From: Planctomycetota bacterium | Lineage (GTDB): Bacteria; Planctomycetota; Phycisphaerae; Phycisphaerales; SM1A02 | Assembly (NCBI GenBank): GCA_024226535.1 | Contig: JAAELP010000193.1 | Coordinates: 2,706 to 66,705, forward strand | Length of the DNA: 64,000 bases | Direction of reading: 5' to 3' | Part shown: positions 1 through 64,000 of the stretch, piece by piece | How the letters are laid out: each line of letters opens with the position of its first letter | How positions within the stretch are numbered: position 1 is the stretch's first letter | Translations under genes and position numbers: made by a program | The notes under the pieces: generated by a model | Databases searched by the model: none | Seen by the model: only the letters and a program-made list of their open reading frames with translations | What the model was told of the DNA's origin: nothing

Positions 1-1335
1 GACGTCCTGGAACGCTCCGAGCCGGTGCACGATCCACTCGGCGCCGGCAGCGCGTACGAGCGCCGTGCACAACGGAGGCACGTGCAACCACGCCGCGACG
101 GTGAGTAGGACCGCCAGGAGCCAGACCATCTCGCGTCGCCGACCCACGAGCACCATGGCCGAGCACGCCATCGCTGCCAGGAGCACGCCGAGTCCACGTC
201 GTCCGGTGAAACCGCGGCCGAACTTGTGCATCACCCAACCGTTGTCGAACACCTTCAAGCGGCCGGAGACCTTGATCCGGGCCTTGCGGGCTTGCCGCTG
301 CTCCCTGGTCTCCTCCGCCCGCGACGGGCGATCCCCCCCGGCGGCGATGCCCGAAGCCGGGTGATGCGCCGTGGTCGCGTAGGTGACCACGGGGAACGGG
401 GCGGCGATCGCGAACGCCGCCACGCACAGCAGCGCGGCGCGACGGTGCTCGGCCCGGCGCCACCACTGGATCACCGCCCACACCGTGAACACCGGCGCGA
501 TCGTCATGGCGACGAAGACGGCGTAGATGGCGTGCGTCTGGGCGACGACGAGCATGACCGCCGCGATGGCGATCGCGCGGTTGCGGTCCGGCCCGTCGAC
601 GATCGTGCGCACGACGCACCCGAGCAGCACCGGCACCAGGAACCACGGCGCGAGCTGGTTCGGGTAGAGCATGAAGGTCACCGGACCGCGGCTGCCGAGC
701 ACGAACAGCGCGGCGACCCACGCCGCGGCGCGGCTCCGGAAGATCGCCCACCCTGCGTACCAGGCCCCGGAGACCACGAGCGCCTTGGCCGCGGCGAGGC
801 TGCTGAACCACGTCACGAGCGGATCGGTGCGCGTCGCCTGGGCGGCGCTGGCGAGCAGCGCGTGGATCAGGTTCGTGTGATACGACGGATAGAAGAAGTC
901 GCCGCCGATGAACGGATCGCGGTTCGAGAGCCCCTGCTCGAGGAGGAACCGCACGCGGGCCACGTGCACCACGGCGTCGGCGCCCAGGATCGACCCGACC
1001 CGTGCCGAGAGCACGAGGTCCCCGAGAACGATCGCGATCTCGAGGCCGAGCACGCCGAGCGCGAGGCCGGCCACCTCGCCCCAGCGGCGCTGCACCGCGA
1101 GGTCGACGACGCCCCACAGCACGAGGCCGCCGGCCGCCAGCGTGAGCAGCGCCAGCGGCACGCCGAGCACGTACCCCGGAATCGCCACCACCGACAGCGC
1201 CGCCGCCGCCGCCACGAACGAGAGGGCCAGCGCCGACATGAAACCGCTCTGCACGCCCTCGGGATCGACGCGGCGCGCCAGCGCGTAGCCCGGGATCAGG
1301 AGGCTCGTCCAGTAGACGAGAACGAGGATGCTCAC
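1..1335 (-). CDS. polytopic integral membrane protein, function unknown (runs off left window edge; C-terminal part missing)
   Basis: Absent from the ORF track because it has no stop inside the window. The minus-strand reading from GTG at 1335..1333 stays open to position 1. It translates as VSILVLVYWTSLLIPGYALARR...LSFVAAAAALSVVAIPGYVLGVPLALLTLAAGGLVLWG...TFMLYPNQLAPWFLVPVLLGCVV..., with many hydrophobic spans. The overlapping + ORF 226..1365 is an Arg/His/Asp-rich shadow. Confidence 0.6.
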   Translation of the reverse strand, partial: MSILVLVYWTSLLIPGYALARRVDPEGVQSGFMSALALSFVAAAAALSVVAIPGYVLGVPLALLTLAAGGLVLWGVVDLAVQRRWGEVAGLALGVLGLEIAIVLGDLVLSARVGSILGADAVVHVARVRFLLEQGLSNRDPFIGGDFFYPSYHTNLIHALLASAAQATRTDPLVTWFSSLAAAKALVVSGAWYAGWAIFRSRAAAWVAALFVLGSRGPVTFMLYPNQLAPWFLVPVLLGCVVRTIVDGPDRNRAIAIAAVMLVVAQTHAIYAVFVAMTIAPVFTVWAVIQWWRRAEHRRAALLCVAAFAIAAPFPVVTYATTAHHPASGIAAGGDRPSRAEETREQRQARKARIKVSGRLKVFDNGWVMHKFGRGFTGRRGLGVLLAAMACSAMVLVGRRREMVWLLAVLLTVAAWLHVPPLCTALVRAAGAEWIVHRLGAFQDV

Positions 1336-1424
1336 GAAGCCTCTCCGTCGACTACGGCTACGTGACCCCGCCGACGAACCGGGTCACGTCGAGCGGCTCA
1401 CCGTGCTCGTCGCCTCCGTGTGGA

Positions 1425-4400
1425 TCAGGGACACGCCCCCCAGGCGCCGATGATGACGAGAATATCCGCAAAGTCCACCGCGCCGTTGCCGTTGAGGTCC
1501 TCCGGGCAGCCCGGGCACGGTCCCCACGCCCCGATGACGGCGAGGATGTCGCCGAAGCCGACGTCGCCGCTGCCGTCGATGTCGCCCACGCACTCGCACT
1601 CATCGGCGATCCCGTTGCCGTTGACGTCGGTGAGGATGCCCTCGTCGATGTCGCAGTCGTCGGGCACGCCGTTGTCGTTGCAGTCGAGGGGGAAGGTCCC
1701 GTCGAAGCCGGCGGCGCGGACCATGGCGTCCCATCCCGGGTTCTGGATGGGGGTGACGGCACCGCCGGACGTCAGGTCGTTGGGGTCGATGAAGCCGAAG
1801 CCGTCGAAGAGGAACATCTCGCCGTCCGGCTCGCTCGTGTCCACCGCGGCGGGGGCCGTGTTGAACATGTCGTCGAAGATCACGCCGACGAAGAACGACG
1901 TGCCCGCGGGGCCGACGAACGTCGGGACGATCGGCTCGACGTTGAAGATGTTCGTGTTCACGTTCTGCGTCACCGTGTCGACGGACGCGAGCACCTGCGC
2001 GTCGGGGATGTCACCGTCGCCGTTCGGATCGCTCCAGACGTACAGGGTGGCGGGCTGATTCGTGACCGTGTTGCCCCAGGCGATCTCGATGGCGCTGATC
2101 CACTCGCTGCCCGGCTGCACGGTGAAGTGGTTGAGCCAGCCCATGACCACGGGGGAGACGAAGCCGATGTTCTGGTCCTTCGTCCCGTCGTCCCACAGGT
2201 ACGTCTGCGACAGCTCCGGGTCGCCGAGCTGGCACTCGTCGGGGATTCCGTCCGGCTGGCAGTCGTCGCTGGTGCCGAGCAGGATGTCGAGGCCGTCGAG
2301 GATGCCGTTGTTATTGCAGTCCTCGCACTCGTCGGGAATGCCCGACCCGTCCGTGTCCGCGCTCGTGCCGGAGGCGATGTCGCACCCGTCGGGCACGCCG
2401 TTGCCGTTGCAGTCGCCGAGCGTTTCGAGCTGGCAGTCGTCGGGGGCGAGGTCTCCGTTGCAGTCGTTGTTGACGAGCTGGCATTCGTCGGGGACGCCGT
2501 CGCCCTGGCAGTCGAGGCTCGTGCCGCCGGCGATGTCCAGGCCGTCCGGGGTCCCGTTGCCGTTGCAGTCCTCACACTCGTCCGGCACGCCGTTCCCGTC
2601 GACGTCTTCACTCGTGCCGGCGTCGATGTCGCAGAGATCGGGAATCCCGTTCAAGTTGCAGTCGCCCTGCGTGCCGAGCATGCGCGCCCGGATCAGCCAG
2701 TGACCCGGGAACAGGATGTCGTCGATCGTCCCGAACTCGGCCGCGCTGGCAAGGTCGTTGGGGTCGATCGGACTTCCGTCGCCGACGATCCAGCTCTGCC
2801 CGAAGTTGCTCCCCTGCGTGTCCATGGCGGCGGGGAAGTCGTTGGCGGTCACGGGCATCATGAAGCCCACGAAGAAGCGCGTGTTGGCCGGCCCGAGGTC
2901 CAGGTCGGTGACGTCGATCGTGAGGAAGACGTCCAGCTCCTGGACCACGTACTGGCCGGACCACAGGGCCTGGGCGTCCGTCGGGTCGCCGTCGCCGTTC
3001 GGGTCGCTCCACACGTGCACGTCCACCGTCGTTCCGAGGGGCATGAACACGAACATGACGTCGATCGCGTCGATGATCGACACGCCGGGCTCGACCGCGA
3101 ACATGTTGAGCCACGCCATGAAGGGGCCGCCGTTCGTGCGCACGCCGAACTCGGCCCCTCCGTCGTCGTATGACAGCACGACGTCCTCCCCCACCTGGCA
3201 TTCGTCGGGGATGCCGTCCGGCTGGCAGTCGTCGCTGGTCGCGGCGGCGACGTCGCACGAATCCACGACCCCGTTGCCGTTGCAGTCCTCGTCGGCGAGC
3301 TGGCACGCGTCGGGGACCCCGTCCCCGTCGCAGTCGTTGTCGACGAGCTGGCACTCGTCGGGAATGCCGTCGCCCTGGCAGTCGGGGCTGGTGCCGCCGG
3401 CGATGTCGCAGCCGTCGGGCGTACCGTTCTCGTTGCAGTCGGGATCGCACTCGTCGGGGATGCCGTTGGCGTCGCAGTCTTCGCTGAAGCCGGTGGCGAC
3501 GTCGCACTCGTCCGGCTCCCCGTTGCCGTTGCAGTCGGCCATGACGGGGCTTCTGAGCAGACGCAGGACGCGGAGCGCGCCGGCCGTGATGCGCAGCTCG
3601 TCGATCGCCCCCTTCAGGTGCTGGTTGACGTTGCCGGCGGCGTTCGTGTGCGCGCCCACGATCAGCGGGCCGGTGTTCGCGAAGAATCCCGGCGGGACGA
3701 CCGCGATCGTCTCGAACATGCCGTCGCGACCGAACCGCACCTCGCCGGTGTCCGCGTCGTAGGTCACGCTGACGGCGTGCCAGTCGAGATCCGAGATCTC
3801 CAGGTTCGAGGTCACCCCCCACGTCTGCGTGCCCGTGCCGAAGGTGACGAGCAGCTCGCGCCCGGTGAACCCGGACGTCTTGCCGAAGTTCTGGTCGAGA
3901 CCCGAGGAGAGGTTGCCCGACTGCACGAGCACCGAGTAGTCCGAGACGTCGCCGCTGGACGCGATCACCTTCTTCTGGAGCAGGTACTGACGCTGGCCCG
4001 TGCCGCTCGTGTCCGAGAGCTGGTCGAGCCGGACCCACGCCTCGATCGTGAAGCTCTCGCCGGCAAGCGTCAGGAGCCCTCCGGGATCCGTCACCTCGAT
4101 GAGACCGTCCGTGAACTCGATGGCGAACGTGTTGGGCTCGCCGGTCTGGGGAACGGGATCGACGGGCACGTCGGTGGTCGGGGCGACGGCCGCCGCTATG
4201 CCGTCGAGACCGTTGGGGCCGGAGTCGACGATGACGCCGCCGAGGTCCTCGAAGCGCCAGTATCCGACCGGGACCGGCGGCACGATGTCGCACTCGTCGG
4301 GCACGCAGTTCCCGTCGCAGTCGGTGCTCGTGCCGGCGAGGATGTCGCCGACGTCGGGGATGCCGTTGCCGTTGCAGTCCTCGCCGCAGACGTCGGGGTA

Positions 4401-5057
4401 GCCGTCGTCGTCGGTGTCGGCGAGGGGGCTGAGCGCGCTCATGGGCACGACCTCGCGTGGGAGCCCCGGCGCCTCCCACTCCAGCCGGGCCTCGGCCCCA
4501 CCGCCGGCTTCGAAGTAGTCCATCTGGAACAGGTATCGCTCGCCGCCGACGAGAGCGATCGCGCCCGACCATTCGGTCGGCGACTGATCGTGCCACTCGT
4601 CGATGAGCAACGCCTCGTCGATCCAGAGCCGCACCCCGTCGTCGGTGGTGGTGTAGAAGGTGTACGTGCCCGAGACGGGCGCCGTGATCGCGCCGGTCCA
4701 GCGCACCGTGAACTCGTCGTCCGGCAGGGCGGCGTCCGGCGATCCGTTGCCCCAGTTGAAATCGATGACGTCGTCGAACCGCACGAGCACACGTTCGCTG
4801 AAGCTGCCCGCGCCGGACTCGCTCACGTAGTACTGGCCGGTCAGACCGCCCGGGGCCAGCGCCTCGCAGGCGTCGAGGATGCCGCTGTCGTCGCAGTCGG
4901 CGCAGGGCTGGCACTCGTCGGGCACCGCGTCGCCATCGCAGTCCATCGACGTGCCGGTGGCGATGTCGATGGCATCGTCGATGCCGTTGCCGTTGCAGTC
5001 GATGATGCCGGTGCCCGTCACGATCGCGAGGACGAGGACAGGCAACACGGTCAGCAC
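1425..5057 (-). CDS. giant secreted modular protein: PA14 + LamG/ConA-like + about 20 Cys-bracketed Ca-type repeats + two copies of an unassigned ~170-aa domain + C-terminal double dockerin-like module
   Basis: In-frame part of track ORF 1425..5222. PA14-like segment GLTGQYY..FTVRWTG..YTFYTTTDDGVRLWID..YFEAGGGAEARLEW (~4467-4847). LamG-like segment YWRFED..FTIEAWVRLD..LDWHAVSVTYD..GAIDELRI (~3585-4265). Tail GDIDGSGDVGFGDILAVIGAWGPCPGCPEDLNGNGAVDFADILVIIGAWGACP. Start placed at GTG 5057 (VLTVLPVLVLAIVTG hydrophobic leader) because the 55 upstream codons are Arg-rich and overlap the paralog's 3' end. The start is uncertain. Confidence 0.85.
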   Translation of the reverse strand: MLTVLPVLVLAIVTGTGIIDCNGNGIDDAIDIATGTSMDCDGDAVPDECQPCADCDDSGILDACEALAPGGLTGQYYVSESGAGSFSERVLVRFDDVIDFNWGNGSPDAALPDDEFTVRWTGAITAPVSGTYTFYTTTDDGVRLWIDEALLIDEWHDQSPTEWSGAIALVGGERYLFQMDYFEAGGGAEARLEWEAPGLPREVVPMSALSPLADTDDDGYPDVCGEDCNGNGIPDVGDILAGTSTDCDGNCVPDECDIVPPVPVGYWRFEDLGGVIVDSGPNGLDGIAAAVAPTTDVPVDPVPQTGEPNTFAIEFTDGLIEVTDPGGLLTLAGESFTIEAWVRLDQLSDTSGTGQRQYLLQKKVIASSGDVSDYSVLVQSGNLSSGLDQNFGKTSGFTGRELLVTFGTGTQTWGVTSNLEISDLDWHAVSVTYDADTGEVRFGRDGMFETIAVVPPGFFANTGPLIVGAHTNAAGNVNQHLKGAIDELRITAGALRVLRLLRSPVMADCNGNGEPDECDVATGFSEDCDANGIPDECDPDCNENGTPDGCDIAGGTSPDCQGDGIPDECQLVDNDCDGDGVPDACQLADEDCNGNGVVDSCDVAAATSDDCQPDGIPDECQVGEDVVLSYDDGGAEFGVRTNGGPFMAWLNMFAVEPGVSIIDAIDVMFVFMPLGTTVDVHVWSDPNGDGDPTDAQALWSGQYVVQELDVFLTIDVTDLDLGPANTRFFVGFMMPVTANDFPAAMDTQGSNFGQSWIVGDGSPIDPNDLASAAEFGTIDDILFPGHWLIRARMLGTQGDCNLNGIPDLCDIDAGTSEDVDGNGVPDECEDCNGNGTPDGLDIAGGTSLDCQGDGVPDECQLVNNDCNGDLAPDDCQLETLGDCNGNGVPDGCDIASGTSADTDGSGIPDECEDCNNNGILDGLDILLGTSDDCQPDGIPDECQLGDPELSQTYLWDDGTKDQNIGFVSPVVMGWLNHFTVQPGSEWISAIEIAWGNTVTNQPATLYVWSDPNGDGDIPDAQVLASVDTVTQNVNTNIFNVEPIVPTFVGPAGTSFFVGVIFDDMFNTAPAAVDTSEPDGEMFLFDGFGFIDPNDLTSGGAVTPIQNPGWDAMVRAAGFDGTFPLDCNDNGVPDDCDIDEGILTDVNGNGIADECECVGDIDGSGDVGFGDILAVIGAWGPCPGCPEDLNGNGAVDFADILVIIGAWGACP

Positions 5058-7843
5058 GCTCCCCAACTGGCGATGATGATGAGAATGTCCGCGAAGTCCA
5101 CCGACCCGTTGTCGTTGAGATCCTCCGGACACGAGCCGCACGGCCCCCAGGCGCCGATGACGGCGAGGATGTCGCCGAAGCCGACGTCGCCGCTGCCGTC
5201 GAGGTCGGCCGGGCACTCGCACTCGTCGGGAATGCCGTTGACGTTCGCGTCGTGCTCGAGCACGCCGTCGGAACCGACCGCATGCACCAGGAAGTCGCTA
5301 TTGCCCCAGTTCAGGCTGACCCCCGCCCCGAGGTCATTCAGATCGAGCGAGCCGGAGGTGTCGTAGAAGATCCATCCCAGCCCGTCCGTCGGCTCGTCGC
5401 GATCCAGCGCAATGAAGCAAGCGCTGCCGTAGATGTCGTCGAAGTGCACGCCGACGAAGAACGCTGTTCCCACCGGCCCGACATAGGTCGGCGGAATCGG
5501 CACCACGTTGAGATTATCGAGGGGAGAGTCGATCTTCATCGTTCGCGTGTCGACCGTGATGATGACCTGGGCATCGGTGGGATCCCCGTCCCCGTTGGGG
5601 TCGGTCCACAGGACGACTTCGGCCGGCAGATCCGGAAAGGTGTCGCCCCACACGACCTCGATGGCGGAGATCCACTCGCCGCCCGCCTGGACGGTGAATG
5701 GGTTCATCCACGCAAACTCGAGGTCTGTTCCTCCGATGAAACAGAGATTCCCTTCCTGGACGCCGTCGTCGAGCGCGTAGGTCATGGACGTGACCGGCTC
5801 GCCGAGCTGACATTCATCCGGAACACCGTCGCCGTCGCAGTCGTCGCTCGAGCCCAGGAGGAGGTCCAGCGAGTCGACCAGGCCGTTGCCGTTGCAATCC
5901 TCGCATTCGTCCGGCACGCCCGAGCCGTCCGTGTCCACGTCGTAACCGGATGCGATGTCGCACGCGTCGAGGATCCCGTTGTCGTTGCAGTCATTGCCCT
6001 CGAGCTGGCAGTCATCGGGGACGCCGTCACCATCGCAGTCGTTGGCCGTCACCTGGCACTCGTCGGGGACGCCGTCGGCCTGGCAATCCGCGCTCGTCCC
6101 GCCGGCGATGTCGAAACCGTCGACGATGCCGTTGTCGTTGCAGTCCTCGCATTCGTCCGGGACGCCGTTGCCGTCGAGATCCTCGCTGGTCCCGACCTCG
6201 ATGTCGCAGTCATCAGGATTGCCGTTGCCGTTGCAGTCGGTTCCGTCACCACGCATCTGGGCGCGGATTATGAAGACGTTGCCGAACAACAGGTTGTTGA
6301 CCGTGCCGAACTCAACCGCCCCGGCGGAGAGATCGTTCGGGTCGATGGGAGCGTTGGACCCGACGCCCCAACTCCGGTCGGGCACGGGGACCCCCTCGAT
6401 GTCCAGCGCGGCGGGGAAGTCCTGGTCCGTCATCGACACCGTAAAGCCGACGAAGAAGCTCGCGCCGGTATCACCCACCTCGACGTCGGGAACGGCGATC
6501 TGGCTCAGTGAGCTGGTCTGCTGCACGGTCGCCGAATCCGACCACAGAACCTGGGCGTCGGTCGGATCACCGTCTCCGTTCGGGTCGGTCCACACGTACA
6601 CGCCGACCTGCGTCCCCAGGGACATGATGCCGAACTCCACCTCGATCCCCTCCACGGTTCCGGCCCCGTCGACGACGTTGAAGCGGTTGAGCCACGCCAT
6701 GTACGTCTCGTCCGCACGCCAGGCGATCCGCGCAAAGCCGCTGTCGTGGAAGAGACCGATCGCCTCGTCGAGCTGGCACTCGTCGGGGATGCCGTCCGGC
6801 TGACAGTCGTCGGACGTTGCGCCCGCGATGTCACATGCGTCGGCGATCCCGTTGCCGTTGCAGTCGGGGTCGCACTGGTCCGGGATCCCGTTGCCATCGC
6901 AATCGTTCCCCACGAGTTCGCACTCATCGGGCGCACCGTTGCCGTCGCAGTCGGCGCTCGTACCGTCGGCGACGTCGCACCCATCCGGCACGCCGTTGCC
7001 GTTGCAATCTGCCATCTCGTAGCTTGCCAGCAGCTGCCCGTCCGGCATGAAGTCGTCCACGATCCGAAGCTCGTCGATCGCCCCCTTCAGGTGCTGGTTG
7101 ACGCTGCCGGAGACGTTCGTGTGCGCGCCGATGATCAGCGGGCCCACGTTCGCGAAGAACCCCGGCGGGGATACCGGGATCGTCTCGAACATGCCGTCGC
7201 GACCGAAACGCACCTCCCCAGCCACGGCGTCGTAGGCCACGCTGACGGCGTGCCAGTCGAGATCCGAGATCTGGAGGTTCGACGTGACCCCCCACGTCTG
7301 CGTGCCCGTGCCGAAGGTGACGAGCAGCTCGCGCCCGGTGAACCCGGATGTCTTGCCGAAGTTCTCGTCGAGTCCCGACGAGAGGTTGCCCGACTGCACG
7401 AGCACCGAGTAGTCCGAGACGTCGCCGCTGGACGCGATCACCTTCTTCTGGAGCAGGTACTGGCGCTGCCCGGCGCCGCTCGTGTCCGAGAGCTGGTCGA
7501 GCCGGACCCACGCCTCGATGGTGAAGCTCTCGCCGGCGAACGTGAGCAGCCCCCCGGGATCCGCGACCTCGATGAGCCCGTCCGTGAAGTCGACGGCGAA
7601 CGCGTTGGGCTCGCTGGTCTTCGGGACGGGATCGACGGGGACGTCGGTGATCGGGGCGATGCTCACCGCCAGTCCGTCGAGGCCGTTGGGGCCGGAGTCG
7701 ACGATGACGCCGCCGAGGTCCTCGAATCGCCAGTAGGCGAGCGGCTCGATGACCGCGAGGTCGATGGCGTCGTCGATGCCGTTGCCGTTGCAGTCCGCGG
7801 GAACAGCCATCGCGAGAGCGAGCAGCGTGTACGGGAGGATCAT
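5051..7843 (-). CDS. giant secreted paralog: LamG/ConA-like + Cys-bracketed Ca-type repeats + two copies of the unassigned domain + double dockerin-like tail (no PA14)
   Basis: Track ORF, 930 aa. Short leader MILPYTLLALAMAVPA. LamG segment (~7058-7738) is nearly identical to that of 1425..5057. Tail DLDGSGDVGFGDILAVIGAWGPCGSCPEDLNDNGSVDFADILIIIASWGAC. Confidence 0.85.
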   Translation of the reverse strand: MILPYTLLALAMAVPADCNGNGIDDAIDLAVIEPLAYWRFEDLGGVIVDSGPNGLDGLAVSIAPITDVPVDPVPKTSEPNAFAVDFTDGLIEVADPGGLLTFAGESFTIEAWVRLDQLSDTSGAGQRQYLLQKKVIASSGDVSDYSVLVQSGNLSSGLDENFGKTSGFTGRELLVTFGTGTQTWGVTSNLQISDLDWHAVSVAYDAVAGEVRFGRDGMFETIPVSPPGFFANVGPLIIGAHTNVSGSVNQHLKGAIDELRIVDDFMPDGQLLASYEMADCNGNGVPDGCDVADGTSADCDGNGAPDECELVGNDCDGNGIPDQCDPDCNGNGIADACDIAGATSDDCQPDGIPDECQLDEAIGLFHDSGFARIAWRADETYMAWLNRFNVVDGAGTVEGIEVEFGIMSLGTQVGVYVWTDPNGDGDPTDAQVLWSDSATVQQTSSLSQIAVPDVEVGDTGASFFVGFTVSMTDQDFPAALDIEGVPVPDRSWGVGSNAPIDPNDLSAGAVEFGTVNNLLFGNVFIIRAQMRGDGTDCNGNGNPDDCDIEVGTSEDLDGNGVPDECEDCNDNGIVDGFDIAGGTSADCQADGVPDECQVTANDCDGDGVPDDCQLEGNDCNDNGILDACDIASGYDVDTDGSGVPDECEDCNGNGLVDSLDLLLGSSDDCDGDGVPDECQLGEPVTSMTYALDDGVQEGNLCFIGGTDLEFAWMNPFTVQAGGEWISAIEVVWGDTFPDLPAEVVLWTDPNGDGDPTDAQVIITVDTRTMKIDSPLDNLNVVPIPPTYVGPVGTAFFVGVHFDDIYGSACFIALDRDEPTDGLGWIFYDTSGSLDLNDLGAGVSLNWGNSDFLVHAVGSDGVLEHDANVNGIPDECECPADLDGSGDVGFGDILAVIGAWGPCGSCPEDLNDNGSVDFADILIIIASWGAC

Positions 7844-7928
7844 CGGAGCCTCATCTCTCTCCCCCCCGAGATGCGCGCAGGAACAGCGCTAGTCGAACAC
7901 ATCGAATTCTGACGATCGTCGGCCTCGA

Positions 7929-8324
7929 CTACGACGGGCACGGGCCCCACGCGCCGATCACGACCAGGATGTCGGCGAAGTCCACCTGGCCGTTGTTGTT
8001 GAGATCCTCGGGGCATCCGGCACACGGTCCCCACGCGCCGATGATCACGAGGATGTCGGCGAAATCGACGTCACCGTTGCCGTTCAGGTCCGGCGGGCAG
8101 GTGGCCGAGGTGCCGATGCCGGCGTGGACGGGTCTGAACCGGTAGTCGTCGTTGACGGGGAGCTGGGTGTCGGCGGAGCGGGCCGAGTGAAGGTCGCCCG
8201 TCTGGGCGTCCTTGGCGATACCAAAGCCCGCCGGCGCGAGTACGAGTGTGAGCACCGTCAGGAGCGTGGCCACCGCCGCACCCAGACCGACGAACTGCTT
8301 CTCACGGATCGACTTGGGGTCCAT
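7929..8324 (-). CDS. small membrane-anchored/secreted protein consisting essentially of a double dockerin-like module
   Basis: Track ORF, 131 aa. Hydrophobic N-terminal span GLGAAVATLLTVLTLVLAPAG, then DLNGNGDVDFADILVIIGAWGPCAGCPEDLNNNGQVDFADILVVIGAWGPCPS. Confidence 0.7.
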   Translation of the reverse strand: MDPKSIREKQFVGLGAAVATLLTVLTLVLAPAGFGIAKDAQTGDLHSARSADTQLPVNDDYRFRPVHAGIGTSATCPPDLNGNGDVDFADILVIIGAWGPCAGCPEDLNNNGQVDFADILVVIGAWGPCPS

Positions 8325-8487
8325 CGCACTTCCTCCTACCAGACGATGTCGAGTCTAACGGCCGACGCCGCCGGCCGCAACGGGTTTTCAAAAACTTCCC
8401 CGGAATCCCCGGTCCGGCCCCGTCAACCGTCTGGATACCCCTCTCAGACACGATTTTGGAGATCGGGCCCGTGGCCGTATCCTGCCC

Positions 8488-9396
8488 TTGATGACTGCCG
8501 GGACCGAGCACGAGGCCGGAACGCAGGGCCCACCCCCCGCCCGGGTGCCCCCCGCTTCCGCTTCTTGGCGACGACCCCGGCCCCGCTGGAGCAGCCGGCT
8601 CTCGGCCCCCCTCCGCTGCCTGCCGGATTTTCTCGTCATCGGGGCCCAGCGGTCGGGGACGACCTTCCTGTTCCAGGAGCTCTCGCGCCACCCCGCCGTG
8701 TGGATGCCGCCGTGCAAGGAGTGCCACCACTTCACGGCGCGGATGCGGTCCAGCCTGTGGTATCGGGCGTTCTTCCTCACGCGGGCCGCCCGGCGCCGCC
8801 GGGAGCGGGCGTGCGGCCGGCCGGTGCTCGTGGGCGAGGGGACGCCGTACTACCTCGTTCACCCGGCCGTACCGGCGCGGGTGGCCCGGCTGCTTCCGGC
8901 GGCGCGGCTCGTGGTGCTGCTGCGCGACCCCGTCGAGCGCGCGTACTCCCACTACCGGCACGAGATCCGGTACGGCCGCGAGCACCTGAGCTTCGAGGAA
9001 GCGCTCGATGCCGAGCCGCGGCGCATCGCCGGCGAACGCGAGCGTCTCGCGCGATCGCGCTTCGCGGCGAGCCCGGCGTACCAGCAGCACTCCTACGTGG
9101 AGCGCGGGCGGTACGCCGAGCAGCTCGAACGGTGGTTCGCCCACTTCGACCGATCGCAGGTGCTCGTCGTCTTCTCCGAGCATCTCTACGCCGATCCCGC
9201 ATCGACGACGGCGCGCGTCGAGGAGTTCCTCGGCCTGCCGCCGGGACCGGAGCAGGCGGCGACCATCCCGAACCCGGGGCTCGAGCTGGGCCCGATGGCG
9301 GACGAGACGCGCCGCCGGTTGCGCGCCGAGTTCGCCGAGTCCGACCGCGCGCTGGAACGGCTGCTCGGCGTGGGGGTGCCGTGGCCGCGGAGCTGA
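8488..9396 (+). CDS. sulfotransferase (Sulfotransfer_1-like; resembles heparan-sulfate N-/3-O-sulfotransferase type)
   Basis: PAPS 5'-phosphosulfate loop FLVIGAQRSGTTFLFQELSRHP and 3'-phosphate motif LLRDPVERAYSHYRH. Confidence 0.85.
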   Translation: MMTAGTEHEAGTQGPPPARVPPASASWRRPRPRWSSRLSAPLRCLPDFLVIGAQRSGTTFLFQELSRHPAVWMPPCKECHHFTARMRSSLWYRAFFLTRAARRRRERACGRPVLVGEGTPYYLVHPAVPARVARLLPAARLVVLLRDPVERAYSHYRHEIRYGREHLSFEEALDAEPRRIAGERERLARSRFAASPAYQQHSYVERGRYAEQLERWFAHFDRSQVLVVFSEHLYADPASTTARVEEFLGLPPGPEQAATIPNPGLELGPMADETRRRLRAEFAESDRALERLLGVGVPWPRS

Positions 9397-9412
9397 TCGT
9401 CCGGGTCGTTGC

Positions 9413-9907
9413 TCAGGGGCACGGCCCCCATGCCGCGATGACCACGAGGATGTCCGCGAAGTCGACGGCGCCGTTGCCGTTGAGATCCTCGGGGCATCCT
9501 CCGCACGGTCCCCACGCCCCGATGTGCTGCCGCTGGCCGGCGCCGCTCGTGTCGCTCACGTGATCGAGCCTGACCCACGCCTCGATCGTGAAGCTCGCGT
9601 CGCCGAAGCTCAGAAGACCCGTCGGATCGACGACGTTGAAGCGGCCGCCCGACGCGGTGCTCTGCCAGTTCAGGTCGAGCGACTGCGTGTTCAGCGCGCC
9701 GGTGCCGGGCACGGGATCGACCGGGATCTCCGCGATCCGGAACGGCAGCGCGTTGAGCGTGCCGTCGAGACCGTTGGGCCCGCTGTCGACGACCGTCGTC
9801 CCGCCCGCGCCCTCGAAGCGCCAGTACGCCGTCTCGACGGCGTTCGCCGCGGTGGTGAGACCGCCGAGAACGATCGCGCCCGTCCCGATGACTGTCCAGA
9901 TACGCAT
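9413..9907 (-). CDS. mini family member: signal peptide + N-terminal half of the LamG domain fused directly to one dockerin-like repeat
   Basis: Track ORF, 164 aa. AYWRFEGAGG..FTIEAWVRLDHVSDTSGAGQRQ is followed immediately by HIGAWGPCGGCPEDLNGNGAVDFADILVVIAAWGPCP. Confidence 0.7.
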   Translation of the reverse strand: MRIWTVIGTGAIVLGGLTTAANAVETAYWRFEGAGGTTVVDSGPNGLDGTLNALPFRIAEIPVDPVPGTGALNTQSLDLNWQSTASGGRFNVVDPTGLLSFGDASFTIEAWVRLDHVSDTSGAGQRQHIGAWGPCGGCPEDLNGNGAVDFADILVVIAAWGPCP

Positions 9908-9935
9908 GCTGTTTCCCTCCTACCGCCAAGGCAGT

Positions 9936-10145
9936 TCAGCAGTCTCCCCACAACGACAGCAGCACGCCGATGTCGCTGATCCCGACGACGCCGTCGCCGT
10001 CGAGCTCCACCTGGATCACGTCGCCCCCAACGGCGACGTCGACGGCTCCCTGGACGGACGGAAAGTGATCCGGCACGATGATGGTCCCGGCCGTCGCGAC
10101 GTCGCAGACCGCGAGCAAGGCGAGTGATGAGATCATCCGTCTCAC
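9936..10145 (-). CDS. small secreted protein with a single degenerate dockerin-like C-terminus
   Basis: Track ORF, 69 aa. Leader MRRMISSLALLAVCDVATA; ends DGDGVVGISDIGVLLSLWGDC. Its GTG start overlaps the upstream GT2 stop by 4 nt (10142-10145), suggesting coupled translation. Confidence 0.5.
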   Translation of the reverse strand: MRRMISSLALLAVCDVATAGTIIVPDHFPSVQGAVDVAVGGDVIQVELDGDGVVGISDIGVLLSLWGDC

Positions 10146-11149
10146 GATTCACCTCCTGACACCTGGTGGGGCTCCTCCGCGCGCTTCCGAAGCAGGTACG
10201 CGAGCACGCCGTGCGTCATGCCGACGCCGCGCCAGACGGCGCGCACGGCGCTCATGCCGGCGAAGAGCACATGGCTCAGGCGCCCCGTGCGGCGCACGAT
10301 GGCGGTCGTCATGGGGATCTGCGTGACGAGCAGCAGGCCGAGGAGCACCACCGGCGTCCACCGCGCATACGGCACCACCGCCAGCGGCAGCGACGCGAGC
10401 AGGGCCATCGCGAGCATCGGCTGCACGTGATCGAGGGCGTTGCTGTACGAGTTGTGCCCCGCCCGACCCGGGTGCTCCAGGTGCAGCCAGACGCGCCAGT
10501 AGCCCTGTTGCCGCTGGGTCCTCAGGTACGAGCCGAGCCGCTGCTCGTGATAATGATCGACCCGGGAGCGCGCCTCGAAACGAAGACGGCCGCCGGCATC
10601 GCGGGCCCGGAACGACAACTCGGCGTCCTGGGCCTTCAGGTAGCGCTCGTCGAAGCCGTCGAGGTCCGCGAGCACCGAGCGCCGGTACAGCACGTTGAAC
10701 GTCGCGAGGAAGTCAACCTCCTCGCCCATGGCCAGGTGCCGCTGGACGATCTCCTCGTGGATGAGGCACGGGAGCAGGCTGTCCGCGTTCGCGTTGCCGT
10801 ACGTCCCGCTCACGGCGGCCACGTCCGGCGCCTCCAGGTGCCCGACGAGGTGCTCCAGGGCGTCGGGCGCCGCGACGCAGTCGGAGTCGACGAACCAGAC
10901 GAGGTCCCCGCGCGCCGCCCGCCAGCCGAGGTTCCGGGCGGAGCCCGCGCCGGACCCGGTTCCCGCGAGCACCGTCACCGGATGACGGCCCGCGATCGCC
11001 GCCGTGTCGTCGGTGGAGCCGTCGTCGACGAAGATGATCTCCTCCAGGGGCGATCCCGGCCGCGCGCCGATCGCGACGATCGCCGCGAGGCACGCCTCGA
11101 TCGTCGCGGCGCAGTTCCGTCCCGGGATGACGGCGCTCACCGTGCTCAT
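10142..11149 (-). CDS. family 2 glycosyltransferase with C-terminal membrane helices
   Basis: VIPGRNCAATIEACLAAI..IIFVDDGSTDDT..SARNLGW..WFVDSDC, followed by hydrophobic C-terminal spans. ATGA overlap with the upstream gene at 11146-11149. Confidence 0.85.
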   Translation of the reverse strand: MSTVSAVIPGRNCAATIEACLAAIVAIGARPGSPLEEIIFVDDGSTDDTAAIAGRHPVTVLAGTGSGAGSARNLGWRAARGDLVWFVDSDCVAAPDALEHLVGHLEAPDVAAVSGTYGNANADSLLPCLIHEEIVQRHLAMGEEVDFLATFNVLYRRSVLADLDGFDERYLKAQDAELSFRARDAGGRLRFEARSRVDHYHEQRLGSYLRTQRQQGYWRVWLHLEHPGRAGHNSYSNALDHVQPMLAMALLASLPLAVVPYARWTPVVLLGLLLVTQIPMTTAIVRRTGRLSHVLFAGMSAVRAVWRGVGMTHGVLAYLLRKRAEEPHQVSGGES

Positions 11150-13014
11150 TCCCGGACCTCCCTTCGGGCTTCCGACTCCTCGAGCCAGCGGCGTGCGCCG
11201 TCGTGCCCCGGGTCCGCGTCGAGCGCGCCGCGGTACGCGGCGGCGGCGGCGTCCATCCGGCCGAGCCGGAAGTGCGTGTTGCCGACGTTGTAGAGCGCCG
11301 ACGCGAGCAGGGCCTCGTCACGCGCGGCGCGGGCGAGCCGCGCGCCCTCCTCGAACGCCGGGATCGCCTCGTCGAAACGCTCCGCCTCCGTGAGGGCGTT
11401 GCCCAGCGCCAGGTAGGCCCCGGCGCTCGGCGCACGCTCGATAGCGCGCCGGTACGTCTCCACCGCGTCCTCCGGGCGCCCCGCCCGCCGGAGCGTGTCC
11501 GCCAGTTGGAGCAGCGCATCGGGACGCCGCAACTGCGGGGCGGCGACCTCCAGGTAGCGAAGCGCCTCGCCGAACCGGCCGGCCTCCGCGAGCGCGGATC
11601 CGTAGTTGAGCTCCGCGAGCGCGTCCCCCGGGCGCTCGGCCACGACCGCGCCGAGCACGTCGATCGCCTCGTCGATTCGCCCCGCCTCGTGCAGGGCGAC
11701 GCCGAGATTGACACGAGGCCGGCGGTGATGCGGCACCTGCTCGGCCGTCTTCGTCCAGAGCGCCAGCGGCGTGCGATAGTCGTGGTTGCGCACGATCGAG
11801 CGGGCCCCGAGGGCCGTCGTGGCCGCGACGAGGACCACCGCCCCGACGACCGCCGCCCGCGAGGGCCCGACCAGCCGCGGGGCCAACCACGTGAAGCCGG
11901 CGACCGCGAGCACCGCGAGCGCCGCCAGCGGCAGGTACATCCGGTGCTCGGCCGCGAGATCACGGATGGGCACGAAGCTCGAGGTCGGCGCGAGCCAGAT
12001 GAAGAACGCGGCTCCCGCGAAGGCGATCGGCCGACGGCGCCACGCGCCGACCACGGTCACCACGGCGGCGGCGGTGAGCAGCGCGCCGGGGATCACGACT
12101 TCGCGCGCCGTCGTCGCCGCCGGCCAGCCGGGGTCGATGCACAGCGAGCGGGGCCACGCCGCCAGCGCGACGTAGTGCACGATCACCCCCGCCTGCGTGA
12201 CGAAGTACTCCAGCGGCGTGACCTGCGCCACCCCGAAGCCCGCCGAGGGCGTTCCCGCGTCACCGGGCGCCCCGAAGATCGCCGCGAGCGTTCCGGTCGG
12301 AACCAGCACGAGCCACGTGCACGCGAGCGCCGCGTGGAGCGCGCCGCGCCGCCGCAGCGCCGCGCGCCACGACGACGAGACGACGATCCCGTCGAAGACC
12401 AGGGCGAGCACCGGCGCCACGACCATCGTCGGCTTGGCCCCCATGCCCAGCGCGCACGCGACGATCGCGACGGCCCACCACCGGGCCCCGCGCTCCGCGC
12501 GACCGGCGCGCAGCACCGCGTACAGCACGACGAACATGGCCAGCGCGGCCAGCACCTCCGACCGCTGGATCACGTAGGTCACCGACTCCGTCTGGAGCGG
12601 GTGCACGACCCACAGCAGCGCGGCGGCGAAGCCGATCGTGGTCGCGCCGCGCCGGCGGGCGACCACCCGGCGGACGAGGCCGAACAGCACGCAGGCGGCC
12701 GCGACGTGCAGGAGCACGTTCACCGCGTGGTAGCCGCGCGGGTCCAATCCCCCGAGTGCGTGGTTCGCCACGAGCGTCGCGGTCGTCACCGGGCGCCGAT
12801 CGCCGCGGAACAACTTTCGCAGGTCGCCCGACAGCTCGCCGGAGCGCTCGACGATCTGCGGCACGTCGTCGAAGACGAATGCCGCCGGAATCGCGTTGGC
12901 GTACACCGCCAGGCCGGCGACGACGATCACGACGTGCAGGATGAGGATCGATCGCCAGTCCCCGCGCCGGGGATCGCGGCCATCCCCCGGCATTGCCGGA
13001 GGCGCCTCGGTCAT
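11146..13014 (-). CDS. TMTC-like GT-C fold glycosyltransferase: multi-pass membrane domain + C-terminal TPR repeats
   Basis: YANAIPAAFVFDDVPQIV..RPVTTATLVANHALGGLDPRGYHAVNVLLH matches the FVFDD / RP..L / GYH..N..LH signature of TMTC (DUF1736) proteins. At least 9 hydrophobic spans. TPR-like C-terminus (NLGVALHEAGRIDEAIDVL.., YLALGNALTEAERFDEAIPAF.., LYNVGNTHFRLGRMDAAAAAYRGAL). Start moved to ATG 13014, which forms an ATGA overlap with the stop of 13011..14273. Track ORF extends to 13128. Confidence 0.8.
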   Translation of the reverse strand: MTEAPPAMPGDGRDPRRGDWRSILILHVVIVVAGLAVYANAIPAAFVFDDVPQIVERSGELSGDLRKLFRGDRRPVTTATLVANHALGGLDPRGYHAVNVLLHVAAACVLFGLVRRVVARRRGATTIGFAAALLWVVHPLQTESVTYVIQRSEVLAALAMFVVLYAVLRAGRAERGARWWAVAIVACALGMGAKPTMVVAPVLALVFDGIVVSSSWRAALRRRGALHAALACTWLVLVPTGTLAAIFGAPGDAGTPSAGFGVAQVTPLEYFVTQAGVIVHYVALAAWPRSLCIDPGWPAATTAREVVIPGALLTAAAVVTVVGAWRRRPIAFAGAAFFIWLAPTSSFVPIRDLAAEHRMYLPLAALAVLAVAGFTWLAPRLVGPSRAAVVGAVVLVAATTALGARSIVRNHDYRTPLALWTKTAEQVPHHRRPRVNLGVALHEAGRIDEAIDVLGAVVAERPGDALAELNYGSALAEAGRFGEALRYLEVAAPQLRRPDALLQLADTLRRAGRPEDAVETYRRAIERAPSAGAYLALGNALTEAERFDEAIPAFEEGARLARAARDEALLASALYNVGNTHFRLGRMDAAAAAYRGALDADPGHDGARRWLEESEARREVRE

Positions 13015-14273
13015 GACGGGGCCTCGGGGAGCGGGTACTCGTACGTGATCGTCGACGGCACGTACGGGAAGTCCATCCGCAGCCGGTACACGTCCATCCG
13101 ATCGGCGTCCCAGCCCAGCGACCCGCACACGTGGCGGACCATCTTCTCGTAGCGCGGCACGTCGCGCGTGCGCAGCACGCTCGGGCCCGACCCGAGGTAC
13201 TCGACCTGCTCGTGGATCGGCAGCCGATCGCGGTCCGACCGCAGCGTCGTGTACAGCGGGCGCCCGGCGAGCTCACCGTAGAGACGCGCCTGGGGCGCGA
13301 CGCGACCGTAGAGGTCCGCGGGCACCAGGTGGTCGAAGACCACGGTTCGACACGGCGTTCGTAGCTCGAGGTTCTGCGCGAGGATCCGGTTCGATTCGGC
13401 GCGATACCTCGGCATGACGGAACGCACGACCTCGCCGGTGAAGCACGTCACGGCGCCCTCGTTCCCCAGCGGCCCCGAGCCGACCTCGTCCTCCACGGTG
13501 CCGTCCTCAAGGATGCGCCTCTGCACTTCGGTCCGCGAGGTCGAGGAGAAATCGTGGAGGAGCGGGGCGCAGCCCGCCTTCGTGTCGTCGATCGCCTCGC
13601 GCTCGACGGGAATGGGCCGGCCGAGGTCGTCGGTCGGCCGCCAGCGCTCGATGACCCAGGAGCGGTCCGGGCGCAGGCGTCGCAAGCCCACGGACCCGAA
13701 GATCACGGCGGCGTCGAGCATGACGCCGTCCTGATTGGGGTTCACGATCACGGCGCGCATCATCGCGCGGGCCTGCACGCCCCAGATGAAGCTCGTCGCC
13801 TGGAAGCCGTCACGGCGATACAGGAGTTCGACGTCCCGGCCGTTCTCGGCCGCGAGCCCGGCGAGGATCATCTCGAACGTCTCCCGGTCACCGGCGTGCC
13901 GGGCGACGATCTCGTCGAGATTCGCCAGGGCCGTTCGGACCGCGGCCAGCCGCTCGGTCGAGACCCCGTGCCGCTTCGCGGCGGACAGGATCTTCTCGAC
14001 GGCGCCGGCACCCGGGATGCGCTGGAAGATCACGACCGGGTCGGTGCTCTCCATGATCTTGGCGAGCTTCCACGCGAGCGTCTTGTGGAGGCCGAGCGAC
14101 TTGGCGATCTCGTACGGCCGCTCGGTGGGCTCGGGCACGGTGCCGACCGCGTCCACGAACGCGTCCTGCACCCGCAGGAGGGCGTTGTGCGCCAAGGCCC
14201 CGACGCCCGCGTCGGCCGGGGTCGCGGGTCGGGATGGAATCGTCGAAGCCACGTCCCTCAACCCTATCCACAA
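13011..14273 (-). CDS. hypothetical protein, family not recognised (possible N-terminal HTH-like segment)
   Basis: Track ORF, 420 aa, with balanced, protein-like composition and no low complexity. ERPYEIAKSLGLHKTLAWKLAKIM looks helix-turn-helix-like. TTG start at 14273; alternative GTG at 14252. Confidence 0.65.
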   Translation of the reverse strand: MWIGLRDVASTIPSRPATPADAGVGALAHNALLRVQDAFVDAVGTVPEPTERPYEIAKSLGLHKTLAWKLAKIMESTDPVVIFQRIPGAGAVEKILSAAKRHGVSTERLAAVRTALANLDEIVARHAGDRETFEMILAGLAAENGRDVELLYRRDGFQATSFIWGVQARAMMRAVIVNPNQDGVMLDAAVIFGSVGLRRLRPDRSWVIERWRPTDDLGRPIPVEREAIDDTKAGCAPLLHDFSSTSRTEVQRRILEDGTVEDEVGSGPLGNEGAVTCFTGEVVRSVMPRYRAESNRILAQNLELRTPCRTVVFDHLVPADLYGRVAPQARLYGELAGRPLYTTLRSDRDRLPIHEQVEYLGSGPSVLRTRDVPRYEKMVRHVCGSLGWDADRMDVYRLRMDFPYVPSTITYEYPLPEAPS

Positions 14274-14354
14274 TCAGCCGCACCGAGAAGTAGGTAATCT
14301 GGGTTTTTGGAACCGCCCCCAAAAACGGTCTTGCCCAGTTCGACACCGGCCCGC

Positions 14355-15596
14355 TCACAGCCCGGGGAGGGCACCGGAACCCCCCGCCAGGCCCTCGTAG
14401 CGGGCCACCAGGACGTCGGCCAGCCTCTCCGTGTCGAACCGCTCGAGCGCCGCCGCCCGGCCCGCCGATCCGAGCCGGCCGGCGAGGTCGGCATCCTCGA
14501 GCCGGGCGATCCGCTCGGCCATCGCCTCGACGTCGTGCTCGTCGACCAGCCAGCCGGTGACGCCCTCGTCGACCTGGTGGGGAATGCCCGCGTGCCGGGT
14601 GGCCACGACCGGAAGCCCCGACGCCATCGCCTCCAGGATCACGGTGGGCGTGCCCTCCTCGTCGCCGTCCGACGCGCGGACGCTCGGGGCGATCAGCGCG
14701 TGCGCGCCGGCCATGAGCGCCGGCACGTCCTCGTGCCCGACGGCGCCGGCGAAGTGCACGGCATCGGCGATCCCCAGTTCGTCGGCGAGAGCGCGGAGTT
14801 CGCGGTCGAGCGGACCGTCGCCCGCGATGTGATAGGCGACGGGCAGCCCGCGGGCGCGGGCGAGGGCCACCGCGCGCAGCCCGTCGGCGAAGCCCTTCTT
14901 CTCGACGAGACGCCCCACCGACAGCAGTCTCAACGGTGGGCGCGGCGGCGCGTGCCCGGTGGGCGTGAAGCGCCGGCAGTCGACGGCGAGCGGGTGGACG
15001 TCGAGCTGCTCCGGCTTCGCCCCGAGCGCCTCGAGGCGGTCGCGCATCACCGGGTCGAGCGCCAGCACGAGCGCCGCGCGGTCGAACAGCCTGCGGTAGA
15101 CGTCGCCGCCGCGCTCCTGCGGGTACCGCGTCACGTCGTGCCCGTAGAACGTGGCCACGAGCGGTCCGCGCAGCACGCCCAACTCGTGCAGCATCGCCCC
15201 CGTGACCCCCGCCGGTCCGAAGTGACAGTGCACCGCGTCGAAGCGAGGTCGATCGAGCAGCGGCACCGCGGCGTGGAGAGCGGCGAAGGACAGCGCGTAC
15301 CGGCCGAACCGCAGCGGGTTCAGGGCCCGGCCGACGATCCGCGGGTGACACCAGGCGTGCCGAGCGGCGAGGGCCAGGCCGCTCAGGGTGCGGGGGAGCC
15401 GCGCCGTGGCGAGCGGCGGCTGCGGGCGCCAGTGCGACGCGAGACGCTCGCGGGCGGCGTCATCGACGGCCCCGGCCGGCGTCGGCGGGGCGAAGATGGC
15501 CAGCTCGTGCCCGCGCTCGAGCAGCCCCTCAAGCTGGCCGAGGACGTACGGCTGGTGGCGGCGGGGGAAGTCAGGGACGAGAATCGCGATCTTCAT
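14355..15596 (-). CDS. GT-B fold glycosyltransferase (GT4 family, WcaL-like)
   Basis: MKIAILVPDFPRRHQPYVLGQLEGLLERGHE at the N-terminus. C-terminal EEGTPTVILEAMASGLPVVATRHAGIPHQVDEGVTGWLVDE (E-x7-E region). Start moved to ATG 15596; track ORF begins at 15641. Confidence 0.85.
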   Translation of the reverse strand: MKIAILVPDFPRRHQPYVLGQLEGLLERGHELAIFAPPTPAGAVDDAARERLASHWRPQPPLATARLPRTLSGLALAARHAWCHPRIVGRALNPLRFGRYALSFAALHAAVPLLDRPRFDAVHCHFGPAGVTGAMLHELGVLRGPLVATFYGHDVTRYPQERGGDVYRRLFDRAALVLALDPVMRDRLEALGAKPEQLDVHPLAVDCRRFTPTGHAPPRPPLRLLSVGRLVEKKGFADGLRAVALARARGLPVAYHIAGDGPLDRELRALADELGIADAVHFAGAVGHEDVPALMAGAHALIAPSVRASDGDEEGTPTVILEAMASGLPVVATRHAGIPHQVDEGVTGWLVDEHDVEAMAERIARLEDADLAGRLGSAGRAAALERFDTERLADVLVARYEGLAGGSGALPGL

Positions 15597-15655
15597 CGGC
15601 CACGCCGCCCCGTCGATGACACCCGGAAGACACCACGCCACGCAGTGCCGGCCCC

Positions 15656-16468
15656 ATGACCCCCCCCATGACCCCCCCGATCATCATCACCGGAATGCAC
15701 CGCTCGGGCACATCGCTGCTGGCGAGCATGTTCTACCACGCGGGGCTCCATCTCGGTGACCGGCTGCTGCGCCCGGCTCGCGCCAATCCGCGAGGCTACT
15801 TCGAGGACGTGGAGTTCATCGCGTTCCACGACGACGTGCTGCGGCGTCTGGGAACGACGTTCTACCTGGAGCCCGAGCCGAACGGCCCGGTGCCGGCGCC
15901 CTGCCGCGAGCGCGCCGAGGAGATGATCGCCGCGCGGGACGACCGCCCGGCGTGGGGATGGAAGGACCCGCGCACCACGCTGTTCCTGGACTTCTGGCGC
16001 GAGCTGGTCCCGGACGCTCGTTTCGTCTTCGCGTACCGGAGCCCCGCGGAGGTCATCGATTCGCTTCGGCGCCGCGGAGACGCCGAGCTCCAGCGCCGAT
16101 ACCCGGGCGCGCCGTTCCTCGAGCGTTTCGGCGTCCCGCGGTACCGCACGCGTCGCGCGCTGGAGCTCTGGTGCTCGTACAACGAGCGCATCGTCTCGTT
16201 CGTCGAGCGGGATCGCGCGCGATGCCGCCTCGTGCGCTTCGACGCCCTCGCCGAGGTCGTCGGCCCCCTCGTCGACGAGCTCTGCGACGACGGAGTGCCC
16301 CTGCGCCGCGATGCCGACGTCGCGTCCGTCGTCGATCCGAAGCTGGGCGCCGTCGCGCCGCCGCCGGCACTGGCGCGGACCTGCGCCCGCGACCGCCGCG
16401 CGGCGGATCTCATGCGGCGGCTCGACGCCCTCATGGCGTCGACCGCGCCGGGGGGAGGCTCGGCATGA
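15656..16468 (+). CDS. sulfotransferase (Sulfotransfer_3-like)
   Basis: PAPS loop IIITGMHRSGTSLLASMF. Later FVFAYRSPAEVIDSL is a 3'-PB-like motif. Duplicated ATG-A-polyC start (see findings). Confidence 0.8.
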   Translation: MTPPMTPPIIITGMHRSGTSLLASMFYHAGLHLGDRLLRPARANPRGYFEDVEFIAFHDDVLRRLGTTFYLEPEPNGPVPAPCRERAEEMIAARDDRPAWGWKDPRTTLFLDFWRELVPDARFVFAYRSPAEVIDSLRRRGDAELQRRYPGAPFLERFGVPRYRTRRALELWCSYNERIVSFVERDRARCRLVRFDALAEVVGPLVDELCDDGVPLRRDADVASVVDPKLGAVAPPPALARTCARDRRAADLMRRLDALMASTAPGGGSA

Positions 16469-16473
16469 GCCGC

Positions 16474-18024
16474 TCATGGATCGCCGGCATCGGACTCGCC
16501 GCGCGTCGGCGCGGCCCCGGCCCGCCGGGGAACGAGGTGCCGCGCCGTGACGACCATGGCGGCGATCCTCCGGCGCCCGCCCGGCACGACGAGCCAGCCC
16601 AGCGCGTACCCCGCGGCGAACGTCGCCAGCAGCACCACGAGCGCGAACGCGTGCGGGCCGTCGGGACCGAGCCGAACGGCCACGGGCACGCTCACCGCCG
16701 CCGCCACGGACGACGCCACCGCGATGCGCCACGTCGCGGTGACGATGTCGCTCACCTGCACGAACGTGCCGCGCAGGCAGTAGAGGATCGCGGGAATGCG
16801 GAGCGTGCACGCGGTGATGCTCAGCGCCGCCGCCACGCCCACCGCGCCCCAGCGCAGACCGATGAGGTACGCGGCCACCACGCAGAACGCCCGGAACAGG
16901 TGCCAGCGGAACTGCCGGTCCGACCGGCCCAGCGGCACGTACACCCAGCTCGTGGCCACGTTGACGGACGCGAGCAGGGCCGCCGGGGCGAGCGCCTTGA
17001 AGATCGGGATCGCCGCGTCCCACTGGTCGCCGAGCAGCGTGGGCACGAGATGATCGGCCGCGATGAGACCGGCGAGCACGGCGGGGAACGACACCGCCGC
17101 GATCGCCTCGAGCCCGCGCCGGTAGAACAGGCGGTAGCGGTCCGGGTCGTCCTGCAATCGGCTCAGCGTGGGGATGGCGACGTGGGTCAGCGGGAAGTTG
17201 AGCTGCGCGATCGGCATGAGCAGGATCCGGTGCGCGTGGGCGTAGTACCCGGTCGCGGTCGCGCCCAGCACGCGTCCGATCAGGATCCGGTCGAGGTTCC
17301 GCGCGATCGTGCCGATCAGGTTGGTGCCGGTGAGGTAGGCGCCGAAGCGCACCATGGGCGCGAGCCCCTCCGACCGGCGCGGACGTCCCGGCCGCCAGTC
17401 GCAGGCGAGCCAGTACCCCGCCGCCCGCAACAGGGCCATGGCCAGCGTGAGCACGACGAGTGCCCAGTAGCCGGCGCCGAGCGAGGCGGCGACGATGGCG
17501 GCGGCGATGCCCCCGGCCGTCGCCGCCACGGTGATCGCGGACAGCGCCGTGAAGCGCATCCGGCGGCGCAGCAAGGCATGATGCTGCGTGGACAGTCCGG
17601 TGACCACGAAGGCCGCCGACAAGACGGCGGTGACCGCCGCGAGTTGTGGCTCACCGTAGAACCAGGCGACCGGGTAGGCGATCGCCACGCCGACGGCGGC
17701 CGCGGCGACGCCGACGGTGGCGTTGATCCAGAACAGCGCATTGACCTGGTCGTCGGTGACGTCCGTCTGCTGAACGGTCGCCTGCGGCAGGCCCAGCTCG
17801 GCGAAGTTCGCGATGAAGGCGACGAACCCCGCGGTCATGGCGATGAGCCCGAAGTCGTCGGGTGTCAGCAGGCGGCCGAGCACCGCCGCGGACACCACCC
17901 CCAGCAGCACGGTGACTCCCTGCGCCACCAGCACCGCGGCGCCGCTGCGCACGGAACGCCCCGGGAGATCCAGGTGCAGGTCGTCCGTGCGCAGCGCGCT
18001 CGGCGTCTCCCGCTCGCGCGTCAT
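16474..18024 (-). CDS. polysaccharide flippase, Wzx/PST family (MOP superfamily)
   Basis: About 12-14 hydrophobic spans. N-terminal GAAVLVAQGVTVLLGVVSAAVLGRLLTPDDFGLIAM is typical of Wzx-type transporters. Start at ATG 18024 (MTRERE); alternative at 18054. Confidence 0.8.
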   Translation of the reverse strand: MTRERETPSALRTDDLHLDLPGRSVRSGAAVLVAQGVTVLLGVVSAAVLGRLLTPDDFGLIAMTAGFVAFIANFAELGLPQATVQQTDVTDDQVNALFWINATVGVAAAAVGVAIAYPVAWFYGEPQLAAVTAVLSAAFVVTGLSTQHHALLRRRMRFTALSAITVAATAGGIAAAIVAASLGAGYWALVVLTLAMALLRAAGYWLACDWRPGRPRRSEGLAPMVRFGAYLTGTNLIGTIARNLDRILIGRVLGATATGYYAHAHRILLMPIAQLNFPLTHVAIPTLSRLQDDPDRYRLFYRRGLEAIAAVSFPAVLAGLIAADHLVPTLLGDQWDAAIPIFKALAPAALLASVNVATSWVYVPLGRSDRQFRWHLFRAFCVVAAYLIGLRWGAVGVAAALSITACTLRIPAILYCLRGTFVQVSDIVTATWRIAVASSVAAAVSVPVAVRLGPDGPHAFALVVLLATFAAGYALGWLVVPGGRRRIAAMVVTARHLVPRRAGAAPTRGESDAGDP

Positions 18025-18131
18025 CGCGAGCGTCTCCGGCGGGCCGGGGCACATGGGCGGGTTTCCAGGCGGGGGGAGGTCACGCGGCGGTCATGGTACC
18101 GGGCGCGACCATTTACCATGAGCGAGCGGAC

Positions 18132-19046
18132 ATGACCGATGCCCCGAGACAAGTCGAGTCCGACGGAGATCGCGTGGAGCGTCTCGCCTCGAAGCCGATC
18201 CTGATCGTCGGCGCCCCGCGGAGCGGCACGACCTGGGTCCAGCGCCTGCTCCTCGGCGACCCGCGCTGCTGCGGGAGCCAGGAGTCCCACTTCTTCGTCA
18301 CCTTCGGGCGCGTCCTGGGGGACTTCGACGACAAGGCCGGGCGCGCGCGCCCGCACGGCCTCGCCTGCTACTGGAAGCGGGCCGATCTCGTGGCGGAGCT
18401 GCGGCGGCTCTGGGGCCGCTCGGTGGGGACGCTGATCGAGCGGAGCCCCGCCGCCGAGATCCTCGTGGAGAAGACGCCCGACCACGCGTGCTGGCTGGAC
18501 GTCATCGACGAGATCCTCCCGTCCGCGCGGATCGTGCACGTGGTGCGCGACAGCCGCGCCGTGTGCGCCTCGCTCCTGCACGCGAGCCGGCAGCCTTGGG
18601 GCGGGCCGTGGGCGCCGTCCACGGCGGGCGCCGCCGCGGCGAAGTGGCGCGAGCACGTGGAGGCCGCCGAGCGCTCGGGGGCGCGGCTGGGGAGCGAGCG
18701 CTTCATGCGCCTGCACCAGGAGGACCTGCACGAGGATCCCCCGCGCGAGATGGGCCGGCTCTGGCGTTTCGCCGGCCTCGAGGTCGAGCCCGCCCGGCTC
18801 TCGGCCATCGCCGACGCCGCCGCGAAGCCCGGCGGCCCCGCGTTCGAGATGACCGGTGAGCTCGAGGGGGCCGCCGGGCCCGAGCCGGACGGCTTCGCGC
18901 GCGGCGGCGCGCCGAACCGCTGGCGGCGCGAGCTCGGCCCGTGGCAGCGCTGGGTCATCTGGCGCGAGACCGCCGCCGCCATGCGCCGCCTCGGCTACGA
19001 CCGGAGCGGCCGCGCGCGCGGCGGCGTGACGGAGACGACGGAGTGA
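18132..19046 (+). CDS. sulfotransferase (Sulfotransfer_3 / tyrosylprotein-sulfotransferase-like class)
   Basis: ILIVGAPRSGTTWVQRLLL (5'-PSB) and IVHVVRDSRAVCASLL (3'-PB). Start at ATG 18132 inside track ORF 18093..19046. Confidence 0.8.
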   Translation: MTDAPRQVESDGDRVERLASKPILIVGAPRSGTTWVQRLLLGDPRCCGSQESHFFVTFGRVLGDFDDKAGRARPHGLACYWKRADLVAELRRLWGRSVGTLIERSPAAEILVEKTPDHACWLDVIDEILPSARIVHVVRDSRAVCASLLHASRQPWGGPWAPSTAGAAAAKWREHVEAAERSGARLGSERFMRLHQEDLHEDPPREMGRLWRFAGLEVEPARLSAIADAAAKPGGPAFEMTGELEGAAGPEPDGFARGGAPNRWRRELGPWQRWVIWRETAAAMRRLGYDRSGRARGGVTETTE

Positions 19047-19936
19047 GCGCCGTGCCACGAGTCTCCGTCATCATGATCGTCCTCGACGGCGAGCGCTTCC
19101 TGCCCGAGGCGCTCGACAGCGTCGTCGCCCAGACGATGCCGGACTGGGAGCTGGTCATCGTCGACGACGGATCGACGGACCGGACCCCCGAGATCGCCGG
19201 GGCGCTCGCGGCCCGGGAGCCCGAGCGCGTGCGCGTGGTGACGCACCCCGACCGCACCAACCGCGGCATGAGCGCGTCGCGCAACCTCGGCGTGCGCGAG
19301 AGCCGCGGTGCCTACGTCACGTTCCTCGATCACGACGACGTCATGATGCCGGAGAAGCTGCGCGAGCAGGCGGCGCTGCTCGACGACCACCCCAACGCCG
19401 CCGCCGTCTTTGGCCCCAACCTGCTCTGGCGATCGTGGGATCCCGGCGCCGGCGACGAGCCGGACGAGATCCAGACGCTGGACCTGCCCACCGACCGCGT
19501 CGCACCGCCTCCGGGCCCGCTGCCGTCGTACCTGGCGAGCAGCGCGGCCACGCCGCTCGGCTTCATGATCCGGCGCACCGCGTTCGACGACGTCGGCGGA
19601 TACGAGGAGACGTTCCGCGGCATGTACGAGGACCAGGTCTTCCAGGCCAAGCTCTACCTCGACCATCCCGTGTACGTCTCGAGCCGGGTGTGGATCCGGT
19701 ACCGGCGGCACCCGGACTCGTGCGTCATCCGGACGTTCCGGGAAGGCGGTCAGCTCCTCGCCCGCCGTCGCTTCCTGCACTGGCTGCGCGACCATGTCGC
19801 GAGCCGGCCCGTCGCCGATGCCGAACTGCGACGGCTGATCCGGGAGGAGCTGCGACGGACGGGCCGCGCCCGCGCGACCTGGCTCGTGCGGCAGGCGCGC
19901 AACCGGATCGCGAGGTTCCTCGGTCGCGGTTCGTGA
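19043..19936 (+). CDS. family 2 glycosyltransferase
   Basis: VSVIMIVLDGERFLPEALDSVVAQT..LVIVDDGSTDRT..SASRNLG..TFLDHDD. GTG start at 19043 overlaps the upstream stop (GTGA). Confidence 0.85.
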   Translation: MSAVPRVSVIMIVLDGERFLPEALDSVVAQTMPDWELVIVDDGSTDRTPEIAGALAAREPERVRVVTHPDRTNRGMSASRNLGVRESRGAYVTFLDHDDVMMPEKLREQAALLDDHPNAAAVFGPNLLWRSWDPGAGDEPDEIQTLDLPTDRVAPPPGPLPSYLASSAATPLGFMIRRTAFDDVGGYEETFRGMYEDQVFQAKLYLDHPVYVSSRVWIRYRRHPDSCVIRTFREGGQLLARRRFLHWLRDHVASRPVADAELRRLIREELRRTGRARATWLVRQARNRIARFLGRGS

Positions 19937-19943
19937 GCGCGGG

Positions 19944-20882
19944 TCACGTACGCCCGGCGAGGGCGTCGTCGAGCGTTCGTTGCGGCGACCAGCCGAGCGT
20001 CTCACGGATGCGCCGGTTCGAGTAGCGCCACGGCCGGCAGCGCGCCGCCAGCTCGCGGCGGGCGAGAAGGCCGGTCGCGCCGAGGAGACGGAGCAGGGTC
20101 CAGGGGACCGGCACGAGGAACGGCGCCGGATCGCGTTGGCGGCGGATTCGCCGCGCGTATTCGAGTTGCGTGGGTGTCTCGTCGTCGACGATGTTGAGCG
20201 CGACGCCGCGCACGTCGTCGCGCTCCGCCGCGATGACGATGGCGTCGGCGCAGTTCTCGACGTACGTCAGGGGCAGCGGCGCCCGCGTGCCCATGAGGAC
20301 CCACAGGCGCGACGAGAGCGCGCGGCCCAGCCGCCACGTCCACAGCCGCTCCGGGCCGTACACGACGCCGGGCCTGAGGATCAGCCAGTCGATCCCGGCC
20401 GCCGCCGCCCGATCGACCATGAGCTGCTCCTGCTCGAGCTTCGCGTGGCAGTAGGCGCCTCGCTGCTCGGGGTGGGGCTCCAGGGGCGAGGTCTCGTCGA
20501 TGATCCCGTCGCCCCGCGGCCTCGCGTAGTCGTAGACCGCGATCGAGCTGACGCCGACGAGGCGGCGCGCGCCCGCGGCCTCCATCGCGTCGAGGAGGTG
20601 CCCGGTGCCGGTGACGGTGGACGCGAACTGCTCGTCGCGGCTGCCAGCCATCGCCGCCGCGAGGTGCACGACGACGTCGACGTCGGCGAGGTGACCGTCG
20701 AGACCGTCACGATCGCGCAGGTCGTGGCGGACGATCTCGATGCCGGCGTCGTTCGACCGGTCGAGCGCCGCGGTATCCGCCGTGGGGCGCACGAGCGCGC
20801 GCACGCGATGCCCGCGTCGCAGCGCCGCCGCGGCGGTCGAGCGGCCGATGAACCCACGGGCTCCGGTGACGAGCATGCGCAC
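19944..20882 (-). CDS. NAD-dependent sugar epimerase/dehydratase (extended SDR)
   Basis: MRMLVTGARGFIGRS Rossmann motif and catalytic YCHAK (YxxxK). Confidence 0.85.
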   Translation of the reverse strand: MRMLVTGARGFIGRSTAAAALRRGHRVRALVRPTADTAALDRSNDAGIEIVRHDLRDRDGLDGHLADVDVVVHLAAAMAGSRDEQFASTVTGTGHLLDAMEAAGARRLVGVSSIAVYDYARPRGDGIIDETSPLEPHPEQRGAYCHAKLEQEQLMVDRAAAAGIDWLILRPGVVYGPERLWTWRLGRALSSRLWVLMGTRAPLPLTYVENCADAIVIAAERDDVRGVALNIVDDETPTQLEYARRIRRQRDPAPFLVPVPWTLLRLLGATGLLARRELAARCRPWRYSNRRIRETLGWSPQRTLDDALAGRT

Positions 20883-20974
20883 GCGGCGTCTCCTCGTCGC
20901 GCAGGATACGGTACGATTCGTCCGCGCGTGGCGATCGGCGCCCGACGGCGTACGCGGGACCGCGAGGACCGGGC

Positions 20975-22168
20975 ATGAACACCGCCATCATCGGCTGCGG
21001 CTACGTCGCCGACTTCTACGCGACCAACGCCCGGGCCCACCCCGACGTCGCGATCGCGGGCGCGTACGACGCCTCGCCCGAACGCGCGAAGGCGTTCGGC
21101 GCCCACTTCGACGTCGCGACCTACGAGTCGCTCGACGCGGTGCTGGCCGACGGATCGGTCGAGCTGGTGCTCAACCTGACGAACCCGCGCTCCCACCTCG
21201 AGGTGACCAGGGCGTGCCTGGAGGCGGGCAAGCACGTGTACTCGGAGAAGCCGCTCGCGATGGACCTCGACGGCGCCCGGAGCCTCGCCGCCCTCGCAGC
21301 CGAGCGCGGCGTGCGTCTCGGGTCGGCCCCGTGCAGCGTGCTGAGCAACCCGGCCCAGACCGCGTGGAAGGCGATCCGCGACGGCGCGATCGGACCGGTG
21401 CGCCTGGTCTACGCGAGCTTCGACGAGGGGCTCGACGCCCCGCGGCGCCGTCCGTGGACCTGGACGAGCGTCTCCGGCGCGCCGTGGCCGGCGCAGGACG
21501 AGTTCGAGGTCGGCTGCACCTTCGAGCACGCCGGGTACGTGCTCACGTGGCTCGCGGCGTTCTTCGGTCCGGCCCGGCGCGTGACGAGCTTCTCGTCGTG
21601 CCTGGCCGCGGACAAGGGGATCGCGGTGGACGCGATGGCCCCCGACTTCTCCGTCGGGTGCCTCGAGTACGACGGCGGCATCGTCGCGCGCGTGACGTGC
21701 GGGCTCACCGCCCCGCGCGACAAGTCGCTCGTCGTCGTCGGGGATGACGGCATCCTCGTCCTGAACGATCTTCGCGACGAGCGGGAGCCGGTCTACATTC
21801 GGCGCGAGTCGGCGACGGGCGCAGTCGGCCGGGCCGAGCGCGCGCTGCGCTGGCTCCAGGCCCGCACCCGACCGCTCACCGGCTGGGTGCCATGGCCGCG
21901 CGCCCCGTGGACGCTGCACCGCCGCTTGCCCGACGCGCTGGGGACGCCGGTGCACCCGGCCGGTCGGGGCAAGCCCGTGGACTTCCTGCGCGGCGTGCAG
22001 GACATGGTCGACGCGATCCGGAAGGACCGGCCGCACCGCTTGTCGGCGGAGCTTGGCGTGCACCTCGTCGAGCTGATCGACGCGCTCCAGTTCCCGGAGC
22101 GGGGCGGCCACCACCGGGCGATCGAGACGACGTTCCCCGCGATCCCGCCGCTGCCGGCGGGCGGGTGA
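20975..22168 (+). CDS. Gfo/Idh/MocA-family NAD(P)-dependent oxidoreductase
   Basis: MNTAIIGCGYVADFYA Rossmann start and the EKPLAMDL motif. Confidence 0.85.
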   Translation: MNTAIIGCGYVADFYATNARAHPDVAIAGAYDASPERAKAFGAHFDVATYESLDAVLADGSVELVLNLTNPRSHLEVTRACLEAGKHVYSEKPLAMDLDGARSLAALAAERGVRLGSAPCSVLSNPAQTAWKAIRDGAIGPVRLVYASFDEGLDAPRRRPWTWTSVSGAPWPAQDEFEVGCTFEHAGYVLTWLAAFFGPARRVTSFSSCLAADKGIAVDAMAPDFSVGCLEYDGGIVARVTCGLTAPRDKSLVVVGDDGILVLNDLRDEREPVYIRRESATGAVGRAERALRWLQARTRPLTGWVPWPRAPWTLHRRLPDALGTPVHPAGRGKPVDFLRGVQDMVDAIRKDRPHRLSAELGVHLVELIDALQFPERGGHHRAIETTFPAIPPLPAGG

Positions 22169-22171
22169 TCG

Positions 22172-22879
22172 TCACCCCGCGCGGTCGAACATCGCGCCGT
22201 GGGGCCCGCCCGCGAAGTGCTCCCGCAGGGCGTCGTGGTTTGCGAGCACGCGCGACAGGTCGTCGTCGGTGTTCTTCACGACCTCGCTCGCGAGCGGCGC
22301 GGGCGGCACGTCGAGGAAGGCCATTATCTCGGCGAGCCGGCCCTCGGGGTCGGTCAACAGGTCCTCGTAGCAGAGCGCCAGCCGGGGAAGCTCGAGCGTG
22401 TCGGCGAACGCCGCGAGGCGCTCCCGGAGTTCGCGGCACTCGTCCAGCTCCCGCTCCAGGTCGGCGGGCTCCAGCTCGAACGGCGGGAGCGCCGCCGTGT
22501 CCCGGCTCCGGTTCCAGCGCCCGGTCCGCTCGTGCAGGCGGCGCGCGTTGATCGTGGACACGGCCAGCTTGATCGTGTTGCGACGATCGAGCACGACCAC
22601 GCGCACGCCCCGCTCCTGCAGCAGATGCCGGAACGCGTCCAGGTCCCAGACGTCCTTCAGCTTCGTCTTGAAGCCCCGCGCGAGCACGCCGCCGCGCCGC
22701 CGGCGCCCGTAGAACCGCTCGATCCACCCGCGCTGGCTCCGTGGGGACCGGCGCACGAGCCGCTCGCCCTCGGCCTCGATCGCCGGGTGGGAGTCGAGGC
22801 ACGAGATGAGCCAGGAGCTTCCCGTGCGTCCCGGGAAGAGCACGACGAAGGGCGTCGGGTTGACCGGCGGCATACCCAT
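22172..22879 (-). CDS. sulfotransferase (NodH/Stf0-like class)
   Basis: FVVLFPGRTGSSWLISCLDSHP (5'-PSB) and VVVLDRRNTIKLAVS (3'-PB-like). Start at ATG 22879 (MGMPPVN). The 141 upstream codons of track ORF 22172..23302 are low-complexity. Confidence 0.75.
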   Translation of the reverse strand: MGMPPVNPTPFVVLFPGRTGSSWLISCLDSHPAIEAEGERLVRRSPRSQRGWIERFYGRRRRGGVLARGFKTKLKDVWDLDAFRHLLQERGVRVVVLDRRNTIKLAVSTINARRLHERTGRWNRSRDTAALPPFELEPADLERELDECRELRERLAAFADTLELPRLALCYEDLLTDPEGRLAEIMAFLDVPPAPLASEVVKNTDDDLSRVLANHDALREHFAGGPHGAMFDRAG

Positions 22880-23035
22880 GAAGCTACCGTATCCTCTTCC
22901 CCATGGCTTCGCCCCCGGCATTGATCGATCCGGACCGGCCCTCGGCCCTCGGCCGCCGGCCGCCGGCCACCCCTGGCTCACCGCTTCCGAGCGCTCGCGG
23001 GCCGCGCGATCGACCGGCCGCGCGGCCGACGGCGC

Positions 23036-23692
23036 CTGCACCTGATCCACATCGGGAAGACCGGCGGCACGGCGCTGAAGTACGCGCTGTCCGGTCATCG
23101 CCGGACGCCGGAGATCCGGATCGTCGTGCACACGCACCATGTCGCGCTCCGCGACGTGCCGCCCGGCGACCTGTTCATGTTCTTCGTCCGTGATCCGATC
23201 AGCCGATTCGCCAGCGCGTTTCGCAGCCGGCAGCGGCAGGGACGGCCCCGGTACCACACGCCCTGGAGCGAGGAAGAGCGGTGCGTCTTCGATCGCTTCC
23301 ACTCACCCAACGAGCTCGCGCACGCCCTCGCGTCCGACGACGCGGCGCGGCGCGCCGAGGCCGAAGCGGCGATGCGCGCGATCCGGCACGTGCGGACGTC
23401 GTACTGGGACTGGTTCGGCAGCGAAGCGGTGTTCCGCGCACGGCTGTCCGATCTCTACTTCGTCGGCTTCCAGGAGACGTTGCCCGAGGACTTCGCGGCG
23501 CTTCGCGCGAAGCTCGGGCTGCCGGACACGGTGACCCTGCCGGAGGACGACGTCGCCGCGCACCGGACGCCGCTCGACGTCGACGTGCACCTCGACGAGG
23601 ACGCGCAGGCGATCCTGCGGCGCTGGTACGAGAAGGACTGCGCGTTCGTGGGTCTCTGCCGCGAGATCGCCGACCGTCCGGCGGCCTGCTAG
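23036..23692 (+). CDS. sulfotransferase (Sulfotransfer_2-like; HS 2-O/6-O-type motifs); start codon unresolved, possibly non-canonical or 5'-damaged
   Basis: The track ORF starts at GTG 23126, but the same frame upstream encodes the PAPS loop LIHIGKTGGTALKY (23042-23083). 3'-PB motif FFVRDPISRFASAF lies downstream. There is no ATG/GTG/TTG in frame between the stop at 22922 and 23126, so I placed a provisional CTG start at 23036. Confidence 0.6.
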   Translation: MHLIHIGKTGGTALKYALSGHRRTPEIRIVVHTHHVALRDVPPGDLFMFFVRDPISRFASAFRSRQRQGRPRYHTPWSEEERCVFDRFHSPNELAHALASDDAARRAEAEAAMRAIRHVRTSYWDWFGSEAVFRARLSDLYFVGFQETLPEDFAALRAKLGLPDTVTLPEDDVAAHRTPLDVDVHLDEDAQAILRRWYEKDCAFVGLCREIADRPAAC

Positions 23693-24621
23693 CGTTCCTC
23701 GAGATACTCGCGGTAGAAACGGCCCGCCAGGCCCTCGACGAGACCGCGCCCCCAGGCGAGCCAGCAGCGCCCGCGCACGCGGGTCGCGTGCCCCGCTACG
23801 GCGCCGGCGAGCAGCACGCCGGCGCCGAGGAGCATCCAGACCACCGCCTTGGCGGCCACGAGCGGATACGCGACGACCGCCGGGCGGAGATCGCGCTCGA
23901 TGAGCGCCGTCGTCATCCCCGTGCGCCGATGACGGCGCACCAGCCACCGCGCCGTCATCCGCTCCGCGGGAACGAGATCCTCGACCACCGCCTCGTCGGC
24001 CCACGCGATCGACGCCCCCGCGGCCCGCAGGCGACGGAAGAAGTGCACGTCCTCCCCGCCGATGAGCCCGAACCGAAGGTCGACGCGCGTCGCTGTGGTC
24101 CGGAGGCACTCGGCGCTCATGAGCACGTTGTTCGTGAAGGCGCTCGCGCGGGCCGATCCCGTCGGCGCCGAATGCGGTGCGAAGAAACGACCGCGCTCGA
24201 GCCAGGCGGGCGGCGGGTGCTCGTAGATCGGTGCGACCGGCCCGGTGACGACCTCCGCGCCGGCTCGGCGCTGCACCTCCAGGAGGCTCGCGAGCCAGGC
24301 GCCGGTGGCGACGCTGTCGTCGTCGATGAAGGCGATGAAGTCGTGGTCGACGATCGCGTGCTCGATGGCTCGATTCCGGGGCGCGGCGAGCCCGCGCTCC
24401 GGCTCCGCGAGGCAGACGATCTCGAACGGGTACGCGTCGGGCACCGCGGCGCAGATCTCCGCCGGGCGCGTGTCCTGCGGATCGTTGTTCACCACGACCA
24501 CCGTGACGCGCGGGGCCGGGTCGGGCAGCGCGAGCGCGCCGAGGCTCTCCAGGACGCGCGCCAGGCCCTCGGCCCGGTGGAACGTCGAGATGCACACGGC
24601 GATGCGGGGCGTTCGGCTCAT
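23689..24621 (-). CDS. family 2 glycosyltransferase
   Basis: MSRTPRIAVCISTFHRAEGLARVLESL..VVVVNNDPQD..APRNRA..FIAFIDDDS. ATG 24621 forms an ATGA overlap with the upstream stop. Confidence 0.8.
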   Translation of the reverse strand: MSRTPRIAVCISTFHRAEGLARVLESLGALALPDPAPRVTVVVVNNDPQDTRPAEICAAVPDAYPFEIVCLAEPERGLAAPRNRAIEHAIVDHDFIAFIDDDSVATGAWLASLLEVQRRAGAEVVTGPVAPIYEHPPPAWLERGRFFAPHSAPTGSARASAFTNNVLMSAECLRTTATRVDLRFGLIGGEDVHFFRRLRAAGASIAWADEAVVEDLVPAERMTARWLVRRHRRTGMTTALIERDLRPAVVAYPLVAAKAVVWMLLGAGVLLAGAVAGHATRVRGRCWLAWGRGLVEGLAGRFYREYLEER

Positions 24622-25535
24622 GTGCGCACGCGGTATTCCTGGTGCCGGAACCCGACCATCCCCGCCAGCAGACCGAACGCCCGCGCCCAGTCCTCCCCGG
24701 CGAAGAGGAACGCCGCCCGCCCGCGGGCCGGCAGCGAGAGCAGCCGCAGGGCACCGCGGGCCACGTACCTCGCCGCGCGCCAGGGAAGACGCCGAAGCGC
24801 CGCCCCGAGGCCATCGAGATCGCGCTCGATGTAGGCATCGGTGCCGCCGATCCTCAGCGACCGGCGCAGGATCCAGCCCGTCGTGAGCCGGGCGGCCGGC
24901 ACCCACTCGTAGGCGATCGCCGCGTCGGCCCACACGATGCGGAACCCCGCGCGGCGCACCCGGCGGAAGAAGTGCGTGTCGCTGCCTCCGCAGTGCGCCA
25001 TGCGCTCATCGAAGTTCGGCTGCACGGCCCCGAAGACCTCGCGCCGGGTGAGCACGTTGTGCGTGTATGCGAACGGGCGCTCCGCCCCGGTCTCGTACCG
25101 GAGCAGGTCGAACGCCCCGCTGCGGACGAGCCACGTCGGCGCCTCGGCGGGGAAGCGGGGGACGGCCGGGCCGGTGACCACGTCGGCGCCGGTCTGCGCC
25201 TGCACGGCGAGCAGCTCGGCGAGCCACCGCGGATCGACGGTCTCGTCGTCGTCGACGAAGACGATGAAGTCGGTGGTCTCCGCGGCGCGGGCGACCGCCG
25301 TGTTGCGCGCGAAGGGAATGCCGCGCCGCGCCTCGGTCTCGTAGCGGAGCGATCCCGGCAGCGCGTCCGCCGACCGGGCGCACAGCGCCCGGGCCCGCTC
25401 GTCGGGATCGTTGTCGACCACGAGCACTTCGACTTCGGGAGTCACCTCCGAGAACTCCAGCTCGGAGATCGACGCCAGCAGGCGCTCGAGCCCTTCCGGT
25501 CGGTTGCACGTGATGATGCAGATCGTGACGTGCAC
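24618..25535 (-). CDS. family 2 glycosyltransferase (tandem paralog of 23689..24621)
   Basis: VHVTICIITCNRPEGLERLLASI..VLVVDNDPDE..FARNTA..FIVFVDDDE. GTG start chosen at 25535. The alternative ATG 25571 would overlap the divergent gene's start. Confidence 0.8.
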   Translation of the reverse strand: MHVTICIITCNRPEGLERLLASISELEFSEVTPEVEVLVVDNDPDERARALCARSADALPGSLRYETEARRGIPFARNTAVARAAETTDFIVFVDDDETVDPRWLAELLAVQAQTGADVVTGPAVPRFPAEAPTWLVRSGAFDLLRYETGAERPFAYTHNVLTRREVFGAVQPNFDERMAHCGGSDTHFFRRVRRAGFRIVWADAAIAYEWVPAARLTTGWILRRSLRIGGTDAYIERDLDGLGAALRRLPWRAARYVARGALRLLSLPARGRAAFLFAGEDWARAFGLLAGMVGFRHQEYRVRT

Positions 25536-25569
25536 GGCTCGACACTCCCGACTGGTACTATAGATCGCC

Positions 25570-26604
25570 ATGTCCGGTGTGCCAATGATTTCGGTGATGG
25601 TGCCGACGTGCAACCGCAGCGCCATGACGCGCCGATGCCTCGACGCCCTCGCGAAGCAGACGCATCCGAACGTCGAGATCGTCGTCGTCGACGACGCATC
25701 GACCGACGACACGCCGGCGATGATCGATGCCTTTCGCGCCGAGCATCCCGACCTGAACCTGCTCGTGCTGCGCAACGACGAGAACCTGGGGGCCAACGCG
25801 AGCCGCAATCTCGGCGTGCAGGCGACTTCGGGCGACTTCGTCGCGTTTCTGGACAGCGACTGCATCGCCGAACCGGGCTGGCTCGAGCAGCTCCTGCGGG
25901 GGTTCGACGACGAGCGGGTTGGCGCCGTCACCGGGCTCGTGCTCGATCCGCCGCCGCGCAACGTCTACGACCTGACGTTCCGGGGCACCCACCGCGTCGC
26001 GAAACGCGGCCCCGCGCGGCGGCTCGTCGCGGGCAACTTGTGCGTGCGGCGCACGCCGCTGCTGGCCGCCACGTGGGACGAGCACGCCGAGCGCCCCCCG
26101 CGGCTCGACGACGGGCGTCCCGACGTCACCTTCTCCGGCGCGTGCGACGAGGAGGGGCTCGGCGTCGCCCTGCGGGCGGCGGGATGGACCCTGCTCGCTC
26201 GCCCCGAGGCCGTCGTCCTGCACGAGCATCACTACGACCGGCGGTCGTTCTTCCGGCAGGCGTACCACGGGGGGCGCGCCGCGGCCGAGTTCGTGCACCG
26301 GTACCGCCTCCCGCCGCGCCTCGACATGGCCCCGTTCCTCGTCGCCTACGGGACCCTGCCCGTGGCGCTGGCGCTCGTCCCGTGGCTCGGGTGGTGGCCG
26401 CTCGCCATCCCCGCGCTCGCCTTCGCGGCGGCGCTCGCGGCGATCACCTACAACGATCTCGCCCGCAAGGGCAAGACGCCCTGGCAGACGATCCGGTCGT
26501 TCCCCGTGCTCGTGGCTTACTACCACGTGCGGCTGTTCGGGTACGTGGGCAAGGGGCTGTCGCTGCGCCTCAGCCGGCGCCCGCCGGCCAGATCAGTGGC
26601 ATGA
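25570..26604 (+). CDS. family 2 glycosyltransferase with C-terminal membrane helices
   Basis: ISVMVPTCNRSAMTRRCLDALAKQT..IVVVDDASTDDT..ASRNLG..AFLDSDC. Hydrophobic C-terminus. Alternative start at ATG 25585. Confidence 0.8.
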   Translation: MSGVPMISVMVPTCNRSAMTRRCLDALAKQTHPNVEIVVVDDASTDDTPAMIDAFRAEHPDLNLLVLRNDENLGANASRNLGVQATSGDFVAFLDSDCIAEPGWLEQLLRGFDDERVGAVTGLVLDPPPRNVYDLTFRGTHRVAKRGPARRLVAGNLCVRRTPLLAATWDEHAERPPRLDDGRPDVTFSGACDEEGLGVALRAAGWTLLARPEAVVLHEHHYDRRSFFRQAYHGGRAAAEFVHRYRLPPRLDMAPFLVAYGTLPVALALVPWLGWWPLAIPALAFAAALAAITYNDLARKGKTPWQTIRSFPVLVAYYHVRLFGYVGKGLSLRLSRRPPARSVA

Positions 26605-28009
26605 CGAACAGCACGTAGACGAGCGCGATGGCGATCTGGATCGCCGCGAAGACCGCGGCCTTCGCGATGAAGCCGGCGAAGGTCAGCTTGATCTCGTACT
26701 TGTGGATGATCGTGACCGCCACGAGCGTGGAGGCGGAGCCGATCGGCGTGAGGTTGCCGCCGAGGTTCGCGCCGAAGATCACGGCCCACCAGAGCGGGTC
26801 GCCGGGCGGGCGCACCGAGCCGTCAGCGAGCGGCATGCCGACGAGGATCTTCGCGAGCATCGCCGCCAGCGGGATGTTGTCGGTGACGGAGCTGGCCGCG
26901 GCGGCGGAGACGAGCAGCGTGCCCGGCGCCAGGACCCCGGGCAGCTCGATCAACGGCGTGAGCCCGCGCCCGATGAGCGCGAGCACCTGCGCGTGCTCGA
27001 GCACGTTGATGAACGCGAACAGCGCCGCAAAGAACCCCAGCAGATCCCAGTCGATCGCCTGGTAGAACCGGTTCACCTCGTGCTTGTAGCGCACGAGCAT
27101 GATCGCCGCGAACATGAGGGCGACGAAGCCCATGCCGAGGTCGTCGAGCAGCGGGCACAGCGACGTCGTGGCGATCGTCACGATGAACAGCACGAGCATG
27201 GCGGCGCCGAACCAGAAGAACCCGGGGCTCGTGATCCCGTCGCGCTCGTCGAACCCCGCGACGAGGCTCGCCGCCTCGGCGCGTTCCTCGGGCGTCGCGA
27301 GGCTGCGGATGCCGAAGACCCGTGCCCCGAGCAGGATCGTCACGACGGTGGCGACCACCACGAACGCAATTGCCCGCACGCAGAAGTCCACGAACGTGAT
27401 GCCGGCGGCGGTCCCCACGATGATGTTCGGCACCGAGCTGATCAGCGTGAGCAGCCCGCCGATGTTCGTCAGCAGGCCCTCCACGAGCAGGAAGCCCAGC
27501 AGGAGGTTCCCCTTGCCGAGCTTCTTCAGCGACACGCCGGAGAGCGAGCCCACGATGACCATCGCCGTGACGTTGTTGAGCACGGCGGAGAAGACGACGG
27601 TCATGATCCCGTAGCACCACAGCAGGCGGACGGGATCGCCCCCCGACGCCTTGGTCAGCCGGATCGCGACCCAACTGAACAGGCCGCTCTTGGACGTCAC
27701 GTCCACGAACAGGCTCGAGCCGAGGATGATCGCGAGCACGCCCCAGTCGATGCCGGGGATGTACACGGGCAGCGACACGTCGTGCCCGAGGATCGCCACC
27801 GTCTGGCGCTCGATGATCCCGAACGCCTCCGCGAGGATCAGCGCGACGCCGGCAAACAGGCCGACGATCAGCGACTTCTTCGCGTGCAGCTTCTCCTCGA
27901 GCGCGAGGCACACGATCATCGCCACGAGCATCCCCGTGAACAGCAGCGTGACGCCCGTGTGCACCTCGTGCTCGACCGTCTCGGACGCGAGTGTCAGCAA
28001 CGGGTCCAC
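26570..28009 (-). CDS. ArsB/NhaD-superfamily ion permease
   Basis: Track ORF, 479 aa, hydrophobic throughout with more than 10 spans. General resemblance to NhaD/ArsB/CitMHS-type permeases. GTG start lies 1 nt after the USP gene stop. Confidence 0.75.
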   Translation of the reverse strand: MDPLLTLASETVEHEVHTGVTLLFTGMLVAMIVCLALEEKLHAKKSLIVGLFAGVALILAEAFGIIERQTVAILGHDVSLPVYIPGIDWGVLAIILGSSLFVDVTSKSGLFSWVAIRLTKASGGDPVRLLWCYGIMTVVFSAVLNNVTAMVIVGSLSGVSLKKLGKGNLLLGFLLVEGLLTNIGGLLTLISSVPNIIVGTAAGITFVDFCVRAIAFVVVATVVTILLGARVFGIRSLATPEERAEAASLVAGFDERDGITSPGFFWFGAAMLVLFIVTIATTSLCPLLDDLGMGFVALMFAAIMLVRYKHEVNRFYQAIDWDLLGFFAALFAFINVLEHAQVLALIGRGLTPLIELPGVLAPGTLLVSAAAASSVTDNIPLAAMLAKILVGMPLADGSVRPPGDPLWWAVIFGANLGGNLTPIGSASTLVAVTIIHKYEIKLTFAGFIAKAAVFAAIQIAIALVYVLFVMPLIWPAGAG

Positions 28010-28010
28010 C

Positions 28011-28850
28011 TCACAGCATCAGCAGCGGAATGCGCCGCAACTCCACCGCCAGCGGATACGCCAGCCCGTGCATGGCGAGCTGGTCGTCTTCCTTCGTGTT
28101 GAGCACGAGCAGGTCCACGCCGTGACGCTCCACGAGATCGCGATGCTCGCGGAGATGGTGACCGAGAACGACGACCTCGTCGATCGTGAGGTCGAGCCCG
28201 TGTTCCTCGAGCCCCGCCCGGCACGACGCGACGTAGTCCCGCGGCTCCTTGAGAAGCTGCTCGGCGATGAGCTCGCGGGCGACGTCGGTGTCGATCTCCG
28301 GGATCTTCGAGATCACGTCGATCGTGCGCTCGAACAGCGCCTCGTCCTCGACGTGGGTGAGCAGGAGCAGACCCCCCGGATCCACGAAGCTCGCCGCCCA
28401 GTTCACGAGCCGGTGGTCACCCGTGAGGTGATCCGTGATCGCCATGACCTCGCGCGCTTCCCATGTCTTCGGCTCGGCGGCCTGCGGGTGCGGCAGCACC
28501 ATCACGGGCACCGCCGTCGCCTGCGTGAGCACCTCGACGTGCGTTCCCAGCGAGAACGGCCAGCCCTTGCCCGTCTGGAGACGCCGGTGGGTGCAGATCA
28601 GGTCGGGGCGATCGCCCTCGACGATCTGCATCAGCTCCGACTCGCGCGAGAAGTCCGTGTCGGCCCGCAGCTCCCACCGCGGCTCGGCAAGCCCCGCGAG
28701 GAAACCGCGCACGCGCTCCGCGAAGAGCGCGGCCTCCCCCGCGTCGAGATCGGTGACGATGAGCACCGAGCCGATCGTGACGCGCTCGAAGACGAACGGC
28801 TCCTTCGACGCGGACCGGAAGACACTCTCGAACTGATCGACGTTCGTCAT
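28011..28850 (-). CDS. tandem universal stress protein (UspA-family) domains
   Basis: Two repeated alpha/beta units, each ending with a USP-like segment (...DLICTHRR...VLTQATAVPVMVL and ...VDLLVLNTKE...LAVELRRIPLLML). Confidence 0.75.
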   Translation of the reverse strand: MTNVDQFESVFRSASKEPFVFERVTIGSVLIVTDLDAGEAALFAERVRGFLAGLAEPRWELRADTDFSRESELMQIVEGDRPDLICTHRRLQTGKGWPFSLGTHVEVLTQATAVPVMVLPHPQAAEPKTWEAREVMAITDHLTGDHRLVNWAASFVDPGGLLLLTHVEDEALFERTIDVISKIPEIDTDVARELIAEQLLKEPRDYVASCRAGLEEHGLDLTIDEVVVLGHHLREHRDLVERHGVDLLVLNTKEDDQLAMHGLAYPLAVELRRIPLLML

Positions 28851-28865
28851 CGCTACACTACGACC

Positions 28866-29414
28866 ATGGCCTCAAGTCCCCGGCGCGTGATCCTGGCCGG
28901 CACTCCCCTCGTCATCGCCGTGATTGTAGTGTGGACGACGGAGAGCATCGGCGGCCCGCTGGCCGCCGGCCTGCTCGTGGGCGCGGGCGTCCTCGGCATC
29001 GTGATCTTCCTGCTCGGACGCCCGCGGGAGCGGGGGCCGCTCGTCGAGCCCGACGACATGTCGCGGATCAGCGACGAGCGGCGGCGCGAGCTCATGCGGG
29101 GCACCAGCCTGTTCCTGCGCGAGATGAAGTACCGCTACTCGGTGCGGCTCGACACCCGCGAGGCGGTCGACCGCCGCTGCTTCTCGGCGGAGGTCAACTC
29201 GATCCGCCTCGGGTTCATCCCGGCCGTGGTCACCGACAACTCCAACGACCGGCAGGGTCTCGGCTTCGTCGCCTTCGTCCACGACGGCAACCGCTGGCGC
29301 GGCCCGGGGCTCCCCTGCCCCGCCGACCAGGCCCAGGCCGTCCAGCACGCGGCGCGGTGCGTCTCGCCCCTGGCAACAGAAGAGGAAACCCACTGGGAGG
29401 GGTTGAACCCCTGA
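28866..29414 (+). CDS. small membrane protein, function unknown
   Basis: ATG 28866 inside track ORF 27651..29414. Two N-terminal hydrophobic spans (LAGTPLVIAVIVVWT, LAAGLLVGAGVLGIVIFLL) followed by a soluble domain with normal composition. Confidence 0.55.
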   Translation: MASSPRRVILAGTPLVIAVIVVWTTESIGGPLAAGLLVGAGVLGIVIFLLGRPRERGPLVEPDDMSRISDERRRELMRGTSLFLREMKYRYSVRLDTREAVDRRCFSAEVNSIRLGFIPAVVTDNSNDRQGLGFVAFVHDGNRWRGPGLPCPADQAQAVQHAARCVSPLATEEETHWEGLNP

Positions 29415-29418
29415 CCCT

Positions 29419-29501
29419 GGGTGCCGTGGTCTTGCCGAAGGCAAGGCCGCGTTCGTGCGACCAGGGCACGCGGCCTTGGCTACGCCAAGACCACGGCACC
29501 C
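29419..29501. repeat. REP/MITE-like nested-hairpin palindromic element, copy 1
   Basis: Left arm GGGTGCCGTGGTCTTGCCGAAGGCAAGGCCGCG, then a 17-nt spacer, then right arm CGCGGCCTTGGCTACGCCAAGACCACGGCACCC. The arms are inverted complements and each arm contains its own small hairpin. A second copy lies at 37906..37992. Confidence 0.8.
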
Positions 29502-30511
29502 ATCGCATGGCGCAACCGTTTGATCACCCCGGCCGGGTCGTCGGCCGCGCAGACGGCCGCGCTGACGGCGACGCCCCGCGCGCCGGCCGCGACGAGCTCG
29601 GGCACGTTCTCCGGCGTGATGCCGCCGATCGCCAGGTGCGGCAAGCCACCGGACGCGACGTATTCGCGCAGGTAGTCGGGGCCGACGATGACCGGCTTGT
29701 CCTTCGTCGCCGACGGGAACATCGGTCCCACCCCGCAGTAGTCCGCGCCGTCGGCGAGCGCCTGCCGCGCCTCGGCGATCCGTGACGTGCTCACGCCGAC
29801 GATGAGCCGGCCCGCCGCGAGGCGACGCACGTCCGAGCACGGCAGATCGGTCTGCCCGAGATGAACACCGTCGGCACCGGCGAGCAGGGCGATGTCGGGA
29901 CGGTCGTTGACGATGACCGCGCTGCGCCCCGCGACGAGCGCGACGATCTCGCGCACCCGATCCAGCAACGCGCGATCGTCCAGGCCCGGTTCGCGCACCT
30001 GGATGCAGTCCGGCTCGCTCCGGGCAACCGCTTCGGCGACTTCGCGCCACGGACGCCCGGCGCACGACGCCTCGCCCAGGATCACGCAGACGCGCCACGG
30101 CGGACGCCGCCCGGCCCCCAGCGCCTCCAGCAGCCGCCGCTCGAGGTCGTACCCGCGATACCGCAGGGCCTCGACCGAGGCCGCGACGTTCGCGTCGATC
30201 GTCTTGGCGTATTCCTCGATCGCGCGGAGGGCCTCGCCGAGGCGTCGACCGGCCGCCACCGCGACGGACGCGACGCCGCGGCGGGTGCGTTCGCCGTCGG
30301 TGGTGATCCGTGTGCCGACGTCGCCGCTCACGTCGCGATCGGCTCCGGCGTCGAGCAACGGCTCGACCGCGGCGGCGAGATCGTGCCGCAACGTCTTGAG
30401 CCCGGCCGTGAGCGGGGCGTCGTCGAGGATGAAGCGCGCCGCCTCCTCCATCACGCGCAGCGCTTCGCGAGCACGATTCGAGTTCGCGTCGATGATGCGC
30501 AGAACGGACAC
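29480..30511 (-). CDS. thiE: thiamine-phosphate synthase with ~130-aa N-terminal helical extension
   Basis: C-terminal ThiE core ..IQVREPGLDDRALL..VIVNDRPDIALLAGADGVHLGQTDL..VGVSTS..ADYCGVGPMFPSATK..LAIGGI. GTG start at 30511 (VSVLRIIDANSNRAREALRVMEE). The track ORF extends spuriously to 31165. Confidence 0.85.
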   Translation of the reverse strand: MSVLRIIDANSNRAREALRVMEEAARFILDDAPLTAGLKTLRHDLAAAVEPLLDAGADRDVSGDVGTRITTDGERTRRGVASVAVAAGRRLGEALRAIEEYAKTIDANVAASVEALRYRGYDLERRLLEALGAGRRPPWRVCVILGEASCAGRPWREVAEAVARSEPDCIQVREPGLDDRALLDRVREIVALVAGRSAVIVNDRPDIALLAGADGVHLGQTDLPCSDVRRLAAGRLIVGVSTSRIAEARQALADGADYCGVGPMFPSATKDKPVIVGPDYLREYVASGGLPHLAIGGITPENVPELVAAGARGVAVSAAVCAADDPAGVIKRLRHAMGAVVLA

Positions 30512-30569
30512 GGCACGCAATGGTAGAACAACGGTACACTCCCCGTCCCCCTGATTTGCGGAGCCATCC

Positions 30570-32039
30570 ATGTTCACATCGATCCGTGTCGCATCCGGCC
30601 GTTCGCCCGTCACCGTGGTGGGGGTCTTCGCCAAAGCCGAGGGGGCGCCGCGCGGCACCGGCCTCGATGCCCGCGGGCGCGCCCGCGTCGCCGACGCGAT
30701 TGCCACGCCCGGGTTCCGGGGAGACGCCGGCGAGATGCTGGCCACGCCCGGCGGCGAGCTCGTCGTCGGCCTCGGCAAGAAGGAAGAGCTGAAGACCGAG
30801 ACGCTCCGCACGGTCGGCGGCCGGCTCGCGCGTCGACTCGACCGGATGAAGGCTCGCGCGGCCCGGCTCGAGGTCACCGCGGGCATCCCGGCGAAGGTCG
30901 CGCGCGCCCACGACGTGGGACGGCTGCTCGGCGAAGGGCTCGGGCTCGCGAACTGGCGCGTGGACTTCTTCGACGGCAAGGCGACACGCACGCCGGCGGC
31001 GCGTCCTGCGCTCTCGGTGACCGCCTCGACGAACGACGTCCGCGCCGGGCTCCGCGAGGGTCTCGTCCTCGCCGCCGCCGCCAACGAGGCCCGCCGCGTG
31101 GCCGCGACGCCGCCGAACATCTGCAACCCGCCGTGGATCGCGCGCGAGGCACGGCGCCTCGCCAAGGCGCACGGGCTGACGTGCCGCGTGATCAGCTACG
31201 CGGAGGCGAAGAAGCTCGGCATGGGCGGCATCGTCAACGTCGGCAAGGGCTCGGCGGCGAAGCCGTGCATGGTGATCCTCGAGCACAAGCCGGCCCGCGC
31301 GAAGAAGGGCGTGAAGGTCGCGCTCGTCGGCAAGACGATGACCTACGACACCGGCGGCTACTCGCTGAAGATCTCCAACTCGATGAAGGGGATGAAGTAC
31401 GACGGCAACGGCGGGTGCGCCGTGCTCGGCACGATGCTCGCGCTCGCGGACCTGAAAGTGCCGGTGCACACCGTCGGGCTCCTGCCGGCGGCGGAGAACA
31501 TGGTCGCCGCCGACAGCTACCGGCCCGACGACATCATCAGCATGTACAACGACGTCAGCGTCGAGGTCACGAACACCGACGCGGAGGGCCGACTGATCCT
31601 CGGCGACGCCCTCGCGTACGCGTGCAAGCGTCTGAAGCCGACGACGATCATCGACACCGCGACGCTCACCGGCGGCGTGGTGGTCGCGCTCGGCAAGTGG
31701 TCGGCGGGCCTGTTCTGCAACGACGATCCGCTGCGGCGCCGGATCGAGGAGGCGGCCGACGCGACGGGCGAGCGCGTCTGGACGCTGCCGCTCTGGGAAG
31801 AGCACCGCGACTTCATGCGGGCCAAGCACGCCGACATCTGGAATTCCGGCCCGAAACGCGACGGCCACCCGATCCAGGGCGCCGCGTTCCTGAGCTACTT
31901 CGTCGACGATGAAATCCCGTGGGCGCACATCGACATCGCCGGCGTCAGCGACGTGGATTCGAACACGCCGCTCCACGTGGCGGGACCGACGGGCTTCGGC
32001 GTGCGCCTCTTGACGGAAACCGTGCGGAGTTATTGCTGA
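30570..32039 (+). CDS. pepA: leucyl aminopeptidase (M17)
   Basis: VGKTMTYDTGGYSLK and the hallmark NTDAEGRLILGDALAYA. Confidence 0.9.
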   Translation: MFTSIRVASGRSPVTVVGVFAKAEGAPRGTGLDARGRARVADAIATPGFRGDAGEMLATPGGELVVGLGKKEELKTETLRTVGGRLARRLDRMKARAARLEVTAGIPAKVARAHDVGRLLGEGLGLANWRVDFFDGKATRTPAARPALSVTASTNDVRAGLREGLVLAAAANEARRVAATPPNICNPPWIAREARRLAKAHGLTCRVISYAEAKKLGMGGIVNVGKGSAAKPCMVILEHKPARAKKGVKVALVGKTMTYDTGGYSLKISNSMKGMKYDGNGGCAVLGTMLALADLKVPVHTVGLLPAAENMVAADSYRPDDIISMYNDVSVEVTNTDAEGRLILGDALAYACKRLKPTTIIDTATLTGGVVVALGKWSAGLFCNDDPLRRRIEEAADATGERVWTLPLWEEHRDFMRAKHADIWNSGPKRDGHPIQGAAFLSYFVDDEIPWAHIDIAGVSDVDSNTPLHVAGPTGFGVRLLTETVRSYC

Positions 32040-32072
32040 TCAATCCGGAATGCGGAATCCGGATTGAATCGG

Positions 32073-32540
32073 TCAACAAGGCGCTTCCCGACTCTTCAGA
32101 CGCCCCGCCTCGATCGCCGTGATCTTCTCCACACGGCGCGCATGCCGTCCACCCTCGAAGTCGGCATCGAGGAACGCATCCACGATGGCGCACGCCTCGT
32201 CCGGCGTGAGGCGATCGGCGGCGAGACAGAGTACGTTCGCGTCGTTGTGCCGGCGTGTCATCTCCGCGGCGGTCGTGTCAACGGCGAGGGCTGCCCTGAT
32301 CCCGTCGACCTTGTTCGCGGCCATCGACATGCCGATCCCGCTGCCGCACACGAGCACGCCGCGGTCCCAGTCGCCACGCGCGACCGCGGTCGCCACGGCA
32401 AAGGCACCATCGGGGTAATCACAGGACGACCCGTCGCACGGTCCGAGCACGCCCGCGTCGTGCCCCCGGCTCTCCAGGTGCTCGGTGAGCCGTGCCACGA
32501 CGTCACATCCGCGATGGTCAGACCCCAGCGCGATCTTCAT
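32073..32540 (-). CDS. rpiB: ribose-5-phosphate isomerase B
   Basis: MKIALGSDHRG..GVLVCGSGIGMSMAANKVDGIRAA..RRHNDANVLCL. Confidence 0.9.
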   Translation of the reverse strand: MKIALGSDHRGCDVVARLTEHLESRGHDAGVLGPCDGSSCDYPDGAFAVATAVARGDWDRGVLVCGSGIGMSMAANKVDGIRAALAVDTTAAEMTRRHNDANVLCLAADRLTPDEACAIVDAFLDADFEGGRHARRVEKITAIEAGRLKSREAPC

Positions 32541-32991
32541 GGAACAACACCTCGCGCAAACGCAGTGGAATGATCTCCCGGAACCGCTTCGCCAGCCGGT
32601 CGTAGGCTGCCTGCTCCTGGCCGATCGGGTCCGGCGTATTGCCGTCGGGATCGAGACGCTGGATCTTCTCGACCTGCTCCGGCTCGTCGGCCACGAGCGA
32701 CCGGGCCGTGGCGACGTGCTCCACGCTCATCGCGAACACCGCCTCGGCCCCACGGATCATCTCGGCCGTGAGCGGCCTGGAGCGGCCGCCGAGGGTCATC
32801 CCCATCTCGCCCACCGCCTGCACGGCCTTGGGCGATACGGGCTCGCCGCCCCCGGTCATGGCCCCGGCGGACACCGCCAGGCACTGCTCGCCGGCGTCGG
32901 CCAGCTCCCGGTCCATCCAATCCTGGGCGATGGCCTCGGCCATGGGGCTGCGGCAGGTGTTGCCCGTACAGATGAACAGGACGGTGCGCAC
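32518..32991 (-). CDS. low-molecular-weight protein-tyrosine phosphatase / ArsC-like phosphatase
   Basis: Active-site loop VLFICTGNTCRSPMAE (C-x5-R-S). GTG start at 32991 chosen just upstream of the P-loop; track ORF starts at 33066. Confidence 0.8.
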   Translation of the reverse strand: MRTVLFICTGNTCRSPMAEAIAQDWMDRELADAGEQCLAVSAGAMTGGGEPVSPKAVQAVGEMGMTLGGRSRPLTAEMIRGAEAVFAMSVEHVATARSLVADEPEQVEKIQRLDPDGNTPDPIGQEQAAYDRLAKRFREIIPLRLREVLFHEDRAGV

Positions 32992-33206
32992 GCCGGTCTC
33001 CACGGCTCGAAACCGCCGGTGGTCGAGCCCTGCGGGATGGTATGCGATCTCCCCGGGGCACAACACCCGGACGGGCTTCGATTACCCTCTCCCGCCGATC
33101 GGGGCAATCGTCCTCGCCATAGATCCCGCTTTTGAGTTATCTTGATTGCGAACCGCAGTTGGTTCACGCGCATTGAGACACGGCGCCCGGGCGCCCGGAG
33201 TCCGAG

Positions 33207-33794
33207 GTGGAATTCGTTCGAGAATCAGAGGTCCTCCCGCTGCTCACCTCACACGGGATCACGTCCGCCGCAGTGGACGAAGATCGCGTGTACCTGCAGA
33301 TGGGGGATGAACCCAACACGGTCCGCGTGCACCTGACCACACCCGATGCGGCGGCCGAGCCCCACGAGGGCGCCCGTGTCGTGCAGGTCGGCTCCGATCA
33401 GCTCGTCGAGGCGATCGACAGCATCATCCACAAGCTGCACTTCGGGCAGCTCCTGCTCATTCCCGTGGGCAAGTGGCGGCACCTGTTCGACACCGTTGCG
33501 TTCGACCTCGCCGACAACGAGGACTGGCAGGCGGTGGACACCGCCGCCACCGTCGAGCTGAACACACGCGACCCGCTGCTCTGCGAGTCGGCCGACTTCC
33601 AGATGGTCATCGCGTTGACGCGGTCCTTGCTCACGAACGCCGATAGTCCGGAGCAGGGATTGTTCATGACCACCACCGCCGCGCCGGTGCTCCTGGAGAT
33701 CGTCCCCGAGGGCGCCGTCCGCGTGTCGATCGGCAACGCCGCGATGGCCGACGAGGTGGCCGGGGCCCTCGACGGCAGCGCGCTCGGTAGCTGA
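33207..33794 (+). CDS. hypothetical acidic protein
   Basis: Track ORF, 195 aa, GTG start. Balanced non-repetitive composition; no recognised motif. Confidence 0.6.
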   Translation: MEFVRESEVLPLLTSHGITSAAVDEDRVYLQMGDEPNTVRVHLTTPDAAAEPHEGARVVQVGSDQLVEAIDSIIHKLHFGQLLLIPVGKWRHLFDTVAFDLADNEDWQAVDTAATVELNTRDPLLCESADFQMVIALTRSLLTNADSPEQGLFMTTTAAPVLLEIVPEGAVRVSIGNAAMADEVAGALDGSALGS

Positions 33795-33934
33795 GCAACG
33801 GGGACCCAACACCGATCGACCTGGGTCATTCCGTCCGCAAGGACCGTCGGACGAAATCACTTTCGTGTCCCCGACTTCGGCGTTGATTTGCCCCGGCGGC
33901 CGGCCGATAAGGGAGGGGCCAGGGAGGATCGACC

Positions 33935-34549
33935 ATGCGCGTTCAGCTCGACGACACCCCGCACGCGACCGGCGCCGACACGATCGGCCAGGCGATCGAC
34001 GAGGCGGCGGCGCTCGCGCGTCACGAGGGCCGGCTCGTCGTCGAGGTGATCGTGGACGGCAGTAGCTGGACGCCACTGCAGCTCGAGAACCGCGAACTGC
34101 GCGGCGGCACCGCCGACGAAATTCGGTTCATCAGCGCCTCGGTGGCCGAGCTGGTGCGCGAGACAATGGCCGAGGCCTCGTCCATGCTCGCCGATGCCGA
34201 CACCCACCAACGGACGGCGGCCGAGCACCTCCAGGCCGACCAGCGCCAGCAGGCGATGGAACATCTCGGAACGGCGCTCGACGCCTGGCGTTCGGTGAAC
34301 GAGGCCGTGATCGGATGCGCCGATGTGCTCGACGTCGACCTCAGCCGGCTCGGTCCCGACGGCGGGGTGAGCGTGCTCGAGCACGTGCGCGGACTCGAGC
34401 GGAGGCTCCACGAGGTTCGAAACGCGTTGGAGAACGACGATCCCGTCGGGCTTGCCGATACGCTTCTGTATGATCTCCCCACGGTCGTCACCGACTGGCA
34501 GGAGGTCCTCCAGACGCTGCGTCGCGAGGCCGCCGAGAAGGAACACTGA
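33935..34549 (+). CDS. hypothetical protein (predicted mostly helical)
   Basis: Track ORF, 204 aa. GGAGG-rich stretch just upstream of the ATG. No recognised motif. Confidence 0.6.
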   Translation: MRVQLDDTPHATGADTIGQAIDEAAALARHEGRLVVEVIVDGSSWTPLQLENRELRGGTADEIRFISASVAELVRETMAEASSMLADADTHQRTAAEHLQADQRQQAMEHLGTALDAWRSVNEAVIGCADVLDVDLSRLGPDGGVSVLEHVRGLERRLHEVRNALENDDPVGLADTLLYDLPTVVTDWQEVLQTLRREAAEKEH

Positions 34550-34551
34550 AC

Positions 34552-35247
34552 ATGCCGGCCGTCTCCCGCCCCAAGCAGATCGACGTCCTCATGGAGAAGG
34601 CCAGCAAGGCCCTCACGAAGACGGACTACTTCGAGGCCGAGGAAATCGCGGCCCGGGCGCTCGGGATGGCCCGGGACGCCCGCGACTTCGAGCGCATGGC
34701 GAGGATCATCCTGCCCCTCCAGGAGGCGCGACGCCAGCGTACGCTCCAGGCCCTCGACGCCGGGACCATCACGCTCCCCGACGCTCCGGTCGCGGAGGAT
34801 GCGGTGATCGAGCCCGGGTGCTACCTCATCCAGCCCCCACAGGTCGGTGCCGACGCGCGACGGCTGCGGCTGCGGGCCATCCAGCGGCGGATCCCGGTCG
34901 CCGTCGTGTGCCGCGAGCCGCTCACGCAGATCCGGCTCTACCCGATCGTCGCGATCGCCCCCGGCGTGACCGTGCGCACGAAGATCGACCCCCCCGCCGA
35001 TCCGGAGGCCCCGGATCTGGAGTGGTTCGTCGGCGCGATGAACGAGTTGGGCGAGTTCGCCGTCGAGAGCCTCGATCAGGCGTTGACCACGATCCGCCGG
35101 CTGGACGCCCTACTCGGGCGGCTCGAGGCGATCCCCGAGAGCGAGAAGCTCCACCAGGCGCTCGAGGAGACGTGCCGCCTCGCCGCGAGCGAAGAGCAGG
35201 CCGACGGGGAGGCTCCCCCTCGAACGCCGCGCCGAACCCGTCGCTGA
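34552..35247 (+). CDS. hypothetical protein
   Basis: Track ORF, 231 aa, starting 2 nt after the previous stop (operonic). No recognised motif. Confidence 0.6.
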   Translation: MPAVSRPKQIDVLMEKASKALTKTDYFEAEEIAARALGMARDARDFERMARIILPLQEARRQRTLQALDAGTITLPDAPVAEDAVIEPGCYLIQPPQVGADARRLRLRAIQRRIPVAVVCREPLTQIRLYPIVAIAPGVTVRTKIDPPADPEAPDLEWFVGAMNELGEFAVESLDQALTTIRRLDALLGRLEAIPESEKLHQALEETCRLAASEEQADGEAPPRTPRRTRR

Positions 35248-35271
35248 CCGATCGAGGTCTCGGTCTCGCGA

Positions 35272-35541
35272 TCAGTATTCCCGGTAGCCCTGGTCCCGCT
35301 CCCGGGCCTTTTCCTTGTCGGATTCGTTGCCGATCACGTACCCGGCGCCGGCGCCGACCGCCGTGCCGATCACCGTGGCTCCGGTGTCGCCGCCGATGGC
35401 CTGGCCCGCGAGCGCTCCGAGCCCGGCCCCGATCAGGGCGCCGGACTGGGCGTCGTTCTCGCAACCGATGGAAAGACCTGCGGCCCCGACCAGCGCGACC
35501 ACGGCTCCGAGCATGCGAACGTGAGACCTGTGGGTATTCAT
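35272..35541 (-). CDS. small glycine-zipper lipoprotein
   Basis: Lipobox-like AAGLSIGC, then a Gly-zipper GALIGAGLGALAGQAIGGDTGATVIGTAVGAGAGYVIG. Confidence 0.65.
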   Translation of the reverse strand: MNTHRSHVRMLGAVVALVGAAGLSIGCENDAQSGALIGAGLGALAGQAIGGDTGATVIGTAVGAGAGYVIGNESDKEKARERDQGYREY

Positions 35542-35730
35542 GCTGAACCTCCGTCGTTTCGAGTCGTGGGAAGCGCTGCCTGTGCGGCTGGCCGGACGCT
35601 GCCGGTCCCCATCGCTATTATGACCCCGCCGCCCCGTCGGTAGTCCCCATATTCTTCCGATGGATCCCCCAATATCCGCCGACTACACGAGCAGGGTCCC
35701 CCTGAGGGACCCGGGACGAGGTTCTCACCG

Positions 35731-36624
35731 ATGGCGATCCAGACCAGGCTCCAGACCCGCTTCGTCGTGCAGAGGCTCTTCGCGGTCGTCATCTGCCTCG
35801 TCCTCGGGCTCTGGGGCGTGTACGACTACATGGTGAAGATCCCCGCCCAGACCCGCGCCCACGCGCGGGGGCAGGTCTTCCCCCTCGTCAAGGCGGCGCT
35901 GGAGGCACCGCTGGATTCACCGACCCGGATGGACACGATCAAGACGGCGGTGACGGTCGTCCAGGAGGCACAGGCCGAACTGCTCGACATCACGCTCGAT
36001 CAGAACCTCACCCGCGAGCAACTGCTCGCGGCCATCGAGGGCATCAAGGAATCCACCGATCAGCAGTGGCTCGCGATCCTCGCCATCTTCAAGACGGCGC
36101 TCGCCGAGACCGCGCAGCGCACGGCCACCCAGCCGCCGACGGACGCCATCACGCTCGCGTTCAAGCTCGCCGAGGCGGGGAACAACGCGGTGGCGAACAT
36201 CCCGCCACCCGGGGGATTCGATCGCGCGACGCAGTGGATGTTCATGCTCTGTCTCCCCTTCGCGCCGTACTTCCTCTGGGGCCTGCTCCAGGCGCGCCGG
36301 CGCAGCTTCCGGCTCGACGACGACGGCACGCTGCACGCGCCCGGCGAGACGTGGCCGCGCGAGGAGATCGACGACATCGACATGGGCCGGTGGATGGCCA
36401 AGTCGGTCGCCTGGGTCGTCCACACGGACGGTCGCCGGCTGAAGCTCGACGACTACCTCCACCGCAACGTCCACCTCATCGTGGGGGCCCTCGCCTCCGA
36501 GCGCTACCCGAGGGAGTGGGACGCCGAGGCCAAGCGGCTCGGGGCCGGCGAGGAGGAGGGCGAGGGGGACGCTCCCGCCGCACCGGCCGAGCACCCGGCC
36601 GAAGCGTCCACCCCCGAAGGATGA
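35731..36624 (+). CDS. membrane protein, function unknown
   Basis: Track ORF, 297 aa. Two hydrophobic spans (LFAVVICLVLGLWGVY; WMFMLCLPFAPYFLWGLL) flank a helical domain. Confidence 0.6.
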   Translation: MAIQTRLQTRFVVQRLFAVVICLVLGLWGVYDYMVKIPAQTRAHARGQVFPLVKAALEAPLDSPTRMDTIKTAVTVVQEAQAELLDITLDQNLTREQLLAAIEGIKESTDQQWLAILAIFKTALAETAQRTATQPPTDAITLAFKLAEAGNNAVANIPPPGGFDRATQWMFMLCLPFAPYFLWGLLQARRRSFRLDDDGTLHAPGETWPREEIDDIDMGRWMAKSVAWVVHTDGRRLKLDDYLHRNVHLIVGALASERYPREWDAEAKRLGAGEEEGEGDAPAAPAEHPAEASTPEG

Positions 36625-36690
36625 CCGAACGGATCGCCGGATGAAATCGGCCGGCCCCTCTCCCCACAAAGCTCCGGGAGAGGCCCCCCG

Positions 36691-37101
36691 ATGACCATCG
36701 CCATGCACGCTCAGCCGCCGCACGTCGAACCCGTCTTCCAGAACGCCGTCCGGCTCCGGCAGGACGGCCTTCCGACCCACGAGCGGCACTACGCGATGTG
36801 GATGCACCTGTCGCCGCTCGTGGCCTTCCTCGTTCTCGGCCCGCTGGCGCTCGCCGCCCCGCTCGTCATGTGGCTCATGCGGAAGGACACGTCGCCGTTC
36901 GCCGACGACCACGGCAAGGAAGTCGTCAACCTGTCGATCACCGGCGCGATCGTGACGTTCCTCGCGTGGATCCCGGTCATCGGCTGGTTCGGCGCTCCCA
37001 TCTGGATGATCGTGGCGATCATCAGCATCATCCGCGGGTCCATGGCCGCCACCAACGGCGAGTACTTCCGCTACCCGCTGACGTGCCGGTTCATCAGCTA
37101 G
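36691..37101 (+). CDS. DUF4870-like small membrane protein
   Basis: HERHYAMWMHLSPLVAFLVLGPLALAAPLVMWLMRKDTSPFADDHGKEVVN.. and the two-TM layout resemble the DUF4870 family. Confidence 0.6.
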   Translation: MTIAMHAQPPHVEPVFQNAVRLRQDGLPTHERHYAMWMHLSPLVAFLVLGPLALAAPLVMWLMRKDTSPFADDHGKEVVNLSITGAIVTFLAWIPVIGWFGAPIWMIVAIISIIRGSMAATNGEYFRYPLTCRFIS

Positions 37102-37136
37102 CGACCCACGGAACGCCGCCGCTACACTAATGACCC

Positions 37137-37892
37137 GTGGCGCTTCTCGAGGTTCGACAGCTCATCAAGAGTTACTCCGGCCGCCGCGTCGTGGACGAGG
37201 TGAGCTACGACGTCGATGCCGGTGAGATCGTCGGCCTGCTGGGACGCAACGGAGCCGGCAAGACGACGTCGTTCCGCATGACGATCGGGATGATCACGCC
37301 GGAGGCGGGGCGCGTGAACTTCCGCGGTCAGGACGTCACCGCGCTGCCGATGTACCGGCACGCGCTGGCGGGGATGGGGTACCTCAGCCAGGAACCCAGC
37401 GTCTTCCAGCGTCTGTCGGTCGAGAAGAACCTGCTGGCGATCCTCGAGACGCAGCGGCTCAGCCGGGCCGACCGCAAGCGTCGCACCGGCGAGCTGCTCG
37501 AGCAGTTCGGCCTCTCCCACAAGTCGAAGGACCTCGCGAACACGTGCTCCGGCGGCGAGCGTCGTCGCCTGGAGATCGCGCGAGCCCTCGTGACGAAACC
37601 GCGGCTCATGCTGCTGGACGAGCCGTTCGCAGCCGTCGATCCCCACACCGTCGAGGAGCTCCAGGGCGAAGTGCGCACGCTCGCCTCCAACGGGATCGCG
37701 ATGCTCGTGACCGACCACAACGTCCAGCAGACGCTCCGCATCTGCGACCGGGCGTACATCATCCACGAGGGACGCAACCTGCGCGAGGGCACGCCCCGCG
37801 AGATCATCAACGACCGGATGGTCCGCGACGCCTACCTCGCGTCGACCTTCCGCGGCGACGAGTTCGACCCGGAGCCCGCGCTGGCGAAGTAG
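37137..37892 (+). CDS. lptB: LPS export ABC transporter ATP-binding protein
   Basis: Walker A GRNGAGKTT; YLSQEPSVFQRLSVEKNLLAILE; signature CSGGERRRLEIARAL; Walker B LMLLDEPFAAVDP; C-terminal ..INDRMVRDAYLASTFRGDEF, typical of LptB. Confidence 0.85.
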   Translation: MALLEVRQLIKSYSGRRVVDEVSYDVDAGEIVGLLGRNGAGKTTSFRMTIGMITPEAGRVNFRGQDVTALPMYRHALAGMGYLSQEPSVFQRLSVEKNLLAILETQRLSRADRKRRTGELLEQFGLSHKSKDLANTCSGGERRRLEIARALVTKPRLMLLDEPFAAVDPHTVEELQGEVRTLASNGIAMLVTDHNVQQTLRICDRAYIIHEGRNLREGTPREIINDRMVRDAYLASTFRGDEFDPEPALAK

Positions 37893-37905
37893 CGCACCCC
37901 CGACC

Positions 37906-37992
37906 GGGTGCCGTGGTCTTGGCCGGAGGCCAAGGCCGCGTGCCAGGGGCGCCCAACATCGCGGCCTTGGCTTCGCCAAGGCCACGGCACCC
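37906..37992. repeat. REP/MITE-like nested-hairpin palindromic element, copy 2
   Basis: Left arm GGGTGCCGTGGTCTTGGCCGGAGGCCAAGGCCGCG, then a 19-nt spacer, then right arm CGCGGCCTTGGCTTCGCCAAGGCCACGGCACCC. It begins 14 nt after the lptB stop. Confidence 0.8.
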
Positions 37993-38120
37993 TGCCCCGC
38001 CCGATAATGCGATTCGATTCTCGCGTCGGGCTCAACCCTAAGAACCGGTGCTCCGATCCGTTGAGTGGTGGGGCGCGGCGATCGGCGCCGCGTCCCGTCG
38101 CCAAGCCCGGAGCACCAGCC

Positions 38121-39302
38121 ATGCGCCATTCCGTAGCCCTTGCCCGCCTCCTCCCCGTCGTCGCCGTCCTCGCCGCGGCGGCCCCCGCCCTCGCCGGGGT
38201 CAAGCTGATCACGCTGCCCGCCCGGGAGCGCGTGGAGATCCAGCTCGACCACGGCTCGGCGACGCTCGTCGAAGAGGAGCGTGTCGTCCCCCTCGCCGCC
38301 GGCGTCAACGACGTCGTGTTCGCGTGGGCGAACACGAGCATCGACCCCGGCACCATCCAGCTTCGGTGCCTGACGAACCCGGATCAGATCAAGATCCTGT
38401 CCGTCTCCTACCCGCCGAACGAGAACGCGCTGACGTGGCAGGTCGCCTCCCCGCGCGCCGGCTCGGCGCGGATGCGCATCAGCTACCTCATCGGCCGGCT
38501 CGACAAGACCTTCGCGTACCGAGCCACCGCGAGCAACGACGAGCGGACGCTCACGCTCCGGCAGTACATCCACCTCCACAACCGCGCCAACGAGCGCTTC
38601 GGCACCGCCGGCATGTGGGCCGGCTTCGGCGAGCGGCTCGAGCGCCCCATCGACGTCAACGAGACGAAGCGCCTGCTCTCGGCGAAGTTCAGCGACGTGC
38701 CCGTCACCAAGAGGTACACCGCCGACCTCGCCGGGTTCGGCTACCTCGACGCCGGGAAGAAGCAGCTTCGCATCCCCATGCACTACGAGCTTCGCAACGA
38801 CGCCGCCGGCGGGCTCGGGGCGTTCGCCCTGATGCCGGGCAAGGCGCGGATCTTCCAGGACGACGGCCGCGGCACCGTGGCGTTCCTCGGCGAGGACTGG
38901 GCCGCGTTCACGCCGCGGGGCGACGAGGTGCGGTTGTTCCTCGGCGTCTCCAAGGACATCGTGGTCACACGCACGATCGATCGCCGCGAACGCGAGCGCG
39001 TCATGGGACAGCTCCACGACTACGACGTGATCGTCAAGTACGAGATCGAGAACTTCAAGGACCAGTCGGTCGTGCTCGACCTCGCCGAGTCGATGCCCGG
39101 CGTGCGAGCGGAGATTCACGGGAACACCGGCCGGCAGGTCGAGTGGAAGCTCGGCCGTGAGAGCACGCTCGGGGCTGCCGACGCCAAACGCTCCACCGCC
39201 GACCGCCCCGTCTTCCACGTCACGCTGCCGCCGCGCGGCGACGACGAGAAGGCGAAGAAGATCGTGCACCGCCTGCACGTACACATCAAGAACGAGTGGT
39301 GA
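38121..39302 (+). CDS. secreted DUF4139-like protein
   Basis: ATG 38121 inside track ORF 37908..39302. Signal peptide MRHSVALARLLPVVAVLAAAAPALA. KLITLPARERVEIQLDHGSATLVEEERVVPLAAGVNDVVFAWANTSIDPGTIQL resembles the DUF4140/DUF4139 N-terminus. Confidence 0.7.
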   Translation: MRHSVALARLLPVVAVLAAAAPALAGVKLITLPARERVEIQLDHGSATLVEEERVVPLAAGVNDVVFAWANTSIDPGTIQLRCLTNPDQIKILSVSYPPNENALTWQVASPRAGSARMRISYLIGRLDKTFAYRATASNDERTLTLRQYIHLHNRANERFGTAGMWAGFGERLERPIDVNETKRLLSAKFSDVPVTKRYTADLAGFGYLDAGKKQLRIPMHYELRNDAAGGLGAFALMPGKARIFQDDGRGTVAFLGEDWAAFTPRGDEVRLFLGVSKDIVVTRTIDRRERERVMGQLHDYDVIVKYEIENFKDQSVVLDLAESMPGVRAEIHGNTGRQVEWKLGRESTLGAADAKRSTADRPVFHVTLPPRGDDEKAKKIVHRLHVHIKNEW

Positions 39303-39361
39303 TCGCCGCCCGCCCGCCCCGTCGCCCCTCTCCTTCCGAACCCCTTCCGAGGACGAGCTCG

Positions 39362-40780
39362 ATGATCCACCGCCTCCACCATCTCCCGCTCCTGCTCGCC
39401 ACCACCGTGACCGTCACCGCCCTCGGCCGGCCCGCCGCCGCCGACAACATCGACGTCTCGACGATTCCCGGGCGCGACTCCGTCCAGCTCACGATCTACA
39501 ACAGCGAGGACCTGACGCTCGTGCGCGAGACACGGCACGTCACGTTCCGCAAGGGGCTCAACCCGATCCAGTTCTCGTGGGCGAACACGCTCATCGATCC
39601 CACGAGCGTCGAGCTGCGATTCAAGACGCATGCCGACGACCTGGACATCCTCGACGCGACGTTCCCCCACGATCGCCCGCAGATGCTGTACTGGAACGTA
39701 CGCAGCGCTCTCGACGGCGACGCCGAAGTGGAGATCACCTACTTCACGAGCGGCATCACGTGGGCCGCGGACTACGTCTGCATCGCCGACAACGGCGAGG
39801 ACCGGATGTCCTTCGAGGGGTTCGTGCGGATCACGAACAACTCCGGCGAGGACTACGCCGACGCGCAGGTCCGGCTCGTCGTCGGCGAGATCAACCTCGT
39901 CGAGAAGGTCGCCGAGCTCGCCCGGCGCGGCATCATCTCCGAAGAGGAGAAGGCCGCCTACTTCGCCCGGTCCCGCAAAGTCCGAGACTTCGCCGACGAC
40001 GCGCGGGAGGAGCTTTCCGTGGCGGCCGGGGCGAGGATGTCGGCCGCGCCCCAGGCTCCGAAGGAGATCATCAAGGAAGGGCTCTCCGAGTACTTCATCT
40101 ACACGATCGAGGGTACGGAGACGGTCCGGAACACCTGGTCGAAGCGCATGCGCCTGTTCGACGGTGCGAAGATCCCCTTCGACATTCGCTACCGCTACCG
40201 CCCGCGGGAGTACGGCGACCAGCTCGCACGGCTCTTCATCCTCCGCAACGACACCGCCAGCGGCCTCGGCAGCACGCCCCTGCCCGACGGCATCGTGCGC
40301 CTGTTCCGCGACAACGGCCGCAACGGGCTCTCGTACCTGACCGCGTACCAGACGAAGTACGTGCCCATCGGCCAGGAGATCGAGCTGAACCTCGGCGCCG
40401 ACCGGAACGTCGTGCACGAGCGCGTGCGTCTGCGGAGCTGGCGCGACTCGTTCTGGTTCCGCGACACGAAGGGCAAGCGGTACTTCAGCCCCGACCAGGG
40501 ACACGTGGTCCAGCAGAACTTCCCCGTCGCGGGGTGGCACGACAACGAGCAGTGGATCGAGCGCTTCCGCAACGATCGCGATCAGCCGATCGAGATCGAG
40601 GTGCGCCGCAGCTTCGACGGCCACGTGACCGTGGACACCGACGACGACGCCACCAAGCATGACTACCGAACGGTGCAGTTCACGACCACCGTCGGCGCCA
40701 ACGGCGCCGGCGCGCTCGACTACGAGATCACCTACCGGCAGGGAATCAGCCGGAAGCAGGAGAAGGTGGAGCTTCGGTAG
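39362..40780 (+). CDS. secreted DUF4139-like protein (paralog of 38121..39302)
   Basis: ATG 39362. Signal HHLPLLLATTVTVTALGRPAAA. QLTIYNSEDLTLVRETRHVTFRKGLNPIQFSWANTLIDPTSVEL..ITWAADYV..VRITNNSGEDYADAQVRLVVGEINL. Confidence 0.7.
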   Translation: MIHRLHHLPLLLATTVTVTALGRPAAADNIDVSTIPGRDSVQLTIYNSEDLTLVRETRHVTFRKGLNPIQFSWANTLIDPTSVELRFKTHADDLDILDATFPHDRPQMLYWNVRSALDGDAEVEITYFTSGITWAADYVCIADNGEDRMSFEGFVRITNNSGEDYADAQVRLVVGEINLVEKVAELARRGIISEEEKAAYFARSRKVRDFADDAREELSVAAGARMSAAPQAPKEIIKEGLSEYFIYTIEGTETVRNTWSKRMRLFDGAKIPFDIRYRYRPREYGDQLARLFILRNDTASGLGSTPLPDGIVRLFRDNGRNGLSYLTAYQTKYVPIGQEIELNLGADRNVVHERVRLRSWRDSFWFRDTKGKRYFSPDQGHVVQQNFPVAGWHDNEQWIERFRNDRDQPIEIEVRRSFDGHVTVDTDDDATKHDYRTVQFTTTVGANGAGALDYEITYRQGISRKQEKVELR

Positions 40781-40804
40781 CGCGCACAGTCGGGTGAGCA
40801 GAGC

Positions 40805-41452
40805 TCAGGCGGTCCACCGCGCAACGTGCGCGCCGATGCCCTCCATCATCTCCTCGGTCACCTCGTCCACCTCCCGCGAAGCGTCCACCACGAGGAACGA
40901 CTCCGGCCGCTCGGCGGCCTGCGCGAGGTAGCCGGCGCGCACGCGCCGGTGGAACTCGACGCCGCGCTGCTCGATGCGGTCCAGCAGAGGGCTGAGGCGG
41001 CTGGCCGCGACGCGCTCGTCCACGTCGAAGATCACGGTCAGGTCGGGCCAGCGGGCCCCGATGGCGAACCGCCCGACCTCGAGGATGTCCGCCCGCTCGA
41101 TCCCCCCGGCCGTGCCCTGGTACGCCAGGGTGGAGCTGATGAACCGGTCCGCGAGCACGAGGGCGCCGCGCTGGAGCGCCGGACGCACCGTCTGCTCGAC
41201 GAGCTGCGCGCGGCTCGCCATGTAGAGCAGCATCTCGCAGCGGAGGTCCATGTCGTGGTTCGCCGGGTCCAGCAGCACGTGCCGGATCTGCTCTCCGATC
41301 GACGTTCCACCCGGCTCGCGCACCTCGCAGACCTCGAGCCCCGCCTCCCGGCAGCTCGCGGCGAACCGCCCGAACTGCGTCGACTTGCCCGAGCCGTCGG
41401 GGCCGTCGAAGACGAGGAAGCGTGCGGCGAGATGATCGAACCAATCTGGCAT
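40805..41452 (-). CDS. tmk: thymidylate kinase
   Basis: FLVFDGPDGSGKSTQ P-loop; REPGGT; ADRFISSTLAYQG. Start at ATG 41452. Confidence 0.9.
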   Translation of the reverse strand: MPDWFDHLAARFLVFDGPDGSGKSTQFGRFAASCREAGLEVCEVREPGGTSIGEQIRHVLLDPANHDMDLRCEMLLYMASRAQLVEQTVRPALQRGALVLADRFISSTLAYQGTAGGIERADILEVGRFAIGARWPDLTVIFDVDERVAASRLSPLLDRIEQRGVEFHRRVRAGYLAQAAERPESFLVVDASREVDEVTEEMMEGIGAHVARWTA

Positions 41453-41551
41453 CGGGCGGACTATGCGCTGCCGGGGTCGCCTTGGCAAGTGCCCTTCTTC
41501 GCTCAATCCCCTTCGTCGACCTCGCCGCATACTCTAGAATGCGCCTCAACG

Positions 41552-42094
41552 ATGCGCATCGATCTTCGAGACGAGCACCGGCAACGGATCGGACGGATCC
41601 ACGTGGATCCGGCGCTGCGTCCAACGCGGGTGACGGTGACGGGGACCGGACGCGAGGTCTTCCTCGAGTGGGACATCGCCATCGACGACGGCGGTCACGT
41701 GCGGCGCTGCGTGGCGTGCGGCTGTCCGGATCTCTTCCGCGAGAAGGTCTTCCCGCAGGTGACGGGGATCGTCGTCGTCCTCGCGTTCGCGCTGGCCGTG
41801 ATCGGCGCGCTGGGCTTCGCCACGACACCCCCGATGCTCGTGGCCATGGGCATCGTCTTCGTGCTCGACGTCGCGATCCTGCTCTTCGCGCGGCGACGGC
41901 TCATCTGCTACCGCTGCCGGACGTCGTATCACGGCGTGTCGATCGCGCGGTATCACCGCCCATGGGATCGCGCAACCGCCGACCTGTACCCGCGGATCGC
42001 GGCCCCGGTCGCGGAGCGGGCCGGGCGGGCGGCGGCGAAGCCGCGGCGCCGCGCCGAGATGCGGAAGACCCGACCGACGAGGCCCGTCGCATGA
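41552..42094 (+). CDS. small membrane protein with two CxxC pairs (zinc-ribbon-like), function unknown
   Basis: ATG 41552 inside track ORF 40826..42094. RRCVACGCPD...two hydrophobic spans...LICYRCRTSY. Confidence 0.55.
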   Translation: MRIDLRDEHRQRIGRIHVDPALRPTRVTVTGTGREVFLEWDIAIDDGGHVRRCVACGCPDLFREKVFPQVTGIVVVLAFALAVIGALGFATTPPMLVAMGIVFVLDVAILLFARRRLICYRCRTSYHGVSIARYHRPWDRATADLYPRIAAPVAERAGRAAAKPRRRAEMRKTRPTRPVA

Positions 42095-42756
42095 TCGCCA
42101 GGGGCGCGCTCATCCTGCTCGGCGGAGGCGGGCACGCCTGCGTCGTCACCGACGCCGCCACCGCATCGGGATGGTCGGTAGCGGGGTTCCTCGACGACCG
42201 CAGCGCCGCCGATACGACGGCGGCGAGGGACCTTCGTCACCTCGGACGGATCGAGGATCTCGTCGACGCCGAGGGCGGCGAGCCGATCGGCGTGGAGTTC
42301 CACGTCGCCATCGGCGACCCGACGAGTCGCCGCCACGTGCTCGAGCGCGCCCGCGTGCTCACCGGTCGCGGCGGAACCACGATCGTCCATCCGAGCGCCA
42401 TCATCTCGCCGTCCGCCGTCGTGGCCGACGCCGCGTTCATCGGGCCCCTCGCGGTGGTGAACGCCGGCGCGCGGATCGGGCGCGGGGCGATCGTCAACAG
42501 CGGCGCGATCGTGGAGCACGACTGCGTCGTCGGCGCATTCAGCCACGTCGCACCCGGTGCGATCCTCGCTGGATCGGTGCGTGTGGGCGCCGCGGTCCTC
42601 GTGGGCGTCGGGGCGACGGTGCGACCAGGCATCACGATCGGCGACGAGGCCGTGCTCGGCGCCGGGGCCGTGGCCGTGACCGATATTCCCACCCGTTGCC
42701 GGGCGTTCGGCGTTCCCGCCCGGCCGCGAACGACGGTCGCTCAAGGCCCGGGCTGA
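42091..42756 (+). CDS. NeuD/PglD-family sugar acetyltransferase (left-handed beta-helix)
   Basis: N-terminal LILLGGGGHACVVTD Rossmann-like domain, then hexapeptide repeats (IGRGAIVNSGAIVEHDCVVGAFSHVAPGAILAGSVRVGAAVLVGVGATV). ATG 42091 overlaps the upstream stop (ATGA). Confidence 0.8.
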   Translation: MIARGALILLGGGGHACVVTDAATASGWSVAGFLDDRSAADTTAARDLRHLGRIEDLVDAEGGEPIGVEFHVAIGDPTSRRHVLERARVLTGRGGTTIVHPSAIISPSAVVADAAFIGPLAVVNAGARIGRGAIVNSGAIVEHDCVVGAFSHVAPGAILAGSVRVGAAVLVGVGATVRPGITIGDEAVLGAGAVAVTDIPTRCRAFGVPARPRTTVAQGPG

Positions 42757-42775
42757 TTCCGACGACGTTCGCGAT

Positions 42776-43198
42776 ATGCCCCGATTCTCCCTCGCGTGCG
42801 CGGGCCTCCTCCTGGCCGTCCTCGGCGGCTGCGGCTCCGAAGAGATGTCGATCAACGAGGAAGCCAAGACGCTCAAGGACCTGCCCGGCCGGGGCGAGGC
42901 GGCCCGCGATGGCGACATCGTCTGCATCGACTTCCGCGTCGTCGTTCCCGACGAGGACGACGACGACCTCATTCCCAAGGGCACGGAGGTCCTGTACGGG
43001 GAGAACTTCTGCTTCACGCTCGGCGCCGGCGCGGTGATCGCGGGCGTGGACGAATCGGTGCCCGGCATGCAGATCGGCGGACGCCGCATCATCATGTGCC
43101 CGCCGCACATGCACTGGGGCCGCGGCGGCTACGGGAACGGGGCGATTCCGTCGAACACGTCGCTGCTGCTCGATCTCAAGCTGCATTCGATCGAGTAA
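42776..43198 (+). CDS. FKBP-type peptidyl-prolyl cis-trans isomerase lipoprotein
   Basis: Lipobox LAVLGGC. FKBP core DGDIVCIDFRV..FTLGAGAVIAGVDESVPGMQIGGRRIIMCPPHMHWG..IPSNTSLLLDLKL. Confidence 0.85.
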   Translation: MPRFSLACAGLLLAVLGGCGSEEMSINEEAKTLKDLPGRGEAARDGDIVCIDFRVVVPDEDDDDLIPKGTEVLYGENFCFTLGAGAVIAGVDESVPGMQIGGRRIIMCPPHMHWGRGGYGNGAIPSNTSLLLDLKLHSIE

Positions 43199-43206
43199 CG
43201 TCCGCG

Positions 43207-44151
43207 TCAGCCCGCGTACACCGGCGTCAGCTCCTCGCGCACACGCTCCAGGAGCGTCTTCGTGGCGCGGATGCCCTCCGGCTCGGTGTGCTTCGTACCC
43301 TCGTACTCGATGCCGACGTACCCGCGGTAGCCGGCGTCGAGGACGATGCGCATCATCCGCCGGTAATCGGTCTGGACTTCGTTGCCGTCGGCGTCGAACT
43401 CGTGGGTCTTGGCGCTCACGGCCTTGGCGAACGGCATGAGCTCGGTCACGCCCTGGTAGCGGTCGTACCAGTCGTCCTCGCCGACGCGGAAGTTGCCGAA
43501 GTCCGGCAACGTGCCGCAACGCGGGTGGTCGACCCGCTCGATGACGCTCGCGAGCCAGGCGCCGTTCGAAGAGAGCCCGCCGTGGTTCTCGACGATGACG
43601 TTGATGCCGTGGGTGTCAGCGAACTCGGTCAGCGTACGCAGACCGTCGGCGGCCAGCCCGCGCTGCTCGTCGGGCGCGCCACTGGACTGGGCATTCACCC
43701 GGATCGAGTGGCAGCCGAGGTGCTTCGCCGCCTCGACCCACCGGTGGTGGTTCTCGACGGCGGTGCGCCGGGCCGCGGTGTCAGGGTCACCGAGCGCGCC
43801 CTCGCCGTCCACCATGATCAGGAGGCTCCGCACGTCGTGATCGGACGCGACGCCCGCAAGCTCGTCCAGGAACGCCGTGTCCGTCGCCTTGTCCTTGAAG
43901 AACGAGTTGACGTACTCCACGGCGCCGATGTCGTAGTCGGTGCGTGTCACGCGCGGGAAGTCCAGCGCCGTCAACTCCCCAGCGAACAACGCCCGGTGCA
44001 AGGACCACTGCGCCAACGAGATCTCGTACACCGGTTCCGCTCCCTGCTTCGTGTCCCGTTCCGTCTTCTTCACGCGCCGGCCGCACCCGCCGAGCGTGAC
44101 CGCGCCGGCCATCGTCGCCAGGGCGCCGCGAACGAACACTCGTCGCTTCAT
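43207..44151 (-). CDS. exported xylose-isomerase-like TIM-barrel protein (sugar phosphate isomerase/epimerase family)
   Basis: [23 protein letters not shown] (Tat/lipoprotein-like signal). ..[36 protein letters not shown] 44151 overlaps the alaS stop (ATGA). Confidence 0.8.
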
Positions 44152-47033
44152 CCCAGCACGCTCCCCGCGAACTCCCTCGCCGCCGCGACGGCCTCCGGCA
44201 CCTTCGCCGGGTCCTTGCCTCCAGCCTGCGCCTTGTCCGGCTTGCCGCCGCCTCCCCCACCACACACCTTGGCCGCCTCGCGGACCCAGTCCCCCGCCTT
44301 CAGCCCGCGCTTGATCATCGCCTTTGGTACCGCGGCCGCGATCGCGACCTTGCCCTCCGCCTCGTCCGGCGCGAACAGCATCGTCGCCGCCTCCGGGCAC
44401 TTCGCGCGGATGACGTCCATCGCCGACAGGAGCGTCTCCTTGTCGCCGCCGTCGATCGCCTCGACGATGACTTCCGCCGCCGCACGCTCCGCGATCGCCC
44501 GTGCCTGCTCGACGACGTCGCCGCGAGCGGCGCCCTGGGCCTGCTTGCGGATTTCCTTGACGCGCGTGCGCAACGTCTCCACGCGTCCGGCGAGCCGATG
44601 ACGCGCCGTAGTGCCAAGGTGCAGGTGCTCGATCTGCCCGCCGATCTCGTCGAACAGCCCCGGCAGCGTCGCCTCGTCCGCCGCCTCGGCCTCGGCGATC
44701 CGTTCCTCGTACGCGCCGGCGGCCATATCCGCCGCGACCGCCGCCGGTCCCGTCCACGCGAGGATGCGCCGGATGCCCGTGGCGAGCGACTGCTCCTTCT
44801 CGATCACGAACCGCGTCGCTTCGTCGGTGGCTCCGAGATGGGTCCCGCCGCAGAACTCGACGGAGTGGTCGAACCACGCCTCGTTCTCCGGGTCGGCGAC
44901 GAGCGTCTCGACGGGCTGCCCGATGCTCACGACGCGCACCGGGTCCGGGTAGCGCTCGCCAAACACCGCCCGCACGCCGTGGATCCGCTGCGCCTGCTCG
45001 AGCGGCGTGTCCGCCGCGTACACGTTCATCGCGCGCCCAATCGCGGCGTTGACCAGCTCCTCGACGCGGGCGACCTCCTCCGGTGTCATGGCATGCGAGT
45101 GCGTGAAGTCGAAGCGGAGTCGCGGCGGCGCGACCTCCGACCCGCGTTGCTCCACGTCGTCGCCGAGCACGGCGCGGAGCGCGTGGTTGAGCAGGTGGGT
45201 GCCGGTGTGGTTCATCATCGTCGGCCGCCGGCGATCGCGGTCGACGACGACTCTGACCTTGTCCCCGACGGCGAGCCGGCCCTCGACGCAGCGCCCGATG
45301 TGAAGCACGTAGCCGCCGACCTGGTGGGTGTCGTCGATCTCGAACCGGCTGTCGCCGGTGGATGGTGTTCCCCCACCCCCACGCGTGGCCGAAGCCCCGA
45401 GGTCAAACACGTCGGTCAGCATGCGGCCCCGGTCCCCGACCTGGCCACCCGACTCCGCGTAGTGGTTCGTGCGATCGAGGATCACCGCCACGCGCCGCCC
45501 CTGGCCCGCATGCTGGTCGAAGTCCGTGCTGTTCCAGATCGCCTTCACCGTCGCCGACACGGGGCGGCCGCCGAACTTGTCGTCGTCGCGCGTGGGCCGC
45601 ACGTTCAGGCTCTGGAGGCTCTCGAGCGCGTTCGGGGGCAGCGAGATCTCGTCGGACGCGGACGCGCCGGCCCGCGAACGCTCGCGGGCCTCGGCCATGC
45701 GTCGCTCGTAGCCCGCCTCGTCGACGGTCATGCCGCGCTCCTCGGCCATGACCCGCGTGAGGTCGATCGGGAACCCGTAGGTGTCGTGCAGCCGGAAGGC
45801 ATGCTCGGCCGTGATCACACCGCCACGCCCGCCGGAATCGGTCGCCGCCCCGTCGAACAGCTCCAGCCCTCGGTCGAGCGTGCGCAGGAAGCTCTCCTCC
45901 TCGTCACGGATGATGCCCGCGACACGGTCGGGGTTCTTCGCCAGCTCGGGATACGCGCCGGCGAGCGACTCGACCACCGCGGGAACGAGATCGCAGAGCA
46001 GCGGCCCGTCGATCTCCAGCGTCTGGTGGGCGTGACGCACGGCCCGGCGCAGGATGCGGCGCAGCACGTATCCACGATCCTCGTTGCCGGGCGGGCACCC
46101 GTCGGTGATCGCCATCGTCAGGCAGCGGACGTGATCGGCGATGACGCGGTAGGCCTCGTCGACGGGATCGTCGAACCGTCCCTGGTACGGGTGCGCGCCG
46201 GTATGCGTCGAGATCGCGCGGAAGATCGGCGTCCACAGGTCCGTGTCGTAGTTGCTGCGCAGACCCTGGAGCACGCGCACGAGACGCTCGAGCCCCATGC
46301 CCGTATCCACGTGCCGCGCCGGCAGCGGCATGAGCGTGCCGCCATCGCCCCGGTTGAACTGGATGAACACGAGGTTCCAGATCTCCACGACCTCGTCGTG
46401 TTCCTGGTTGACGAGCGTCGCGCCGTCCACGCGGGCCCGATCCTCGTCCGGACGTCCGTCGTAGTGAATCTCGCTGCACGGACCGCACGGCCCCGTCTCC
46501 CCCATCTCCCAGAAGTTGTCCTTGCGATCCCACCGGCTGACGCGTTCGGGCGCCACGTGACGGAGCCAGCACGACTCCGCCTCCTCGTCGGCATCGAGTC
46601 CGTCGTTCGCGTCGCCTTCGAAGACGGTCACGTAGAGCCGTTCGGGGTCGATGCCCCAGACCCCGGTGAGCAGCTCCCAGGCCCACTCGATCGCCTCTTC
46701 CTTGAAGTAGTCGCCGAAGGACCAGTTCCCGAGCATCTCGAAGAACGTGTGGTGGTAGCTGTCCTTCCCGACGTCCTCGAGATCGTTGTGCTTGCCGCCG
46801 GCGCGGATGCATTTCTGGCTGTTGACCGCGCGCGTGTACGGCCGCGTGCCCCGGCCGAGGAAGACGTCCTTGAACTGGTTCATCCCCGCATTGGCGAACT
46901 TGAGCGTGGGGTCGTCCCGCGGAACGACCGAGCTGGACGCGGCGAAGGCGTGGCCATGCCGCTCGGCGAAGAAGTCCAGGAACTCCTGTCGGATGCGGGC
47001 GGCGGTGCGGAGGGCGGAGGCGGACTCGGGCAT
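44148..47033 (-). CDS. alaS: alanine--tRNA ligase
   Basis: [66 protein letters not shown]. Start at ATG 47033 (residue 95 of track ORF 44148..47315; the upstream codons read through a repeat). Confidence 0.95.
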
Positions 47034-47058
47034 GGGAGGCGTAGTGTAGAGATTGCAG

Positions 47059-47154
47059 GGATGGCGGGGATGGCGGGGATGGCCGGGATTGCGGGGATGG
47101 CGGGGACGGTGGGGGGATCGTGGGGCGTCCGGCGGCGGCGGCGGTGGTGGTGGC
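47059..47154. repeat. G-rich tandem repeat: about 6 units of 9-mer GGATGGCGG (47059-47112, decaying to 47124), then (GGC/GGT)8 (47131-47154)
   Basis: Read directly: gga tgg cgg / gga tgg cgg / gga tgg ccg / gga ttg cgg / gga tgg cgg / gga cgg tgg / ggg gat cgt ggg .. ggc ggc ggc ggc ggt ggt ggt ggc. It lies in the alaS-tpiA divergent intergenic region. Confidence 0.85.
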
Positions 47155-47214
47155 CGGGGGGGTGAGGGTCCGCTATCCTGTGCGGTTCGCCCGATCCCGA
47201 GCCGGAGTTGCGCC

Positions 47215-48033
47215 GTGACCGCACGTATGCCCATCGTTGGCGGTAACTGGAAGATGAACACCGATCTCGCCTCGGCCGTCGAGTTGGCCGAGGACGTCGT
47301 CGCCGGCTGCGGCACGATGGTCGAGTCGTGTGACGTCGCGATGTTCCCGCCGTTCCCCTATCTCCAGGCGGTCGGACGAGCCCTCGGACACCACGGGCTC
47401 GTGCTCGGCGCCCAGGACGTCTACCCGAAGCCCGACGGCGCCTTCACCGGCGAGGTCTCCACGGCGATGCTGCTGGACCTCCACGCCGAGATGGTCCTCG
47501 TGGGCCACTCCGAGCGACGGCACGTCATCGGCGAGCGTGACGACCTGATCGCCGCCAAGCTCACCACCGCCCTCGCCGCGGGCCTCAAGGTCGTCCTCTG
47601 CATCGGCGAGACGAAGGAGCAGCGGACGGCGGGCACCACCCGCGACGTGCTGAACACGCAGCTCACGGCAGGCCTGGGCACCGTCGACGCCGACGGCATG
47701 CGCGACGTGATCATCGCCTACGAGCCGGTGTGGGCGATCGGCACCGGCGAGACCGCGACGCCGGAAGACGCCGAGAGCGAGCATGCCTTCGTGCGCGAGC
47801 GTCTCGCGGAGCTCTACGACGCGGACATCGCCGACGCTACGCGGATCCAATACGGCGGCTCGGTCAAACCCAATAATGCCGAGGAGCTCATCGCCGGCCC
47901 GAACATCGACGGCTTCCTCGTGGGAGGCGCGTCGCTCAAGGCCGATGACTTCCTGGCGATCATCCGCGCCGCCGCGGCTACCGCCGACGCCGGATCTTCC
48001 GAACGCTCGTACCGCGAGGCTCGCAACGCATGA
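47215..48033 (+). CDS. tpiA: triose-phosphate isomerase
   Basis: PIVGGNWKMN; VLVGHSERR; AYEPVWAIGTG; YGGSV. GTG 47215 is preceded by GGAG at a suitable spacing; alternative ATG 47227. The track ORF start at 47053 reads through the G-rich repeat. Confidence 0.9.
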   Translation: MTARMPIVGGNWKMNTDLASAVELAEDVVAGCGTMVESCDVAMFPPFPYLQAVGRALGHHGLVLGAQDVYPKPDGAFTGEVSTAMLLDLHAEMVLVGHSERRHVIGERDDLIAAKLTTALAAGLKVVLCIGETKEQRTAGTTRDVLNTQLTAGLGTVDADGMRDVIIAYEPVWAIGTGETATPEDAESEHAFVRERLAELYDADIADATRIQYGGSVKPNNAEELIAGPNIDGFLVGGASLKADDFLAIIRAAAATADAGSSERSYREARNA

Positions 48034-48494
48034 CCGTCACCTTCTTCGTTCTCACGCTCCTGTTCATCCTCGTGTCGTCGGCGATGATCCTGATCATCCT
48101 CGTGCAGCGCGCCCAGGGCGGCGGCCTCGCCGGCGCGTTCGGCGGCGCCGGCGGTGGCAGCACCGACACCGTCTTCGGCGGTCGCGTGGGCGATGCCCTG
48201 ACCTGGGCGACGGTCGTCGCCTTCATCCTCTACTTGTCCTTCGCGGTGATCCTGAACCGCGTCTCGCCGACGGGAACCGCTCCCATTCCGCCGCCGGGCA
48301 CGGCGGTGACGACGCCTCCGGCCGAGGGCGCCGACCCGCTGGCCACGCCCCAGGACGGCGAAGCGGAAGACACCACGGTGCCGTTCACGATCACGCCGAC
48401 CGTCACCCCCGTGGATCCGGCCGCGGCACCGACCGTCACTCCCGTGGATCCGGCCGCGGCACCGACCGGCGAAGGCGGCGGCACGCAGCCGTAA
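48030..48494 (+). CDS. secG: preprotein translocase subunit SecG with Pro/Thr-rich C-terminal extension
   Basis: MTVTFFVLTLLFILVSSAMILIILVQRAQGGGLAGAFGG..second TM WATVVAFILYLSFAVIL. Conserved tpiA-secG adjacency with ATGA overlap. Confidence 0.85.
   Translation: MTVTFFVLTLLFILVSSAMILIILVQRAQGGGLAGAFGGAGGGSTDTVFGGRVGDALTWATVVAFILYLSFAVILNRVSPTGTAPIPPPGTAVTTPPAEGADPLATPQDGEAEDTTVPFTITPTVTPVDPAAAPTVTPVDPAAAPTGEGGGTQP
48396..48461 (+). repeat. tandem 33-nt duplication inside the secG tail (PTVTPVDPAAA x2)
   Basis: ccgaccgtcacccccgtggatccggccgcggca is followed by ccgaccgtcactcccgtggatccggccgcggca, with a single mismatch. Confidence 0.85.
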
Positions 48495-48516
48495 CCAACC
48501 GGCGAGGGGAGCGGCC

Positions 48517-49404
48517 ATGATCCGTTCGATGACGGGATTCGGCGGAGCGTCGACGCAGGTCGACGGCGCGCACTACGCGCTGGAGATCCGCACCCTCAAC
48601 AACCGCTACTTCAAGGCGCAGGTTCGTCTGCCCGACGAGCTCCAGGGCCTGGAGGCCGAGCTGGAAGCGGCGATGTCGCGGCGTATCAACCGCGGCAGCG
48701 TCGTGCTCGCGGTGCGCTTCAGCGACACCTCCGCGGAGGCCGCGGCGCGGATCAACCCCGCGGTCATCGAGCGCTACCTCGAGCAGATGCACGCGGTGAA
48801 GGGAGTCGATCATGGCTCCACGCACATCGACATCGGCTCGCTGCTCGCCCTGCCCGGCGTGCTCATGACCGATCCCGACGAGGGCCGCATCGAGCGCTCG
48901 CGCGACGTGCTGCTGCCCCTGCTCAGCGAGGCGATCGACAAGCTCGTCGCGATGCGCGACCGCGAAGGCGAGGTGCTGCACGTCGAGTTGCACCGCCATT
49001 GCAGGCTCATCGCCGACCACCTCGAGGTGGTCATCGAGTGCGTCCCTCGCATCATCGAGCAGTACCAGCAGAAGCTGCACCAGCGCATGAAGACCCTGCT
49101 CGCCGACACCGGCGCCGCGGTGCGGGAAGAGGATCTCCTGCGCGAGGTCGCCGTGTTCGCCGAGCGCTCCGACATCGCCGAGGAGGTCGCCCGGCTCCAG
49201 GGCCATCTCGAGCAATTCGCCCAGATCATCGACTCCCCCACCGCCGAGCCCACGGGTCGCACGCTCGACTTCATCGCCCAGGAGATGCTTCGCGAGGCGA
49301 ACACGATCGGCAGCAAGTGCCTCGACGTGGAGGTCTCCCGCCGAATCGTCGAGATCAAGGGCGGGATCGACCGCATCAAGGAGCAGGTTCAGAACGTGGA
49401 GTAG
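48517..49404 (+). CDS. yicC: YicC-family stress-induced protein
   Basis: MIRSMTGFG hallmark N-terminus. C-terminal DIAEEVARLQGHLEQF..GRTLDFIAQEMLREANTIGSK. Confidence 0.85.
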   Translation: MIRSMTGFGGASTQVDGAHYALEIRTLNNRYFKAQVRLPDELQGLEAELEAAMSRRINRGSVVLAVRFSDTSAEAAARINPAVIERYLEQMHAVKGVDHGSTHIDIGSLLALPGVLMTDPDEGRIERSRDVLLPLLSEAIDKLVAMRDREGEVLHVELHRHCRLIADHLEVVIECVPRIIEQYQQKLHQRMKTLLADTGAAVREEDLLREVAVFAERSDIAEEVARLQGHLEQFAQIIDSPTAEPTGRTLDFIAQEMLREANTIGSKCLDVEVSRRIVEIKGGIDRIKEQVQNVE

Positions 49405-49483
49405 GGCCACTCCCCCGGGGGGCGATAACGACAAAAGAGCCACGACTCTGGCCCCGCGGCGGGTCCGGGTTATTCTGAACCAC

Positions 49484-50641
49484 GTGAAGCGCCGTACGTC
49501 CAAGTCCAGTCTGCGGTCCCCGGAAGCCCCGCCGCGGGAGAGGGTCGGATCGCAGGCGGAGCCGCACCTCGGGTCCGTCGTCGACGACGATCCTCGTGGC
49601 CGCGACCGTTTCGACGGTCCGGAGCTGGCGATCGTGCTGAGTCACTACGACCTCGGCGTGATTCACAGCATCAAGGAGTTCCTGCGCGGCTCGCGTCGCT
49701 CGCCCAAGGTGCGTATCACGAGCGGGCACGGGCGCTACCTGCTCAAGCGGCGGGCGGCGGGACGCGACGACCCCGAGCGCGTCGCGTTCGCGCACGATCT
49801 CCAGCGACGCCTCGAGCGCGAGCAGTACCCGGTCGCGGGGCTCATCCCCGTCCTTGGCAGCCACGCGTCGATGCTCCGCTGGGGCGGGCACGTCTACGAG
49901 ATGTTCCACTTCGTGGAGGGGACCCGCGACGACCAGTCCGAAGCGGCCGCCGCCGAGGCGGGGCGCGCGCTCGGGCGCCTGCACAGGATCATCGCCGACT
50001 ACCGGCACGGCGATCCGCACCCCGACGGAACCTACCACGATGCGTTCGGCATCGATGCCGCGCTGCGCCGCATCCCCGAGGTCGTGGGCGCGCGCAACCC
50101 GGCCGTGTCGCACGAGGCGATTGCGTCGATCTGCTCGCATCTCGGGGAGGCGTACCACCACGCGGCGGAGCGCGCCGAAGCGGCGGGTCTCGGCACGTGG
50201 CCGCAGCGCGCGATCCACGGCGACTGGCATCCCGGCAACCTGCTGTTCCTCGACGGGCGCGTGGTCGGCGTCATCGACTTCGACTCGGCGCGCATGGCAC
50301 CGCGGCTCATCGACGTCGCCAACGGTGCGCTCCAGTTCTCGATGATCATGAACGACCCCGACGAGCCGGATCGCTGGCCCGACGGCCTGGACGTCAAGCG
50401 GATGCGGGCCCTGCTCGCCGGCTATGATCACGAGTCCGACGCGGCGATCACGCCGGGTGAGCGCGAGGCGCTGCCGTGGCTGATCCTCGAAGCACTGATC
50501 CTCGAGAGCGTGATCCCGATCGCGGACACGGGTCGCTTCGCCCGGCTCGACGGTGCGGCATTCCTGCGGATGACCGAGCGGAAGGTGCGGTGGCTGAAGC
50601 CGCGAACGGCGAAGCTCGTCGAGTTCCTCGGCGAGCAGTGA
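49484..50641 (+). CDS. phosphotransferase-family kinase (APH / homoserine-kinase type II-like)
   Basis: Catalytic loop IHGDWHPGNLLF and VIDFDSA. Confidence 0.75.
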   Translation: MKRRTSKSSLRSPEAPPRERVGSQAEPHLGSVVDDDPRGRDRFDGPELAIVLSHYDLGVIHSIKEFLRGSRRSPKVRITSGHGRYLLKRRAAGRDDPERVAFAHDLQRRLEREQYPVAGLIPVLGSHASMLRWGGHVYEMFHFVEGTRDDQSEAAAAEAGRALGRLHRIIADYRHGDPHPDGTYHDAFGIDAALRRIPEVVGARNPAVSHEAIASICSHLGEAYHHAAERAEAAGLGTWPQRAIHGDWHPGNLLFLDGRVVGVIDFDSARMAPRLIDVANGALQFSMIMNDPDEPDRWPDGLDVKRMRALLAGYDHESDAAITPGEREALPWLILEALILESVIPIADTGRFARLDGAAFLRMTERKVRWLKPRTAKLVEFLGEQ

Positions 50642-50656
50642 GAAAGGTGAACGAGC

Positions 50657-51793
50657 GTGAGCGCTGTCGGCCATCCTGAACACGGAGCTTCGTCCCGCGG
50701 TCGCCGACCGCGTAGGTGGCTCGTGACAGCGGCGCTCGTCGCGGGCCTCGGTGCGACAGCCGTGCCGGCGGCGGCGCAGATCCCGACCCTGCCCGATCTC
50801 GATCGCAAGGAGCTGCGAGGACGCGTCGGACCGCTCGCCGTCCCCCGGATCCTCCCGAGCCCCGAGGAGTTGCGGGACGTCGAGATCGACCCGGAGCTGC
50901 GACGACTCGTGGACCAACTCGACGATCCGTCGTTCGATCGCCGCGAGGAGGCGACGCTCCAGTTGCTCTCCGAGCCCCTGGACGTGCGCGACCTCTGCTC
51001 GCTGCTCGAGGAGCCGGAGTTGAGCGCCGAGCGGCGCTACCGCCTCCTCGACGTGCTCCGCTGGCAACTCCGCTCGCGGCCGCGCGGCGCCCTCGGGATC
51101 CAGATGATGTGGCGGCAGAACACGCCGAACGAGCCCGGCGCCGTCGAGATCGTCCGGCTCCTTCCCGGACTGCCCGCCGAGCAGGTGCTCCTGCCCGGCG
51201 ACAAGATCACCCACGTCGACGGCCACGAGCTGTTCTACCAGGACGACCTCATCGTCATCGTCCAATCGAAGAAGCCGGGAGAGGCCGTGCGTCTCAACCT
51301 GCTCCGGCAGCGGCGCGACACGGAGGGAAATCTCGTCACCGTGGACGGGCGTGTCGCCTACGACCCGGTGGCGACCGAGCTTGGACTCGGCTCGGCGGAG
51401 AAGCTGCGCGACCCCGAAACCGGCATCATCACCCCCGCCGGGGCCGTGGACGAGGAACGCGTGAAGGAAGCGCTGATCGCGTCGTGGCGGTATGCCCCGC
51501 AGGCGCACGCGGTCGAGGTGATCACCGGCCGCGACGCGGACCTGCTCGCCCGCCAGACCCGCGAAGGGACGGTCGATGCCGAGGTCGAGAGCCACCCGGA
51601 GATCCAGGCGCTCCGCATGGAGCGCAGCCTGATCGACCGCGGCCAGCTCCGCCTCAACATCGAGCGCCGCCGCCGCTGGCAGCTTCGCCTCGAGGACGTC
51701 CTGCGCCGCGCCGAGGATCCGACGGCCACGGTCGAAGAACGTCGCCTGCTGGAACGCGTGGGCGAGCGGATGGAAGAGTTGATTCGACCGTAG
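50657..51793 (+). CDS. secreted PDZ-domain protein
   Basis: Signal RRPRRWLVTAALVAGLGATAVPAAAQ. PDZ-like GALGIQMM..GAVEIVRLLPGLPAEQVLLPGDKITHVDGHEL..QSKKPGEAVRLNLLR. Confidence 0.65.
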   Translation: MSAVGHPEHGASSRGRRPRRWLVTAALVAGLGATAVPAAAQIPTLPDLDRKELRGRVGPLAVPRILPSPEELRDVEIDPELRRLVDQLDDPSFDRREEATLQLLSEPLDVRDLCSLLEEPELSAERRYRLLDVLRWQLRSRPRGALGIQMMWRQNTPNEPGAVEIVRLLPGLPAEQVLLPGDKITHVDGHELFYQDDLIVIVQSKKPGEAVRLNLLRQRRDTEGNLVTVDGRVAYDPVATELGLGSAEKLRDPETGIITPAGAVDEERVKEALIASWRYAPQAHAVEVITGRDADLLARQTREGTVDAEVESHPEIQALRMERSLIDRGQLRLNIERRRRWQLRLEDVLRRAEDPTATVEERRLLERVGERMEELIRP

Positions 51794-51843
51794 GCAACAC
51801 CCGGGGCGCGTCGCGGTTTCTTTGGGGACTTCGACTGCGCAAT

Positions 51844-52459
51844 GGGAGACCTACCGCTGCGCCGGCGTCCTGCCGGCTCCGCTGACGGTTGGGCGGTTGC
51901 GCAAGGCAGCACCATGCACAGTTGGACGTCCGTGCTTCGACGCCGCGTCCTGCGGCTCACTCACGGAGTCCTTGGGCCGCCAAACCCGCGGGCATCCTGC
52001 CCGCTCGTGCAGGGACGTTCGGGCGTGGGTTTGGGCTATATGAGGCAGCTCCTCCGGAGCTGCGGGATTGCGCGGCGACCGCCCGCGTCCTGCGGGCTCG
52101 GTTGGTCGTGGTTCGAGCCCAAGGCGCGCATCGCGCGGGCTCAGCAATTGAAGCAAGCCGTGCACGGACGCACGGCGCAGCGATTGCCCCGCCGCGCCGT
52201 GCAGGAGGCGGCAGGACGCCGCCGGGTTTGCACCACCCCTGCAGCCCGTAGGGCTGCACTCAGATAGAGACGGCACCGTCCAGACGGCCTTAACAGAGCT
52301 GGCAGGATGCCAGCGTCTATGAGCACGCAAGAACTTCCCTGCATGAGCCGCAGGACGCGGCGTCGAAGCACGAGCGTCCAACCGTGCAAGGTGCTACGTA
52401 GCGCAACGTCCCAACCGTCAGCGAAGCCGGCAGGACGCCGGCGCAGCGGTCGGTCCCCC
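51844..52459. repeat. 616-bp hairpin-rich inverted-repeat mosaic (116-nt outer arms 51844-51959 and 52344-52459)
   Basis: The arms are reverse complements with about 12 mismatches in my hand alignment. There are eight short hairpins with loop GTCCT/ATCC (left half) or AGGAC/GGA (right half). No credible ORF. Confidence 0.8.
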
Positions 52460-52516
52460 GCGCTCCCGATCCAGACACTCGACCCACAACGGTTCCGAGT
52501 AAGGTACGCGCAGCCC

Positions 52517-53155
52517 ATGGTCAACGAAGCAGCCGACGTCGCGGACCGAATCCACCACCGAGTGCGAACTCGCAACCGCGAACTGCTCCTCGAAGCGGCG
52601 CTCGAGATCGGCATGGGCGTCGTGTTCGCCGCGCTGACGTTCGGGTTCGTGTTCTGGATCTCGTTCCTGCCCGCGTTCTTCCTCGCGCCGTCCTTGGGCA
52701 TGAAGGGCTGGCAGGTCGCGTTGATCGTCACCGGCATCTTCGCGCTGGCCACGTCGTTTTCGGCGTGGCGACGCGTCGATCCGCTGGCGGAGCTGAACCC
52801 GCTCACCGAAGCGCAGATGCGGATGACGCTCATCAGCCTCGCCTCGCCCCACGTTCTCTACTTCAGTCCCCGCCATGCCACCGCCGGTGCCGCCCTCGTG
52901 CTGCTCGCGGGGCCGGTCGGCGTGTTCCGCGGGCTCGGCACGTGGGCCCACCGGCTGCGCAGCGACGCGGCGATGATCCGCGACGCCGCCTCGCTCCTCG
53001 GCAACGTCGCCAACGACGGCCTGCCCGCGGAGGACGTGCCCAATCCCGCCGCCGCGTTGCTGCTGAGACGCCTTGCCCTGCTGAAGGTCGTCGGGCATGA
53101 GCAGTCGGTGGTGCTTCTGTCCACCGAGAAGGGACGAGCGCTGCTCACCCCATGA
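52517..53155 (+). CDS. membrane protein, function unknown
   Basis: ATG 52517 inside track ORF 52307..53155; the upstream part reads through the repeat arm. Hydrophobic spans GMGVVFAALTFGFVFWISFLPAFFLAP, WQVALIVTGIFALATSF and AGAALVLLAGPVGVF. Confidence 0.55.
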   Translation: MVNEAADVADRIHHRVRTRNRELLLEAALEIGMGVVFAALTFGFVFWISFLPAFFLAPSLGMKGWQVALIVTGIFALATSFSAWRRVDPLAELNPLTEAQMRMTLISLASPHVLYFSPRHATAGAALVLLAGPVGVFRGLGTWAHRLRSDAAMIRDAASLLGNVANDGLPAEDVPNPAAALLLRRLALLKVVGHEQSVVLLSTEKGRALLTP

Positions 53156-53564
53156 GCAGCACCGTGATCGCGCCGACGAGGCCGACGACCAGCGTGATCA
53201 CCGCCACGATGAACGCGAGACGCGCCGCGGACGGAAGATGACCGAGCGGCGTCAGCGGGAGGTCGTCGGCGCGGCCCCCGACGTCGACCTCGTCCCAGTC
53301 GAGGTCCACGGTGTCTTCGTCATGGCGGGCGACGGTGGCTCGCGCGGTCTCGATGTCGGCGTAGCGCACCGAAACCGGCACCCCCGACGCGGGCGGGCGG
53401 AAGGCGACTCCCTCCGTCGGCGATGAACTGTCCATCACCACCGCCTCGATGCCGGCGCTCTCCAGCACCGCCACGAGCACGCCCGCCTCGAAACGCGTCT
53501 CCTCCGTGCGAAGCAGGACGAGGTCCTCCGGGCGCGGCTCGGGAAGCTCCTCCGGAACGGTCAC
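53145..53564 (-). CDS. DUF2007-like small protein with C-terminal membrane anchor
   Basis: GTG 53564 overlaps the upstream stop (GTGA). LVLLRTEETRFEAGVLVAVLESAGIEAVV resembles DUF2007. C-terminal TM LAFIVAVITLVVGLVGAITVLL. Confidence 0.55.
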   Translation of the reverse strand: MTVPEELPEPRPEDLVLLRTEETRFEAGVLVAVLESAGIEAVVMDSSSPTEGVAFRPPASGVPVSVRYADIETARATVARHDEDTVDLDWDEVDVGGRADDLPLTPLGHLPSAARLAFIVAVITLVVGLVGAITVLLMG

Positions 53565-54901
53565 GCGGGGTCTTCCCGCAGGCGCTCGATGAGCTGGCCC
53601 AGCGCCTCCAGATCGCTCGGCCCGTAGGCCCCGTAGGGCGTCACCACGCGCCAGTCGGAGATCGCGTCGCGCTCGATCCACTCGACGTCGCCCTTGCTCA
53701 GGCGCTTCACGGTGAGCGGCTGGTTCACCAGGCACGCCTCGACACGCTGGTCGTCGAACTGCGAGATCTCGAACCACAGGTGCTCGCGGCTGGAGGGATC
53801 GTCCTCGCTCGGGAAGCCGGCCTTCACCCCGAACCGGACCGGCACCGAGGTCCGCTCGCCGCCGCCGGCTTCGAACGCGGTCCGCAGATGCCCCCACTCG
53901 GCGCGGGCCATCCTCGCCTGCCGCTTGGTCGCGCGCTCCGTGAGGTAGACCCCCGCCTCGTCACGCGCCAGACTCTGCACGACCTCGATCGGGCAGACCC
54001 AGAGTTTTCGGTACGCGCCCTGCGGCTCGGCGGCGCAGATCACCGCCCGCGCGCCGGCGTGCTCCTCTTCCCGATCGGACATCCCGCCGGCGGCGCCGGG
54101 CGGTACGAACGGTGCGACGGCGTCCCACGGCTGGAGGCTCACGGCAAGGCCGGTGCCGATCTCGTACGGCGCGCCCGGCGCGGGAAGGGCGCCATCCAGC
54201 GAGAGCGCAGCCACGCCGTTGAGCAGATCCGCGGCCGCCTGGGCGAGGTCCGACGGCACCTCCAGCAGTTCCAGCTCCGGCGCGCCGCAGCGCCAGAGCC
54301 CGTGCGTGTGCAACCACACGGTGCGCTGCGCCGGCTTCGACCCGGGCACCGTCTCCACCGCCTCGATCGCCCAGAGCACCTCTGCCGGTGGATCCATCTC
54401 GCCGCACGAGAACAGCTCGTGCAGCGTGTCGCGCAGGTACCATCGCGTGGTGTTGATGTCGAGGACGGCCGACACGTCGGTCAGCGCGCACGCGAAGATC
54501 TGCATGAGGCGCCCGAACTCGCGGAGCGGGTCGGTCTCGTCGAGGATCGTCTCGGTACCGACGACCCACCCGCACCCGCGCGTCGCGGTCTCCGGGAGCG
54601 CATCGTCGGGATCGCGCGCGGGTTCGACCCAGAGCACGACCGGCGCGCCGATGCCGGGCACCGTGCACGCCACGCCCCAGGCGATGTCCGAGTCCTCCTC
54701 GGTCAGCTCCAGCTCCTCGATGATCTGCACTTCACCGCCGAAATGCTCGACGAGGAACCGAACGATCCGATCACGCTCCGGCGGCGTCTCCTCCGGCCAG
54801 AGCCCGACGAGGCTCGTCGGCTCCGGGACTTCGAGGTGCCAGGGATCGGCGTTCAGGGAGGACGCGGCGCCAGCGGTCGTCGCTGCGGGTTGATGGGCCA
54901 T
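53561..54901 (-). CDS. hypothetical protein with DUF2314-like C-terminal domain
   Basis: C-terminus EHLWFEISQFDDQRVEACLVNQPLTVKRLSKGDVEWIERDAISDWRV resembles DUF2314. Start at ATG 54901 (MAHQPAAT); alternative at 54961. Confidence 0.6.
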   Translation of the reverse strand: MAHQPAATTAGAASSLNADPWHLEVPEPTSLVGLWPEETPPERDRIVRFLVEHFGGEVQIIEELELTEEDSDIAWGVACTVPGIGAPVVLWVEPARDPDDALPETATRGCGWVVGTETILDETDPLREFGRLMQIFACALTDVSAVLDINTTRWYLRDTLHELFSCGEMDPPAEVLWAIEAVETVPGSKPAQRTVWLHTHGLWRCGAPELELLEVPSDLAQAAADLLNGVAALSLDGALPAPGAPYEIGTGLAVSLQPWDAVAPFVPPGAAGGMSDREEEHAGARAVICAAEPQGAYRKLWVCPIEVVQSLARDEAGVYLTERATKRQARMARAEWGHLRTAFEAGGGERTSVPVRFGVKAGFPSEDDPSSREHLWFEISQFDDQRVEACLVNQPLTVKRLSKGDVEWIERDAISDWRVVTPYGAYGPSDLEALGQLIERLREDPA

Positions 54902-54914
54902 GCGGCATGATATG

Positions 54915-55232
54915 TCAGCCGCAGCGGACGAGCAGAACGGGCAGGAGCACGGCGACCGCAAGCACGAGCAGCACGAGCAGCACGAGCGTGAGATGCCGAT
55001 CGGATCGATGCCGCCGATGCGCCAGGGCGGTGTCGAACTCCTCCTGCTCCCCGATGATCTCGGCGAGCACGTCCTGGAGGTCCGCCCAGTCCTCCGGCCT
55101 GACCTCGATTGCCAGCTCGTCGCGAACGCGCACGTCGAATTCCATCGCCTGGATGCTCGTGGCGAGGGTCGCGGCCTGCTCTGGATCGTCCGCGGTGTGC
55201 AACGTGCGCCACCGCTGATCGTCGGGCGTCAT
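54915..55232 (-). CDS. small tail-anchored protein, function unknown
   Basis: ATG 55232 inside track ORF 54915..55463. Soluble acidic N-terminal part, then TM LTLVLLVLLVLAVAVLLPVLLV. Confidence 0.45.
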   Translation of the reverse strand: MTPDDQRWRTLHTADDPEQAATLATSIQAMEFDVRVRDELAIEVRPEDWADLQDVLAEIIGEQEEFDTALAHRRHRSDRHLTLVLLVLLVLAVAVLLPVLLVRCG

Positions 55233-55312
55233 ACCCTGAGTATACGGACGGTTCGCGCAATCCCAAGAGAAACCCCTCCGTGGCCCTCCGTGACTCCCCG
55301 AAATGCAAGGTC

Positions 55313-55867
55313 CTACATCAGCGCAAACGACGCCACCTCGCGGTGCTCCGCGCCGGTGGGCAGCAGCACGCTGCGCATGAGCCGGACCTCCTCGACCGGG
55401 AACGCCGGCTCGTCGAGCGGGTCGTCGAGGGCGTCCATCCTCGCCGGCGCGCGGAAGCGGCACACCGTCAGATGCGGCAGGAAGCGATCGGCCGAGTCGC
55501 GGCGCGGGTCGTGAGCCAGACGCGTCACGAGACGGCGCTTCAACTCCATCAGCGACCCCGGCGCGTCCGTCTCGACCGCGACGAGACGCTTGGGACCACG
55601 ACGCGGAAGCGTGATGAGACGCAGCGGAACGAGCGACACGGCGCGGAGGCCGCTCACGGAGCGCTCGACGGACTCGATGATCTCGTCGACCTTCTTCGGC
55701 GGCATGTCGCCGATGAACTGCATCGTGAGGTGCACCTGCTCCGGCGTCGTCGTCCGGTGCGGCGGCAGGTCCTCGGGCAACCGGGCGAGGAGACGCGGGG
55801 CCACGGTCGCCGGCGGGTACACGGCGACGAACAGACGCACCGTCTTCCGTGGGCCGGTCTTCGTCAT
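55313..55867 (-). CDS. thpR: RNA 2',3'-cyclic phosphodiesterase (2H family, LigT/ThpR)
   Basis: Two H-x-T motifs, HLTMQF and HLTVCRF, at the expected spacing. ATG 55867 overlaps the ccsA stop (ATGA). Confidence 0.8.
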   Translation of the reverse strand: MTKTGPRKTVRLFVAVYPPATVAPRLLARLPEDLPPHRTTTPEQVHLTMQFIGDMPPKKVDEIIESVERSVSGLRAVSLVPLRLITLPRRGPKRLVAVETDAPGSLMELKRRLVTRLAHDPRRDSADRFLPHLTVCRFRAPARMDALDDPLDEPAFPVEEVRLMRSVLLPTGAEHREVASFALM

Positions 55868-57639
55868 GCGTAGCTGTGCAGGCCGGAGATCGTGAAGTTG
55901 ATGACGATCCAGTTGAAGAGCATCACGACACATCCCGCGATGGCGAGCAGCGCCGTCCACAGGCCCTTGTCGCGCACCTGGATCCGCGTGTGGACGAGCA
56001 GCAGGAAGATGATGAACGTGTTGAGGGCGAAGACCTCCTTCGGGTCCCACCCCCACGGCCGCCCCCAGGAGTGGTCGGCCCAGATCGCGCCCATCACGAT
56101 GCCCGCCCAGAGCAAGATGAAGGCAAGCTCGAGGACGATCATCGTCGTGCCGTCGAGGACCTGGCCGAACGTCGTACGGGGCCGGTCGAGCGCGGAGCCG
56201 CCCCCGGGGTTCGACATGATCAGCGATCCGGCGCCACCCACGCGAGCGTACTCGTCCCCGCCTCCGCCCTGGCCTCGGAGCGCCCCCGACGCGCGGTAGA
56301 CCAGGTACAGCACGGCGGAGATCGACGCTATGAAGATCAGCGCATAGCTGAAGATGATGATGTTCGTGTGGATGTAGAGCCAGACGTCGTGCAGGACGGG
56401 CATCGTGTTGTTGATGTCGGCGCTGATCTCCAGCGGCAGGAAGTGCGGCACCATCAAGGCGAACATCGAGGCCGCCGCGCTGCCGAGCGCCAGGAGCGAA
56501 CGCACCGGCGTGCGCCGCAGCAGCACTTCCAGGAGCAGCGCGAAGCAGCCGCCGAACCAGGCCGCGGTCGTGATCGCCTCGAACATGTTCGTGTTCGGCC
56601 ACCGCCCGGCCACGTACCAGCGCAGCAGGACCGCCACCGTGTGCAAGAAGAAGGCGACGACGAACATCCCGAGGCCCAGCCATCGCGCGCCTCGCCACCG
56701 GTACACGACGTGCAGGATCAGGGGGACCAGGGCGAGGCAATAGAGCATCCACACCCACGTCAGGTTGTTCATGACGAAGTACCGGCGCTCCCACCTGAGC
56801 TTCGCGGCGGCCGGGTAGAGCTCCTCGTTCACCCGCGGCAACAGGCGGGCGATCCGGGCGGCGGCGGCGTTCACGGTCATGGCGTCGCCGGCCCGCCAGG
56901 CTCCGATCAGCTCGTCCCACGCGCCGGTCAGGTCGCGTCGCAGCTCGCTGTCGGGGATCCCGGGAGCGGCGCCGAACTCGTCGAGCGTGAGCCACAGCTC
57001 GCTGAACGCTCCGGAGACGGGTGGCACCACGCGGAGGTTCGCGCGGAGCAGTCCGTGGTCCCTGGCGGCGAGCCCGGTCTCGATCATGCGCACGAAACGG
57101 GCACTCGTCATGAGGTTCGCGTCCAGCCGTCCGAGCAGCGCGACGACCTTCGCGTCCATGAGCATCGGCTCGGAGAGAAGGCCGGTTCGGCGGAAGCACT
57201 CCACACGCTCCTCGAGCTGCCCAATCATCTCGGTGGTCCGGGCGGCGCGCATCGCCTCGACTTGCTCGCGTATCGACGCCTCGAGCGTGTCGGCGATCTG
57301 CGCGCGGATGACCCGGCTCTTGACGTAGATGATGTCGGCATCGACGTACGCGTCAGGCCGGATCATGAGATCGAGATACGTGACCGTCGCCGGCTGGCCG
57401 CGGTAGGAGCGCGGGCCCGTGATGAGGCTCATCGTCTCGCGCGCGAACGACTCGAAGGTCTTCACCCGCCCGTCGCGGTACACGGCGATCGTGGCGAACG
57501 GCGTGAGGTCGAGCTTCGCGACGAACGCGTCGTGGTCGCGCTCCGCGGGAGCGGGCGGCGCGGCCGGAGCGGTCATCTGCGCGGGCGCGGCCGCCGCGAG
57601 CGCGAGCAGAGCGATCGCGATGGCGAGGGCACGGATCAT
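55864..57639 (-). CDS. ccsA: System II cytochrome c biogenesis protein CcsA/ResC with long N-terminal periplasmic extension
   Basis: Trp-rich heme-handling motif WADHSWGRPWGWDPKEVFAL. Multiple TM spans. Signal MIRALAIAIALLALAAAAPAQ. ATG 57639 overlaps the resB stop (ATGA). Confidence 0.85.
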   Translation of the reverse strand: MIRALAIAIALLALAAAAPAQMTAPAAPPAPAERDHDAFVAKLDLTPFATIAVYRDGRVKTFESFARETMSLITGPRSYRGQPATVTYLDLMIRPDAYVDADIIYVKSRVIRAQIADTLEASIREQVEAMRAARTTEMIGQLEERVECFRRTGLLSEPMLMDAKVVALLGRLDANLMTSARFVRMIETGLAARDHGLLRANLRVVPPVSGAFSELWLTLDEFGAAPGIPDSELRRDLTGAWDELIGAWRAGDAMTVNAAAARIARLLPRVNEELYPAAAKLRWERRYFVMNNLTWVWMLYCLALVPLILHVVYRWRGARWLGLGMFVVAFFLHTVAVLLRWYVAGRWPNTNMFEAITTAAWFGGCFALLLEVLLRRTPVRSLLALGSAAASMFALMVPHFLPLEISADINNTMPVLHDVWLYIHTNIIIFSYALIFIASISAVLYLVYRASGALRGQGGGGDEYARVGGAGSLIMSNPGGGSALDRPRTTFGQVLDGTTMIVLELAFILLWAGIVMGAIWADHSWGRPWGWDPKEVFALNTFIIFLLLVHTRIQVRDKGLWTALLAIAGCVVMLFNWIVINFTISGLHSYA

Positions 57640-59900
57640 GACGACTCCCCCGCGGCCACGGCGTCGTACACGCGGTCCTGACGGCGTCGCTTGATCACCG
57701 GCTTCACGTAGAACGCCCAGATCATGCCCAGCACGGAGAGGCAGCACCCCGCGAGTTGCACGAGCACGCCCTGCCGGTTCCCGACCCCGAGCACGGTGTA
57801 GTTGAGGCCGGGCGATCCCGGATCGTCGCGCCCACGCGACACCACCGGCGGATCCCAGAGGCTCTGGAAGAACCAGAAGCCGTCGCGCTCGCTCGGCGCG
57901 TTCACGCTGACCTCATCGAGGGCCGTCCACGAGTCGCCGTCCTGGAAGCGGATCACGCTCGTCCAGTCGCGGATGCTCGTGCTGGTCCCGGTGTACCCGC
58001 CGATGTGCGTGCTGACGCGGAAGTCGTCGAGGACCACCGGCGCGGGCAACGGATGGCGAGCCCGCGCGTACAGGATCTCGATCGCGCGACCATCGGGAAG
58101 CGGGACGACGGACGGACGGTAGAGGAAGCGCGCGAGCACGTCCTCCGGTCGATCGAACGCGTACCGGTGGAAGAGCAGCCAGCGCTTGTCGGCGCCGCCG
58201 GCGGTCGGCACGCTCACGCGCACCATGCGCATCGCGCCCATGAAGTCCATATCGCGGTCGCGCCGGGCGCGGGCGACGATCGTCGGCCGGGTCTCGGTGT
58301 AGCTGTGGGCGGTGAACTGGCGGACGGTCAGCGTGAGCCCGGGACGGATCGGGATCGGCGTGCCGATCTCCACGTCCTCGATCGCGGGGGCGCCGCGCGG
58401 GCCGGGCCGGATCAACCGAACGTCTTCATCGCCGGGACCGCCCACGATCGCGAACCCCGGGCGCGCCCCCGGTATGTACGTCACCTCGATGTTGTCGTCG
58501 ATCGAACGGCCCTGAGCGTGCTCGGCCAGACGTTCTCCCGGCGCGAGGTCGCGGGTGAGACGCGGATCGTCGAAGACCCACCGCGTGAACGTTCGCTCGC
58601 CGTTGGAGATCTCCAGGATCGCGACCGACATCGTGTGGTCCTCGATGGGGAGATCGTCCTGGAAGGACATCACGCGGTACGCGTACGAGGTTCCCTCGAT
58701 GGCGTTGAACGGCGCGCCGGTTCCGGTGGCGGTAATCGGCGCGTCGCGCGTGATGTCCTCGTCGGCGAGCCGGACGCGAAGCATGGGCGGGGCCACCGCG
58801 AGCATACTCTCGACCTGCGCCTCGTCGGACACCCAGTGCAGCGACAGGGCGCCGCGCAGGACCGAGTTGTTGCGCGGATCGAAAGCGATGAGCTGAATGT
58901 CCTGCTCGCGCCCGCGGTCGCCGGCGAGGCGCACGGAGACCGCCGGATCGAGCCGGTCGCCGCCCATCCGCCGCTCCGTCCTCAGGGAGGCGTAGCGCAG
59001 GTAGTCGGTGATGCGGATCGTCACGTCCGCGAGCGGATCGTCGGGGTCGACCGCGGGCACCTCGATGTCGAGCGGGCGCGGCGACGGAAGCTCGTCACCA
59101 TCCGACGCCCACACGGCATCGGGAAAGGCGATGTGGTCCTTGAACCGCGGAAGATCGTCGATGGGCCGCGCGTACCACGTGTCGGTGCCGGCTTCGCGAA
59201 CGTACAGCGCGGCGCTGCTCACGACGTAGAAGTGATCCCGGGGGGCGTACGCGAGCGAGAGCGACAGGTCCTCGGTGATCTGTGGGGCGCCGTCGATCAG
59301 GTCGCGGGTGTACGACCCGGCCGGGCTCCGCACGGCGACCGAGACCTTGTAGGCCCTCTTCCCCGCGTCGGCGCCGGAGAGAAGCTCCCACTCCGGCGAG
59401 ATCGAGGCGATTCGAAACGTCCACGCGTCGGCGCCGCTTCCGACGATCGTCGCGTTCCCCGGCGTCGCGACCATCGACGCCGGCTCGTGACCGGGCACCT
59501 CGATGAGCACCTGCCGCCGCGCGACCGGCACGTCGCCCTCGACCTTCGTGCCGAAGTACCAGACGCTGCCGAGCGCGAGCACGATGATCCCGGTGTGGAT
59601 CATCCACACGCCGAGGTTCACGAGGTTGAGCGGGACGCGCCGGATCGTGGCGACCACGAGGTTCACGCAGATCAAGGCGATGAGCAGGTCGAACGGCCAC
59701 CAGTGGAACCACTCGAACTCGCTGATCTCCATGAACTCGCGGACCGGGACCCACGCGTCGGGCCGAAGCAGGAACGGGTACTCGAGCATCCCCGGTCCGA
59801 TCGGCGCTCCGGCGGAGCCGATGGCCGAGTACACGAACAGCAGCGCGAGCAGGACGAGGCCCAGGCGAATGCTGCTGAAGAGATCGACCAGTCGGGCCAT
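57636..59900 (-). CDS. resB: System II cytochrome c biogenesis protein ResB/Ccs1 (enlarged periplasmic domain)
   Basis: MARLVDLFSSIRLGLVLLALLFVYSAIGS N-terminus typical of ResB. TM pair, then a large soluble domain, then a C-terminal TM VLVQLAGCCLSVLGMIWAFYV. Start at ATG 59900. Confidence 0.8.
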   Translation of the reverse strand: MARLVDLFSSIRLGLVLLALLFVYSAIGSAGAPIGPGMLEYPFLLRPDAWVPVREFMEISEFEWFHWWPFDLLIALICVNLVVATIRRVPLNLVNLGVWMIHTGIIVLALGSVWYFGTKVEGDVPVARRQVLIEVPGHEPASMVATPGNATIVGSGADAWTFRIASISPEWELLSGADAGKRAYKVSVAVRSPAGSYTRDLIDGAPQITEDLSLSLAYAPRDHFYVVSSAALYVREAGTDTWYARPIDDLPRFKDHIAFPDAVWASDGDELPSPRPLDIEVPAVDPDDPLADVTIRITDYLRYASLRTERRMGGDRLDPAVSVRLAGDRGREQDIQLIAFDPRNNSVLRGALSLHWVSDEAQVESMLAVAPPMLRVRLADEDITRDAPITATGTGAPFNAIEGTSYAYRVMSFQDDLPIEDHTMSVAILEISNGERTFTRWVFDDPRLTRDLAPGERLAEHAQGRSIDDNIEVTYIPGARPGFAIVGGPGDEDVRLIRPGPRGAPAIEDVEIGTPIPIRPGLTLTVRQFTAHSYTETRPTIVARARRDRDMDFMGAMRMVRVSVPTAGGADKRWLLFHRYAFDRPEDVLARFLYRPSVVPLPDGRAIEILYARARHPLPAPVVLDDFRVSTHIGGYTGTSTSIRDWTSVIRFQDGDSWTALDEVSVNAPSERDGFWFFQSLWDPPVVSRGRDDPGSPGLNYTVLGVGNRQGVLVQLAGCCLSVLGMIWAFYVKPVIKRRRQDRVYDAVAAGESS

Positions 59901-59943
59901 GGGCCCATCGTACGGCCTGTCCGGCGGAGCCGAGTTCCGTCGT

Positions 59944-61275
59944 TCAGCGGATCTGGATCGGGCCTTCCATCTGGAGCTTCCGGCGGCGCTCGATACGCAG
60001 GATGCGGATGGGGAGGATCGTCCCCGGCTCGACCCCGTCCAGCAGCCGGCCCAACTCCTCCACGGACGACACGTAGCGCCGGCCGATGGCGAGGAGGATG
60101 TCGCCTTCCACGACACCCGCCTCGGCCGCGGGACCGCCGGGCTGCACGCGGTCGATCCGAAGACCGGTCGTGCGGCGACGGCCCTCGAAGGCGACCAGCC
60201 GCACGCGCGCGCCGAGCTTTTCCTGCCCCAGCGCGACGCCGTCGGGGGCGGGCCGCGCCGCGAGCTCGAGACGCGCCTGGACCGTGCGCCCGCTGCGCCG
60301 AAGCGTGAGGTTCAGCGCGTCGGTCGGACGGCACGGGAGCAACGCGATGTCGAAGTCGATGCCTTCCCGCACCGGTTCGTCGTCGATCGCCAGCAGCACG
60401 TCGCCGGCGACGATTCCCGCCTCGTCGGCGGGTGAACCGTTCCGCACCTCGGTGACCCGCGGTTCGGCGAGGCTGTCCACGACCAGCCCGCTCACGATGC
60501 CGTTGCGCCGCTCGACGTCGAGCAGCTCGGGGAGCACCTCGCGGAGCTGGTCCACCGGGATCGCGAACCCGATGTTCTGTGCATCGCCCCGGATCGCGGA
60601 GTTGACGCCGATCAGCTCGCCGACCGCGTTCAGCAGCGGGCCTCCGGAGTTGCCGGGGTTGATGCTCGCGTCGGTCTGGATCAGGCCGCTGAACGTCAGG
60701 TCCCGTGAGACCTGGATGTCGCGTTCGCTCGCGCTCACGACCCCGGTCGTCACCGTCTGCTGGTACCCGAGCGGGTTGCCGATCGCGATCACGGTCTCGC
60801 CGACCATCAGATCGTTGCTCCGACCCAGCTCCAGCGTCGGCAGCGATTCGTCGGCGTCGATCTTGAGGATGGCGAGGTCCCGGCTCGCGTCGGAGGCGAT
60901 GATGCGAGCGTCGTAGACCCGGTCGTTCCCGAAGATCACCTTCCGCTCCGTCGTGCGAGCGACGACGTGGGCGTTGGTGACGATGTACCCGTCGGGGTGG
61001 ATCACGAAGCCGCTACCGACGCTGTGCACCCGCCGCTCGCGGGACCGCCGCTGCGGCATCTCGAAGAACTCGTCGAAGAAGCTGTCGAAGGGCGACCGGC
61101 TCCGGACGCTGACGATCTCCGTGGCCGAGATGCTGACCACGGCATCCCGGGCCTCCTCGAAGACCTCGACGACCGGCGTGCGCCGGAGCCTCCGGTCGGC
61201 GGCCTGGTCGGCGGCCACGGGGACGCCGGCGGTGGCGACGATCAGAACGGCGAGCATCACGTGGGACGTGCGCAT
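59944..61275 (-). CDS. htrA: HtrA/DegP-family periplasmic serine protease with two PDZ domains
   Basis: Catalytic triad contexts TNAHVV, RDLAILK and GNSGGPLLN. Two PDZ-like segments. Start at ATG 61275. Confidence 0.9.
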   Translation of the reverse strand: MRTSHVMLAVLIVATAGVPVAADQAADRRLRRTPVVEVFEEARDAVVSISATEIVSVRSRSPFDSFFDEFFEMPQRRSRERRVHSVGSGFVIHPDGYIVTNAHVVARTTERKVIFGNDRVYDARIIASDASRDLAILKIDADESLPTLELGRSNDLMVGETVIAIGNPLGYQQTVTTGVVSASERDIQVSRDLTFSGLIQTDASINPGNSGGPLLNAVGELIGVNSAIRGDAQNIGFAIPVDQLREVLPELLDVERRNGIVSGLVVDSLAEPRVTEVRNGSPADEAGIVAGDVLLAIDDEPVREGIDFDIALLPCRPTDALNLTLRRSGRTVQARLELAARPAPDGVALGQEKLGARVRLVAFEGRRRTTGLRIDRVQPGGPAAEAGVVEGDILLAIGRRYVSSVEELGRLLDGVEPGTILPIRILRIERRRKLQMEGPIQIR

Positions 61276-61414
61276 GTGGCCTCCTGGGCTGTGTTTCAGG
61301 GCCCCGTCGGTCAGATGCGCGGCGACGGCGGATCTGACGGGGTGGGATGATAGGGACCCGTCCGGGGGGCGGGGCATTCCGTGCGGGGCACGGACACGGA
61401 CGCGGGCACGGACC

Positions 61415-62275
61415 CTACTTCGAGTAGTCGAACACCCCACGCCCGGTCTTGTTGCCCAGGTGACCCGCCGCGACGAGTTGGCGGAGCAGCGGGCACGGGA
61501 AGTACTTTTCGCGGCCCAGCTCCCGGAACAGCACCATCATGATGTCGCGGCAGACGTCGAGGCCGATGAAGTCCGCGAGACGCAGCGGCCCCATCGGGAA
61601 GTTGCAGCCGAGCTTCATGATCTCGTCGATGTGCTCGGGCTCGGAGACGCCTTCCATCCAGGCGTAGAACGCTTCGTTGATCATCGGCATGAGCACGCGG
61701 TTGGAGACGAACCCCGCGCGGTCGTTCGCCGGCACCGGTGTCTTACCCATCCGCTCGGCGAGCGCGATCGTGCGCTGCACCGTCTCGTCGCTCGTGGCGA
61801 GACCGCGAATGACCTCCACGAGCTTCATGACCGGCACCGGGTTGAAGAAGTGCATGCCGATGACGCGGTACGCCTGGTCCTCGACCTCGGCGGCGATGTC
61901 GGTGATCGAGATCGACGACGTGTTCGTCGCGAGGACGACGTCGTCGCCGAACACCTCGAGCATCTGCAAGAAGATCTTCTTCTTGAGCACGATGTCCTCG
62001 GACGCGGCCTCCACGACCCAGTCGGCGTCCTTCGCGGCGCTCATCTCGGCGTCGTAGACGATCCGAGCGGCGGCCGCGTCCGCGTCCTCACGCGTCATCC
62101 GACCCTTCTCTACGCCACGGTCGAAGGTCTTGCGGTGATACGCGCGGGCACGATCGAGCTGCTCGGTGCTGACGTCGATCTGGAAGGCGTCGATACCGCT
62201 CGTGGCGGCGTTCATCGCGATCCCCGATCCCATCGTGCCCGCGCCGATCACGGCGATGCTTCGAACCTCGGCCAT
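61415..62275 (-). CDS. hbd: 3-hydroxybutyryl-CoA / 3-hydroxyacyl-CoA dehydrogenase
   Basis: IAVIGAGTMGSGIA Rossmann motif; ATNTSSISIT; GMHFFNPVPVMKLVEV; PMGPLRLADFIGLD. Start at ATG 62275. Confidence 0.9.
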   Translation of the reverse strand: MAEVRSIAVIGAGTMGSGIAMNAATSGIDAFQIDVSTEQLDRARAYHRKTFDRGVEKGRMTREDADAAAARIVYDAEMSAAKDADWVVEAASEDIVLKKKIFLQMLEVFGDDVVLATNTSSISITDIAAEVEDQAYRVIGMHFFNPVPVMKLVEVIRGLATSDETVQRTIALAERMGKTPVPANDRAGFVSNRVLMPMINEAFYAWMEGVSEPEHIDEIMKLGCNFPMGPLRLADFIGLDVCRDIMMVLFRELGREKYFPCPLLRQLVAAGHLGNKTGRGVFDYSK

Positions 62276-62306
62276 GGCGTCTCCTCCGCAAAAGAAAGGG
62301 AGACCG

Positions 62307-62335
62307 ACGATGCCAGAAGTGCGCGAAGGTGTCAA
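62307..62335 (-). promoter_or_regulatory. possible sigma70-like promoter for hbd
   Basis: The minus strand reads TTGACA (62335..62330), a 17-nt spacer, then CATCGT (62312..62307). The -35 is perfect but the -10 is weak, and promoter rules for this lineage are unknown to me. Confidence 0.25.
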
Positions 62336-62356
62336 CCGAGGGCGCGCCGAGCGCGC

Positions 62357-62394
62357 GAAAACAGGGCAGGCTCCCCCCCACCGAGCCTGCCCTG
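62357..62394 (-). terminator. intrinsic terminator downstream of 62427..63161
   Basis: Perfect 12-bp stem CAGGGCAGGCTC / GAGCCTGCCCTG (62362-62373 / 62383-62394) with a 9-nt C-rich loop. On the minus strand it is followed by TTTT (62361..62358). Confidence 0.6.
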
Positions 62395-62426
62395 CGAATG
62401 ACGTGTGCCGGTTGTCGGTCGGCGCG

Positions 62427-63161
62427 CTACTCGGGAACCACGGGATCGGTCACGCGCACTGTCGCGCTCAGCGAAGCGCCGTCCCACGGGCAGAAGCTGA
62501 ACGCGCCGCTCAGCTTCTCGGTGCACTTCGGACAACTGTGCTTGGGAAGGATGGACCCCAGCGGCAGACGCCACTGAAGCTCCTCGTGACCGAGGACCAC
62601 CGAGAAGTTGCCGCGCTGCTTCGGCTGGACGATGGGTTTCTCCGTCTCGCCGTTGGCGGGGAAGAAGAAGAAATGCAGGTTCTCGCCCATCGGTCCGAGG
62701 ATGTTCGCAATCGCCGGCTTCATCATCTGGAGCAGGTTGCGGGCGTCGGCCTTGACCTTGTCGTCACCGAGCGGACGGTGGGTGTGCCCGTGCACGTCGC
62801 GAAGCTGGATCGTCGAGCGCACGTCCGTCTCGCTGCGGTAGTCCACGCCACCGAACGGCCCGAGCGTGCCGTCCACGGCCGCGACGACCGTGTACCCGCG
62901 GAGGGTCTCGACGATCTGGTCGATGTCTCGCTGGGCAACCGTCGGGTCCTCGCCCATGCTCGCCTGCCAGAACTCAGACGGGATCCACCAGACCATCGCC
63001 ATCCGGTTGGGATCGCCGGACATGATCTGCGTCTCGTTCATGAGCTCGTTGAGATCGATCTTGAAGGTCTGCTTCGAGTCCGCGGTCGCGGGACCGGCAA
63101 CGAACAACGCCGCCGCCGCGAGCGCCATGAGCGAGCGACGATTGAACATGCTCCACGCCAT
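62427..63161 (-). CDS. secreted hypothetical protein
   Basis: Track ORF, 244 aa. Signal MFNRRSLMALAAAALFVAGPATA. Normal composition. C-terminal CPKC..C PW segment (zinc-ribbon-like). Confidence 0.6.
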   Translation of the reverse strand: MAWSMFNRRSLMALAAAALFVAGPATADSKQTFKIDLNELMNETQIMSGDPNRMAMVWWIPSEFWQASMGEDPTVAQRDIDQIVETLRGYTVVAAVDGTLGPFGGVDYRSETDVRSTIQLRDVHGHTHRPLGDDKVKADARNLLQMMKPAIANILGPMGENLHFFFFPANGETEKPIVQPKQRGNFSVVLGHEELQWRLPLGSILPKHSCPKCTEKLSGAFSFCPWDGASLSATVRVTDPVVPE

Positions 63162-63353
63162 CTGGTTCTCTCCCCTGTTGAGTGCAGGCCGACCCGGGAG
63201 CGAGCCGCTCCTGCGCGCCGGACCTCCTCACCATCGGCGCAGCGATCGCGCGCGTTGCCCGCGGAGCGCAAAACCGTGGTGATGTCGTGCTTCCCTGACC
63301 CGTGCAGCCCGGTGGGCCGATAAGAGCCGCCGGCACCGGCGGCGCGGGCGTGG

Positions 63354-64000
63354 TTATCCGCCCCAGCTCATCAGGTCGGGACCGGTGTAGTGGGCGAGCG
63401 GACGGATGATCCGGTTGTTCGCGTGCTGCTCCATGACGTGCGCGCACCAGCCGGTCACGCGGCTCGCCACGAAGATGGGCGTGTACTGCGGTACGGGAAT
63501 GCCCATCACGAAGTAGGTCATGCCGCAGGGGAAGTCCACGTTCGGGTGGATGCTCTTCTGCTCGAGCATGATCTTCACCACGGCGTCACCGAGGTCGAAC
63601 CACTTCTTCAACTCCGGACCTCCGCGCTCCGCGACCTGGAGCCCCCATCCCCGGAGGATGCCCGCGCGGTGATCGCCTTGCTTGTAGACGCGATGCCCGA
63701 AGCCCATGAGCTTGCGCTTCTCCTCGAACGCGCGATCCATGAACTGCTGCACCGTCCCGCCGCCGGCGACGAAGACGTCGATCTCCTTGAGCATCTCCAT
63801 GGCCATCTCGTTCGCGCCGCCGTGCAGCGGGCCCTTCAGGGCGCCGATCGCGCCGCAGACGGCCGAGTGCATGTCCGCCATCGTCGAGGCGATGACGCGG
63901 CCGCTGAACGTCGACGCATTGAAGTCGTGCTCGGCGTAGAGAACGAGCGAGACGTCCATGACCTTCGCGTTCAGCTCCGCCGGCTGCTTGCCCGTCATGC
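63354..64000 (-). CDS. gltA: citrate synthase (N-terminal part lies beyond the right window edge)
   Basis: GFGHRVYKQGDHRA hallmark; HGGANE; ..RIIRPLAHYTGP. The reading frame remains open to position 64000. Confidence 0.9.
   Translation of the reverse strand, partial: MTGKQPAELNAKVMDVSLVLYAEHDFNASTFSGRVIASTMADMHSAVCGAIGALKGPLHGGANEMAMEMLKEIDVFVAGGGTVQQFMDRAFEEKRKLMGFGHRVYKQGDHRAGILRGWGLQVAERGGPELKKWFDLGDAVVKIMLEQKSIHPNVDFPCGMTYFVMGIPVPQYTPIFVASRVTGWCAHVMEQHANNRIIRPLAHYTGPDLMSWGG

Follow-up and report, generated by a model that had tools for sequence, protein, structure and literature searches.

A TMTC-like GT-C glycosyltransferase gene translationally coupled to a GT2 gene in a planctomycete glycan cluster

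The animal TMTC1-4 proteins (CAZy GT105; TMTC_DUF1736 plus TPR) are ER protein O-mannosyltransferases for cadherins and protocadherins. They have been modelled with an 11-TM topology, seven motifs (M1-M7) have been defined for them (PMC7801869, Table 4), and in 2021 their enzymatic activity was stated not to have been directly demonstrated (PMC7801869); full-length prokaryotic homologues were already reported in the same year (PMC7801869, Discussion). Among bacterial enzymes, Pseudomonas aeruginosa TfpW is a pilin O-arabinofuranosyltransferase that is experimentally required for pilin O-glycosylation; this 646-aa protein is predicted to span the membrane 11 times from a cytoplasmic N-terminus and carries a DDx motif in one of its periplasmic loops, and reporter fusions confirmed that its first loop and C-terminal domain are periplasmic (bioRxiv 10.1101/2020.04.19.049825). 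In the streptococcal GtrB/PgtC2 and Pgf (PgfS, PgfM1/M2) systems a cytoplasm-facing GT-A/GT2 enzyme and a GT-C together glycosylate extracytoplasmic proteins, and in S. mutans the genes for the substrates, the adhesins Cnm, CnaB and CbpA, are clustered with pgf (PMC12041528).

The gene compared here with these systems lies as follows (positions are those of the window, the whole 64,000-nucleotide stretch of DNA that was analysed):

11146..13014 (-): TMTC-like GT-C glycosyltransferase with C-terminal TPR domain, 622 aa (translation, PMT_2, TMTC3 fragment BLASTP)
11779..13014 (-): membrane domain, residues 1-412, predicted 11 TM helices with cytoplasmic N-terminus, GT-C_A fold
12865..12879 (-): FVFDD, residues 46-50, putative catalytic acidic pair in the first periplasmic loop (family conservation, alignment with the TMTC M1 DD)
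11179..11727 (-): predicted periplasmic TPR region, residues about 430-612, about five repeats (Pfam TPR_2 1.9e-21, TPR_1 2.1e-20, TPR_16 and others)

This ORF is a genuine gene, with an ATG start at 13014, a TGA stop at 11146-11148 and a GC3 of 0.88 in a genome of 70% GC, and its 622-aa product is identical to a recorded protein (P0003). The source genome has four copies of the family, the target and three paralogues that are isolated amid housekeeping genes.

The Pfam family PMT_2 (PF13231) matches the target over residues about 84-239 in a six-frame genome search (40.3 bits, E 1.1e-9; gathering cut-off 26.1 bits), figures among the precomputed matches of the identical protein as well, and matches 13 of 40 homologues (best E 4e-11). 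The isolated N-terminal domain returned no family by hmmscan against Pfam at E<=10, so the PMT_2 match is filter-dependent. In the PDB copies searched, the TMTC-type membrane domain matched no solved chain by sequence; its structural matches are other GT-C families. The N-terminal 7-TM module and long first extracytoplasmic loop of the GT-C_A fold are present in the target. The 40 homologues (40-81% identity) share 27 invariant positions, among them D49, R74, H96, N99, H103, the HPLxT..V.Y..QR block, K194, E356 and R358, and these fall in loops lining the GT-C active site of TMTC models. The acidic pair that the earlier note had singled out is well conserved, D49 being invariant and D50 retained in at least 90% of the homologues (D30 and D31 of the family profile A1), and FVFDD aligns with the TMTC M1 DD motif and with ArnT D55/E56 as described in PMC7801869. 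Eleven TM helices are obtained from the model and from hydropathy, with Arg-rich cytoplasmic loops (positive-inside), and this predicted topology places the N-terminus in the cytoplasm, FVFDD in the first periplasmic loop and the TPR domain, which is present as had been claimed, in the periplasm. These findings support the assignment of the protein, from its sequence, as an inner-membrane GT-C_A glycosyltransferase with a C-terminal TPR domain. At E<=1e-30 the profile of the family retrieves 17,782 clusters. A DUF6541-TPR protein that was considered as a relative gave a probability of 0.3 by hhalign against this profile and is unrelated at the sequence level.

Is the resemblance to the animal enzymes specific? 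Three motifs had been claimed in the same order and spacing as in the TMTC family. Two of them, Y38-x-N40-x5-F46VFDD50 and G94-Y-H-A-V-N-V-L-L-H103, are exact in the target, and order and spacing agree with the published alignment of 24 animal TMTC sequences (PMC7801869, Additional file 1); of the third, R-P-x(3)-L, the R74-P75 pair is present but Ala stands in the place of the stated Leu (RPVTTATL), a Leu that the family consensus does have. From RP to the end of HxxNxxxH the target and human TMTC3 run for 30 residues without a gap, 12 of the 30 being identical; HPLQTESVTYVIQRSE pairs with HPIHTEAVTGVVGRAE without a gap. A regular expression for the motifs matches one of the genome's 20,904 ORFs, but it was composed after both sequences had been viewed and so restates the alignment. 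A 78-aa zebrafish TMTC3 fragment reaching from EL1 to EL2 ranks the target first of these 20,904 ORFs (BLASTP E 8.8e-10, 41% identity over 83 columns), with its paralogues in ranks 2-3 and all later ORFs at E>1, so the similarity is beyond chance; the A1 family profile matches the same fragment with E 8.5e-12.

Significant similarity to TMTC3 is limited to the N-terminal half. A zebrafish TMTC3 fragment that spans the DUF1736 loop has no significant match in the genome, and the target is not among the matches of Pfam TMTC_DUF1736 (PF08409; the TM7-TM8 loop) at E<=10; this model matches two of the 40 homologues (E 0.049) and reaches 21.3 bits, under its cut-off of 27, with the paralogue on C25. 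A eukaryotic TMTC_DUF1736 cluster turns up at a feature score of 0.90, and the loop's core PxxLCxD..W is retained in the target with a two-residue insertion. Of the published motifs, M1 (DD) and M3 (RxD/E within HPxxTExV...) are found in the target, as is M7 (ExxxYxP) with its Arg displaced by one position; M2 keeps RP alone, M5 keeps its Asp and Trp with an insertion, and M4 (KE[T/Q]xxT) keeps its Lys, the metal-binding Glu being replaced by Pro in the target and not conserved in the bacterial family. M1, M3, M7 and the TM2 HxxNxxxH are common to the target and TMTC and are missing from ArnT, STT3, PglB and Pmt1 as aligned in the same publication. Judged by sequence, the target is a true and specific bacterial homologue of animal TMTC1-4.

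The likeness to TMTC thus extends over an 11-TM GT-C domain with C-terminal TPRs that lie outside the cytoplasm, the shared elements FVFDD, RP...YHxxNxxxH, HPxxTExVxxxxxRxE, PxxLCxD..W and PxS...ExxxYxP, and the presence of several paralogues per genome. The target differs in lacking SHKSY within M2, the NDFWG insertion and the DNP with which the DUF1736 loop begins, as well as in M4 and PF08409 (above), and it would lie in a bacterial inner membrane, so its carrier lipid would be a bacterial polyprenol and not dolichol. TfpW, compared by architecture and not by sequence, is of similar size and likewise has 11 TM helices, a DD loop motif and a periplasmic C-terminal TPR domain; in contrast, tfpW is directly downstream of pilA and its donor is decaprenyl-phosphate arabinofuranose, whereas Pfam scans found no pilin family among the target's neighbours and the genes next to it encode a 420-aa orphan protein and a GT2. 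The earlier note had called the function of bacterial TMTC-like proteins unknown, and this needs qualifying because the same-architecture TfpW has been shown experimentally to glycosylate pilin (bioRxiv 10.1101/2020.04.19.049825); a literature search found no tested function for members of the bacterial family itself, which number tens of thousands. The streptococcal GT-Cs differ in being YfhO-type and without TPRs, and their GT2 is GtrB-type. ArnT has neither a TPR domain nor the TMTC-specific motifs.

The genes around the target are as follows:

13011..14273 (-): orphan soluble protein, 420 aa, operon head; stop overlaps the GT-C start (ATGA)
10142..11149 (-): membrane-anchored GT2, 335 aa, hyaluronan/cellulose-synthase-like minimal fold; start overlaps the GT-C stop (ATGA)
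9936..10145 (-): secreted protein, 69 aa, dockerin-like tail ending WGDC; GTG start overlaps the GT2 stop (GTGA), AGGAGG upstream
9413..9907 (-): secreted protein, 164 aa, with signal peptide, LamG-like N-terminus and GC-type dockerin-like tail (translation, dockerin loop regex)
7929..8324 (-): 131-aa protein with two dockerin-type Ca loops (Pfam Dockerin_1 5e-06)
5051..7843 (-): secreted LamG protein, 930 aa, dockerin-like tail (Laminin_G_3 1.6e-09)
1425..5222 (-): giant PA14 plus LamG secreted protein, dockerin-like tail (PA14 6.1e-26, Laminin_G_3 1.3e-10)
14355..26604 (.): rest of the glycan cluster (Pfam scans; genes also flank the L001-L003 orthologues)

Four of these genes, for the orphan, the GT-C, the GT2 and the small secreted protein, are coupled by ATGA/GTGA overlaps at three successive junctions. 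The trio orphan, GT-C and GT2 is kept in the orthologous loci L001-L003, with the orphan ahead of the GT-C. The same GT2 accompanies three tandem GT-C-TPR paralogues in L007, L008 and G056 and the sole copy in G023. In a sample of 61 genomes of the class all five that bear the GT2 also have the GT-C family, and every occurrence of the GT2 is beside or near TMTC-like genes; it is missing from 11 of the 16 class genomes with the GT-C, so it is no general requirement of the family. The GT2 fold is nearest to hyaluronan and cellulose synthases, and its profile scores are E 3e-6 for ArnC and 5.5e-4 for PpgS; its identification as a DPM1/GtrB/ArnC-type polyprenyl-phosphate sugar synthase was considered and is unsupported by the profile or fold ranking. 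A search of the genome, which is 95% complete, for a GtrA flippase (PF04138) gave nothing at E<=0.01, whereas 8 of 14 control genomes had matches above cut-off. The operon differs from ArnC/ArnT-type systems in both respects, the GT2 being synthase-like and not ArnC-like.

The earlier note placed the gene among genes for Ca-repeat surface proteins. PA14/LamG proteins with dockerin-type Ca loops do lie nearby, but the closest context is the coupled GT2 and orphan. The 930-aa LamG protein has 32 Cys and C-terminal dockerin loops, and the true start of the giant PA14 plus LamG protein is probably downstream of 5222. The 131-aa protein scores 19.6 bits with NCBIfam dockerin_GC, under the cut-off, and no publication on a "GC-type dockerin" came up in the literature. 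In L001-L003 the module still has beside it orthologues of the PA14/LamG protein and of the 131-aa dockerin protein (62% and 52% identical, respectively, in L002), and this conserved synteny is the one link between the secreted neighbours and the enzyme. On the other side, 14355..26604 encodes a GT4, a Wzx flippase, an epimerase, a GFO oxidoreductase, four GT2s and four sulfotransferases; the cluster as a whole has five GT2s and five sulfotransferases.

The above comparisons suggest the following scheme, but what would the acceptor be? The GT2, with an active site that would have to face the cytoplasm, would make a lipid-linked sugar, as its topology and conserved linkage suggest; by analogy with other GT-C enzymes, the GT-C would take this sugar from a polyprenyl-phosphate donor on the periplasmic surface of the inner membrane and pass it to an acceptor picked with the help of the TPR domain. 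The TPR domain, the characterised enzymes of the same architecture and the content of the operon point to one or more secreted proteins, the first candidates being the dockerin-tailed LamG/PA14 proteins of the operon and cluster. We consider this proposal as a whole, with a GT2-made sugar and most likely a secreted acceptor, to be evenly poised between right and wrong; secreted proteins as the acceptor fall a little short of an even chance, and the cluster's glycan is a possible but distinctly less probable one. A protein is favoured because the characterised TPR-bearing GT-Cs modify proteins (TMTC1-4; TfpW on pilin), because the streptococcal GT-A plus GT-C pairs do so as well (PMC12041528), and because the PA14/LamG and dockerin orthologues stay beside the module. 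Against the proposal are the unmatched TMTC_DUF1736 model and the M4 Glu to Pro change, the synthase-like GT2 fold and the GtrA flippase that was not found, the surrounding polysaccharide-type gene set (Wzx, GT4, GT2s, five sulfotransferases), which fits a glycan acceptor equally well, and the lack of Ser/Thr-rich tracts in the neighbouring secreted candidate acceptors, whereas the streptococcal targets are Ser/Thr-rich disordered regions.

The coupled GT2 and the embedding in a glycan cluster make a glycan acceptor a serious rival. The GT-C would then add a periplasmic side-branch sugar to the cluster's sulfated poly- or oligosaccharide, with the GT2 as the source of the lipid-linked donor by analogy with the three-component systems Gtr, CsbB-YfhO and ArnC-ArnT, and the TPR domain would be a periplasmic scaffold for the glycan machinery; TPR proteins such as BcsC, PgaA, AlgK and PelB scaffold synthase-dependent systems. 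Known systems that decorate glycans outside the cytoplasm are built around a GT2 and a GT-C (PMC11127046), the GT2 at this locus has a synthase-like fold, and the surrounding cluster is kept in L001-L003. However, the GT2 plus GT-C-TPR module occurs without a polysaccharide cluster in L007, L008, G056 and G023, the three paralogues in the genome are isolated, the characterised ArnT, YfhO, GtrC and Emb/Aft have no TPR domain whereas the protein-modifying TMTC and TfpW do, and GtrA was not found; we regard this reading as tenable but rather unlikely. An OST- or ligase-like enzyme that transfers a Wzx-flipped sulfated lipid-linked oligosaccharide en bloc to secreted proteins or another acceptor seems improbable. 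The lack of conservation of the M4 glutamate (metal-binding in TMTC models) and the unmatched DUF1736 model would fit a catalytically inactive, GT-C-derived anchor that displays the TPR domain in the periplasm, but the 27 invariant positions, with D49, R74, H96, N99, H103 and others in active-site loops, make this very hard to believe.

Returning to secreted proteins as acceptors, a narrower version, that the GT2 and TMTC-like module O-glycosylates folded Ca-binding domains of the secreted LamG/PA14 proteins of the same operon with their GC-type dockerin tails, is unlikely in our estimation; if true, the locus would unite donor synthase, transferase and substrates and would parallel, in bacteria, the domain-specific O-mannosylation of cadherins. 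The family, its architecture and its TMTC homology are already in the literature and database annotation, and the discovery is a modest one. What this locus adds is the coupling of the GT-C to a GT2 and small secreted Ca-loop proteins, which yields testable donor and target candidates. The transferase, a possible donor-making GT2 and candidate acceptors of 69-164 aa stand together in one translationally coupled operon, and this grouping makes the locus a convenient place from which to begin E. coli reconstitution and structural studies of the TMTC class. The orphan protein at the operon head has no Pfam, NCBIfam or PDB sequence match; it has six paralogues in the genome, and its nearest Atlas clusters are unnamed and mostly from Planctomycetota.

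The window is about 70% G+C and for that reason contains many spurious open reading frames (ORFs). The only ORF passing the codon-position filter and covering most of the reported span is the minus-strand frame 11146-13272 (GC3 0.88); a plus-strand ORF over the same DNA was rejected, as its translation is rich in Arg, Asp, Glu and His and is not protein-like. Translation from the ATG at 13014, the start that the earlier note proposed and that shares an ATGA with the stop codon of the preceding gene, gives a 622 aa protein, here called GT-C-TPR, that is identical letter for letter to the database protein P0003. Two of the motifs by which the note tied it to the animal TMTC proteins are exact, Y-x-N-x(5)-FVFDD as Y38-A-N-AIPAA-FVFDD50 and G-Y-H-x-x-N-x-x-L-H as G94-YHAVNVLLH103; of the third, R-P-x(3)-L, the RP is present and the Leu position is Ala (RPVTTATL), although that Leu is kept in the family consensus. 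The reported TPR region occupies the last third of the protein (residues about 430-612; TPR_2 at 1.9e-21 and a dozen related models). Both a structure model and the hydropathy profile show 11 transmembrane helices. Richness in Arg marks the short loops at 121-122, 217-223 and 327 as cytoplasmic, so that FVFDD and the TPR domain lie on the periplasmic side.

Comparison with the published alignment of 24 animal TMTCs plus ArnT, STT3, PglB and Pmt1 (PMC7801869, Additional file 1) shows that Y-x-N-x5-FVFDD-V-x-x-I is common to GT-C-TPR and the animal proteins, and that from RP to HxxNxxxH 30 residues align without a gap, 12 of them identical to human TMTC3. In addition, HPLQTESVTYVIQRSE matches TMTC HPIHTEAVTGVVGRAE, PRSLCIDPGW corresponds to PSELCCDW, and PTS...AEHRMYLP to PAS...AERVLYMP; the shared strings are absent from all four non-TMTC rows. 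A direct search of the genome's 20,904 ORFs of 120 aa or more with a 78 aa zebrafish TMTC3 fragment from that alignment file gave GT-C-TPR as the best match (E 8.8e-10, with 41% identity across 83 columns), followed by two of its paralogues (2.6e-8 and 7.8e-6); all other ORFs had E>1, and none of the genome's other PMT_2 proteins was retrieved. A profile of the GT-C-TPR family matches the same fragment at E 8.5e-12, and a eukaryotic TMTC_DUF1736 cluster scores 0.90 in a language-model feature search, which is a lead only.

Neither the Pfam DUF1736 model nor a TMTC3 fragment of the DUF1736 loop matches GT-C-TPR, the SHKSY portion of TMTC motif M2 is absent from it, and the Glu of TMTC KE(T/Q)xxT is replaced by Pro. 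By sequence, then, it is a homologue with TMTC architecture but, strictly speaking, no member of the family that PF08409 defines. The isolated membrane domain gave no Pfam family at E<=10 with hmmscan, but a six-frame search of the genome matches the same residues to PMT_2 at 40.3 bits, and the precomputed list has this match too, so hmmscan negatives alone are untrustworthy for such Ala/Leu/Val-rich membrane proteins of high-GC genomes.

Relatives are abundant: more than 5,000 by word-index search, and 17,782 50%-identity clusters at E<=1e-30 (92,367 at E<=1e-3) by exhaustive profile search. The ESM Atlas clusters that resemble it structurally carry TPRs and come from Verrucomicrobiota, Acidobacteriota, Planctomycetota, Nitrospirota, Omnitrophota and others. 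JGI already names some relatives 'protein O-mannosyl-transferase'. Eisenhaber and colleagues (2021) had described full-length transferase-plus-TPR homologues in many poorly characterised prokaryotes (PMC7801869), and Pseudomonas aeruginosa TfpW, which has the same architecture, is needed for pilin O-glycosylation (bioRxiv 10.1101/2020.04.19.049825). GT-C-TPR thus joins a bacterial family that is known and very large but that experiments have hardly touched; the earlier observation stands, its interpretation is partly supported, and the locus serves well as a test bed but holds no surprise. The genome encodes four such paralogues, the three others solitary among housekeeping genes.

The note placed the gene among Ca-repeat, lectin-domain surface proteins, and such neighbours are indeed present (LamG/PA14 domains, dockerin-type Ca loops), but its nearest context, a coupled operon, had been missed. 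The genes flanking GT-C-TPR in it are:

13011-14273 (-), orphan 420 aa protein of an unnamed family, operon head
10142-11149 (-), GT2 glycosyltransferase, 335 aa, coupled to GT-C-TPR
9936-10145 (-), secreted protein, 69 aa, coupled to GT2

Successive overlaps of ATGA, ATGA and GTGA couple the four genes translationally. A 164 aa secreted protein with a good Shine-Dalgarno sequence begins 29 nt past the 69 aa gene, and a 131 aa protein and two giant LamG/PA14 proteins follow farther downstream. These five secreted proteins (69, 164, 131, 930 and about 1200 aa; 1425-10145 (-)) have C-terminal dockerin-type Ca loops in a shared tail ending W-G-x-C(-P), in four of them of the form CPEDLNGNGxVDFADIL..WGxC. 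The tail matches the NCBIfam 'GC-type dockerin' weakly (19.6 bits, below cut-off) and has homologues on contigs C118, C7 and C64. The orphan has six more paralogues in the genome (26-38% identity; C99, C135, C107, C520, C250 and C473), and its nearest Atlas clusters are mostly from Planctomycetota.

The orphan/GT-C-TPR/GT2 trio is retained in three loci whose GT-C proteins are 55-64% identical orthologues (L001-L003), as are sulfotransferase, GT4 and Wzx genes, PA14/LamG proteins and a 129 aa dockerin protein. Relatives about 45% identical are either solitary (L004-L006) or form three tandem paralogues around the same GT2 with no polysaccharide genes (L007, L008). Among 61 genomes sampled from the class, 16 have the GT-C family and five have the GT2, all five of which also have GT-C; the two genes adjoin in G000, G056, G023 (sole copy) and G032 (decayed copy) and lie within about 8-16 kb in G048. 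In G032 (C27:6736-9815) the GT2 contains a TGA in frame and its GT-C neighbour is matched in two pieces, which may reflect decay or assembly error. GT2 is 57-81% identical among its best 120 clusters, far above GT-C (37-81%, mostly 41-47%); linkage and conservation together fit an upstream enzyme that stays conserved while the acceptor-specific transferases it feeds diversify.

GT2 combines a GT-A domain with interface helices, which carry an invariant Q-R-x-x-G-x-W-R, and with two transmembrane helices at its C-terminus. By profile it is MftF-like or EpsD-like, with scores below those models' cut-offs, and ArnC, GtrB and DPMS are absent from the best 50 rows of its fold comparison. The active site of GT2 has to lie on the cytoplasmic side; by this topology it would supply a GT-C that faces the periplasm through a lipid-linked intermediate, the only possible feed route. 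A putative alternative donor source is a short GT2 (231-236 aa) paired with a DUF2304 membrane protein, which resembles the mycobacterial PpgS/Rv3632 polyprenyl-phosphate sugar synthase pair; it lies next to the trio in divergent orientation in L002 (2540-3696) and L003 (1764-2905) and on a separate contig in this genome (C430:8684-9607).

GT-C-TPR is very probably an active GT-C enzyme that uses a lipid-linked donor in the periplasm. For its acceptor we favour, tentatively and at somewhat under even odds, secreted proteins, because characterised TPR-bearing GT-C enzymes modify proteins, because the module occurs without any polysaccharide cluster and because small secreted proteins are encoded in the operon itself. 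Nothing found here points to mannose, and the analogy to cadherins has the presence of Ca-binding modules as its sole basis. The operon lies in a glycan cluster (8488-26604) that ends near 26.6 kb and that includes, upstream of the operon, genes for a GT4, a Wzx flippase, an epimerase, a GFO oxidoreductase and four additional GT2s. The cluster has five PAPS-type sulfotransferase genes in total, of which one is located downstream, between genes for secreted proteins; the genes scanned included no Wzy, Wza/Wzc or initiating phosphoglycosyltransferase. A glycan acceptor is a less probable but serious alternative, and en bloc transfer of a Wzx-flipped sulfated oligosaccharide is improbable; secreted proteins remain our preferred acceptor.

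Directly adjoining the cluster is the gene for a CitMHS/ArsB-type anion transporter (26570-28009). Within the cluster, a second polytopic membrane protein with C-terminal TPRs (1-1335 (-), extending outside the window; C193:1593-4040, locus L012:1593-4040) is 815 aa long, matches DUF6541 at residues 12-615 (40 bits, cut-off 29) and has TPRs at 650-783 that are 44% identical to those of GT-C-TPR. It was rejected as a relative of the TMTC-like family (hhalign probability 0.3, unrelated) and could be the cluster's polymerase or ligase; in L002 its orthologue immediately follows GT2, stop and start overlapping.
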